Positions 1 through 64,000 of a stretch of 64,000 nt of DNA are shown piece after piece. The notes beneath the pieces were generated by a model, which was given only the letters and a program-made list of their open reading frames with translations, made no database searches and was not told where the DNA came from. Made by a program: the position numbers and the translations under genes. This DNA comes from Utricularia gibba (lineage: Eukaryota > Plantae > Magnoliophyta): contig NEEC01000004.1 in assembly GCA_002189035.1 (NCBI GenBank), forward strand, positions 2,976,001-3,040,000, in the 5' to 3' direction. Within the stretch, counting starts at the first letter, position 1; every line of letters begins with the position of its first letter.

Positions 1-705
1 AGGTGAATATTCTGTTCATTCAAATTTCAATGTTGCTGATTTGTCTCTTTTCGACATGGATACAGATTCAGGGACGAATCTTCCTAAAGAAGCAGGGGAT
101 GATGAGCCCCAAGAGTATAATGAAGTGTATTTGAAGGATGATAAGGAGTTTGTCCAAATGAACACATTAGAGACAAAGATCATTCCATCAGGACCAATGA
201 CTAGGAGCAAGCGCAAGATACTTGAAGATACACTTAAGGCTCTCCTTAATACTAATGGAATCAAACATGGACTTGAAAACATCTCATCAAAAGAGCTCAA
301 CTACTTGAAGGTGGATTTTTCTTAGATAATTGGGCTTGTTAGACTTTTCTATTTCATTAAGTTTGGGCCAAGTAATGTTAGAGCCCAATCCTAGAGTATA
401 AATACTCTAGAGTTGTACTCTTTCAGGACCTTTTAGTCATTTTCATGCATGTTGTGAGGATTCTCCTCTTCTTTGAGTGCTTGAACACTCTTAACTTATC
501 AAGCTTTGAGCTTGTAGCATCCTAAGATTATCACTTCCAATCCCTCTCTCTTTTCTGAAGTGTGGTTCCTAATTTTCTTTGTTTCGAAGTCTGGTTGCAT
601 GAGATTCATTCTCTTGAGGGTAGACTTGGGTAGGTTACTCTCTAAGCTTCAAAATCATCTCTTGTTCGTGGGTTGCTAATCTCAATAGATTAGAGGGTCA
701 CATTA
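1..705 (+). mobile_element. 3' end of a CRM (centromeric retrotransposon) element, family A: integrase tail, PPT and 3' LTR (100-705)
   Basis: Frame 41-325 matches the C-terminus of the 17976-22856 polyprotein, including GPMTRSK. The LTR starts TGATGAGCCCC at 100 after a purine run and ends GAGGGTCACATTA at 705, colinear with LTR 16585-17170. Confidence 0.9.
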
Positions 706-898
706 ATATAGCCATGGAATTTTTAACTTGAACATAAATGCATGAAGAATCTAACATTATGATCTCATCATAATTTCTATGGCACATAGATAAAGTATAG
801 GATTTTATCAATGATCTAAATTTGATCATAATTCAAAGTAAATATCAAAGATAAGATTTGTCAAATAGTTGATTGTCTCTAGAACACATACACCAACA
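706..898 (-). repeat. Angela-like (Ty1/copia) LTR 5'-end remnant
   Basis: Colinear with 23570-23752 and 1345-1509. The reverse complement begins TGTTGGTGTATGTGTTCTAGAGACAATC, resembling remembered Angela/BARE-1 LTR starts. Confidence 0.65.
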
Positions 899-971
899 GC
901 ACACATAAAACCGTACTCCAAATCCACTACCCTTCCAATAGGTGATCCACCAAGGGAACTTTTAAACGTTT

Positions 972-1171
972 GCTCTGATACCACATTCTCAGGACCCATG
1001 CCGAGGGCCCAAGAAGCATGAGGCATGATTGCCATGTCCCATCCAACATTAGGACTCAAGGCGACTTAACCCATTTGTGGCAAGGACAAATGACATTAAG
1101 ATGGCTACATATACATATATTAACTCACAACCATTCAATCATGCAAAAGGAACTACGTCCAGCCTATTACA
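972..1171 (-). mobile_element. Short LTR-like segment with tRNA-iMet PBS (unclassified, possibly Tekay or TRIM)
   Basis: GCTCTGATACCA at 972-983 is the reverse complement of TGGTATCAGAGC. A putative LTR start TGTAATAGG lies at 1171. No second LTR or TSD was found. Confidence 0.35.
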
Positions 1172-1344
1172 CATATTCTTCACAATGTAGTTAAGGTTCC
1201 AAAGGCTATTCTTAACCTGCCACAACTTCTACAGCTAAACCCCCTACTTTTGTTGATCACCAGACCTTTAGACATTCACTTCTACACCTGGAACAAGTTA
1301 AAACATAGAGTGGTCATGCTATTGATGTTTGGTAAAAGGGAAAC

Positions 1345-1509
1345 ATGTATGAAATGAAAAAAGAGTGTTTGAGCATAAAATCTCAAAGTCAAGCAAATAT
1401 CCAAGTAGAGTATTTTATCAATGATATAAATTTGATCACAATTCAAAATAAATATCAAAAGATAAGATTTGCAAATGAGTTGATTGTCTCTAGAACACAT
1501 ATACTAACA
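1345..1509 (-). repeat. Angela-like LTR 5'-end remnant abutting the Ivana-like RNase H region
   Basis: Ends ...CACATATACTAACA at 1509, same terminus as 23752. Confidence 0.6.
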
Positions 1510-2138
1510 GTTGATTGTGCTACCATCTTTTGTTTCTTCGAAAACCAGACCACAGGGCTCTTATTCAAGAAGAAAAGTGCACTAGATGTACTCTTGCTAT
1601 CTTGAGCCATACCATAATCACTATCAGAGTAGGCTTTAAGTTTCAAGACTAGTTTTTCACCTTCATAGGGATAGAACAATCCGAAATCAGTAGTAGATTT
1701 TATGTACCTGAAAGCTCTTTTAACAGTTGACATGTGAGTTGTTGTTGGTTTGTTGAGGAAGCAAGATAAGACATTTACACAAGAACACAGGTCAGGCCTT
1801 GTATGCTAGAGATAGATGAGGCTTCCAATCATACTTCTATAACTAGTAGCATCGACATTCCTTCCCTAATTGTTTTCTCCAATCACTTGTTTGTAATCCA
1901 AGGGGGTTTTTGAAGGATTGACATCTTTGAACCCAAACCTTTCAAGAAGTTCATTATAGTACTTCTTCTGAGACATGAATGTTGCAACACCTTCAAGCTG
2001 ATGAATTTACATACCTAGATAATAGGACATCATTCCAAGGTCAGTCATCTTTAATTCATTTTTCAAAAGGGCTTTGAATTTTTCAATCTTCCTTTTATCA
2101 CCTGAGGTAATCATAACATCATCCACATATAGGCTAAT

Positions 2139-4120
2139 TTATGAGATCATGGATGTTACAAACTATCCCAATGAAGACAAAGGACACAAGATCAATAATC
2201 CTCCATTGATTTTAGTTGGGCTAATCACTAGATCAAGAGCAAGAAGGAATCAAGAAGTGCTTAAGAGCTTATGGGCCAATCAACCAAGCTATGAGGTGTT
2301 TGGCATGGAATTCAACATTTTCAAAGTGAATCAACTTGATTAGAGAACGCCCATTATTACCAAATACATTATTATTACTACTTTTTCTCCAATAAGGCTC
2401 AATCCTTCATCTATATAAGATGGCCTTACTCTTGTCTTGGACAACTTAGATTGTAATCACTTTTAAGAGCTATTCTCCTTCCTTGACTTCTTGTAGAACT
2501 TAGACTTATCAAGCCTTGCTTGTGGTGTGTAGTGTGTGGTTTATCACTCCCAATTCCTTCCTTGATTCTATGAGTGTGGTATCATTTCATAGTTTGGATT
2601 GCAAGGATCTTTCAATCCTTGAGGGCCAACTTTTTTTTTCTTGAGGGATTGCTTCTTTTCAACCAAGATCTGGTTTGCCAATCACTTGTTGATTGGAGGG
2701 TCGTATCAGGTGGTATCAGAGCCAATTTTTCTCTTGTTCATATCCTATCTGTCTTGTTGTGGTTTCATTCTAAGAGAAAAAAAAAAACAGAAACTAGTCC
2801 TGATCTATCCTGATTTGGTTATCTTGTCTTTTGCTCATCTTTTCTTCTGAAAAGAAAAACCAAGGGGGTTTCTTATCTTTGTTTATTGCATCCTTTTCTT
2901 TTGGATTGCTACAAAAAGAAAAAAAAACGTGTTGAAGGGAGAAAGAAGGTTAGTAGCTGAATTTTCAACTTTTCACACATAAGAAAAGTCAAAAAAAGAA
3001 GTTAGTCAATTGAATCCATTGAATCTTCTACTTACCAAACAAAAGAAAAGTCAATATTGCACAACTCTATTGTCCTACTTATATTCCATTTTAACTCTTT
3101 TTAATTATCTACCTACCTCTTTTGGTGCTAATTACAACCAGTTACACTCTATCTTTCCATTCCTACTCTTACTTAACCATTATTACTACTATGATCACCA
3201 AGTCTTATATTGCTCGTTTGCTTTATCTGACTCATTACTCTAACCATCCTTATCTCTTTAAACCACACTTAGATTAGTCATTTAAGGCTTATTGAGTTTT
3301 AAAGTTCAGGAGGACTTGAGGTTTGGAAATTCTCTCTTTCTTCTTTTACTTCTATTTTTCTGTCGTTGTACTCTTTCCTTCTTTTTGTCTACACTTTTCT
3401 CTTGTAGTAGGATGTCGAGCTCTAATATCCCTACATAAGAATCAAATGCTGTGGATGTTCGTTTTGTACTAAATGCAATGCAAAGTGAGTTTAGGAGATT
3501 GCAAATATGCATGGAACAAATCCACATCAAACTAGAGAACCATGATGAATCTCTCAAGAACATCAAAAAGCGAGAAGAGGACAGTGTCTCCCATGGAAGA
3601 ACAAGAGTTCCAACACACTATAGTAGAAGGAATTCTCAACTAGAAAAAAATTAAGAATCTGAGGCTGAAGAGGCAAGGCATGGTGAACAAAGGCGAAACA
3701 ATAACAACATCCCTGATGAGTATGATTCATCTGATGATGATGATATAGAACAAAAATCTCAAAGAAATTGGAGGCGAAATCATGATGTAAAATATGATGA
3801 AAGACCAAGGGGTAGACACACACGTGAATACAAGGAATTTGATAACATCAAGATGAAAATCCCTTCTTTTGGAGGGAAAAACGATTTAAATGCCTACTTC
3901 GAATGGGAGACTCGTGTGGAGTACGTGTTTGATTGCCACAACTATTCTGAAGCCAAGAAGATCAAGCTTGTTGTTGTTGAGTTTACAGATTATGCCATAA
4001 CTTGGTGGGATAAAGTAGTACTCAACGGAAGACGAAATGATGAAGAACCAATTCGCACTTGGGCTGAAATGAAGAGGATCATGAGAAAAAGGTTCATTCC
4101 CAGTCACTACCAAAGAGATT
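2139..4120 (+). mobile_element. CRM family B: 5' LTR (2139-2708), PBS (2711-2722), 5' UTR and truncated gag
   Basis: The LTR encodes a CR-motif-like GLITRSRARR (ORF 2074-2343) and ends GAGGGTCGTATCA followed by TGGTATCAGAGC. Gag MKIPSFGGKND...WAEMKRIMRKRFIP (3853-4120) is homologous to family A gag. Confidence 0.85.
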
Positions 4121-7100
4121 ATCAGCTACAGCATCTTGAACATCATTATTCAACTTGGAGTAACTTATTGTAGGAGCCTTGTTTCTTTTGCTTCTTCTAA
4201 TGTCAGTAACATGACTATCTTCATTATCTATTGAATCTCTGATATTTTTGCCTTTCCTTCCTTTCCAATAACGATCAGATGGGTAATAATCTTCATTATC
4301 AGTATCAGGTTCCTCTCCATTAGATTCATTTGTTGATGAGTCTTTTGCATTCGTGGCTTGCTCCTCATCTGGGACTTCGAAATTCTCATCTGAATGTTGA
4401 TCATTGGCCTGATGAGATTGTTCATATAAGGGTTCTGAGTTTGATTCTGAATTCTCATTGGATGAGTTATCTTGATTTGTGATCTTTTCCTCTTCTGGAG
4501 ATGGGAAATTCTCATATGAATGCTGATCATTTACTTGATTTGAATCTTCATGGACGACTTCAGAAGTTTCTTGGTTTGTTGAATTCCTGGAAGAGATATT
4601 TTGAGGCATGTGTGTCCATAGGTCACCCTTCATGTGAGTGTTATGCCCTCCAAGACTTTTATAAGCTTCTACATCATTCCCAGAAATGCAATCATCAATT
4701 AAATTATAACTTGCACCTTCATCAAAATAGACATGATGACTAAAGATGAATTTCTTCTCGTCAGGTATATAAACTTTATATCCCTTGGTAGTGTTGCTAT
4801 AACCAACAAGTACACTAGATACAGATTTCTTATCAAGTTTTCCTCGTTTTTGGTCTGGTACATGAGTAAAACACAGACTACCAAAGACTTTGAGACGATC
4901 AACCTTTTTAATATAACCATACCATTTTTCATGGCGGTTTTTCCACTAATCACCCTGCAAGGAAGAAAGTTCAATAGATATACAGATGTAGATACCGCTT
5001 CAGCCCGAAAATTTATAGGAAGATCCTTCTCAAACAATAGGCATCTTGGCATATCAAGAATTGTTCTGTTTCTCCTTTCATATATACCATTCTGTTGTGG
5101 AGAATATGGTACTGTGAATTGATGTATGATTCCCTCATTTTCACAGAACATTCTCATTCTATTGTTGTAGAATTCACCTCCATTGTCTAACCTAATCATC
5201 TATAAGGAGCATCCACTCTGATTCTCAGTCATCACTTAGAATTTTCGAAAGATATGAGGAACTTTTGACTTGCTTTTAAGAAAGTAAACCCAACAATAAT
5301 GTGAATAATCATCAATAAATGTAACAAAATTTCTACTCCCCCCAATGAACATTCCTTAAACGGTCCACAAACATCTGTATGCACAAGTTCTAATTTCTCA
5401 TTTGCAAACTTCATGTCCTTCAATTCTAGTACTTCTTTATTCTTCTGCAATATTTTCAGATTGTTGAAGCTATAGTGCCCAAAACGTTTGTGCCAAAGGC
5501 TGCTTTGATCCTGAAGTGAGAAGATACAACTTTTAAGATCACTGACCATGATTTGGTAGAGGTTATAGCTGGTCAACACAACATAGAATTCAATCTTTGT
5601 TTTTGGATCAGCAACTTTAACTTTAGTGGTTATTCCATCAACATCTTTCATCAGCTCAATGTCAAAACCTTGCTTGCTCAATTGGCCAAAGCTCAATAGG
5701 TTTTGTTTGAGGTTTGGTGAATAATAAACATCATCATCTTGAACAATTCCTTCTTTTAGCATGAGTAAAATGCTTCCTTTGCCAACAATGCCAATATTTT
5801 CCCCAGTGCACGTGCTTACCTCCTTCCAAATCTTTTCAAGCTAGAGAAATGATTGTGGATCACAACATACATGATACGAAGCACCAGAATCCAAGTACAA
5901 GCCTTTAGAAATTAAGATTACCGTCATTAGAGCACACTCATAATCATTTGGATCTTCAAACGATATTTCTGCCTCATCTTCAAAGTAGGTAAAGGATGCA
6001 TGTGATTGCTCATCCCTAGAAGTAGCCTTCTTGTTATTATCAACTTTGATTGGATTTGACATTCCACATACCTTGTCAAGGTGGCCTCTTTGATTGAATT
6101 TCGTGCACAAAGCATCAAGCTTCCACCAGCAAAACTCACTCCCATTATTCTGTTTGTTGCAATGATTGCAAGCATTTGTGGTTAAAGTACAACAATCTTC
6201 ACTCTTGTGGTTGGATTTATCACAATGCATACACTTCCGATTACCCATGGTTAAAGTTGGGAGTGATATTGTTGATTGTTTGATGGTTGTTGACTTCACA
6301 TCCTTGACATTGTGAGGTGCAGTTGAGTTAATATTCATATTCTGCATTTTCGTGAGGAGAGCAGCTTAACCATAAGTTTTCTCAACCTTATAATCATCTC
6401 TTAGTTCCAATATCTTTTCTGTAGATTACAACTCAATCATGAACTCTCTAAATGTTGGCTCTGAGTAACAAGATATTCAGGATATAGTTGATGGAGCTTT
6501 CCTTCAATAATGTCACATATTTTTCTTTCTGTCTCAAGTGCACATAACTTTGGCTCGAATCTTGCAGGTAGGTTCATGATTGCCTTGCTATTCACCTTTT
6601 GATCCTCAAGTTTTTCCCCCAATCCTTGAATCTACTTCACAAGCTTTGCAGTACGTTCATAATAGACTTGTATGGTTTCATTGTCTAACATTTTGTTCCT
6701 CTCAAAGTCCTCCAGCTTGTTTTTGTATAATATCTCTCTGAGTTTGGCATCACATTCATAATGGGATTTGAGAGTATCCCATATTTCTTTCACTGATTGA
6801 CACTCTTCAATATCATCAAACAGATGTTCAGAGATGGCTTGATACAAAGCATCCATTGTTTCATCTTTTCTCTGTTGAAGATACTGAGCTTCCTCTTGCT
6901 GTTCTGGTGTAGATTTGCTTGTTACTGTAATAGCCGGAATCTCCCTTTCAACAACATCCCAAATCTTTCTGACTCGAAGGTAGCTACGCATCTTTTTGAC
7001 CCAACTTCCATACTCAGAACCATCAAATATTGGAGGTCCTCTACCAGATGCCATCATAGCCACCGTTTGACAAGCTTCGGGTTGAAACTTGGTAAACCAC

Positions 7101-7163
7101 TAAGTAAGAAACGCTGAATGGTAAATAAAATACTGAAACGAACACAGGTTTGAGAACCTTACT

Positions 7164-7175
7164 GCTCCGATACCA
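7164..7175 (-). other. Primer-binding site (tRNA-iMet type, TGGTATCGGAGC) of Ivana-like copy 1
   Basis: GCTCCGATACCA lies directly next to the LTR terminus at 7176. Confidence 0.85.
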
Positions 7176-7484
7176 TGTTGAAACAAGAAAGATAGAGTCT
7201 TGGGAAGGAACTAAGGGATAATGGTCATGAGATCACCTTGAATGAAAAACGACTTATAAACAATAAGAATGACCAAAAACCTAATTGGCACGCATTCCTA
7301 GTAGGGTTTATATATTACCCAATACCTAGGTTACCCAGCAGTGGGCCACAATCATTAAAAACACACAAAAAAGCCAACACTTCCATGCTCGAACCAACAG
7401 CTTTTTATCTGAAACATGACATTATCACATAAGATTAATGTATCCAATCACCTTCTACCATTGGATTGAGGCTGATCTCCAACA

Positions 7485-8890
7485 AACAGCACCTATTCCA
7501 ACTCCAGAAACATCAGATTGTATTTCAAACGTGTTAGATAAATAATGTAATGCAAGTAAAGGAGCTGAGCTAATCTTATCCTTAAGTGTCTTGAAAGAAT
7601 GTTCTTGTGATTTTTTCCACCAAAATTGAACATTTTTCTTCATAACCTCGTTCAAAGGTGCAGCAATTCTGCTGAAATCATTGACAAAACGACAGTTGAA
7701 GCTAGCCAATCCATGGAAACTGCACACATCTCCAACTTTTGTACGAGTTGATCATTCGCTAATTGCTTTCATCTTTTCTCCATCTAGTAAAATTCCTACA
7801 CCACTTACAATATAGCCAAGAAAAGAGATTTTGGTCATGCAAAAGTCGCACTTTTTGATATTAACATATAAACACTATTTTCTCCAGACAAACAACACCT
7901 CGTATAAATGACATGTATGTTCATCCAGTGTCTTAGTATACACAAGAATATCATCAAAGTAAACAACAACAAATCTACCAAGAAAGGGATGCAATACATG
8001 ATTCATCAACTTCATGAAAGTAATAGGTGCATTAGTAAATCCAAAAGTCATAACCAACCAAACCTAGCTTTGAAAGCAGCCTTCCATTCATACTCCTTTC
8101 TCATCCTATTTTGATGATATCCACTACATAAATCAATCTTAGAGAAAATGCATGATCCATGTAGTTTATCTAACATATCATCAAACCTAGGTATAGGATG
8201 ACTGTACTTAACCGTTATTTGGTAGATGGCTCGAAAATCAGTGCACATTCTCCATGTTCCATCATGTTTTGGCACCAATAATACTTGAACTGAGCATGGA
8301 CTCACACTTTCCCTCACCAACCCCTTAGCCATGAGTTCTTTCACTTGGCGTTGGATCTCTTTGATTTCTTCTGGGTTGGCCCTATAAGTAGCTCGATTTG
8401 GGATTTGAGCACCATGAACAAAGTCAATTTGATGTTCTTTTCCTCAATATGGTGGTAATCTCGGCAATTCTTCAAGAAAAACATCATTAAATTCCTACAA
8501 AACAAGTTTAATACAAGTAGGAAGATCCTCTTGTGGGTGAGAGTTGTGTGACAAAGGCTCTTTAAGGAAGAGCAAAAGAAAGGGATTTCTGGCATATAAC
8601 ACTCTTTTCACATCACTCATGCTTGCTACAAGGCACTCCATTTCTTTTTTTCTCATAACTCCTTCATTCACCTCCTTCTTTTCACTCTCTTTTTTAGATG
8701 TTCTTTTCCTTTCTAGTGACATTTCCTTTTTTCTCCCAAGCTCTCATCCCTCAACTCACCAAAAGATTTGATAGCAGCAGCAATCTTAACTTGATCTTTA
8801 TGTGCTTCTTTTGAAGATAAAGGCACAAACGTGATTGGTTTTCCTTTAATGGAAAAAGGAATACTTGTTAGTATAGCCATCATGTATAAC
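7485..8890 (-). pseudogene. Degenerate CRM-type pol fragment (RT and RNase H)
   Basis: Frameshifted ORFs carry [46 protein letters not shown] and FEIQSDVSG. Confidence 0.85.
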
Positions 8891-8899
8891 CAAACGTGA

Positions 8900-9771
8900 T
8901 TGGTTTTCAATATTAATCTCAAAATAATTCTCTATTTAATATATCTACTTTACCAATTACATCTCATTTAATTGTGTCATTCTATTTTTTATCGATGAGT
9001 GACTCCACTATTACATGAGTGATGTCTAGCAACATATCATGATCCCCAAGATTAAAGAATAATCAGGTGAACTGATTGAGACTTTCCATGACCACCCACC
9101 ATGCAGTGAATAGCTTTCATCATACTTATATCTTATTCGATACTAGAACATGGGTGTGTGTGTCTTTCTGATGTATCGAACTTATAATTGCATTACCCTG
9201 GGCCCAGGACTTACAGTTAGGCTTTGATGCAATTACTTGAGATATGATCTCATTGCTAACATGAGTGATGAATCCTTTATTGATCAATCAACTATCTCCA
9301 ACCTTAAGGAGTCACATCCCTACTCATCCATACTAGGCAAGCCATGGTTAGGCTCCCATTAGTAATGAGCGAAAATGTGAGCTTAAGATCAAGATAACTT
9401 TGTTGACCTCAAGTCTAAGCTTACTTGCACGGCTGTCATATTCGAGATCTTGCTACTAACACTTGGTTAGCTTCCCATAGTAGTATCTCGAAGAGGAGTC
9501 ATCCATTGAATCGATTCTCTAATCGACACCCACACATAGGTTCTAGTAATCTCATTACATCAATTGTGAGAACCATTGACTAAACAATTTAGGCAACTCA
9601 ATGTGTGCCAGCTTATCCGTATTTGTGATATCCTCATTTCACAAATACTCTAGCTAGGGAGTTTTTAACTTGATCATGAGTGCTTGAAGAATCTCATATT
9701 ATGATCTCATCATAATTTCTATAGCACATAGATCAAGTAGAGGATTTTATCAATGATATAAATTTGATCAT
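8900..9771 (-). repeat. Angela-like LTR remnant (central part)
   Basis: Colinear with 14860-15345, 23240-23690, 25250-26370 and 36240-37060. The reverse complement has CTTGGGGATCATGATATGTTGCTAGACATCACTCATG, resembling remembered dicot Angela LTRs. Confidence 0.65.
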
Positions 9772-12700
9772 ACTACTTCAAGCCCAATGTTTATTGCAAT
9801 AGTGTTGAGTAGAGATTTGAGTTTAGTTTCAACCATCATATGCTTACTTCTTATAATTGGTCCTAGTGGAATTATCTTAGTCTCAAATGTGTTCACTTTT
9901 GTAACATCCCCACTATTCTTTAAATACTCTTCATTATCTTCGTGGGGCTGATCATCCCCCCTCCCTTCTTTAGGAAAATTCGTCCCTAAATCTATATCCG
10001 TTTCGAAAAGAGACAAATCAGCAACATTGAAACTTGGATGAACAACATACTCACCTCGTAAATCTAGCCTGTATGCATTATCATACACGTGCTCAACAAC
10101 CTGAAAAGGTCCATCTCCACGAGGTAGAAGTTTTGACTTCCTCTTCGTGGGAAATCTCTCCTTCCTAAGATGAAGTCAAACCCAATCTCTAGGTTCAAAT
10201 ACAACTTTGCATTTCCTCTTGTTTGATGCTGGTGCATACCTCTCATTGCTGGATTCAATCTATTGTTTCATCTTCTCATGCAATCTTCTGATTGCTTCAG
10301 CCCTTTTCTTGCCATCTCAACTAACTTTCTCATCACATGGCAAAGGTAACATATCCAAGGGTGTAAGAGGATTAACATCTCAACTAACTTTCTTACCACT
10401 CCAAATGGAGATAATTTTGTAGTGAGATGCATTGTTCTGTTGTAAGCAAACTCAACAAGTGGCAAGCATTCCTCCCACGTCTGAAGATTTGATTTAATCA
10501 TAATCCTAAATAAGGTAGAAAGTGTGCGATTTGTTACCTCAATTTGCACATCAGTTTGAGGGTGACATGTTGTTGAGTACAATAGCTTAGCGCCAAGTTT
10601 ACTCCAAAGAACTCTCCAAAAGTGACTAAAAAATCTTGCATCTCGATCAGAGACTATAGTGAGTGGGCATGAAGTCTAACAACTTCCCTAAAGAAGAGAT
10701 CAGCCACATGAGATGCATCATCAGGTTTCTGACAAGGAATAAAGTGTGCCATCTTTGAAAATCTGTCCGCAACAACAAAAATTCAATCTCTACCCCTTTG
10801 GGTACAAGTTAAGCATAAAAAAGTCCATAAAAATGTACATCAATGGTTGGGAATGAGTAAAGAGTGGTGTGTACAAACCATTAGGGGCAGTGGTTGATTT
10901 AGACTTCCTACAATAAATACATCTATGACAAACTCTTTCAGCATTCTTCTCATGTGTGGCCAAAAGAAATGTTGGGTGAGACAATCAAGTGGCTTCTTAA
11001 CACCAAAATGTCCCATTAATACTCCACCATGAGCTTCCCTAACAATCAAATCACATATGGAACAACAAGGGATGCACAACCTATCATTTGTATAAAGAAA
11101 ACCATCTTTCCTAAAGAATAGTCCAGATGGAGCAAGTTCACATGCCTTATCAATGTCTCCAAAATCGTGATCATGAACATATAAGTCCATAATGGAAGCA
11201 AATCCAAGAATTCTTGCATCAAGATTGGCTAAAAAAGTATACCTTCGAGATAAAGCATCGGCTACCACATTCTCCTTACGTTTTTTGTATTGATCACATA
11301 TGGGAATGTGTCAATGAATTCCACCCACTTAACATGTCTTCTATTCAGCTTTCCCTGGCCCTTCAGATGTTTGAGGGACTCATGATCAATGTGTATCACA
11401 AACTCCTTAGGTCACAAATAGTGCTTCCCACAAATACTACTGCCATGTCTCCAAAGCTCTAACTACTGCATACAACTCCTTGTCATATGTTGGATAGTTG
11501 AGGGTGGCACCATAAAGCTTCTCACTAAAATAAGCAAGTGGACGTTTATTTTGCATCAACACAGCACAAATGCCTAAACCTGAGGCATCACATTTAATTT
11601 CATAAGTGTCAGAAAAATTTGGAAGAGGTAGGAGAGATGTTAAGAAAAGTTTATTCTTGAGTTGTTTGAAGGCATTCTCGTGCTCGTCTCCCGAATGAAA
11701 TAGGTTATTTTTCTTGATCAATTGAGTGAAGGGTGCTGCTATAGAGTTGAAATCCTTAAAAAACCGTCTATAGAAACTTGCTAACCCATGGAAACTTGGA
11801 ACTTCACCAACTATTGTAGGTCTTGGCCATTCCTTGACCTACTCTTCATCTACACCTACTCTTGCATCACTTATAACATATCCAATAAAAGAGACACTAT
11901 TCATGCAAAAAACACATTTCTTGATGCTTGCAAATAACTTCTCTTTTCTAAGAGTATCTAAGACATCCCTCAAATGACACAAATGTTCATCAAGACCTTT
12001 GCTAGAGATCAGAATATCATCAAAATAAATAACCACGAATCTACCTATAAAAGACGTGATTCATCAATCTCATAAAGGTACTAGGAGTATGATAGCACAC
12101 AAAAGACCTTTATGATAGCATGATATCATAAATAAATCCTTTGATTTCGCCCACCCCATATCTAACCCGATTTTGAAGTCTAGCAGCAACCCAAGAAACA
12201 AGGAAGAGATCTGAATTTCGTGCAAGGCACCAAGCTGCAGAAGACAAAGAGCACTGTTCTGCCGCCTGGAGTCTGCAGGTTCAGGCTGAGAACAGTGATG
12301 GTGTCAGGAACAGTGCGTGGGAGTAAATGAGGGAAGATATTATTTTCAAAAAGGAGAGAGCGAAAAAAAGGAGAACACACAGCGAGGGGGACGGAAAAAG
12401 GGGTCTTCTTCCCCAACGGGAGAAACACCAACCAGAGGGGGGAAGGGAGGCCTTCATCATCAAGAACAACACCGAAGCCCAGTCCTGCACTACTGTTCAG
12501 AGCTGTGAACAGTAGATAGCGGGCGGAAAAACATTATCTATTTGCTTTCCGTTTTTCTGAACATTTCAAGTTTCTGCATTTGACTTTTTACAATGTTTCT
12601 GCCATTTTGGCCAGCTTATGTGAATAAAATCGTGTTTTATTTCCAAAGCATGAAAGGCTAGAATCTTAGGGATGCCTTAAGGTGAAGGGGTGTGGTGTGT

Positions 12701-14578
12701 GCTTAGGGTTAATGATGAAATTTATGTGGGAGACCTAAGGAGGGAAACAAGTAGTTTCACAACTTAGAAGCTTGGTTTAGAGGTAGACCAACAAACCAAG
12801 GCGGGAGCAGTCGGTGTTAGTCCCGGGTAGAACAAGTAGAATTGGGTAGAGCTAGTTCTATATACCTTGCATGCGGGTAGACCTAATTGGAATATTGGTT
12901 ATGATATTGGGGACTAGCTTAAGCCAAAAATATGATTAATGACCTGGGTAGACCTAGGTTTTTCGAAGTTGTGAGTGTAGAAAGATAGCAAATTAAGTTA
13001 GGAACCTTAGTATGGCACCACCCGCAGATCCTTAAGGCGTCCTCGTATTAATTTGAGTCAAAACCAGTACCTATTACCTTTGCGTAGAAACCTGATATTG
13101 CTTACCTACCTTATTTACTGAACTTGTTTACCACTGTTAGTCCGAGATTAGACTAAGACCTACTGTTATCCGAAATTATGCATGTACTAAAACACTTAGC
13201 AAGCACAAGCTCTTCGTGATCGACCCCGATATCCACTATATAAGTTTTCCAAAAATTTGTATTTTGTGTAGATTAGGGATTATAAATTTATTTGATAAGG
13301 ATTTTCTATTTTTATTTGCAACAATATTAGGAAATTTCCGTTTATCAGAGCATTAGTCAAACAAAAAGGGGTTACTCATACAAACCAAACTTATTTTTAA
13401 AACCTTATCACCTTCCTTCATTCTAATATGATGACATCCATTTCTCAAATCAATCTTACAAAAAATAGAAGCACCATGCAATTTATCAAGCATATCTTCA
13501 AGTCTAGGGATAGGATGTCGATACTTGATTGTGATGTTGTTGATGGTGTGACAATCAGTGCACATCCACCAAATTCCATCAAACTTAGGAACCAATAAAA
13601 TCGACACAGAACAAGGGCTCATGCTCTCAGGCACAAATCCTTTAGACATCATGTTCTCAACTTGCTTTTGTATTTCCTTCGTCTCCTCTAGATTGGATTG
13701 GTATGCTGTTCAGTTTGGGACTTGTGCTCCAGGCACAAGGTTAATTTTATGCTCAATCCCTCTGATGGGCAGTAATCCTTGAATTTCTTCTAGAAATACA
13801 TATTGATATACTTGTAAGAGAGACATAATATAAGATGGAATGGGTGGAGCATTGTTAAGGAAAGTAGTAACTTCATCCTTGTACATAAGTAGAAGGAATG
13901 CTTGTCTAGCATGAAGTGAGTGTCTAATCTCACTTGGGCTAGCTAAGTGACTCTCCCTCTTTCTCTCAATTTCTAACACTCTCATATTTCCACTTTCTGA
14001 TTTGAAGTCATTGTCACCCTTTTTACCACTCAATTCCCTTCCATCTCTTCTTTTCTCACCACTTTTTCGAATCTTTTTCACTAATTTTCACTCCATTCTC
14101 TTTTCGCTCTTCTCCCCTCATCTCTCCTCCCTTAAGCAACACTCCTTATGATTTCCGTTTGCACTATGTAGGGCTCTAGCATCACTAAATATCCTGACTT
14201 AATCCTTGTGTGCCTCCTTTGGAGCTAATGGAGCTAGTGTGATGAAGTGTCCATTATGATTGAAGTAATACTTGTTCTGGAATCCATCATGGAATACTCT
14301 TCTATCATATTCCCAAGGCCTCCCACTAAGAATATGACTGGCATGCATAGGGACAACATCAATAGGACTTCATCTTCATATCTCCCTATGGAAAACACAC
14401 AAGCACTTGTTTGGTAACCTTTACCTCATTTCCTTCATTAAACCACTGCAAATTAAGGCTTAGGATGCCTCATGGTTGGTAGTCGCAATTTCTCCACCAA
14501 GATGTTGTTGGCAACATTAGTGCAACTACCTCCATCAACAAAGGGATGCTGAAAATATCTTTAAAAGGACTCTGTTGT
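9772..14578 (-). mobile_element. Older CRM family A element: pol (PR, RT, RH, IN), PPT and 3' LTR remnant (9772-9954), split by a solo LTR at 12090-13347
   Basis: Frameshifted ORFs 13353-13652, 11839-12036 (YFDD), 11437-11721, 10840-11268, 10268-10582 and 9768-10088 (CR motif GPIIRSK) are colinear with the intact element. The polypurine tract lies at 9955-9970. Confidence 0.85.
12090..13347 (+). mobile_element. Athila-like solo LTR
   Basis: TGATAGCACAC...CCGTTTATCA termini with TSD GAGTA/GAGCA. It splits the CRM RT codons SNAPST. Similar to 30096-31020 and 50353-51746. Confidence 0.8.
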
Positions 14579-15345
14579 TCACCAACCGCCAATAGTAGAT
14601 GGCCTCTATGGTATCCACACGTGGAGCACGCCGTCGATAACCTTCTCAAGAGTGTAGCATGCTGGTCGATCTCCTCAGGTGCTAGTGGAAAAAATCGCCT
14701 CCTTGTATCAATCTTAGAGAACACGAAGATGCTGGTAGGTTACTCCAGATCTAAATCTTTCTGATAGATATTTCGTAACATCTCATATCAAATCTTCATG
14801 AAGATCTTATCTTGTGGAGATACATATATGTACCAAATCTTATATATATCAGATCTTTTATTTTGAGTTTAATCAATGTTAATCTCAAAATAACTCTCTA
14901 TTTAATTTATCCACTTTGCAATTACATCTCATGTAATTGTGTCATTGCATTTTATATTGATAAGTGACTCCACTATTAATTGTGACCCTATAGGCTTTTT
15001 CAATCAAGGCTGTAATAATGGATTTATTAATTAACTCTTAATTAATCAAATCCATCAGTATCGATCATGAGTGATGCCTAGCAACATATCATGATCCCCA
15101 AGATTAAAGAATAATCAGGTGAACTGATTGAGCCTTTCCATGACCACTCACCATGCAATGAACAGCTTTCATCATAGTTATATCTCATTCGATACCAAAA
15201 CATGGGTGTGTGTCTTTTTGATGTATCGAACTTACAGTTGCATTCAAGCACTAACACTCAATGACCTACTCAAACAATTCGATTGTTTTTACCTTGGGCC
15301 CAAAACTTACTGTTAGGCTTTGATGCAATTACTTGAGATATGATC

Positions 15346-16500
15346 TCATAACACATATTTTTGAGTGGCTCAATGAATAGAATTTACTCATTTTGTGCTA
15401 CAAAAATTAAGCTTTATTGCCTAGTTTTATATTTTTGCAGATAAGTACCGTAGTAGTGCCAATTTAGTCTTAGTTTAGGGTTTGTGCTACAAACCTTCTA
15501 ATAGTTTTTTTCAAACAATGCAGCACAGGTCGCAACACAAATCCTAAGGAGCCGAATATGAATAGTATAGTGGCAGAGAAGGTGGCGGAAGTCTGAAAAA
15601 GAGTATACACAAAGTCCAAGGAGGTGAAAAAGGGATATTTTTGGACAAAAAGGGAGGAAAGGTGGGGAGAGAAAGCAGATCTCCCCTTGGAGACTCACAA
15701 ATAGCTATCTGGAGAAGGTTTTCTGGGGAGGAAGAAGAAGGAAGACAAACAGGAACGAAGCTAAAGTTCAAGACTAATTTCTGTTTTCGAAAAATATTAC
15801 TCCTACCTAGAAGTAGCTAGCGACGTTTTTAGTTTTTATCGACATTTCACATTACTTGCTTGTTTGCTTTGTGCTATTTGACTGTAAATGAGCATACTGT
15901 GGGTGATGTTTTCTTTTCCACTTTCGTTTACCTTAAGCATGAGTGGTTAAGCACTTAGAGGGGTGCTTAGGGGAGAAAAGTAGAGAAATATGCTAATTAT
16001 CCTAAGACTTAATAAACCATGAGTCACGCCACTTCCTTAATAAGCCAAGATAGATCTGGGAGGGGGAAGTAGTGAAACCCAACTTAATAACCCTAATTAG
16101 AGGTAGACCAAAGATTAAGGGGAAAAACAAGAATCCGGGTAGACCTAGATCTTGTGAGAGTTGTATAATTTATTATTTAGCTAGCTTGTTTAGTGATAAG
16201 CATACATTCCCTAGGAGTCCCAAGGCATCACCCATTTCATTCCAGAAACTAGCGAATCCAAAGTTGTTACTTTTGTTTACTGTATTTCGTTATAGTCTTG
16301 CCTTAGTCCTAGTTATGACCAATTTACCAACGTGACACTGATTTCATGCTTTGGCTAATCACTTGACAAGCACTTACTCTTCGTGTTCGACCCTAATCAC
16401 TATGCTCATTATTGTTTTATGCTTGAATGTGGGTTAGGTTATAAATTTATTTGATAGGAAAATTTTCACTTAACGACATTGCATAATTTTTCGTTTATCA
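15346..16500 (+). mobile_element. Athila-like solo LTR (second subfamily)
   Basis: Starts TCATAACACAT (mutated TGAT) and ends CGTTTATCA, with a perfect TGATC TSD (15341-15345, 16501-16505). Similar to 60430-61594. Confidence 0.8.
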
Positions 16501-16584
16501 TGATCTCATCGCTAACATGAGTGATGAATCCTTTATTGATTAATCGACTATCTCCAACCTTAAGGAGTCACATCCCTACTCATC

Positions 16585-17170
16585 TGATGAGCCCCAGGAA
16601 GATAATGAAGTATATTTGAAGAATGATGAGGAATTAGAAAGAAAGATGATTCCACCAGGACCAATGACTAGGAGCAAGACAAAGATGGTTGAAGATACAC
16701 TTAAGGGTCTACTCAATACCATTGGAATCAAACATGGGCTTGAAGACATCCCATCAAAAGAGCTCAACTACTTGAAGATGGACTTAACTTAGAGCATTGG
16801 GCTTGTTAGACTTTTCTATTTTATTTAGTTTGGGCTATGTAATGTTAGAGCCCAATTCTAGAGTATAAATACTCTAGAGATGTACTATTTCAGGATCTTT
16901 GGTCATTTTATGTATCTTGTGAGGATTCCCCTCTCCTTTGAGTGCTTGAACACTCTTAACTTATCAAGCTTTGAGCTTGTGGCGTTCTAGGATTATCACT
17001 TCCAATCAATCTCTCTTTTCTGAAGTGTGGCTCCTAATTTTCTTTGTTTCAAAGTCTGGTTGCAAGAGATTTATTCTCTTGAGGGTAGACTTGGGTGGGT
17101 TCTCTTCTAAGCTTCAAAATCACCTCTTTTTTGTGGGTTGCTAATCTCTATAGATTAGAGGGTCACATCA
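16585..17170 (+). repeat. 5' LTR of intact CRM element
   Basis: TGATGAGCCCC...GGTCACATCA, followed by TT and the PBS. Confidence 0.95.
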
Positions 17171-17172
17171 TT

Positions 17173-17184
17173 TGGTATCAGAGC
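17173..17184 (+). other. Primer-binding site, tRNA-iMet (TGGTATCAGAGC)
   Basis: Canonical motif 2 nt after the LTR end. Confidence 0.95.
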
Positions 17185-18008
17185 TTTGGGTTCCTTATCC
17201 TTATTATTATCCAATTCTTGTTTGAGTTCTTCCATTCCTGCCTATTCAAAAAAAAAAAAAAAAAAAAAAAAAAATCGTTCAAGCCAAGTCCTTATTACTT
17301 TTGGCTTTAGTACAAAAAAAAAAAGGGAGGTTCACAGGAAGTTGATTGAAGAAGAACTCGAAATTGAGTGTCAATTGAATAGCAAGAACACATTGAATAT
17401 CATTTTCAAGTGTGCAAGAGGATAAGGAGTGTGAAGGTGAACATCCATTACCCATCACTATCATCCATTATTATGTATGTTTAAATTGTGGCCCACCTCT
17501 CTACTTTTCCCATTCCACCAAGCAACCACTTTATTGTTGTTTTTCTTATCTTCAATTCCCATCCCCTGTCATTCACGTGTCCCCACCTTTCCATTTGACT
17601 ATTCTCTTTGTTGATTGCCCATTCCTGTATTTCTATAGTTTAGCAAGCAACACATTTCGTGTGTATTGCTCTATTCTCTGATTTCATCTGTTCTTACCTT
17701 GTTGTCCATCCTTCCTATTTATCTATTCCAACAAGCAACCAATTTAATTTAAACACTTCCCTTTGTCTCCATCTTGAGACTATTAATACTGCCACCCTCA
17801 CCTAACTCCATCATTACACTATAATCAATACCAATCTGGAAGTGATTAATTCGTTAGATGCCATGAGAACAAGCATGATGACATTAAAGAGTGCATCAAG
17901 GACTTGAAGCTTGAGGATTGAGTGGTAAATCTTGTGTGTGTTTCTTTGTTCTGTTAGTTTAGTCTCTTTTCTTCCTTGCTGCTCGTTTTCTTTTGTCTTG
18001 TATTTAGG

Positions 18009-21000
18009 ATGTCAAATTCCAGAAGTGAGCATGAAAAGGATGACTCACCGGATGAGAGGTTCACTTTGAAAGCTATGCAACAGGAGTTCACTAGATTGCA
18101 TCGCATTCTAGAAAACATAAATGTCAGGCTTGATGAACACGAAAATTCTTTGCAAAATGTTGCAAGAGCACGAAGACAAGATAATTATGCTACTGGAAGG
18201 GGTCGAGGTAGTCAATTGCATCAACGCATCAACACTGAACATGACTTAAGTGATCAACGAAGTGCAAGGACTGTTGGAAGAAGAGATCGAACCCTGAATA
18301 CTGATGAAGAAGATGACTACATTGAACATAGTGAAAATGATTTTGTGCATGGGGATACAAGAAGATTTCGAGATCAGGGAGGTAGAAGAGACGGAGGAAG
18401 AATTGGAAAGGATGTTAACAACATCAAGATGAAGATACCTCAATTTCAAGGAAAGAATGATCCAGATGCATATCTCCAATGGGAAACAAGAGTAGAACAT
18501 GTCTTTGATTGCAACACCTTCTCTGACGAAAAGAAAATCAGATTGGCCTCCATGGAATTTAGTGACTATGCTGTCATTTGGTGGGATCAATTGGTGGCTA
18601 AAAGAAGGATTGACTCTGAAGAACCAATTCACACTTGGGCTGAGATGAAAAGAGTTATGAGGAGGCGGTTTGTTCCAAACCATTACCAAAGAGATGTTTA
18701 TCAACGTTTGCAAATACTCAAGCAGGGCTCAAGGCCAGTGGAGGAATATTGGCAGGAAATGGAGATTTTAATGATTAGAGCTCATGTTCAGGAAGATAGA
18801 GAAGCAACTATGGCTAGGTTTCTTCATGGGATGAATAAGGACATTGCAAATATTGTGGAGCTTCATCACTACATTGAGATGGAGTACATGATTCATATGG
18901 CCACAAAGGTTGAGAAACAACTATCTAGCAAGAGTTTCGCAAGAGATTTCAACAAGAGGACTTCTGGTTCGAAATTTAGGGGCACCAATGAGATGATGGA
19001 GAGAAATAAAGGGAAGTCATCCATGGAAAACTTCAAATTCGACATCCCATCAAGTTCCAAGAAAGGGGAGCGAACAACACCTCCAAAGGGAACTACCAGA
19101 AACATAAAATGTTTCAAATGCTTGGGGCTTGGACATATTGCTTCTGAATACCCAAATAAACGAGCAATGGTGATTAGGGGCAATGGCGAAGTTGTTAGTG
19201 AAGATGATAATGATCTAGTGGAGACAGAAGCTGAAGTGAGTGATGAGGATGAATTGCCTGTTTCTGGAGAATTATTAGTCACTCGAAGGACGCTTAACAT
19301 TGGAGTGAAGGATAATGATGAGCAAAGGAAGAACTTGTTTCAAACCCGATGCTTTGTTAATGGGAAAGTTTGCAGCCTGATTATTGATGGAGGTAATTGC
19401 ACCAATGTTGCCAGCAACATCTTGGTGGAGAAATTGGGACTACCAACCGTGAGGCATCCTAAGCCTTACAATCTGAAGTGGTTCAATGAAGGAAGTGAGG
19501 TAAAGGTTACCAAACAAGTGCTTGTGACGTTTTCTATAGGGAGATATGAAGATAAAGTCCTATGTGATGTTGTTCCTATGCATGCAAGCCATATTCTTCT
19601 TGGGAGACCTTGGGAATATGATAGAAGAGCATTTCATGATGGTTTCAAGAACAAATATTCCTTCAATTATAATGGACGCTCCATCACACTTGCTCCATTA
19701 TCTCCAAAGAAGGCACATGAAGATCAAGTCAGAATTCTGAGTGATGCTAGAGGCCTTCATACTGATAATGGAAAGCACAAGGTGGTCGTTCGTAAGGGAG
19801 AAGAGATGAGTGAAGTGAAAATGAGTGGAAAAAAGGATGAAAATGAGCACAAAACAGAGAGTGGAAACATGAGAGTTTTCGAAATTGAGAGAAAGAATGA
19901 GAGTCTATTAGCAAGGCCACGTGAGATTAGACACTTACTTCATGCTAGGCAACCATTCATTCTACTCATGTATAAGGATGAAGTTCCTACTTCACCTAAC
20001 CATGCTTCATCCATTCCATCTTGTGTTGTGTCTCTCTTACAGGTATATAAAGATGTTTTTCCAGACGAACTTCAAGGCTTACCTCCCCTTAGAGGGATTG
20101 AGCATCAAATTGACCTTGTCCCTGAAGCACAACTCCCAAACCGACCAGCATACCGAGCCAATCCAGAGGAGACGAAGGAAATACAAAAACAAGTTGAGGA
20201 ATTGGTGTCTAAAGGATTTGTGCGTGAGAGCATGAGTCCTTGCTCGGTGCCGGTGTTATTGGTTCCAAAGTCTGATGGAACTTGGCGGATGTGCACTGAT
20301 TGTCGCGCCATCAACAACATCACAATCAAGTATAGACATCCTATCCCTAGACTTGAAGATATGCTTGATGAGTTGCATGGTGCTTGTGTTTTTAGTAAGA
20401 TTGATTTGAGAAGTGGATATCATCAGATTAGAATGAAGGAAGGTGATGAGTGGAAAACTTCTTTTAAAACTAAGTTTGGTTTGTATGAGTGGGTTGTTAT
20501 GCCTTTTGGGTTATCCAATGCTCCTAGCACCTTTATGAGATTGATGAATCACGTTCTTAGGCCTTTTATAGGTAGATTTGTTGTTGTTTATTTTGATTAT
20601 ATTCTGATCTATAGTAAAAGTATTGAGGAACATGTTGGGCATTTGAAAGATGTGTTAGATACTCTTAGAAAAGAGAAGTTGTTTGCTAATATCAAGAAGT
20701 GTGTCTTTTGCACAAATAGTGTCTCTTTTCTTGGATATGTTGTAAGTAATGCAGGAGTAACTGTGGATGAAGAGAAGGTAAGAGCAATCAAAGAATGGCC
20801 AACACCTACATCAGTGGGTGAAGTTAGGAGTTTTCATGGTTTAGCAAGTTTCTATAGACGGTTTGTTAGGGACTTCAATTCTATAGCAGCACCCCTCACC
20901 CAGTTGATCAAGAAAAATCATGCATTTCATTGGGGAGATGAGCAGGAACATGCTTTCAAACAACTCAAGAATAAGCTTTGCTCAACACCTCTCCTAGCAC

Positions 21001-22856
21001 TTCCAAATTTTTATAATACTTTTGAAATTGAATGTGATGCATCAGGTTTAGGGATTGGTGCTGTGTTGATGCAAAATGGACGTCCACTTGCTTATTTTAG
21101 TGAGAAGCTTCATGGTGCCACCCTCAACTATCCAACATATGACAAAGAGTTGTATGCGTTGGTTAGAGCTTTGGAGACATGGCAGCACTACTTATGGCCT
21201 AAGGAGTTCGTGATACACACTGATCATGAGTCTCTCAAACATTTGAAGGCTCAAGTAAAGCTGAATAGAAGACATGCTAAGTGGGTGGAATTCATTGACA
21301 CATTCCCATATGTGATCAAATACAAGAAAGGTAAGGAGAATGTGGTTGCTGATGCTTTATCTCGAAGGTACACTCTCTTAGCCAATCTTGATGCAAGAAT
21401 TCTTGGATTTGCTTCCATTATTGACTTATATGTTCATGATCACGATTTTGGGGATATTTATAAGGCATGTGAACTTGCTCCATCTGGACTATTCTTCAGG
21501 AAAGATGGTTTTTTTTATAGGAAAGATAGGCTGTGCCTTCCTTCTTGCTCCATACGTGATTTGATTGTTAGAGAAGCTCATGGTGGGGGACTAATGGGAC
21601 ATTTTGGTGTTAAAAAGACTCTTGATACTCTCACCCAACATTTCTTTTGGCCACACATGAGAAGGGATGTTGAAAGAATTTGTTCTAGATGTATCTCTTG
21701 TAGGAAGGCTAAATCAACCACTGCCCCTAATGGTTTGTATACTCCACTCCCTACTCCTTCCCAACCATGGGTGGACATTTCTATGGACTTTGTTTTAGGC
21801 TTACCTCGTACCCAAAGGGGTAGAGATTCAATTTTCGTTGTTGTGGACAGGTTTTCAAAGATGGCACACTTTATTCCCTGCCATAAAACTGATGATGCAT
21901 CTCATGTGGCTGATCTCTTCTTTAGGGAAGTTGTTAGACTTCATGGAATGCCCCTAACTATTGTCTCTGATCGAGATGCAAGGTTTCTTAGTCACTTTTG
22001 GAGAGTTCTTTGGAGTAAACTTGGCACTAAGCTGTTATACTCAACAACATATCACCCTCAAACCGATGGGCAAACTGAGGTAACTAATCGCACACTTTCT
22101 ACCTTACTTAGGATTATGATTAAATCAAATCTTAAGACTTGGGAGGAATGTTTGCCACTTGTTGAGTTTGCTTACAATAGAACCATGCATCTGACTACTA
22201 AATTATCTCCATTTGAAGTCGTTTATGGTTTTAATCCTCTTACACCTTTGGATATGTTATCTTTGCCTTGTGATGAGAAAGTTAGTTTAGATGGCAAGAA
22301 GAGAGCTGATGCAATCAGAAGATTGCATGAAAAGGTGAAACAACAGATTGAATGCAACAATGCAAAGTATGCATCAGCAGCAAACAAGGGGAGACGCAAA
22401 GTTGTATTTGAACCTGGAGATTGGGTTTGGCTTCATCTTAGGAAGGAGAGATTTCCCACAAAGAGAAAGTCCAAACTTCTACCTCGTGGAGATGGCCCTT
22501 TCCAAGTTGTTGAGCGCGTTAATGATAATGCGTACAAGCTAGATTTACCAGGTGAGTATTCTGTTCATTCAACTTTTAATGTTGCTGATTTGTCTCTTTT
22601 CGACATGGATACAGATTCAGGGACGAATCTTCCTAAAGAAAGGGGGGATGATGAGCCCCAGGAAGATAATGAAGTATATTTGAAGAATGATGAGGAATTA
22701 GAAAGAAAGAAGATTCCACCAGGACCAATGACTAGAAGCAAGACAAAGATGGTTGAAGATACACTTAAGGGTCTACTCAATACCATTGGAATCAAACATG
22801 GGCTTGAAGACATCCCATCAAAAGAGCTCAACTACTTGAAGATGGACTTACCTTAG
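18009..22856 (+). CDS. CRM gag-pol polyprotein (gag, PR, RT, RNase H, integrase, CR motif), about 1615 aa; open frame but RT YFDD reads YFDY
   Basis: First ATG at 18009. Motifs: zinc knuckle [14 protein letters not shown], protease [17 protein letters not shown], RNase H ECDASG/DKE/TDH/ADALSR, integrase HHCC plus SMD/SDRD/QTE, GPF and GPMTRSK. The stop lies 208 nt inside the 3' LTR. Confidence 0.93.
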
Positions 22857-23234
22857 AGCATTGGGCTTGTTAGACTTTTCTATTTTATTTAGTTTGGGCT
22901 ATGTAATGTTAGAGCCCAATTCTAGAGTATAAATACTCTAGAGATGTACTATTTCAGGATCTTTGGTCATTTTATGTATCTTGTGAGGATTCCCCTCTCC
23001 TTTGAGTGCTTGAACACTCTTAACTTATCAAGCTTTGAGCTTGTGGCGTTCTAGGATTATCAATTCCAATCAATCTCTCTTTTCTGAAGTGTGGCTCCTA
23101 ATTTTCTTTGTTTCGAAGTCTGGTTGCAAGAGATTTATTCTCTTGAGGGTAGACTTGGGTGGGTTCTCTTCTAAGCTTCAAAATCACCTCTTTTTTGTGG
23201 GTTGCTAATCTCAATAGATTAGAGGGTCACATCA
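22649..23234 (+). repeat. 3' LTR of intact CRM element
   Basis: Follows the polypurine tract AAAGAAAGGGGGGA; about 99% identical to the 5' LTR. Confidence 0.95.
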
Positions 23235-23752
23235 TCATCCATACTAGGTAAGCCATGGTTAGGCTCTCATTAATAATCAGCGAAAATGTGAACTTAAGAT
23301 CAAGATAACTTTGTTGACCTCAAGTCTAAGCTTACTTGCACGGCTGTCATATTCGAGATCTTGCTACTAACACTTGGTTAGCTTCCCATAGTAGCATCTC
23401 GAAGAGGAGTCATCCATTGAGTCGATTCTCTAATCGACACCCACACATAGGTTCTAGTAATCTCATTACATCAATTGTGAGAACCATTGCCTAAACAATT
23501 TAGGGAACTCAATGTGTGCCAGCTTATCCGTAATTGTGATATCCTTATTTCACAAATACTCTAGCTAGGGAGTTTTTAACTTGATCATGAATGCTTGAAG
23601 AATCTCACATTATGATCTCATCATAATTTCTGTAGCACATAGATCAAGTAGAGAATTTTATCAATGATATAAATTTCATCACAATTCAAGGTAAACATCA
23701 AAAGATAAGATTTGCCAATGAGTTGATTGTGTCTAGAACACATATACTAACA

Positions 23753-24869
23753 TTGGGCTCTTGCAACATTTTGTACAGAGTTTTCGTGTTCCTCAAGCCT
23801 AACATGTATATTCTCCAGAATGCGATGCAATCTTGCGAATTGTCGCTACATAGCTCTCAAAGTGAACTTCTCATCTGGTGAGTCGTCTTTCTCATGCTCA
23901 CTTTTTGAATTTGACAGCCTAAACAACAGACAAAAGGAAACGAGCAGCAAGGAAGAAAACAGAGTAAAGTGAAAGAACAAAGAAACACACACAAGGTTTA
24001 CCACTCAATCCTCAACCTTCAAGTTCTTTATGCACTCCCTAACATCATCATGCTTGACCTCATGGCACCTCAAGAGTTAACCACTTCCAGATTGGTATTG
24101 ATTATGTGTTATGATGGGTTTAGATGAGGGTGGCAATGTTAATTATCTCACAATGGAGACAAAGGGGAGTGGTTGAATTAAATTGGTTGCTTTTGGAGTA
24201 GATGAATAGGAGGGATGGACAACAAAGTGAGAACAGATGAAATCAGAGGAATGGGCACTAAAAAAGAAATATGTTGCTTATGCAATTATAAAAATAGAGG
24301 AATGGGCAATTAACAAAGAAAATAGTCAAATGGGATGGTAAGGACAAGTAAATGACAGGGGATGGGGATAGAAGATAAAGAAAAAAAACAAGAAAGTAGT
24401 TGGTTGATGGAATGGGAAAAGTAGAGAAATGGGTCACAAACAAACACATATAATAATGGATAATAGTGACAGGTGATGGATGTTCACCTTCACACTCCTT
24501 CTCATTTTACACCCTTGAAGTTGATATTCAAGGTGTTCTTACTATTCAATTGAAACTCAATTTCATGTTCTTCCTAAATAAACTTTCTTTGCACTCTTTT
24601 TTTTTGTGCCGAAGACAAACGTAAGAAGAAGGACGTGCTTGAATGTTTTTTTTTTCCCATAAGCAGGAATGGAAGAACTAAAAGAAGAAAAGGATACTAA
24701 TAAAGAGAAGGAACACAAAGCTATGATATCAAATGATGATCCTCTAATCTAAAGAGATTAGCAACACACGAGCAAGAGGTGAATTTGAAGCTTAGAAAGG
24801 AATCCTCAAAGAAAAGGAAAATCTTAGGACACCAGAAGCTCAAGGCTTAATAAGTAAAGAGTGTTCAAG
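23753..24869 (-). mobile_element. CRM family A 5' part: LTR end, degenerate PBS, 5' UTR and gag start (probably the same element as 9772-14578)
   Basis: The reverse complement gives ...GATTAGAGGATCATCA TTTGATATCATAGC, then a UTR and gag start colinear with 17170-18170. Confidence 0.8.
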
Positions 24870-26370
24870 TGTTGGGTTTCTGGTAGACATCGTATGTCAT
24901 AAAAGCAGCGGAATTTAAAAATTTTTGAGAAACCCCAATTGCAGATCTTGGAATACGGTATATGTCAGATTAAGGAATGCTAAAAATACCTTTCAGAGGA
25001 CTTCATTTTTCACCAACCGCCAATAGCAGACGGCCTCTATGATATCCACACGTGGAGCACTCCGTCGATAACCTTCTCAAGGCTCTTGAATGCTGGTCGA
25101 ATTTCTCAGGTGCTAGTAGAGAAAAGCGCCTCCTTGTGGATCAGTTTCACAGAGCACGAAGACCTTGAAGCAGATCTCAAGATCTGAATGTTTTTGATAC
25201 ATATTTTTGTGACATATCAAATCATATGTATATGAGATCTTTTATTTTGAGTTTAATCAATATTAATCTCAAAATAGCTCTCTATTTAATTTATCCACTT
25301 TACCAATTACATCTCATGTAACTGTGTCATTCTATTTTATATCGATGAGTGACTCCACTATTGTGTGTGACCCTATAGGCTTTTTCAATCAAGGCCGTGA
25401 TGATGAATTTATTAATTAACTCTTAATTAATCAAATCCATCATTATCGATCATGAGTTATGTCTACCAACATATCATGATCCCCAAGAAATAAGAATAAT
25501 CAGGTGAACTGATTAAGCCTTTCCATGACCACCCACCGTGCAATGAACAACTTTCATCATACTTATATCTCATTCGATACCAGAACATGAGTGTGTGTCT
25601 TTCTGATGTATCGAACTTGATAGGGGATAAATCGGCTTCTAAACGGCTGCCAAAAGAGACTCTGTGAAGATAGCGCCAGTCGACAGACCGATATCTGTCA
25701 GAAATCTGACAGATACGACCGCATGGCACAGTCTGAAAAGCGGCCGAATTACGGCATGACAGACAGCCAATATCTGAAAAGCGAGTTCGCATAGCAGGAG
25801 CACAAAACAGCCGATATTTGCAGACGCCAGCATTCGGACAAATCGAGCTCTCCTATAAATAGAAAAAATCATGACGGAGAGAGGGTTGGACTCAAAGGAC
25901 TCTTCAACTTGTATTCTCTTCTTCATCACCTTCATCTAATCGAAATCTTTTCGGGCGAGCTCCGACATCTCCGTGGTTTTCCCGTCCTCCGGCGGTTTCC
26001 ACGTAAAAAATCTTTGCCCTTTTTCATTTCACCAAAACCTATCGCGAAAAACACAACTTAGCACGACATTCCCGATCACATCTATCACCTAAAATCGGCC
26101 TCCCATCGGATACCGGTTTTACCCATAACAAAACTTTAATTGCATTTAAGCACTAGCACTCAATGACCTACTCAAACAATTCGAGTGTCATTACCCAGGT
26201 CCCAGGAATTGCTGTTAAGGTTTGATGAATTCTTTATTGATCAATGAAGTATCTCCAACCTTAAGGAGTCACATCCCTACTCATCCATACTAGGCAAGCC
26301 ATGGTTAGGCTCCCATTAGTAATGAGCGAAAATGTGAGCTTAAGATCAAGATAACTTTGTTGACCTCAAT
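24870..26370 (-). repeat. Angela-like LTR with intact 3' terminus, split by a solo LTR at 25618-26130
   Basis: The reverse complement ends TTCCGCTGC...GAAACCCAACA at 24870 and contains CGTGTGGATATCATAGAGGC and CCTATAGGGTCACAC, remembered Angela LTR motifs. Confidence 0.7.
25618..26130 (+). mobile_element. GC-rich solo LTR, Tat/Retand-like (513 bp)
   Basis: TGATAGGGG...CCCATAACA termini, TSD GAACT/AAACT, TATA-like CTATAAATAG near 25855 and a GGTTTCCACGTAAAAAATCT motif. It splits an Angela LTR at a site that is uninterrupted in the 9170 and 36420 copies. Confidence 0.75.
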
Positions 26371-26374
26371 TCTA

Positions 26375-27020
26375 AGCCAAACCCAATCTCTAAGTTCAAA
26401 TACAACTTTGCATCTCCCCTTGTTTGCTGGTGATGCATACTTTGCATTGCTGGATTCAATCTGTTGTTTCATCTTCTCATGCAATCTTCTGATTGCTTCA
26501 GCCCTTTTCTTTCCATCTAAACTAACTTTCTCATCACAAGGCAAAGGTAACATATGCAAAGGTGTAAGAGGATTAAAGCCATAAACCACATCAAATGAAA
26601 ATAATTTAGTAGTGAGATGCATGGTTCTATAGTAAGCGAACTCAACAATTGGCAAAGATTCTTCCCATGTCTTAAGATTTGATTTAATCATAATCCTAAG
26701 TAAGGTAGAAAGTGTGCGATTTGTTACCTCAGTTTGCCCATCAATTTGAGAGTGACATGTTGTGAGTACAACAGCTTAGTGCCAAGTTTACTCCAAAGAA
26801 CTCTCCAAAAGTGACTAAGAAATCTTGCATCTCGATCAGATACTATAGTGAGGGGCACATCATGAAGTCTAACAACTTCTCTAAAAAAGAGATCAGCCAC
26901 ATGAGATGCATCATTAGTTTTATGGCAAGGAATAAAGTATGCCATCTTTGAAAATCTGTCCACAACAATAAAAATTGAATCTCTACCCCTTTGGGTACAA
27001 GGTAAGCCTAAAACAAAGTC
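26375..27020 (-). pseudogene. CRM integrase fragment
   Basis: ORFs 26724-26963 ([18 protein letters not shown]) and 26305-26691. Confidence 0.85.
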
Positions 27021-29617
27021 TATTCAAAGTGATGACTGAAAATCAGAATTGATGCTTCTTAAAGATTATTAGCTCAGACAATGGGGGGTGTATTATACAA
27101 TAATAGCATGACAATGTTCTGTGAGAATGAAGGAATCATTCATCAATTCACAGTACCATATTCCCCAAAAAATGGTATATGTCAAAGGAGAAACATAACA
27201 ATTCTTGATATGCCAAGATGCCTATTGTTTGAGAAAGATCTTCCTATTAATTTCCGGGCTAAAGCGGTATCTATGTCTGTATATCTATTGAACTTGCTTC
27301 CTTCCAGGGCGATTAGTGAAAAAACCGGTCATGAAAAATGGTATGGTTAAATTAAAAAGGTTGACCATCTCGGAATCTTTCGTTGTTTGTGTTTTACTCA
27401 TGTACCAGACCCAAAAATGAGAAAAACTTTATAAGAAATCTGTATTTGGTGTATTTGTTGGTTATATCAACATTACCAAGGGATATAAATTTTATATATC
27501 TGACCCAAAGAAATTTATCTTTAGCCATGATGTCTCTTTTGATGAAGGTGCAAAGTATACTTTAATTGATTATTGCCTTTCTCTGAATGATGTAGAAGGT
27601 CCTAAAAATCATGGAGGGCATAACACTCATGTGAAAGGTGACCTTTGGACACATATGCCTCAAAACATCTCTTACAGGAATTCAACAAGCCTACAACTTG
27701 AAGATGGAATTGAATATATACAGGTGAATGAGAACTCAAAATCAACTTCAAAATTCTTCCATGAAAACTCAAATAAAGTAAATGATCAGTATTCAGATGA
27801 GAATTTCCCACCTCTAGAAGAGGAGAAGGTCACAAATGATAATAACTCATCCAATGAGAATTCAGAATCAATCTCATAACTCTTATATGAACAATCACAT
27901 CAGCCCAATGAACAAGATTCAGATGGGAATTTCGAACTCCCAGAAGAGGAGCAAGGCACGAATGCAGATGATGTATGAACAGATGAATCTGATAACAAAT
28001 ATCAGACTAGATTAGTAGCTAAGGGATATAGTCAGATCAAGGGAATGAATTTTCATGATATTTTTGCACCAGTAGCAAGATTTGACACAATTAAACTACT
28101 TCTTGCTATTTCAGGTGCTCATGGATGGAAAGTGCATCACATGGATGTGAAGACTAGATTTTTGAATGGTGTATGAGAGGAGGTTGTTTTTGTTGAACAA
28201 CCAAAGGGCTTTGAAGTCGTAGGTCATGAAGACAAAGTAATGAAGGTAAAAAAATCTCTCTATGGGTTGAAGCAAGCTCCTAGAGCATGGAATGAACACA
28301 TGGATAACTTTCTCCATGGTAGTGGTTTCAGAAAAACATATAATGATTACTCACTATATGTTAAAGGAAAGGGAGTTGATCATTTATTTGTTAGCCTATG
28401 TGTGAATGATCTTATGATTACCTAAGGAGAGGAAGGGAAGATTGAAGAATTCAAAGCTCTACTCAAAAATAAATTGACTGATCTTGGAAAGATGTCCTAC
28501 TATTTCGGCATGGAAATTCATCAACTTGCAGGTGTTGCAACTTTCATATCTCAAAAGAAGTACTGTAATGAACTTCTTGAGAGATTTGGGTTCAAAGATG
28601 TCAATCATTCAAAAACTCCTTTAGATTACAAACAGGTGATTGGAGAAAACAATCAGGGAAGGAATGTGGATGCTACTACTTATAGAAGTATGATTGGAAG
28701 CCTCATCTATCCCCAGCATACAAGGCCTGATCTGTGTTTTTGTAAAAATGTCTTATCTCGCTTCCTCAACAAACCAACAACTCACATGGCAGTTGTGAAA
28801 AGAGCTTTTAGGTATATAAAATCTACTAATGATTTCGGATTGTTCTATCCCTATGAAGGTGAAAAACCAGTCTTCAAACTTAGAGCCTACTCAGATAATG
28901 ATTATGGTATGGCTAAATATGAGTCCTGTAGTCTGGTTTTCGAAGAAACAAAAAGTGGTGACACAATCAACAGCTGAAGCAAAATACATCTCTACAGCAC
29001 ATGCTTCGAACTATTGCATTTGGTTGAGACAGATGTTAAACGAACTTGAATTCATACAAGAAGAAGCTACAAATCTACTTATGGATAATCTAGCTACAAT
29101 TTCAATTGCCAAGGATCCAACCAGCTTCACTAAAGCCAAAGACATACGAATCAGGTATCATGTCATAAAGAATTACATCAAGGAGAAGAAGATCAAAATG
29201 CAGTATGTTGAGAGTGGGAATCAGCTTGATGATGAGCTTATCAAATGTTTGAACATAGTTCAGTTTCAGCTAGCAAGGAAGAACATGAATCTAATGACTA
29301 TGGAAGACTTTCTCAAGTTGAAGATGAGACTCAATCCAAAGTTTAAAGGTGATTGGAAGCATTAATCTTGTATAATGAAGTCATGTTTTAGTCAAAGAGT
29401 GTTGGGTTCGATTATTGGGCTTTTATGTGTGTTTTTATTGATTGTGACCCATTATTGAGTAACCTAGACATTGAGTATATATATACCCTACCAGGAACTT
29501 ATGAGGGTTAGGTTTTCAGTCATTCTTATTGTTGAAAAGTTGTTTTTTCATCCAATGTGAGCTCATAAGCATTATCTCTTTGTTCCTTCTCAAGACTCTA
29601 TCTTTCTTGCATCAATA
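27021..29617 (+). mobile_element. Ivana-like Ty1/copia, copy 2: IN, RT, RNase H and 3' LTR lacking its start
   Basis: ORFs 27081-27350 (integrase), 28240-28425 (KKSLYGLKQAPRAW; YVDD reads CVND), 28474-28977 and 28829-29365 (RNase H). The LTR-like tract ~29330-29617 matches 59376-59701. Confidence 0.85.
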
Positions 29618-32600
29618 GTAGAAAGTTTGCGATTTGTTATCTCAGTTTGTCCATAAGTTTGAGGATAACAAGTTGTTTAGTACAAGAGGTTAGTGCCAAG
29701 TTTCCTCCAAAGGACTCTCTAAAAGTGATGGAGAAATCTTGCATCATGATTAGAGACAATTGTGAGGGGCATACCATCAAATCTAACAACTTCTCTAAAG
29801 AAGACATCAGCCCTATGAGATGCATCATCAGTTTTGTGACAAGGAATAAATTGTGTCATCGTTTAAAATCGATCCACAACAACAAAAATCGAGTCTCTAC
29901 CTCTTTGCGTATGATGTAAGTCTAAAACAAAGTCCATAGAAATGCTCATCCATGGTTGGGAAGGAATAGAGAGTGGAGTATATAAACCATTAGGGGCAAT
30001 GATTTATTTAGCCTATCTATAGAGAATATATCAATCACAAACTCTTTCAACATCCCTTCTCATATGTGGCCAAGAAAAATGTTGGGTGAGAGTATTGATG
30101 ACACACGTTTTCTTTGAATTTTATAATGCAAAATGGTTATGTTTTATTGTGGTTTAGGTTAGGTATATGTGTTTTTTCATGTTTTATGTGTTGTTTATGT
30201 TAATTTTGTGTGTTTATGTTGAAAAGTGGACTAAATCCTTTGATTTACCACCTTCGTTACTAATGTTTAATTAAGTTCAGCAAGGAGGTTAGCAGCGAAA
30301 TTAGACTCAAAGACATGTGGATCAAGTTAAAGGGGCACAACATCCGAAGAGAGACAAAGAGCACTGTTCTGCCACCTACAGTTTGCAAGTTCAGGCCGAG
30401 AACAGTGCCGATGCCAGGAACAGTGCATTGAAGTAAAGGAGGGGAGATATTTTTCGAAAAAGAGAGAGCGGGAGCAGAAGCAACACAGGAGGTTTCTTCC
30501 CCAACACGAAGGACACCGACCAGGAGAGGAGAAGAAGAGTATCACCCTCAGGTAGACCTAATTGCGATGTTAGTGATGATATTAGGGACTATATTAGCCG
30601 AAAACAAGATAAAGGACCTGGTTTATTTTTCTTCTTTTAGACTTAGGTTGTTTAAAGTTGTGAGTATAGGAATATAGTAAATTAAATTAGGCACCTTAGC
30701 GGCACACTACTTGAATACCCTTAAGGCATCTTAGTATTAGTCTGTATTAAGACCAGTATCTGTTATTTTCAGTGTTGAGACTTGACCTTGTTTATTGAAT
30801 TTGGCTATGACTGTTAGTTTGAACTTAGACTAAGAACCAATGTTATTCTGAATTTTGCATCTACTAAAACACTTAGCTAGCACAAGCTACTTGTGATCGA
30901 CCTCGAATTTCACTTCACATTTTTTGTTTAATTTGTATCTTATGAGGATTTGGGCTTATAAATTTATTTGAAATGGGATTCTATTTTTATTGCAACGATA
31001 ATAGAAATTTCCGTTTATCAAGTATCAAGAGTCTTTTTAACACCAAAATGTCTCATTAATCCACCACCATGAGCTTCCCTAACAATCAAATCATGTACGA
31101 AATAAGAAGGAATGCACAACCTATTTTTCCTATAAAGAAAGCCATCTTTCCTAAAGAATAGTCCATATGGAGCAAGTTCACATGACTTGTAAATGTCCCC
31201 AAAATCATGATCATGAGTATACAAGTCAATAATTGAGGTAAATCCATTAATTCTAGCATCAAGATTAGCTAAAAGAGTGTACTTTCGAGATAAAACATCA
31301 ACTACCACATTCTCTTTACCTTTCTTGTATTTGATCACATATGGGAATGTGTCAATGAATTCCACCCATTTAGCATGTCTTTTATTCTAACAGACCCATG
31401 ATCAATATGTATCATGAACTCCATAGGCTACAAGTAGTGCTGTCATGTCTCCAAAGTTCTAACCTACTCATACAAATCAAACTTAGTTTCAAATGTAGTT
31501 TTCCACTCATCACCTTCCTTCATTCTAATCTTATGATATCCACTTCTCAAATGAATCTTAGTGAAAACAAAAGCACCATGCAATTCATCAAGCATATCTT
31601 CAAGTTTAGCGATAGGATGTTTATACTTGATGGTGATGTTGCTGATGGCTTGACAATCAGTGCACATATGCCAAGTTCTATCAGATTTTGAGACTAACAA
31701 AACCGGCACAGAACAAGGGCTCATGCTTTCTCAAAAAAATCTTTTAGACATTAATTCCTCAACTTGCATTTGTATTTCCTTCGTCTCCTCTTGATTAGCA
31801 TAGTATGCTAGTTGGTTGTGGAGTTGTGCTCAAGGCACAAGATCAATTTGATGCTCAATCCCTCTTATGGGAGGTAACCCTTGAAGTTCTTATCGAAATA
31901 CATTTTGATATACCTATAAGAAAGACACAACATAAGATGGAATAGGTTGTGCATTGTTAGGAAAAGTAGAAACTTCATCCTTATACATAAGTAGAAGGAA
32001 TGGTTGTCTAATATGAAGGAAGTGTTTAATCTCACTTGGTCTAGTTAAGAGACTCTCATTTTTTTTCTCAAATGCTATTACTCCCATGTTTCCACTTTCT
32101 TTTTTGCACTCATTCTCACCATTTTTTCCACTCAGTTTCTTCCCACATCTTGTTTTCTCTCCACTTTTTCGAATCGATTTTCCACTTTTTTTTCACTCCA
32201 CTCTCTTTTTCCTTTACTCCACTCATATCTCCTCCCTCAAGCACGACCTCCTTGTGATTTCCATTTGCACCATGTAGTGCTTTAGCATCATTCATGATCC
32301 TGACTTGATCTTCATGTGCCTCCAAATTTTGAACTAGGAGCCCTCTTCATGTGCCTCCAAATTTTTGTTGGAGAGTTGTTTCGCAACTTTTGTGGCCATA
32401 TGGATCATGTCCCCCATCTCAATGTAATGTTGAAACTCTACAATATTTGCAATCTCCTTATTCATCCCATGAAGAAATCTAGCCATAGTTGTTTCGCTAT
32501 CTTCATGAACATTTGCTCGAATCATCGAGATCTCCATTTCTTGCCAATATTCCTCCACTGATTGGGAACCCTCTTTCACATTTTGTAACCTCTGATACAC

Positions 32601-33100
32601 ATCTCCTTGGTAATGTCTTGATACAAATCGTTTCCTCATGATTTTCTTCATCTCAGCCCAAAGTGCCAATTGGTTCTTCATAGTCGCTCCTTCTTTGACT
32701 CAACAACTGATCCCACCAAATGACTACATAGTTAGCAAATTCCATGGAAGAAAATCTTATCTTCTTGTCTTTAGAGTAGTTATTACAATCAAACACATGT
32801 TCCACTCGAGTTTCCTATTGCAGATATGCATCTGGATCATTCTTTTCTTGAAATTGGGGTATATTCATCTTCATATTGTTAACATCAATTCCATTTCTTT
32901 CCCCTTCTCTTCTACCTCTTTGGTCTCGAAATCTTCTTCTATCATCATGGACATTATCATTTTCATCATGCCCAAGGTACTCATCATCTTCATCATGATT
33001 CAGGATTCCATCTCTCCTAGAGCTTTCACTTCATTGATCACTGAAATCAGGTTCAGTGTAGTTGCGTTGAGGCATTTGCACTCTACAACTTGTTAAACAG
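29618..33100 (-). mobile_element. Heavily deleted CRM family A copy (gag, RT, RH and IN pieces), split by a solo LTR
   Basis: ORFs 32334-32681 (gag), 31464-31724 (RT) and 31018-31365 (RH-IN), with integrase sequence at 29618-30095. Confidence 0.8.
30096..31020 (+). mobile_element. Athila-like solo LTR (925 bp)
   Basis: TGATGACACAC...CCGTTTATCA with a perfect AGTAT TSD (30091-30095, 31021-31025). Confidence 0.85.
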
Positions 33101-33129
33101 GTTCAGCCATGGGATAGAGATTCTCTTCC

Positions 33130-33700
33130 TCTCGTCCTTGTATGTTGTTTGAACCAATCTCAAGATAAAGCTTCAACCTGTGATGATTTATAGAAAAGGG
33201 GTTAGTATCACGATTTTTATCATATAGTTCAGCAGACCTATTGATGTTCACAGATTTCCTCACTGATGACTTTTCTCATTTTGACTTCAACTTTCTCAGA
33301 TGGAGTTTGAACTTGGAATTACCTTCTCGCATGGCTCAAATCACTTCTTCCAAATTCTGTTATCATAGTAGAGGTTTCGTTTGTTTCTTGAAACTACAAG
33401 AATTGTTGAAAGCACTTTGCCTCAATTACTCCGTCTCTTGCAATTGAAAGTTTCGGATTTCGTTGTTTGCATTCATATCGTCGCTCAGCAACTAGATTGC
33501 TCATTTGATCTTGTGCTCCAATTCAACTGACTTATGATAGTTCTCACCGTAAATTACCTTCAAATGGGTCATGCCAATTAGAGTTTTATAAGCGGTCCGA
33601 ATTGCCCATAGTGCATCATCCAACTTCATACTCCAATCTTTCTCGGACATATTTATAGCCTTCTAAACATTTGTGTATGATATGCCTGAAACAGTTTTGC
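33130..33700 (-). pseudogene. Degenerate Athila integrase C-terminal fragment
   Basis: The reverse complement reads [20 protein letters not shown]...VELEHK with stop codons. Confidence 0.7.
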
Positions 33701-33759
33701 TCCTTGGATTATTCGGTTTAGACTGTTTGGAAAATGGTTTGGCTATTCGTTAGGTGATT

Positions 33760-36180
33760 GGAATAGAGCCTTATGATTTGTTTCTGAAGATTATGTGACC
33801 TTCACTACTTTCCAAACTTCTATGTTTGATTTTCATGGTGTTGAATATTTTGATGAGCATGAAGTGTACGAACACTTGACTGGGCAGTGTGAAGTTATTT
33901 TTAAACGGAACGGCACTAAGGCTAGTCTTATAGTTGATCCCTGTGTGGAGGATTATTCATGTGCTCCTTTCTGCTTCATTTTTCCAGCATCAACGCTTTC
34001 AACCCTTTGTTTAAAAATGAAACTTTTCTTTTGTGGAGTTTGATGATGAAAAGACCTTTAAATGTTAGTGCATTACTTGCTGATTTGATGAAAAAGGAAT
34101 TAGAGAACAGAAATCGTGTTTTAACTTTTTGGTTTGGAAATTGGATTTCTTATTTGGCTTTGGAAGAATTTAGTCCTGATGATTTAGAAAACGTCAATTT
34201 GCACATTGAAAAGTGGAGATTGTTGCTGCCTGAAGGAAATTCGTGAGTTGAGAGGTACTGTAGGGACATTGAAAATGTACTTGGAAATTCTGCTTGATCT
34301 ATAGACAAATGTAGGTCCAGTACCCCTACTAAACCTTGACTAGACTCTTACCCTATGTGTTTTGTACATTTTTTCTGTTTTATGTATATTATGTGTTTTA
34401 TTTTTTATTTTAACTTGTCGTTGCATGTGTTTTGTAGTTTTGTGTCTGTCTTTTGTGATCTTGAGTATTGCTGAGCATGTTTAGGAATTTCAGTTGATGC
34501 TACAAATGTAAGATACCTATCCCTTCTCTTCTGTGAGAAATTAGACTTTTTAGTTCTTACCTGTTTAAGACTTATATGAGGGTAGCAAGATTTCGTGAAG
34601 AAGTGCATGCATGCGGCTTGTGTTTTTCTATATCTACACTAAGACTTACTTGTGAATAGCTTGTTCGTGACTTGCTAGTATGTGACTATGTGTGTTGCAC
34701 TGAGATAGATACATAGACCGTGGCTGATGCACATAAAAGATTTGGATGATAAAAGGCAAGCTCAATTTTAGAAGCCATGCTATGTTTGAAAAAAAAGAGA
34801 GAATTCAAAAGAGAGGTACAAAAGGTGGGCACGCCAAAAAAGCCATGCTGTAAAAATTGTAGAAGAAGGAACTCGAGGCTTAGACACTATGAACTTTGCA
34901 CTTTCCATGAACATGTTAGTGGTCTAGCCAACCACTCTAGGAGAAATAAGGATGAATGTGTCTAGGTCATGGAAGAAAAGTTCCCTTTTTTCTATACTCT
35001 TGTTTAGTACCTCCATGTGCATCGTTTTTATTTTCCAGCCACAACTACGTCTTATGTGTCTCGCAAGGTAAAACTCATACATGTCACTATTTGTATGCTA
35101 TTGCTTGTTGGGATCAAATTGGTACTAGTGCAGATGTGATTTTTGAATACTTGAAGCATGCAAGTAATCTCTATTGTCTGTGCTTGAGTGAAATTATTCC
35201 GAGCAGCACTTGCTATATCTTATCCTCACTCATTACATGGATAGCATGAACCGGAAACCTTTTCTTTGCTTCAGCAGGCTCAATCTTATGTAGTCGTTTG
35301 TTCTCTTTTTCTATTTTAGACTTGAGGACAAGTCTAGAGTCATTGTAGGATAGTGTGATGACACTATTTTTAGTGTGCATTTGTATAAATTTTTAGGTGT
35401 TCTTTATAGAGTAAAATGTTGTTTCATAGGCTTAATTGTTCCCTTTTGTGTATTTAGTTTGTAAAAATGTATTTGTTATGAAAATAGGCTCAATTGACAA
35501 CAATTGAGCTGAAATCTCCTTTTTTTTCCCTCTAGTTTGTTTCTAAGTTTTAACAAGGTAAGAGTTAGTACTATAGCAATGCATTTTCCATATTGACAAG
35601 TTAAAAGGGATAGAAAAGCTGTACGAAAACTACTTTTCACCAAAAGCAGCCGCGTTCTAAAAAGATCAGATTTGGAGTAGAGATCTTCCTTCTAGAAGCC
35701 CAAGGAAAAGACGGAGATACCCTTACTTTGAGTGGGAAAAGAAAAGAGGAAGAACAGAGAGAGGAGAGCGAATAGAAGGAGCGGGAGCAAAGGAGAACGG
35801 TGGCTCTCCCGTGACATCTCCAACCAGCTTCCAGACGCACTTCCAAACCATATTTCCGCTAAGAACTTCAAGCTCCGGCAGATCTATGGTCCACAGAAGC
35901 AGTCAGATACTTTTACTTTCGTTTTCTACACTTCTATTTCTATTGAACTTGTTACTATTATTTCCTACATTTCACTCCTTTCCTTTATGTTTCTGGTGCT
36001 TGGTTGTGGACAAGAAACCTTTCGTAGCATTATTCAAGCTTATGAATCAGTTTCTGTAAGAGTTCTTCATCTTTAGTTTTAAGTTTATTATGCCATTTAC
36101 TATTTCCACACCCCTTTACTCTGTTTTTGAGTGTGATAAACTTTTGTTTAAGCCTATGGACTCGTGACACAAGAGCTAGA
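33760..36180 (+). mobile_element. Athila-like 3' region: degenerate extra ORF, 3' UTR and start of an LTR at 35356
   Basis: ORFs 33795-34043 and 33959-34246 resemble the Athila additional (env-like) ORF. CTTGAGGACAAG lies before TGATGACAC at 35356. The LTR right end was not located. Confidence 0.55.
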
Positions 36181-36239
36181 TCCTGATGTAATACCCAACC
36201 AAATCACATCCACTTAATGTTTTCTTCACATTCCTGTTA

Positions 36240-37060
36240 ATTTATGAAATCCATTATTATCGATCATGAGTGAGGTGTAACAATATATCATGATCCCCAA
36301 GATGTAATAATAATCAGGTGAACTGATTGAGGCTTTCTATGACCAGCCACCATGCAATAAATAACTTTCATTATACTTATATCTTATTCGATACCAGAAC
36401 ATCGGTGTGTGTGTCTTTCTGATGTATTGAACTTATAATTGCATTTAAACACCAAAATTCAATGACCTACTCAAACTCTTCGAGTGTCATTACCCTGGAT
36501 TTAGAACTTACTCCTAGGCTTTGATGTAGTTACTTGAGATAAGATCTCAAAGCTAACATGAGTGATTAATCTTTTATTGATCAATCAACTATCTCCAACC
36601 TTAAAGAGATGCATCCCTTCTCATTGATGCTAGGAAAATCATGGTTAGACTTCTATTAGTAATGAGCGAAAATGCATGCTTATGATCAAGATAACTTTGT
36701 TAACCTCAAGTCTAAGCTTATTTACATGACTGTCATATTAGAGATCTTGCTATTGATACTTGGTTAGTTTCCCATCGTAGTATCTTGAAGACAAGTCATC
36801 TAGTGAATGAATTCTCTAATCGACATCCACACATTGGTTCTGGTAATCTCATTACATCAATTGTGATAACCATTAACTAAACTATTTAGGGAACTCAATA
36901 TATATCAGCTTATTTGCATTTGTGATATTCTCATTTCACAAATACTTTAGTCTAGAAATTTTTAAAGTTGAATATAGATGTTTGAAGAATCTCATATTAT
37001 GATCTCATTATAATTTCTACAATATATAGATGAAGTAGAGGATTTTATCAGTTATATAAA
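36240..37060 (-). repeat. Angela-like LTR remnant
   Basis: Colinear with 9010-9770. Confidence 0.65.
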
Positions 37061-37139
37061 ATCAAAAAGAATACTCATTACGCGCCTCTGAAAAGTAGCA
37101 AGAGTATTACATATACCAAAATGACATTCTGCTATGAGA

Positions 37140-37960
37140 AAATGTTCTAAATGAGCATGTAAGTGTTGTCTTCACTCGATCCTTAGGTGCAACCGCCACT
37201 TGGTTGTAACCTGAATAACCATTAAGAAAGAAATAATATCTCTTCCCACTAAGCTTATCAAGCATCTAGTCAATAAAAAGGAGGGGTAGTGGATCTTTAG
37301 TGTGACATCATTCAATTTTCATTAATCAAAACACACTCTCCATCCGTTTCGCACCCTTGTGGTGACTTGCTTCCCTTCAAAGTTTGTAACAGCTATTATC
37401 ACTATCTTTTTGGGCACCACGTGAATCAGACTAACTCATTTGCTCTCTGAAATCGAGTTGATTGTCTTTGCCTTGAACAGCTTCTCAACTTCTCTTTTCA
37501 CAATTTCCATAAGCATCGTTTTTAATCTTCTCGGTCTTTGTCGGATTGGTTAGGCATCATCCTCTACGAGTATCTAATGCATGTAAAATAATGACTAGAT
37601 TCCCTTGATGTTCTTGAGAGTCCAACCAATGCTTTCCTATGTTTCTTCAGCAGCTTTGAGAGCTTCCCCTCCTAATTCGAAGTAAGATCTTCACTAACAA
37701 TAACGTGCAGAGCACTGCCTTCTCTCAATAAAATATACTTAAAGTGTTCATGGAGTGGCTTCCCATCCTCAATTGGCAAGAGGCATTCGAGCGAGTTTTG
37801 TTTTGCGATGAGTGGTTGTTTCATCTATGTGGAGGTTGGACAGTTTGCTTGAGAGTGCCTGAAGCCGAAGAAGGTGAGTGTTGCTATAGGGACAACATCA
37901 ACCCAGCTCAAGGAGCTACGAGATGCTCATGAGCCAGGAACGTTAATCTCACCAATGTAG
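37140..37960 (-). pseudogene. Degenerate Athila RT fragment
   Basis: The reverse complement reads ...HVVPKK...RVRNGWRVCFD...MLDKLSGKRYYFFLNGYSGYNQVAVAPKD with stops and frameshifts. Confidence 0.7.
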
Positions 37961-38449
37961 ACTTGGTGGAAGATGTTGTTGCCATCATGGGTACACCCTT
38001 TGATTGTGGGGCTACACATTAATTTATCTCAAGGGGATATGCTAGGAAGTTAGGGAAAACACGTATGTGACCCTTCAAAGAAAGTGTTTGGTAAATCAGA
38101 TTTTGGGTTTTCAATGAATCAATACTTCAAAAAAAAGAAAGTTGACCCTCAAGGAATGAATATCCTCACAACCTAATTTATGGAAATGATGTGACACTCA
38201 CAAAGTAAAGAAGACGTAGGAAATGTTTGGAATAGAGAACTTACTATAATACAATGCAACAATGCATTCTTCAAAGATTGAGATGGAAGTAATGGACCAC
38301 ACAAGACATTATAGAAAAAATTGGATAAGTCTAAAATTATTCAAGAATTAGAAGTAAGAGTATTGTTTTCAAAATACATTATAATCAAAATTATTTATAA
38401 ACAGGAGTGAGACTATTCGTCTATAGGTAGAGCAATATGTCTACTCAAA

Positions 38450-38830
38450 AAAAAAATTATTAATAGTGAACTAGGAGGTCACAGTTTGTTAATTACATCA
38501 TTGAAACCAGTACTAAATCTATATAAGAAATCCACAAGTGAATAGTACACTTTCTTTAAATTGTGAATCTTTGAACTAATATGAGGTTGTGTGCATATAT
38601 TAGACCCCAACATAAGTTTAAAAAAGATTGGTGTTACTGCTTGGTGATAACTCTCTAAACCCATTTTCTACCTTCCACCCAATTTGTAAAATTTGTTTTA
38701 AGATAGCAATTAAATGCTTCTCTTCTTTCGATTTCCATTGACACTTTGATTTATTGCAATCATTGTCTTCATTTACATTATCATTGCTTTTATTCTTTTT
38801 TCTTCTATTGAATAAAATACAATACAAAAG
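38450..38830 (-). pseudogene. PIF/Harbinger-type Myb/SANT-like DNA-binding ORF remnant
   Basis: Two frames read QWKSKEEKHLIAILKQ...GWKVENGF and PHISSKIHNLKKVY, typical of Myb_DNA-bind_3-like Harbinger proteins. Confidence 0.6.
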
Positions 38831-40948
38831 AAAGATATAAGAAAAGTATAAACTTTTTACTATAAGCAGATTACAATTATTTACAAAAACAATACTTCTT
38901 ATGACAATGTCAATTAGTGACTGTCTTAATAAACATCATATGTCATTTATTTTAGTAAAGACATGATCCATTTGATGGTGATTCTGCAAGTGAACAGAAA
39001 CCATCAAAGTAATAAAATAAGATCATATCCATAGGGAATGGTTATTGGAATTTTCTTTTCAAAACAAAGAGTTAAAAAACCTGAAAACAAAAGAAAGATT
39101 TGGTTTTGAAGACAATAAGAAAAGTGACCTTGGATCTAAGATCCACCTTACTTGGAACTCGCCCTTGCGTGTGTGCAAACCTTGATAACTGACCTGCTTG
39201 CGCAAGCTTTGGGGGTGTTATACTAAAATAGTGCTACTCGATGACTGTTATAGCACCGTCCCTTGTTTTGTGGGATTATGGAATACACCACGCCATCAGA
39301 GCCATTTCACCTCTTGTGATAACCCATGTTTTCCCCACACCCAAATCTAACCCCTACACCTCTCACCTTGCAGACAGATTAGACAGAATGTGTCTTACCA
39401 ACGATGTACGATTGAGCCCTTCTCCTTAGGTGCTTGAGGCCAACCTTTAATTCTTCTACACTACCTTAGGGTTATATAATACTAAAGATCACGTTGGTAA
39501 AGAAAACGTTGCGAAAAACAAAATCAATCCTCAAATTAAATGTTGAAAAACATAGTAAGACAGTCACGTGCGCAGGACTTGCGCAAGCAAGGGTTTATAG
39601 CAAATCCTCAGCCGCAAGCACTCACACGCGCATGCTCGATTCTAAACAACAAAAGTTGATGAAAAATAAAATGAAGGAAATCCAAAACATGCTAGACTCG
39701 ACTCTAAACCCTAGATTGATTCTCTGATCGTCCACACTGACTCTTGTTTTAGGTCTTCACGTTTGGATCTTATATAATGGTGGGACTTGTCGGGCTTTCT
39801 TGATGGGCTCACATCAAATTTTCTATCCGAATCTTCTAAAATTTGATACAAATCTTCTAGGATGATATCCAAGTTTTCTAAGATAAGATGCGAATCTTAA
39901 CTTATCCAAGAATCTTTGACCGAGTCTTCATCCGGATAAACCAATTTTTAGCCTCCATCAAAGCAGCTCGAAAATCCTCCAAATTATTCCAAATTTATCC
40001 TGAAAAATCATAAAACATACTTTCATTCTAAAAAGATCCAAGTAGTATGAAAGATATAAAATTCTTCTAAAATCATAAGGAAAGTGGGATAAAAAGAATG
40101 ACAAACCCATCTAAATGAGTTTTAAAAAGCACAATATAAGTGACACAAAATCAATTATGACCATTATTTCAATAAATAATAACATATTAATTATAATAAA
40201 AATTTCTCCTAAAAGCTTGCAAATAATCAACTATAAGCAATGTGAGAACAATAATAATTGAATGATAGATTGGAGGTGGGTGTCCTCGAGCCACCAGCAA
40301 CAAACAAAAAGTATAGATTTTTGATGGGTTTAAAAAAACTGGATTTTATACATAATATATTTAATCATCAAAAACATTTATGTAACTTCATACATAAATG
40401 AGATAAATACACTTATATAAATCAATTCATCTAAAGAATTTAATGGATAATCCACTTTTAAACTCTGCAGAACAATTTTTCTTGGCACACAATTCACAAG
40501 CCTCAAGGGGAAGTGGATTACCACAGGACCTTCATGCATACCTTGTACAACAAAATGTCAACAATTGGAGCTCGTGAAAGGCTGACTGACGTTTGAATGC
40601 AAGAATGCCCAAATTCCTATATTGCAACTAGTATCTCTCGCTGAACCCGGCATGCAGCTTGCAATTCCTATATCTCAATCAAATCCCTTCCGCTCACGAC
40701 AAGATTTTGCAGGAATGAAAACTCTTCTCCTCTTTGCTGACCATAGGACTTCAAGAATAGACCGAAGCTCATTTTCCAACAATTCGGAGGTAGAAAAATA
40801 GAGAAGTTTTGCATCTTCTTTTCTAAAATTTCCAGCCCATCTCTTGCAATATATTGATTCACCGAATTATACGTGACTTGTGTTTTCTCGTAGTGATAGT
40901 TGAATCATAGCCCTCCAATCTGAGGATGTCACAGAATGGCAACACACT

Positions 40949-42912
40949 TCAAAATTCAGAAGCGATCATAATCTTCTCTGGTTCTATACAAAGGTGAGGA
41001 ATGCATTGGACATCCTTGAGCACATCGGATAGGTTTTTAAGCACTAGAAGAATTTGTTGGAGCTGTCTGTGTGTATTGTGCACCATAAAGAACATATGAG
41101 CTTCCTTCTGCACCTCTATCATGCTATAGCCCGGCTCTTTTCTAATACCAGATCCTTTCATTACTCGCCGGATCTCCATGACATTTTTCCATAGACCAAA
41201 AGTAGCATAAGCATTGGATAGGACTACATACTTACCAGTGTTCTGAGGTTCTAATTCAAAGAATTTCTTTGCAGAAACCTTCAAAATTTCCATATTTCCA
41301 TATAATTTACATGCACTGAGTAACGCACCCCATACTGCTGGGTGCCCCTTAAAAGGTGATGTACAAACGAATGAATAGGCTTCTTCTATTTTGCCAGCAC
41401 GACCCAAGAGATCAACCATCACAGCATAATGTTTTCCTCTTGGATACACACCATAATCTCTCATTGATGAGAAATATTTCTTTCCTTCCTCCACTAAGCC
41501 AACATGGTTACATGCAGAAAGTAGTGCAAGATACGTGATTTGGTTTGGTTTTAAACCTTCATTTAGCATCTGTTGAAAAAAATCCATGACTTCAAATACT
41601 CGTCCATGGAGTCCATATCCATACATCAAAGAAGACCATGTTACAACGTTCCTGTTTAGAGATTTACTGAACACCCCAAATGCATCAGAAGGGCTACTGC
41701 ATTTGAAATACATATCCATCAGTGCACTATTTACTACAACATTACCATTAATTTGACTCTTGACCAATATGCCATGAGCTTGTTTTCCTTGTTCAAGAAT
41801 GGCGAGGGAAGAGCAGGCTCTGAATACAGACGCAAATGTATACTGGTCTGGCATCAAACCAAATTGTCGCATTCTGTGATAGAGACTCAAGCCCACGTCC
41901 TCCAATCCCTTTTGAACGTATCCAGCAATTATTGCATTCCATGAAACCATGGTTCTGATTTCTAAGATATCAAAAATAAGGTGAGCAGTATCTAAATCAC
42001 CACTTTTTGCATAAAGAATCAAAAGCTTAATCTTCAGATACTCAGTTGGAACGAAACCAACAACCACCATGTGCCAATGAATTCTTCTACCTTTCTTATA
42101 CTGTTTCCGGAAAATACATTCTTGCAAAATGAGAGAATATGTTTCATGATGTGCTTGTATTTCTGTGCAGCACAATATTCCCACTGCTTCTTTAAGTCTT
42201 CCAGAATAGCAAAGGTCCCTTAGTATTGTATCTAAGTGCCATGTGTTCCTCAGTGGGTTAACCAGTGATCTGCAAACATTTTAAAGTCTCTTCTTAAACA
42301 ACGACATCCATTCCTATTAGCCTTCCACCCAATGAAAACAGTCACAGGTATAAATCTAAAAAACAACGGATTTCAAATCCTCCCCATCTTATGCACCAAT
42401 AAATGATAACTGATGTACATGAATGATATGAGTTTTATTCCTACTTACTACGAAAGCAACTCACATTCAGCATTCAATCTAGCCCAGATAAAGGACCAAA
42501 ACGAATACGAGAGTAACTAAACCATAAATTCCATTATACATGACCAATGAACTAGTCAAATCACGAATCAAGACAAAAAAAAGTGATTGAATTCAGATGA
42601 ATAAACTTCTAACCTGAAGTTATTGTTCTCAGTTTTCGTTCTTTTCACCATGGTGGAAGTTTTACCAGCAAACATGGGTCCCAAGATAATGGGATTCTCA
42701 CCCGAGGCCCAACCACTGACACAAAAGCTTCGTGTTTTATTATACATAGTAGGTACATGGTACACGAAATTGTCTCCGACTTCAATTCTACAGCTGGGTT
42801 TTAAAGAGTTGGCAAAGTAGGCAAGAGGGGAGTACTGTAAGCAGCAGCACAGGTGACCAAAGCCACGGAAGAGGAATGATACCTTCCTATAAGATGCTAT
42901 CTGATACTTCAT
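40949..42912 (-). CDS. PLS-class E/E+ pentatricopeptide repeat protein (At4g16470-like), no DYW; predicted coding exons 42912-42614 and 42269-40949, 539 aa
   Basis: PPR motifs VSWNAIIAGYVQ, PDQYTFASVFRAC, VTWSSLMYGYG, HYAVMVDLLGRAG, VWGALLSAC and the E-domain KEPGYSMIE. The frame stays open upstream of 42184 to an acceptor TTTGCAG at 42270. A GT donor at 42613 gives an in-frame phase-2 join. The orthology call rests on my recollection of At4g16470. Confidence 0.85.
42614..42912 (-). CDS. First coding exon: transit-peptide-like sequence plus thymidine kinase N-terminus (P-loop)
   Basis: SGENPIILGPMFAGKTSTMVKRTKTENNNFR resembles the plant TK1 N-terminus (SGE(I/V)HVI(V/M)GPMF(A/S)GKT..L.R). An acceptor TTTTACAG lies 14 nt before the ATG. 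Confidence 0.7.
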
Positions 42913-44416
42913 ATTGATGGAAGGTTCTGTAAAATTATTATTTTTTCATTTGATAATAAAAAGAATTTCAATAGCTATAGAACCAAGCTTTGTAGCAGAC
43001 AAGGGTTGGTGGTGTTCTCACAACGCCAACTACACAAACATCTAATCAAAGAACCATTTTTTGCAATCAAATGAAACAACAAAACAAATTTAGAAAACGA
43101 GAAATCGCAACGCGTTCAAATCAAACCAAGATTTGATATTTCCTGATGGAAACAAAAAGCCTAGAGAACTGCATTTTGCATGTGGAAAGAATAATCACCT
43201 CTTGCTTCAATAGAATCCGCACCGAAAGACATCGTGAGCTGCAGAAGTTCAAACCTGTAAAACACTAGTAAAAACCAGAAGACGCCGAAGCAAAAAAATA
43301 AAAGAAACGCACATACCCTCACACAAGCCGAATAAGATTGCAGGAAATCAGCATAAAATTCAAGTAAACCTGAAAATTACTACCGCCAAATTCGAAATCA
43401 CCATGAGATTTCATCCATGAGTAGAGTCCGCGGTCCCGTGCGTCCGAGTATTGGAGTGGGACAACCGACACCGACTACCTTAGAGCATCGCCAGATACCA
43501 ACCATCCCAGAGTGGAACCGAGTGCCACTTCAGAGAACGAAAGGATGTGAAAAAGTGAAGGGAGACATCGAAATGACTAAACTACCCCTATTACCTTCTT
43601 TCTTCGTCTTTTCTTTCCTTATTTATTTTAGGAATTCAACAGTGTAATTGAGTCATGTGACGGCTCCTCAGGTCAGTGGGGCATGCTATATTGAATAGAT
43701 CGTCAGTCTTTCTCAATACTCAAACTAAGGAAGGTTAGCAAAATTTTATTGTATTAGTTTTGTGACTTGAGTACATGTGTATGCATCACATGTTTGAATC
43801 ACGTCTTCAACCTGCGATTAGACTATGTTTAATCAAAACTGTAAAGAAATACAGATTGGATGAGAGTCTGTTCAAGGAAGAGATGACATAGAGGAAGGAA
43901 AGGACGACACATAGGATTTGGGAGAGTTTCTATGAACTCCAATCATTCAACTTTTTCTCTCACTCATATTATTTTTTGTTTTGTGCAATTTAAATAATAC
44001 GCATTCATGAATGAGCAGCGTGCATGGGCCAAGTGTTAATAGCCACACCTTGTACTTCTTCCACATCACTTGAACTTTCCATCACACCCCCTACAAACTG
44101 GGCAACATTGTGAGCCATGAGACTCAGTTTGTCTTGAAGAAATGTAAATGCTTGCGTCCCTAAGTCTTTTGTAAATATATCTTCCAATTGAGAGCTTGTG
44201 GAAACATGCATAGGGCCAATAAACCCTACAAGGTAGTGTTGTCGAACTACATGGAAATTGACGTCAAGGTGCTTGTTGCGCTCCCTGAAGATGGAATTCT
44301 GGGTGATATGGAGTGCAGATCGACTGTCAGTCCAAAAAGGGATAGGGAGCGTGGTCAACTGCTGCAGATCACGTAGGACATAAGACACACATAGAAGTTC
44401 CAAAGTTGTGGCCCCC

Positions 44417-45714
44417 TGATGCATTTCTTTTCCACAACAAATTTTAATACTTTTAAAACTCATAAAACACAAAAGCGTAGTACGGGTGTCGAACACAGGG
44501 AGTTGTTTTTGAGTGAAAGGTGAGGTACCCCGAATACAACTGTCACGATTTGTAAACGGTTTTGAAGGTAAAAGGTGCGAGAAACGTTGGTGATGAAGCT
44601 TGAGTAAGGGAATGAGAGGGGTTTTGAGCAAACAACTAAAATGAACGTAAGCGATAAACCTTAAATAAAGTAAATGTTCATGGATTTGGAATCCTATCCA
44701 GCTATGTTCATTGCATCTTCACTCTTCTCTGGTCTTCTCGAGTACTCGGTTATAGGAGTAAGGAATTGCCTACCCTCCCTTACACTCTCTTGCAAGAAGG
44801 CACGGGAATAGCCCGATGTTGCTCCTCCTTTGACAAACGTGAAAATAAGAGGTCCTGCCAGCATACCCTCACGGCCAAATTGCGCGCGTGTGCCTGAGTG
44901 TTGCCAATGACCCAATGAGTGCAGATACGAGGTCACTACCTGTCCATTGATCCTGAGGTACGGCCATAGACAAAGCGTAGTCTTCCTTCTGCCAAAAGGG
45001 CGTGAGTTGGTACTTTCCACCTTGCTCCTCTCCAAAACTCGCAGGAAGTGTAGTTTAGGGTAATTATCCTAAATCTTATCTATTAATTTTATTAGTTTTA
45101 ATTGAGTTTTTCTAGAGGCGCACACGTGGCAGGAAGTGAGAGAAAGAGGGCATCAGATGGCGACAAATTGGATCTTTCCGAGCTGACATTCCCTTGATTT
45201 CTGGAAGACTGTAGACGCCTAATCATGAGCCTTGACGTGTGGAACACGGGAGTCTCTGACAGGCGACATTATTAGCGTACCAGTGTCAGACGTTGCTTGC
45301 AAGTCATCCCAAGTTCAGCAGAATCACAGGAACACGAAATCTCAGACTCTCATTGAAGTTCCATTCTGTTCAGATGTAGTTAGTTTTAGTTTTAGTTTTC
45401 TCTTTTGTTTTTCTCTCTCTAGAACCTTGTTTGCGTTTTCCTTAGTTTGTATGGCCGTTCGCGGCTAGAAACTTCCGTTTTTGGGTTGGAACACCACCAG
45501 ATCTATGTATCGTTAGCTTATCTTCATATTTTCTCTGAATCCGAACAAGTTTTGTATGTCTTCGCGCGACTATGTTGCAGTCTTTCTGTAACAGTCCCCT
45601 AAACCCTAAACCCTAAACCCTGAACCCTAAACCCTAAACCCTGAACCCTGACACTTCTAATCACATTTAGACACAAAAGAAACCTAAGAAATAGTAAGAA
45701 AATGACACTTAACA
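44417..45714 (-). mobile_element. Athila-like solo LTR with an internal inversion (45051-45596) and a telomere tract
   Basis: It interrupts Ale RNase H codons EYQAIG/ATT, with TSD CCCCC/CCCCT. 45651-45714 is the reverse complement of the LTR start at 54573, while 45051-45596 matches the same LTR in the forward direction. Confidence 0.8.
45597..45650. repeat. Interstitial plant telomere repeat (CCCTAAA/CCCTGAA), 7 units plus a partial unit
   Basis: CCCTAAA x3, CCCTGAA, CCCTAAA x2, CCCTGAA, CCCTG. Confidence 0.95.
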
Positions 45715-48700
45715 CCCCTATGGCTTGATATTCAGCCTCTGCATATGATCGAGCTACGATGATCTGTTTCTTTGCCTTCCAACATATTAAGTTTGGTCCT
45801 AAGAAGATACAAAACCTAGTCACCGACCGTCGAGTGTCGGGACACGTACCCCAATCAGCATCACAGAAGGCTTCCGATTGTAACGCCCCACCCCCAGCAT
45901 AAAACAAACCATGGGCTTCCGTCTGTTTGAGATACTGTAGTAAGCAATTCACGGCTGCCCAATGTGTGAGAGTCGGGTGATGTAAGAATTGAGTGAGTTG
46001 TTGGACGGAAAACGTAATATCAGGTCATGTGAACCCCAAATACAATAATGGCCCAAGTACTCTACGATAAGCATCCTTATTATGTATCGGGTTGTCAACA
46101 TAAGATGATAATTGCACCCCTTTGGCCATGGGTGTGGCTGCTAGCTCGCATAAGTTCCTACCAAAGTCTTGTAGCAAGTTGCCGATATATTTCTGCTGTA
46201 ACAACAATATGTTGCCATCGGATCGAATGATTTCTATGCCAAGGAAAAAACATGTTGGTCCAAGATACTTTATAGTGAACTGATCATGTAAAGTCTTCTT
46301 AATAACACGGATCTCTGCCAAGGTGTTACTAGAAATCAGGATGTCGTCTACGTAGACCACCAAAGTTGTCACTTGATCCAAATTCTTCTTTACAAATAAG
46401 CACAAGTCAACTGCAGACTGTGTATAACCGATTGAGAGCAAGGTTTGAGTGAGTGCCAAATTCCAACAACATGCCACTTGTTTGAGTTCATAAATGGACT
46501 TCAACAATCGGCACACCTGTCCTTCCTTGGTAGCAGTATAACCATCCGGGAGATACATAAATGTTGATGTCAACGTGATGGATGCGGAAATTCAAAGTTG
46601 CAGCTAATGCCAATACCAACCGAATGGTGGTAATTTTGGCAACTGAGGCGTAGCATTCTTGGTAGTCAACCCCTTCTATTTGGGCATAGCCCTTGGCGAC
46701 TAACCGTGCTTTTCATTGTAAGAATTCCCTTGCAGCACCATACTTGTTACAGTATATACATTTTGAGGCAATAGCTTGCTTTCCAGGTGGTAAGTCAACT
46801 AGAATCCAGGTTTGGTTCTTCTCCATTGCCAACAATTTGTCTGCCCTAGGAGACTCCCACTCAGGCACCCCCTTCGCCTCTTGATAGGCGTCGGTATAGG
46901 CGCATGGACATGGGCTACGACATCATGTATGTGATCAAGGTGGTCAATGGATGATTGAGGGAGAGGTGGTAATGCCTGAAGGTTGCAAATGTAGTCATTA
47001 AGGTAGGATGGAGGATGAGTGGCATGGCACGACCACTCGTCCAAAGGATAGGATAGGAATCAAGGGTGTGAGGAGAATTGGAAGGAAGCGAGAGTAGCAA
47101 AGATGGTGGTGTAGGAGGATTTGTGAAACTAGGAAGGGTAGCATCCAAAATGAGATTAGGTGAATTAGGAGTTGGATCAGGACTATACGCCTCCTCCAAG
47201 GATTCATCAAAATGAGGCACGAGAGTGCCAGAAGTGGAAAAATCAGGAAGAGGAACCAAAAGGGGCCATCATGTGTGGAAAGAGAAGCTTGAGCCTTAAA
47301 AGGAAAGTAGAACTCATAAAAACAAACATGACCAGAGACAAACACAGTTTTGGTTTCCAAATCAAATAACTTATACCCCTTTTGGCCTACAAGGTACCCA
47401 ATGAAGACACATTTGCGAGCATGTGGAGCAAGCTTATCCCCCACAGTGTTAGAATTAGACGCATAAGCAAGGCAATCAAAAACACGCAATTGGTCGAAGG
47501 ATTGTCTCTGCACTCCAAGAACATCTAGTGGACTTTTCCCCCCAAGTATTGGAGTAGCCAATTGGTTGATAAGATAGGTAGTAGTAAGCAGAGTTTCGCC
47601 CCAAAAGGATTTGGGGAGACTGAATTGAAAGAGGAGGGCACGAGTTACCTCTAAGAGATATTTGTGTTTATGCTCAACCCGAGCGTTTTGCTCCAGTGTA
47701 TACGGACAAGATGATTGTTGGGTAATGCCCAACTCCACAACGAGGTCAAGTCAACATTACGAAACTCCTGACCATTGTCGGTGCGAAGGATTAACATTGG
47801 GCAAGAAAATGTTTTTTCGACTTTAGAGATAAAGGCTTGAAACAAGGAATAAAGATTTTGCTTACTAGGAAGTAAAAAAGTTCATGTAGAGCATGAATAA
47901 TCATCCATGATGGTGAGAAAGTAGGTAGTTCCTGTGATAGTTGGGGTTTTATACGGTCCTCATTGGTCACAATGCAATGATGCTAAAGGTTTTGATGCTC
48001 GAGATGAACTAGGAGAAAAGGGCAATTTATGAAATTTAGCATAATGGCAAATATCGCAAGAGGCAGAATTTAAAGAACAAGGAATGGGCAAATACTTAGC
48101 CTTAGAATCAGAAATGTGCCCTAATCGACAGTGCCATAATAAGTTTGAGTCAACATCACTGACAAACCTGCTGAATAAAACAGTGTTTTGGAATAAAATG
48201 CTAGCAGATTCAAAGCAGAAGTCCTGGAGTTCCTTAGCCAATGCGCCTGTCATGGCAGCTTGGTAAAGGGTCAAGATACTTGACAAAAAAGATTTCCTTT
48301 CCAATACATATAGGTTCCTACGAGTTCTTTCAACCCCTAGTACTTGCTTAGAGGGCCAATCCTGTAAAATACAGCATGAGCTGGTAAAAACAGCACACAA
48401 AGTGTGGGAAAGGCAAAGCTTGTGGAAAGAAATAAGGTTGCATTTAAATTGTGGAACAAAAAACACATTGTGAATGATGAGTGAGGGATGAATACAGACT
48501 GTTCCACAATGTGTTACAGGTTGTATGGAGCCATCAGGTAGGGATAATAGTACCGGGCTAGGTAAAAGTTTGAGGTCAAGGAAAAAATCATGATCACAAC
48601 ATACATGAGATGTAGCACAAGTGTCAATGATCCATGATTGATGACGTAAAGATGGAGGAGGTAAGGTACCTAAAAAATCACCAAAGTCGGCCAGGTGAAC

Positions 48701-49744
48701 TTGCTCAGTAGAGGCGTTGAGATTCAGAAATTTTCTCAGCTCATTAGATACCATTAGTTGCAAAGAAGATTCCCTTGCTACGGAGTCCTTGAGCAAGAAT
48801 CCCTCATATCCCTATATGCCATCTCCCACAACAGCAATGAGCTCAATATGGGGTGGTATGGTTTTCCTCAACTCAAACCACCATAGTGGTCGTTTATTTG
48901 TCCCGACGTAGCATTCAGAGAGGTCATGCCCTTTCCGATTACATTTGGAACAAAATTGACTATTAGCATCGTTCCTCTTGTAGCCATCATCCTTCATCTT
49001 CTGTTTAGACTAATAACTCCCCAACTCCTTGAAGGTGAGGGTTGTTTCAAATTCCATATGCTTAGTGTGTCGAGATTCATCAACCTATAATAACAAAGAG
49101 TAAGCCTTGTCCAAACTTGCCACAAGCTCCATGGTTAGAATTTGGTTCTTTGTAACTTGATATATATCATTGAGACCATGAAGGAAATGACCCAGGTGCA
49201 TATCATGCTTCATATTCATGCACCGTTTGCAATTAGCACAAGAAGCACATGAATAATACAAAGCATCTGCCGCATTAAATAGGGATCTGACAAGAGTGAA
49301 GTATTCAGGGAGAGTTTTGGAACCTTGAGTAAAATGGGATAAATCTCGCAGCATATCGCACATAATTGAGAGATTCGTCTTCCCATAATGTTTGTCCAAT
49401 GCCTCCCAGATGTCTTTGGCTGTGCCAAAGCTCTTGAAAGCAGTGACGAGTTCGCGCGAAATGGAGTTATGAAGCCAAGACCTTGCTTCACTGAGCCGTC
49501 AATTAAGGCAAGCTTATTCTTTACAGCGAGTGCTAGTTGAACTCCTTTCTTCCAATCAGAACAATTTCTGGGAGTGAGGAGTTCTGGCACTAGGGCCATG
49601 CTGGGATTATCAAGAACTGAGATCTGAAGAGGGTCATTTGATTGCATATCTGTAGTCTTCTCCTTACCCACGCAGTTCATGAGGGTGAGAAGTCATTTGA
49701 GGTCTTATTCTTTGATTTATGTCGACTCAGCCATCTTGTTCATC

Positions 49745-49762
49745 TCCACGCTCACTGCACCA
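49745..49762 (-). other. Primer-binding site complementary to the tRNA-Phe 3' end
   Basis: TCCACGCTCACTGCACCA matches the plant tRNA-Phe(GAA) 3' end UCCACGCUCACCGCACCA (recalled) at 17 of 18 positions and abuts the LTR terminus at 49763. Confidence 0.8.
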
Positions 49763-50352
49763 TGTAAAGAAACACAAATTCGATGAGAGTCTGTTCAAGG
49801 AAGAGACGACATCGAGGAAGGAAAGGACGATGCATAGGATTTGGGGGAGTTTCTATGAACTCCAATCATTCAACTCTTTTTCTCACTCACATTTTAATAA
49901 AGATTTGCGGTGAATACTTTCTTATGTAAGTAGAATCAATTAGCATATTATCTCTCATTTTAATAGAAATTCTCAGAATACTTTACTTTTGAACTACATT
50001 ATAAAATATAGGTAGTTTATAATTTTATTAGTTATCATACTTTTTATATTGTTTTTTAATTCTCAAAAAAACAACATAATTTACAAATTTTCAGATAAAT
50101 TAATAAACGAATTCAATTAATATTTGTAAAATCCATAGAACATTCATAAATATAATATGTTTGTATTTATTTCAAATATAATAAAAATTTTAAATATTTG
50201 AATTTTAATAAATATAGGAATACACATTCAGTATCTATGAGAAAATTAGTAAAATACACGATTTAAAAAAATGATTGGCAAAATACCCATGATTTTTAAA
50301 GGCTTTGTAAAATACATATACGGTTTGATTGTCATAACTTGGGTGAGTTGGC

Positions 50353-51746
50353 TGATAGCACACAAATTTTCCTACTTTTAGGATATGAAAATTACAAGTT
50401 TTTAATTATGTTTAGTCGTTTATTTTATAGTTTTAAGTATTTTTCTGTATAATTTAGGAAAATGTGATTTTTGGTATGTTAGTGGGTTAAATCCTTTGAT
50501 TTAGCCCATCCATGTTCTAATCCAATTTTGAGTCTAGCAGCAACCCGAAAATCATGGAAAAGCACAAGGATTTCGTGCAAGTCACCGTGCAACAAGGAGC
50601 AATGAGTATGTTGTCGCGGTGGCAATCTTCAAGTCAGGGGCAGGAGTAGAATAGCAGTCAGAAACTGTACCTACCTTGGGAAATGCAAGACACAGAGAAA
50701 ACAAAGGAGAGAGAGTCGCAAAGGGGACTCGACCAGCACTTTTGCAGACACACATGAAGGGTATCTCCCCCAAGTCGAACATGAAGAATACTGAAGAACA
50801 AGGAGAAGGAAAGGTGATTTTTCTGGAGAAGAACCTCCAACGTGAAGAAAGAAGATCAAGACCACTCCAACACTACTGTTCTGGCCTGTGAACAGTAGCA
50901 GAAGGAAACCAGTACTCTTATTTTTTTATTTTCGTTTGTTGATGTTTTTAGATTATGCAACCAACTTCTGCACGATGTTCTTAACATTTTTGTTGTTTTA
51001 TGTTAATACCATTACGTTTTACCTACAAAATATGAGTAGCAAGAACACTAGGGATGTCTTAAGGTAAAGCATGAGGGTGTAGATTTAAGAATTTTAATGA
51101 AATTTATCATTGTTTCTTAACTCTTGTTTCTATAAATCCATAGGTAGACCTAAAGAGGGGAACAAGTAGCTTCACAACCAAGATGCTCGATTTAGAGGTA
51201 GACCAACAAATTAAGACGAGAACAATAGATGTTAGTCCGAGATAGAACCAGTAAAACCGAGTAGACCTAGTTCTATATACTTTACATGCGGGTAGACCTA
51301 ATTGTAATGTTGGTGATGATATTGAGGATTTGCTTAACCGAAAATATGAAGAATGACTTGGGTAAACCTAAGTTATTTGAAGTTGTGAGTGTAGAACATG
51401 GTAATTAAAATTAGACAATTTAGCACCACACACCACCTGCAGATGCTTAAAGTATCTTAGTATTATTCTGAGTTAGAACCAGTATTTGTTACTTTCCGTA
51501 TTGAAACCTGATTTTGTTTACTGAACTTATTTATCACTGCTAGTCCGAACTTAGACTAATACCACTATATTCAGAATTATGCATTTATTAAAACACTTAG
51601 CAACCACAATCTCCTTGTGATCGACCCCGAATTCTACTGTACACTTTGAGTTTAATTTGTATTTTGTGAGGATTAGGAACTATAAATTTATTTGATACGG
51701 AGATTTGCTTTATTTGCAACTATATTACTAAAATTTTCGTTTACCA
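50353..51746 (+). mobile_element. Athila-like solo LTR (1394 bp)
   Basis: TGATAGCACAC...CGTTTACCA; homologous to 12090-13347. The TSD is degraded (TTGGC/CTCGC). Confidence 0.75.
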
Positions 51747-51769
51747 CTCGCCATCTAGCCCTCTACAAC

Positions 51770-52431
51770 ATAATTCTTAGCAAAATAGCCCCACTTGGTA
51801 ATTATTTGTGTAATAGCCCTATTTTACTTAAAATAATTATTTTATTCATATTTTATTTAATTTAATATAGAAAGAGAGTTGTTTATAAATATAATATATA
51901 AATATAATTATTTTTAATTGATAAAAATATTATTTTAAAGTATAACTTTTTATTAAAAGTATAACTTTAACAAAGAAAATTATTATACCTTTTTAATATA
52001 ATTAAAGGCATTGATAACGGTGACTTATCATAACTATGATTGCATGGATTAAGCAAAATTGCATTAATAATTCTTAATGCAAATATATCCGATTATAGAT
52101 AGATGCATGGATTATTAATACAATTTTTTGTATTAGTAATTTTTATCTATGCATAAACTTTTTATTAATAACGTTGTATCATTGTTAATTTTTATATATT
52201 TGCAACTATAGTTAATTGCATTAATATTACAATTGTTTGGATTGTTAAATTTTTATATATACGTTGCATGAATATAGTTAATTATTTTTATTATATCAAA
52301 TATATTAATTTAGAGTATTTCATAAAAAGAGGGCTATTTAACAAATAATTTTATAAAAGAGGTCTATAATTCTGAAAGAGGTCTATTTCACTAATAAAAT
52401 TTTAAAACCAGGCTATATTGTTAAAAAACTC
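51770..52431. mobile_element. Non-autonomous Mutator-like (MULE/MITE) remnant
   Basis: Imperfect terminal inverted repeats: left TTAGCAAAATAGCC...AATTATTTGTGTAATAGCCCT; right AGGGCTATTTAACAAATAATT...GGCTATATTGTTAA. AT-rich interior; no TSD identified. Confidence 0.5.
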
Positions 52432-54572
52432 ATCCAACGCAATCACAATATGTACTCTATGCATTCTCTCCTGTCAATCCAACACAATCACAAACTGTAC
52501 TTCATGCATTTTCACCCGTCGATCATCTTTCACCAATTATTTATTAATCGCAGTTTGATAATAATTTTGATTTTAGTTTAAAATTAGAATCGTAAATATT
52601 GCATCAAACAAAAATTACAAGGTTTCAAACCTTTGATTTTAAAATAATCATTAAAAATTAATTATAAATTATAAATTATGAAAATTTAAGAATGTAAAAA
52701 ATAAAGAATTAAAATCACAATAAATATGTAAAATAGAAATATTTCGAGTGTTAGCCGTGGCAAGATTCCAAGATCACTTCATGTGTTAGCACTGCCATGA
52801 ATCCAAACATTGTTTTACGTGGTAGCATTATTTGGAATTACACATCGCATGGCTAAATACTAGAGACTACTTCGTGTGTTAGAGTGTTTAGAATTATATA
52901 ATTTTTATTATTTTATTATATTTAAATTATCCTTAAAAAGCATTTTATTTTAAAAATATGTACGGAAATTATTGTTTAATCCTTTTTTAGCTTAATTAAA
53001 TTTGGTATAATGAAATTAGGATGTAGGTTTTAGGATATTCCAAATTTACTTTTAGTCAATTTTATGTAATAATATATATAAAGAGAAATATCGTATGAAA
53101 TATGAGTTAAACAAACTATTTCAATGTTAAAAATATAAAAAATATATATATTGGTAACACTTTTCATAAATTAAGATGATAAATATACATTGGTCCTTCT
53201 TTTATTTAAGAGACAATGATCCATCATCGTATTTCTGTGTTCATGATTTGGACAAATGGACCATCATCAATGCATGCATAAAAAAACTCTACAGTCATGA
53301 GTATGATGAAACAGACCATATCAATTCCTAACACAGTCATGATTATGATGAAACAAGCTTCTCAAATGACCAGTTTGCTTTAGTTAGAAGAACACTTGTT
53401 GGATCTGTGTCATAATATATAATAATATTTATTATCAAATATAATATTACAATTAAAGAACAATTGTATCGTAGCTCAATTGAATGATGGAAATTTAAGA
53501 AAATGCGTAGTTTCATTTCAATGCTCAAAGATATCATAATTATATCTCAATATTGTTTTTTTATGGAAATATATGGTTGTAAAATTTTGAATTGAAACCA
53601 TTAATGAATGTTTGCCACACCAAGCATTTTGAAAATTATGAGAATCTTACATTATTAAATTTTTGAAGATAATGTTACATAAAAATAGGAATCTTATCAA
53701 AATCTATCAACTTTTTGGATATTTGGAACGGTGGATATATAAAGGTATGTTTTATAGGTATCACAAAAATAATTTATTAAACACCCTCAAATATGTTTAT
53801 GTTTATTGTTTAATAATTTAAAATAAAATTTTTTATGAATAATTATTTTAAATAATTTTATAGTAAAATTTAAAATTAAAAGTATGTTGTTAATTTACTT
53901 TTAAATAATTTAAATAATTTACATATATTAGATATGGATGTGAATTAATTTATGAAATAAGATTATTTTTTTAAAGATAGCATTCACTATATAAATATGA
54001 AACCTTATTTATTTTTCAACACCTTTCGTTGCATACACAACACCTTTTCTTATCATTGTCGGTGTTGGAGATCAGCCTCAATCCAAAGGTTGAAGGTAAT
54101 TGGAAACATTAATCTTGTATCATAATGTCATGTTTCAAATAAAAAAGGTGTTGGGTTCGAGTTGTTGGACTTTTTTGTGTGTTTTCAATGATTGTGGCCC
54201 ACTGCTGGGTAACCTAGGTGTTCGGTATATATAAACCCTACTAGAAATACGTGTCAATTAGGTTTTCGGTCATTCTTATTGTTCATGAGTCGTTTTTCAT
54301 CCAAGGTGATCTCATAAGCATTATCCCTTTATTCCTTCTCAAGACTCTATCTTTCTTGTTTCAACATGATATCGTAGCAGTAAGGTTCTCAAACTTGTGT
54401 TCGTTTCAGTATTTTATTTACCGTTCAGCGTTTTTTTACTTAGTGGTTTACCAAGTTTCAACCCGAAGTTTGTCAAACGGTGGCTATGATAGCATCTTGT
54501 AGAGGAACCCCGATATTTGATAGTTCTGAGTATCGAAGTTGGGTCAAAAAGATGCGTAGCTACCTTCGGGTC

Positions 54573-57032
54573 TGTTAAGTGTCATTTTCTTACTATTTCT
54601 TAGGTTTTTTTTATGTCTAATTGTGATTAGAAGTGTCTAATTAAGGGTCTATAATATGGGATTTAGGTTTTTATCTAGTTTAGGGTAATTATCCTAAATC
54701 TTGTATTTTATGTAATAATTTTACTAATTTTAATTGAGTTTTTCTAGAGCTGCACACGTGGCAGGAAGTGAGAGAAAGAGAGTATCATATGGCGACAAAT
54801 TGGATCTTCCCGAGCTGACATTCCCTTGATTTCCGGAAGACTGCAGACGCCTAATCATGAGCCTTGACGTGCGGAACATGGGAGTCTCTGACAGGCGGCA
54901 TTATTAGCGTACCAGTGTCAGACGTTGGTTGCAAGTCATCCCATGTTCAGCAGAATCACAGGAACACGAAATCTCATACTCTCATTGAAGTTCCATTAGG
55001 CTCAGACGTGACAGAGTTAGTTTTTAGTTTTCCCTTTTGTTTCTCTCTCTAGAGGAATTTTCCTCTAGCTTCTCCCTAGAACCTTGTTTCGTTTCCTTTA
55101 GTTTTTATGGCCGTTCGCTGCTAGAAACTTCCATTTCTAGGTTGGAACACCACCAGATCTATGTATCGTTAGTTATTCCCATGGAAAGTGATAACCCCAA
55201 GGTTTCGGAGTCCATTATTTTGGGACGACCATTCATGGCTACTGCAGGAACTAAGATTGATGTCCAAGCAGGCACCATCAGTCTTCAATTCGATGGACAA
55301 GTGCTTGACTTCAGTCTTGACAAAGCCATGAAGCATCCTGATCACATCACTGAGATATATGCAATCTCCACATGTGAAACCGACACTGATCACTATGCGA
55401 TGATCCATGAACAAGGTCCCGAATTCGATTTAGACACGGAGATTTCTCAATCTGAAGACTTTCCTCGTGCTGAACTTGAAGTCTTTAATCATTCAGATGA
55501 TCCACCCGACGAACCTTATGCGCAGGATGTTTCTTTTCTTAGCTTGGAAACACCTAGCGAGCCGCTAGTACCTTCCATTATTCGAGCACCATCATTAGAG
55601 TTAAAGACTTTGTCCGAACATCTGAAATATTTGTTTCTTGGTGATGATGAGACCCTACCCGTTATTATTTCTAGTTTACTAACCTTGGAACAGGATGAGA
55701 AGCTTAAGGCTGTGCTTCAAGAGCACAAACAAGCAATTAGTTGGACTTTAGCTGACATCAAGGGAATCAGCCCTTCTATTTGCACTCACAGGATTTACCT
55801 AGAGGATGGGACGAAGCCATTTCGACAGCCACAGAGGAGACTGAACCCCCCGATGGTGGAAGTGGTCAAGAAAGAGATTTTGAAGCTGTTATCTGACAGT
55901 GAGTGGGTTAGCCCTGTGCAGGTTGTCCCAAAGAAGACTGGTATCACAGTGATGAACAATGAACAAGGGGAACTTATTCTCACAAGAGTGCAGAATGGTT
56001 GGAGGATATGTGTGGACTATCGCAAGCTTAATTCCACCACCAGGAAAGACCACTATCCCCTTCCTTTTATAGACCAAATGCTTGAACGACTTGTAGGGAA
56101 GAGCCACTATTGTTGCTTGGATGGATTTTCCGGTTTCCACCAAATTCCCGTGGCTCTTGAAGATCAATCCAAGGTAGTTTTTGTCTGCCCTTTTGGAACT
56201 TTTGTCTATCATAGGATGCCATTTGGACTATGCAATGCACCTGCCACTTTCCAAAGATGCATGGTGAGTATCTTTTCGGAGTATGTGGAAGAAATTATTA
56301 AGGTCTTCATGGATGATTTCACTGTTTATGGCAATAGTTTTGATGAATGCTTAGGAAACTTATCTTTGATTTTGAAAAGATGTGTTGAGACTAACCTTGT
56401 GCTTAATTATGAGAAGTGTCACTTTATGGTTGAGCAAGGCATCATTTTGGGACATGCAGTTTCCAAGAGAGGAATTGAAGTGGACAAAGCAAAGGTTGAG
56501 GTAATCCAAAAACTATAGAAGGGTTACCTTAGTCGTGCATCATGAGTTAGGTACTATCAGAGCTATGGAATGTCTATCTGTTTTCATACTTGAGGACAAT
56601 TAAGTGTGGGGGAATATGTTAAGTGTCATTTTCTTACTATTTCTTAGGTTTTTTATGTCTAATTGTGATTAGAAGTGTCTAATTAGGGGTCTATAATATG
56701 AGATTTAGGTTTTTATCTAGTTTAGGGTAACTATCCTAAATCTTGTATTTTATCTAGTTTTTCTAGAGGTGCACACATGGCAGGAAGTGAGAGAAAGAGG
56801 GTATCATATGGCGACAAATTGAATCTTCCCGAGCTGACATTCCCTTGATTTTCAGAAGACTGCAGACGCCTAATCATGAGCCTTGACGTGCGGAACACGG
56901 GAGTCTCTGACAGGCGGCATCATTAGCGTACCAGTGTCAGACGTTGCTTGCAAGTCATCCCAAGTTCAGCAGAATCACAGGAACACGAAATCTCAGACTC
57001 TCATTGAAGTTCCATTCTGCTCAGACGTGACA
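54573..57032 (+). mobile_element. Deleted Athila derivative (partial 5' LTR, PR-RT, PPT, partial 3' LTR) nested in Ivana gag
   Basis: LTR starts TGTTAAGTGTC at 54573 and 56617. The Athila-type PPT AAGTGTGGGGGAA lies before 56617. No TSD: the right end is fused to Ivana sequence about 350 bp downstream of the insertion point. Confidence 0.85.
55037..56518 (+). pseudogene. Athila protease C-terminus plus RT reading frame, preceded in frame by LTR sequence
   Basis: IILGRPFMAT, WVSPVQVVPKKTG, WRICVDYRKLN, LDGFSGFHQI and VFMDDFTVYG. The frame ends at KAKVEVIQKL with no RNase H or integrase. Confidence 0.85.
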
Positions 57033-60019
57033 CTTGTGAAGGAGATTCGAGGATTGGGGGAAAAACTTGAGGATCAAAAGGTGATTAGCAAGGCAATCAT
57101 GAGCCTACTTGCAAGATTCTAGCCAAAGTTATATGCACTTTAGATAGAAAGAAAAATCCTTGACATTATTGAAGGAAAGCTCCATCAACTATATCCTGAA
57201 TATCCTGTTACTCCAGAGCCAACATTTAGAGAGTTCATGATTGAGTTGCAATCTACAGAAAAGAGATTGGAACTAAGAGATGGTTATGAGTTTGAGAAAA
57301 CTTATGGTGAAGCTGCTCTCCTCACCAAAATGCAGAATATGAATATAAACTCAGGTGCAACTAATAATTTCAAGGATCTCAAATCAACAACCATCAAACA
57401 ATCACCAATGTCAATCCCAACTTCAACCATGGGTAATCAGAAGTGCAGGCATTGTGATAAATCCAACCACAAGAGTGAAGATTGTTGGACTTTAAGCATA
57501 AATGCTTGCAAGCACTGCAACAAACAGAATCATAGGAGTGAGTTTTGCTGGTGGAAGCCTGATGCTTTGTGCACAAAATGCAATCAAAGAGGCCACTTCA
57601 TTGAATTTAAGGAATGTTCATTGAGGGGGAGTAGATATTTTGTTACATTCATTGATGATTATTCATGTTATTATTGGGTTTACTTTCTTAAAAGCAAGTC
57701 AGAAGTTTCTCATATCTTTTGAAAATTCAAAGTGATGACTGAGAATTAGAGTGGATGCTCCTTAAAGATGATTAGGTTAGACAATGGAAGTGAATTCTAC
57801 AATAATAGCATGAGAATAATTTGTGAAAATGAGGGAATCATACATCAATTCACAGTACCCTATTCTCCACAACATAATGGTATATGTGAAAGGAGAAACA
57901 GAACAATTCTTAATATGTCAAGATGCCTATTGTTTGAGAAAGATCTTCCTGTAAATTTTTGGGCTGAAGCGGTATCTACATCTGTATATCTATTGAACTT
58001 GTTTCCTTCTAGGGCGATTAGTGGAAAAACCGCCCATGAAAAATGTCATGGTTATATTAAAAAGGTTGATCATCTCAGAATCTTTGGTAGTCTGTGTTTT
58101 ACTCATGTACCAGACCAAAAACAAGGAAAACTTGATAAGAAATCTATATCTGGTGTATTTGTTGGTTATAGCAACACTATCAAGGGATATAAAATTTATA
58201 TACTTGACGAGAAGAAATTCATCTTTAGTCATGATTTCTCTTTTGATAAAGGTGCAAAGTACACTTTGATTGATGATTGCATTGATGTAAATGATGCAGA
58301 AGCTCACAAAAATCTTGAAGGGCATAACACTCACGTGAAGGGTGACCTATGGACATTCATATCTCAGAAGAAGTACTGTAATGAACTTCTTGAAAGGTTT
58401 GGGTTCAAAGATGTCAATCCTTCAAATTGATGAATTTCCATGCCTAGATAGTAGGACATCATTTCAAGGTCAGTCATCTTAAATTCTTTTTTGAGTAGAG
58501 CTTTGAATTCCTCAATCTTCCTTTCATTACCTGAGATAATCATAAGATCATCTTCCTTTCCTTTAACATATAGTGAGTAATCACTATATGTTTTTATGAA
58601 ACCAATACCATGCAGAAAGTTATCCATACGTTAGGAGAAAACAATCAGGGAAGGAATGTCGATTGTACTACTTATAGAACTATGATTGGAAGCCTCATCT
58701 ATCTCCAGCATACAAAGCCTGACCTGTGTTTTTTTGTAAATGTCTTATCTCGCTTCCTCAACAAACTAACAACAACTCACATGGCAACTGTTAAAAGAGC
58801 TTTCAAGTACATAAAATCTACTACTGATTTTGGACTGTTCTATCCCTATGAAGGTGAAAAACCAGTCTTGAAACTTAAAGCCTATTCTGATAGTGATTAT
58901 GGTATGGCTCAAGATAGCAAAAGTACATCAGGTGCACTTTTCTTCTTGAATAAGAGCCCTGTTGTCTGGTTTTCGAAGAAACAAAAGGTGGTAGCGCAAT
59001 CAACAACTGAAGCAGAATACATCTAAGCAACACATGCGTCGAACTATTGTGTTTGGTAGACGTAGATGTTAAACGAACTTGGATTCATACAAAAGGAAGC
59101 TACACATCTGCTTATGGATAATCGAGCTGCAATCTCCATTGCCAACGATCCAACAAACTTCAGCAAAGCCAAACACATAAGAATTAGGTATCATGTCATA
59201 AGGAATTACATCAAAGAGAAGAAGATTAAAGTGCAGTGTGTTGAGAGTGGGAATCAGCTTGCTGATGGGCTCACCAAAGGTTTGAACAGAGTTCAGTTTG
59301 AGCTAGCAAGGAAGAACATGAATCTCATGACTATGGAAGACTTTCTCAAGTTGGGAGATCTCGGTCTGGGGGGAGTGTTGGAGATCAGCCTCAATCCAAA
59401 GTTTGAAGGTGATTGGAAGCACAAATCTTGTGTCATAATGTCATGTTTCAGATAAAAAAGGTGTTGGATTTCGAGCATGGAAGTGTTGGGTTCGAGTTGT
59501 TGGGCTTTTTTGTGTGTTTTCAATAATTGTAGCCCACTGCTGGGTAACCTAGTTGTTGGGTATATATAAACCCTACTAAGAATACGTGTCAATTAGGTTT
59601 TCGATCATTCTTATTGTTCATGAGTCGTTTTTCATCCAAGGTGATCTCATAAGCATTATCCCTTTGTTCCTTCCCAAGACTCTATCTTTCTTGTTTCAAC
59701 AGTCAGCACACTCCCTAAAGTTCAGAATTCATCGGTTTCAATCAATTATAAAATGAGTTTTGTCTTAAAAAAATGTATTTTGATTATAATTATGTATTTA
59801 GTTGAGCTTATTATTTTATATATGTATTTGATTGGAATTTAATTATAGATATGTATTTTCTTATCATTAATCTCTTGCTTATTTTATTATTTTTCATTTT
59901 GTTATTGTTACTATTTAATTATTGTTGTGTAACTTTCGATAATTAGGAAATGGATAAATTTTATATTAAATAGTTCCTCTCAAATGATTAGTTGACAATC
60001 ATGCTTCAACAAAAAAAAA

Positions 60020-60200
60020 TATCTCTTGATGCAAATCTATCGGATGAATATCCTAATCCTTGGCTTATGTCTCGTAAAACATTTGATGCTCATCTTAGAC
60101 TTCCTATTCATCTCTTTGTCCTTGATGAGCTCACCTACTTGAAATTGCCTATTGGATTTTTAATACATTTTTCCTACAATAGTATCTTAGTTTTTGTATA
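60020..60200 (+). pseudogene. Possible remnant of a Tat/Retand-type extra ORF (putative gypsy-type transposase-like domain)
   Basis: TFDAHLRLPIHLFVLDELTYLKL resembles the remembered F.AGLRLP.H.F motif; short and degraded. Confidence 0.3.
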
Positions 60201-60429
60201 TTTGTGCAAAGATGAATACGTAGAATATCTATTATCTGTTTTTTTTGGCACTATCTATTTCAAAAAAAAAAACTCCTAGTGGAACATGATATTTTTAAAG
60301 ATTATGAAACACTATATTGTAGCAAACTCTACCCAAAACTATGCGGACCGGGTGAACTTCGTTTGTGATTGTACCCCCAAAATATTTTGCAATCATAAGG
60401 CATTCTCCATTGATATATCCTGAGGATGA

Positions 60430-61594
60430 TGACAACACATGTTTTTAAGTATCTTAGTACTACAAAATTAGTAATATTATGATATTAAACTAGTGTTTTA
60501 TTAAGTATTTATTTTCGTGATTAAAAATATTGTTTAGGTTTTTTTAGTCCAAATCAGGACTAAATCTTAGATTTAGTCTCAATCTTTGTTCTAATTACTT
60601 TCTTTAAGCAATTGAGCTGAAAGTGTACCATAAGTAGCACGAAAAGAAGACAAAAGAGAGGAAAGATAAACACCAAATCATAAGGAGACAAAAAAATAGA
60701 TTTTTCAAAATTATGAAGAAAGAGAAAGGGGATCTACTACTTTGAAAAACATGCAAACAAGTGTGGGTAGGGGGGGAAGTTCGAAGAAAAACACAAAAGA
60801 ACCATGAAGAAGAAGTAAGAAGAATGAGGAACCAAGTTCTCTTTTGAAGATTTCCTCTATTTATAAGGAATATTACTCCTAGTCTAGAATAGATTAAGAA
60901 TATAATTTCAGCATTTTGTGACAAACTAATTTACTTTCATGCTACTGTTTATTGTCTTTTCGTTGAGTTGTGACATGAAATGTGGATGATGATGTTAGAT
61001 GCATTAGTTTTATTTTCTTTTTTATGAATAACTAAGCATCAAGTGGTGACTTGGGACAAAGAGGGTAGTATGCTTATTGATCATTAATCCATACTTACCA
61101 CAAAATCACACTATTTTCTTAACAAAACAGGATAGATTTAGGAGGGAAAGTAGTGATTTGCATCGTAAACAACCTTAATTAGAGTTAGACAAAAAATTAG
61201 GGGAAAATAAGAGTTTAGGTATACTTGAACCTTTATTTGTTAGGTGAATGGTTTTTATTTGGATGAGATAGTTGTGATGATTAACATGCTACTCCTAAGA
61301 GTTCCAAAGCATCACCTAATTTCTTCCTAAATAATAACCGAGTTCATTAGTTTATTACTTGTTTTACTGTACTTTATCACAAAACTAAATTAGTTATAGC
61401 TTAGACTTAATCTTCATTCTTGACAAATATTGAATACATTAGCTTTCACATAGTAAACACATAGTTCCTTGTGTTCAAACCTAATCCACTATGCTTATTA
61501 TTTATTCCATGATTCAGTATACATTAGATTTATAAATTTATTTAATAGGAGAATTTGCATTTTTAACGATGTTTGCAAAAATGTTCGTTTATCA
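60430..61594 (+). mobile_element. Athila-like solo LTR (1165 bp)
   Basis: TGACAACACAT...CGTTTATCA with a perfect GATGA TSD (60425-60429, 61595-61599). Similar to 15346-16500. Confidence 0.85.
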
Positions 61595-64000
61595 GATGAT
61601 GTTGTAAATTCTGGAATTGCAAGGATCAATGTTAATGAGAAAGATTAATATGTATTAAAAAGTATTCTGCAATAAAAAAGATACATGATTGAGGTTATTT
61701 GCTTAAATTGGAAGTAAGTGTTTTAGTTCATATTTTTACTAATTAACTTAACTTCATAATGGCACTTCAAAACATTCATGGTGTTGATGAGTGACAGCAT
61801 ATACCAACATCGAGGCCAAGTAGTTGTTAGGCTATTGTGCATGAACAAGTTCTTCCACAAGACAATGATGTAAATCAACAAGAGGTAAATATAATAGTAA
61901 TAATATTTAATTCTTTTATTTTTTTGAAGTAAAAATGTTTGTATATATATAATTTTTTTTTTTTTGTAGGATATTTGTGAACAAGAAAATGAAGATGACA
62001 AGGTTGATATACATGTTAATGAGCAACTTGAGGTTGTGCAGAAACATAACAAAAAACTCATTATGAACCAATATGAAAATATTTACTAAATAAAAAATCA
62101 AGTTATAAAAATGAAACTTATTTTTACTAATACACATTAAACTTGTTTATTCTATATTTTTTAATTCATTTTTTTTTGTTTTAGATGACCTAACTCATGT
62201 TTGAGATTCAATCACACAAAATGAAATTGGAGTATTTGCTATTAGAACAATCGAAATACGGTGGAATTGAGGTGCAAAAATGAACAATTGATTGCCAAAC
62301 AAAAAGAATACATCAACCGTCAAGTAGAAATATTAAAATTATTAGAAAAAATAGAGATGCTAGAAGAAGAATTATAAGTTTCTCAATTGCAAGTTCAATG
62401 GTATGAAATGATATTACAATTAGTGGTCAACAAAGAGATATGCGCTATACAAGTACATCTACAATCAAAGGCAATGAAAAAGGTAGAGTCACATCCAAGA
62501 AAAAAGGAAAATGAAATTAGATATCAATAATATTATTTTTTAGAAATATCGACTTATTTTATAATATTATATTCGAATCACAACAATTTGATTATTTCAT
62601 AGGTTCCACCTATTAAAAATTATTCTGCAACATTTTTTGTGAAACAATCTTTCAAAATCTTATAATGCATAGCTGCCATCTCTAATTTTTTGATAAGTAA
62701 ACAATGTTTTTTCCAAAAAAATTGAAAATAAAAGACACCCCTACAAATTTAGAAGGACAAAACAAGAATATTTATCTTTTTTTTTTCTGTAAAATTGACT
62801 TATTGTGTAGCATTATGTTGGACTTTAACTAAATTGACTCATTTTGTAGATTGTTAATATTAAATTGTTTTGTATCATTTTTTTTATAAAATTGCACTGC
62901 GAAATCATTTATTCATAGGTCATGTATCCAATTTTTAACAACTAAATGATTTTTTTCAAAAAAATTTAAAAATTAAAAAAAACAATCATACAACTTTCTA
63001 TTTCTACAAACTCATTTAATTGTAATTTTTAATTTAGTAGTTTCTGAATTCAATTTTTCTTTAAAATGAATAAATTTTTAATTATTATTAATATATTTAA
63101 AATATTTAAAATTATATTATAAATTGTAAATAAGTAAAAAATAATATATAAAAAGTGATTGATTTTCGCATGCAAATCATTTAAGTAAATTTTCTTTTGT
63201 TTTGAATAAACTTAACCATTTATAATATGTTTTCAATTATTTCATATTGTATTATAAATTATAAATAAATAATTGGAATAATAATTAAACATTATAGTTT
63301 TCTTTATTGAAGTGATTATATCTCAAAGAAAATAGTTTTAATATAATTAATGTTTTAAATTTTTTAATTATATAAAAATCACATTATTAAAATAATTCAA
63401 ATATAATAACAAAATAAAATAGATGAATCAAAGCAATGATTGTTTTAATTATTTTGACATGTAGTATTTTATAAATAATATTTATTTTATTGTTATTTAT
63501 TACAAATGTAACTTTTAAGTTATTTCATAAAAAAAGCTCAAAACATTACTCTCTTTTAATTCTCATACTAACAGTTACTTTTTCCTTCATTTCTTTTTAT
63601 CTTTGTTATGTTATTTGTTTTTATCATGCATGTAAACAATCTAATCATCTAATCATTACTATCAATTTCGACATGTCATCTCATGAATAATATACTATTT
63701 ATCCAAATTAATGTTGCATGCATCATAAATCTTGTTGGCATATATTTTATATTTCGTCCTTTTGTGCCTATATTTATTATTAGGATATATATGTACAGGT
63801 GTATAGATTCATCTATTCACATATTTAGGTGCGTCAATTTATGATTTAAAAATTATAGATATGTTAATAATTTCAATTATAATATTGACATTATTCTAAA
63901 TTATTTTTAAAATATAGTAAAATTAATGAAACAAATATTGCAATGAATATGTATATTTTCTCCTGAGATAAATCCAATCGGAATTTGGAAACAAATTTTC

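Follow-up and report, generated by a model that had tools for sequence, protein, structure and literature searches.

Structure and transcripts of the locus

The window, by which we mean the whole stretch of 64 kb of Utricularia gibba DNA that was analysed, carries on its minus strand a gene in which an exon derived from a TK1-type thymidine kinase (TK) is joined to the body of a PPR protein. In this TK-derived exon the ATG at 42912 opens a reading frame of about 70 residues with few acidic ones, followed by SGENPIILGPMFAGKTSTMVKRTKTENNNFR, just as an earlier, sequence-only reading of this DNA had described. The last exon base is 42614, at the donor AG/GTTAG, and the PPR exon begins at 42269 behind the acceptor TTTGCAG/A; the two pieces (42912-42614 and 42269-40949, 299 + 1321 nt) join in frame, and the single frame of 539 aa claimed across the donor side at 42613 and the acceptor side at 42270 is thus borne out by the sequence.

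RNA runs of the same organism contain 68-75% of the words sampled from a 2.1-kb stretch, and contigs from four public RNA runs were aligned to positions 37600-43500. The junction between the TK-derived exon and the PPR exon is spliced exactly at 42614/42269 in all four runs, with 344 nt skipped (GT..AG on the minus strand), so the chimera proposed from the letters is a real spliced mRNA. One contig of 2451 nt matches the window without a single mismatch in five blocks (from at least 43510 to 43384, 43254-43199, 42715-42614, 42269-40541 and 39998-39563), and the transcript ends at about 39563. The stretch 42912-42614 had been taken as the 5' start of the gene; its coding join to the PPR stands, but it is not the first exon of the transcript, as two further 5' exons lie upstream of it in the RNA. 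The features of the locus and its surroundings are as follows.

43384..43520 (5' end about 43510 or beyond), minus strand: leader exon E1, which is non-coding and holds several upstream ATGs (joint 43384/43254 in contigs X1 and X3; ORF analysis)
43199..43254, minus strand: 5' exon E2, which carries the ATG 43232-43230 (joints 43199/42715 and 43199/42926; ORFs)
42614..42926, minus strand: TK-derived exon, long form, isoform B (joint 42926/43199 in X5; unspliced across 42716 in X1, X5 and X6 contigs)
42614..42715, minus strand: TK-derived exon, short form with internal acceptor, isoform A (joint 42715/43199 in X1, X3 and X5, depths 10.4, 11.5 and 31.8)
42658..42681, minus strand: GPMFAGKT codons, a Walker A remnant (sequence; Pfam TK positions 5-23 only, sub-threshold)
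42270..42613, minus strand: intron of 344 nt, GT..AG, once the 5' portion of TK1 intron 1 (spliced out in the contigs of each of the four runs)
40949..42269, minus strand: PLS-class PPR with E motif and no DYW domain, At4g16470 orthogroup, stop codon 40951-40949 (Pfam; 73-77% identity to Lamiales orthologues)
40541..40948, minus strand: first part of the 3' UTR (contigs X1, X3 and X5)
39999..40540, minus strand: 3'-UTR intron of 542 nt (joint 39998/40541, GT..AG; spliced in X1 and X3, read through in X5)
39563..39998, minus strand: last exon, 3' UTR (X1 record 1, X3 record 4)
17976-22856: gypsy element
44005-48796 and 55037-58430: copia pieces
About 43840-43970 and 49763-49893: copia LTR pair, ending about 330 nt upstream of exon E1

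The gene stands isolated among LTR retrotransposons. E1 and E2 have no repeat copies in the window and show no recognisable conservation in the other loci compared. The intron 42270..42613 is retained in low-depth X5 contigs. One abundant transcript matches a patch of the window; its foreign part is absent from the window, and the other loci compared give chance-level matches of 9-11 nt only. A transcript of 1.5 kb has the 34-mer at 43004-42971 in common with the window.

The TK-derived exon has two acceptors, 42715, the commoner in contigs, and 42926 (in X5 a depth of 31.8 vs 20.9), and low-depth X1 and X6 contigs also run unspliced across 42716; contig depth is a rough gauge of abundance, which leaves the ranking of the isoforms less than firm. 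Both isoforms bear the 3'-UTR intron. In isoform A (acceptor 42715) the longest ORF has 460 aa and begins at the Met codon 42675-42673 within GPMFAGKT, its first ATG, and the ATG at 43232 opens a uORF of 34 aa that ends at 42645 and so overlaps the start of the long ORF. In isoform B (acceptor 42926) the long frame runs on from this same ATG 43232, for 555 aa in all, and contains the 539 aa of the sequence-only reading together with the old TK start.

Every candidate N-terminus is basic, has few acidic residues and resembles the ancestral presequences: the first 30 residues hold six K+R and one D+E from MFAGKT (isoform A), four and none from ATG 42912 (isoform B), and six and one in the own presequence of the Nelumbo protein. 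The 74 diverged codons upstream of the P-loop would have stayed open by chance with a probability of 0.9% (analytic) or 5.8% (empirical), so their open frame is weak evidence for selection. We think it less likely than not that only the short form matters; the protein would then begin with MFAGKT..., at the Met of the P-loop, and the preceding 75 or so codons, ATG 42912 among them, would be a non-functional leader. The greater contig depth of acceptor 42715 in X1, X3 and X5 and the ancestral-like charge of the 30 residues from MFAGKT fit such a start, the P-loop Met is kept in 10/10 orthologues with a drifted P-loop segment, and the gene models of Gossypium and Gypsophila start at MFAGKT. However, the uORF of isoform A ends downstream of both candidate starts and should lower their use, the long frame remains open and homologous to the TK start, and the models of Cuscuta and Ipomoea keep long exon-1 ORFs despite a similarly drifted exon 1; the acceptor preference, moreover, is a matter of contig depth, a poor measure of abundance.

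Alignment with TK exon 1 of 15 species, together with tblastn, showed that the TK-derived exon is homologous to TK1 exon 1 over its full length, which upholds the similarity to plant TK1 that had been claimed. Within the long form lie ATG 42912, which is the ancestral start codon of TK1, a transit-peptide region that has diverged, and the P-loop segment; the homology takes in the M.K.SR.KS.L start as well as the position of the intron-1 donor after ...N[GF]R (described for the TK1 exon 1 family as after ...NG[RS]; the site is the same in the window). GPMFAGKT at 42681-42658 satisfies the Walker A (P-loop) pattern G-x4-GK[ST]. Pfam analysis of the spliced protein, as suggested in the sequence-only reading, recovered the PPR repeats and the E motif, but the TK match in exon 1 fell below threshold (PF00265, 19 aa, E 0.029, 14.6 bits vs a gathering cutoff of 20.6; profile positions 5-23 of 176). 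This sub-threshold match could be read as an independent TK pseudogene fragment beside an unrelated PPR, with the frame coincidental; the spliced 42614/42269 junction in four RNA runs rules that reading out, the same architecture recurs in dozens of species, and we give it practically no credence. Plants have TK1-type thymidine kinases, TK1a and TK1b in Arabidopsis (PMC7463494), and the window exon shares with them the start, the transit-peptide region, the Walker A motif and the intron-1 donor position; the window has nothing past the P-loop segment, however, and its product is therefore not a kinase.

The PPR exon contains tandem PPR motifs (PF13041, E 3.7e-30; PF01535, E 2.2e-29) and an E motif (PF20431, E 2.9e-18, residues 323-385 of 439), so that the E values of repeats and E motif in exon 2 range from 1e-18 to 1e-30; the Pfam search of this exon found no DYW deaminase family, even at E up to 1. 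The PPR frame lacks an ATG of its own ahead of the repeats (the first in-frame ATG is at MVVVGF) and hence needs an upstream exon. Among the matches listed, the best are 57-77% identical over more than 90% of the length and bear the NCBI name At4g16470-like, on which the window PPR is a putative orthologue of At4g16470; in a set of representative proteins the PPR part matched long PPRs with many repeats and, among the matches listed, no more than two members of the orthogroup. Against Buddleja the PPR part has a dN/dS of about 0.12 at a dS of 1.24, near saturation, which suggests purifying selection on an intact, expressed ORF.

A locus probably shared by TK1 and PPR in core eudicots

Proteins of the At4g16470-like type were found with the PPR part across eudicots (among the matches listed) and fall into three size classes. 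Those of about 540 aa have a TK-like N-terminus followed by the PPR; those of 640-760 aa have the TK-like N-terminus, the PPR and a complete TK C-terminus, flagged PF00265; and those of about 440 aa (Nelumbo, Papaver, Macleaya, Protea, Telopea and the magnoliid Tasmannia) are without the TK piece and begin with a short presequence of their own, of the type MR.P..R.FH.S. A 543-aa model of Tetracentron shares this kind of own start and has additional 3' exons. The 640-760-aa models are artefacts of prediction, in which TK exon 2 follows directly on the final codon of the PPR.

In Buddleja (L001) TK exon 1 lies at 10001-10339, the PPR ORF at 11163-12461 and TK exons 2-4 at 13256-14217, i.e., the PPR sits within TK intron 1, and the layout is the same in Arachis (L003); in both, TK exons 2-4 lie within 0.8 kb downstream of the PPR ORF. 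In Coffea arabica (L008) a TK of 280 aa (8001-12456) and a PPR of 536 aa (8001-10175) have one common start coordinate. Annotation likewise points to a shared exon 1 in four species: the N-termini of TK and PPR are identical within Salvia splendens (116/116 residues) and Coffea (106/106), and between different accessions they are one residue apart in Olea (116/117) and Camellia (106/107). Exon 1 plus PPR was found in asterids, rosids, Vitis and Caryophyllales (among the matches listed), in dozens of species; the supposition that the TK exon-PPR fusion is old was thus correct. The sequence-only reading also suggested a decayed TK segment at the N-terminus of At4g16470, with which the gene models of Gossypium and Gypsophila that start at MFAGKT would be consistent. 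A capture of the exon by the PPR from a duplicated TK gene, as the sequence-only reading had it, does not agree with these loci, since most core eudicots have the PPR in intron 1 of a complete TK1 that, by annotation, still uses exon 1.

Outside the core eudicots the order is different. In Macleaya (L007) and Tetracentron (L006) a PPR with its own ATG and a complete TK1 gene follow each other in tandem on one strand, the PPR upstream, with spacers of 1.6 kb and 5.9 kb, respectively, and TK exon 1 is downstream of the PPR. Tetracentron and Buddleja have an upstream RRM-protein neighbour in common, which identifies the two as the same locus, and the tandem in Macleaya and Tetracentron implies that the linkage of PPR and TK preceded the sharing of the exon. 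In Nelumbo the PPR is intronless and stands alone, and no TK lies within 10 kb of it to either side. A duplicated TK gene, which had been proposed as donor of the exon, is accordingly replaced by the neighbouring TK1 of the PPR itself, as seen in tandem in the early-diverging eudicots Macleaya and Tetracentron.

As far as the order of changes can be read from the sampled taxa, the starting point would have been an intronless mitochondrial-type E-class PPR with a short presequence of its own, situated just upstream of TK1 on the same strand, as in the early-diverging eudicots. Before the radiation of the core eudicots the order would then have become TK exon 1, PPR, TK exons 2-4, with loss of the PPR's own start. 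One possible route is a tandem duplication of the unit PPR plus TK exon 1, of which the outer copies later disappeared; the loci compared showed no relic of such a duplication. From this nested order the PPR would be made by splicing TK exon 1 (transit peptide and P-loop) from the natural TK intron-1 donor to the PPR exon, and the TK by splicing the same exon 1 past the PPR to exons 2-4. We put it at about an even chance that an organelle-directed thymidine kinase and an E-class PPR depend across the core eudicots on a common promoter and a common targeting exon, that their ratio is set by whether splicing goes to the terminal exon of the PPR or to TK exons 2-4, and that organellar dNTP salvage and RNA processing have been coupled in this way for more than 100 million years.

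RefSeq isoforms show the arrangement, and so do UniRef names in which PPR proteins are called 'thymidine kinase'. The host gene is named 'thymidine kinase a-like' in RefSeq, a name which does not establish its equivalence to Arabidopsis TK1b. Full-text searches, with subscription journals outside their coverage, found no literature on the sharing of an exon between TK and PPR; to our knowledge the arrangement is annotated, yet not described in any paper.

Probable loss of the kinase exons and fate of the P-loop

The remainder of the kinase is absent from the window. A profile of the TK C-terminus gave nothing in six frames over the 64 kb (best E 3.8), tblastn with the TK C-terminus gave nothing there either, although the exon-1 and PPR parts do match, and neither the catalytic block (DEAQFF) nor the C-terminal zinc/lasso part was found in the 64-kb window. 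The same HMM detects the TK C-terminus in the Buddleja and Arachis loci with E values of 1e-20 to 1e-53; it found none in the 13-kb locus of Genlisea aurea (L002) nor in Cuscuta campestris (L004, 10 kb downstream). Minus-strand tblastn/tblastx matches at 37772-38001, colinear with Buddleja TK exon 2, were examined as decayed exons and dismissed as chance (TK profile E 22-32, inverted order). No synteny of the window with the Buddleja neighbours (RRM, PUF) was found, the flanks being retrotransposons.

The stretch without TK reaches 41 kb downstream and 21 kb upstream; an intron longer than this is conceivable in a genome rich in retrotransposons. We nevertheless think it very unlikely that the locus is still bifunctional, with TK exons 2-4 more than 41 kb downstream, outside the window, in a retrotransposon-swollen intron. 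The abundance of LTR retrotransposons in the window would make very long introns conceivable, but in the RNA contigs of the four runs the donor at 42614 has no partner except 42269 and no loose end, the transcripts end at about 39563, and the flank of the P-loop has drifted to the level of proven TK-less loci. The window is probably a lineage-specific, TK-less derivative of the old two-protein locus, in which exon 1 survives as the 5' coding exon of the PPR. The TK exons would have been lost from the locus in the lineage of U. gibba, as in Genlisea and Cuscuta, and another TK1 copy would have to supply the enzyme. In Ipomoea the TK has a different, conserved exon 1, which is 45% identical to the exon 1 of the PPR, indicating that the enzyme is encoded elsewhere in that genus.

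The P-loop segment agrees with this history. Over 29 residues its identity to the consensus is 23-29 in 20/20 models with a TK C-terminus; it is 16/29 in the window, 16 in Genlisea, 16-17 in Ipomoea and Cuscuta, and 10-13 in Prosopis, Neltuma and Heracleum. Decay of the segment was seen at every locus tested in which TK exons 2-4 are absent (window, Genlisea, Cuscuta), and in some drifted orthologues the GK[ST] core itself is lost (GPMLSVK in Prosopis and Neltuma, GTMFAGKA in Ipomoea, GPMLAGKK in Cuscuta epithymum). The dN/dS of the segment is a figure from 27 codons only, at saturated dS.

The sequence-only reading had left the isolated P-loop as either vestigial or binding phosphate or nucleotide, and the first option is by far the likelier: the segment drifts, its core is lost in some relatives and the ORF of isoform A starts inside the motif. 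On the second option, the PPR would have obtained its promoter, 5' exon and targeting signal from a TK fragment that had been duplicated, and the Walker A motif would be kept because it still binds phosphate or nucleotide. The core GPMFAGKT is indeed intact in the window, and in Genlisea and Cuscuta campestris despite the loss of TK. We consider it very unlikely all the same: the source was the neighbouring or host TK1 gene and not a stray duplicate, the segment comprises about 30 residues without the rest of the TK fold (the DEAQFF block and the C-terminal zinc/lasso part), its core has decayed in the orthologues of Prosopis, Neltuma, Ipomoea and Cuscuta epithymum, and the ORF of the commoner isoform starts at the Met within the motif. 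Nucleotide binding is not to be expected of a P-loop of about 30 residues that lacks the remaining fold and that the commoner isoform leaves out in part; most likely the motif has no such function and is a vestige within a targeting leader.

Role of the PPR protein and comparison with known systems

In the window, the TK-derived exon would supply a start codon and a basic, acidic-poor leader for import into the organelle, and the P-loop would persist in it as a drifting relic, with nucleotide binding not expected. Two splice forms would provide the protein, one of 555 aa with the old TK start and the commoner one of 460 aa from the P-loop Met, accompanied by the overlapping uORF. PPR editing factors of the E/E+ subclass recruit DYW proteins in trans, and the window PPR resembles them in having PLS repeats and then an E motif, without a deaminase domain; an editing role is predicted for it from its class. 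By class, the PPR-E body should bind a specific organellar transcript and specify a C-to-U editing site there, with a DYW deaminase recruited in trans as its partner. We know of no editing site or partner identified for the At4g16470 orthogroup, and of no target RNA for At4g16470 itself. The latter, a PLS-E PPR of the same class (PLS repeats and E motif, without DYW), has been localised to mitochondria by GFP (PMC3858439).

The closest known system is rps14 within the sdh2 intron of grasses (rice, maize, wheat), in which the guest uses the targeting exon of the host by alternative splicing (PMC1543663). The two cases are alike in that a guest gene lies in an intron of a host for an organellar protein and that, by annotation in the case of TK and PPR, two unrelated organellar proteins share an N-terminal targeting exon. 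The characteristic splice of host exon 1 to guest ORF is present in RNA in the window (42614/42269, four runs); the guest ORF lies inside the host TK intron in Buddleja (L001), Arachis (L003) and Coffea (L008), but not in the window, where host exons 2-4 are absent. There are also differences: rps14 was newly transferred from the mitochondrion, whereas the guest in the TK/PPR case is an old nuclear PPR, a former neighbour with its own presequence; the exon shared by TK and PPR also carries part of the catalytic core of the host (the P-loop); the sdh2/rps14 arrangement belongs to one grass lineage, whereas that of TK and PPR spans the core eudicots; and the host half has been lost in the Utricularia window.

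If true, this would be a second, much older and wider case of two unrelated organellar proteins sharing one targeting exon, and one in which the guest is a resident nuclear gene that surrendered its own presequence. Loci with and without TK then form a natural experiment in which a piece of an enzyme core is recycled as an import leader, and Utricularia, Genlisea and the Convolvulaceae would show which parts are kept (the start codon and the basic leader) and which decay (the P-loop) after loss of the kinase. In species that keep both halves, the choice of splice site may link thymidine salvage for organellar DNA to an RNA-editing factor. The arrangement also accounts for errors in the databases, namely the many PPR proteins automatically named 'thymidine kinase' and the many gene models (640-760 aa) that wrongly fuse TK exon 1, the PPR and the remainder of TK.

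Tandem loci, a Genlisea locus and public gene models

In two early-diverging eudicots, Tetracentron and Macleaya, the PPR gene has its own start codon and lies beside a complete TK1 gene, and the nested arrangement probably arose from this tandem.

PPR and TK1 loci and models compared
Tetracentron locus L006, 10001-18255, both genes on one strand: PPR and TK1 in tandem
Macleaya locus L007, 10001-15076, both genes on one strand: PPR and TK1 in tandem
Buddleja locus L001, 10001-14217, and protein models P0003, P0005, P0007, P0008, P0013, P0021, P0092 and others: fused models of 640-760 aa

Three features link the Genlisea aurea locus (L002, 1742-1986) to the window: in both, the P-loop segment has the derived form ILGPMFAGKTST, the donor AG/GTTAGAAG is identical, and the TK exons have been lost. 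This suggests a close relationship or an old loss shared within Lamiales. Splicing from the final PPR codon gives the public models of 640-760 aa, in which TK exon 1, PPR and TK exons 2-4 form a single protein; in UniRef, many PPR proteins are named 'thymidine kinase', and P0373, a Citrus TK, bears a PPR name. These fused models and swapped names are systematic annotation artefacts of the TK/PPR locus.

Upstream region, 5' leader and a second transcript

Features upstream of the coding region
43199-43520, minus strand: 5' leader with at least five upstream ATGs
43840-43970 and 49763-49893: segments with 92% identity across 131 nt

The latter two segments appear to be the LTR pair of a minus-strand copia element, which ends upstream of the gene, about 330 nt from its first exon; the promoter region is therefore very short or in part element-derived. 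Isoform A (acceptor 42715) has a uORF of 34 aa that extends across the main start, and the choice between this acceptor and 42926 (isoform B) thus toggles ATG 43232 between uORF and main ORF.

A second, more abundant transcript, a 1495-nt RNA contig (depth 19.8, 23.3 and 144.6 in the public Utricularia gibba runs X1, X3 and X5), matches the window in two patches only, an exact 34-mer (42971-43004) and 43199-43254 (4 mismatches in 56 nt), which are separated in the contig by 60 different letters; 1286 nt of it are absent from the whole window. Its source is probably a paralogous locus, perhaps a copy retaining TK1, and record 22 of a further run, X6, may be an assembly chimera formed via the common 34-mer.

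The 3' end of the transcript

A 3'-UTR intron of 542 nt (39999-40540), starting 408 nt past the stop codon, is removed in RNA contigs of X1 and X3 and retained in X5. Introns in the 3' UTR can make an mRNA subject to nonsense-mediated decay. An X6 contig spanning the last-exon acceptor shows about 95% identity to 39819-40111, differing at 14 of 293 nt, and there may be overlap between a dispersed repeat and the 3' terminal exon. The recurrent terminal CCCGTATATCGGAGC tail of X6 contigs looks like library adapter.
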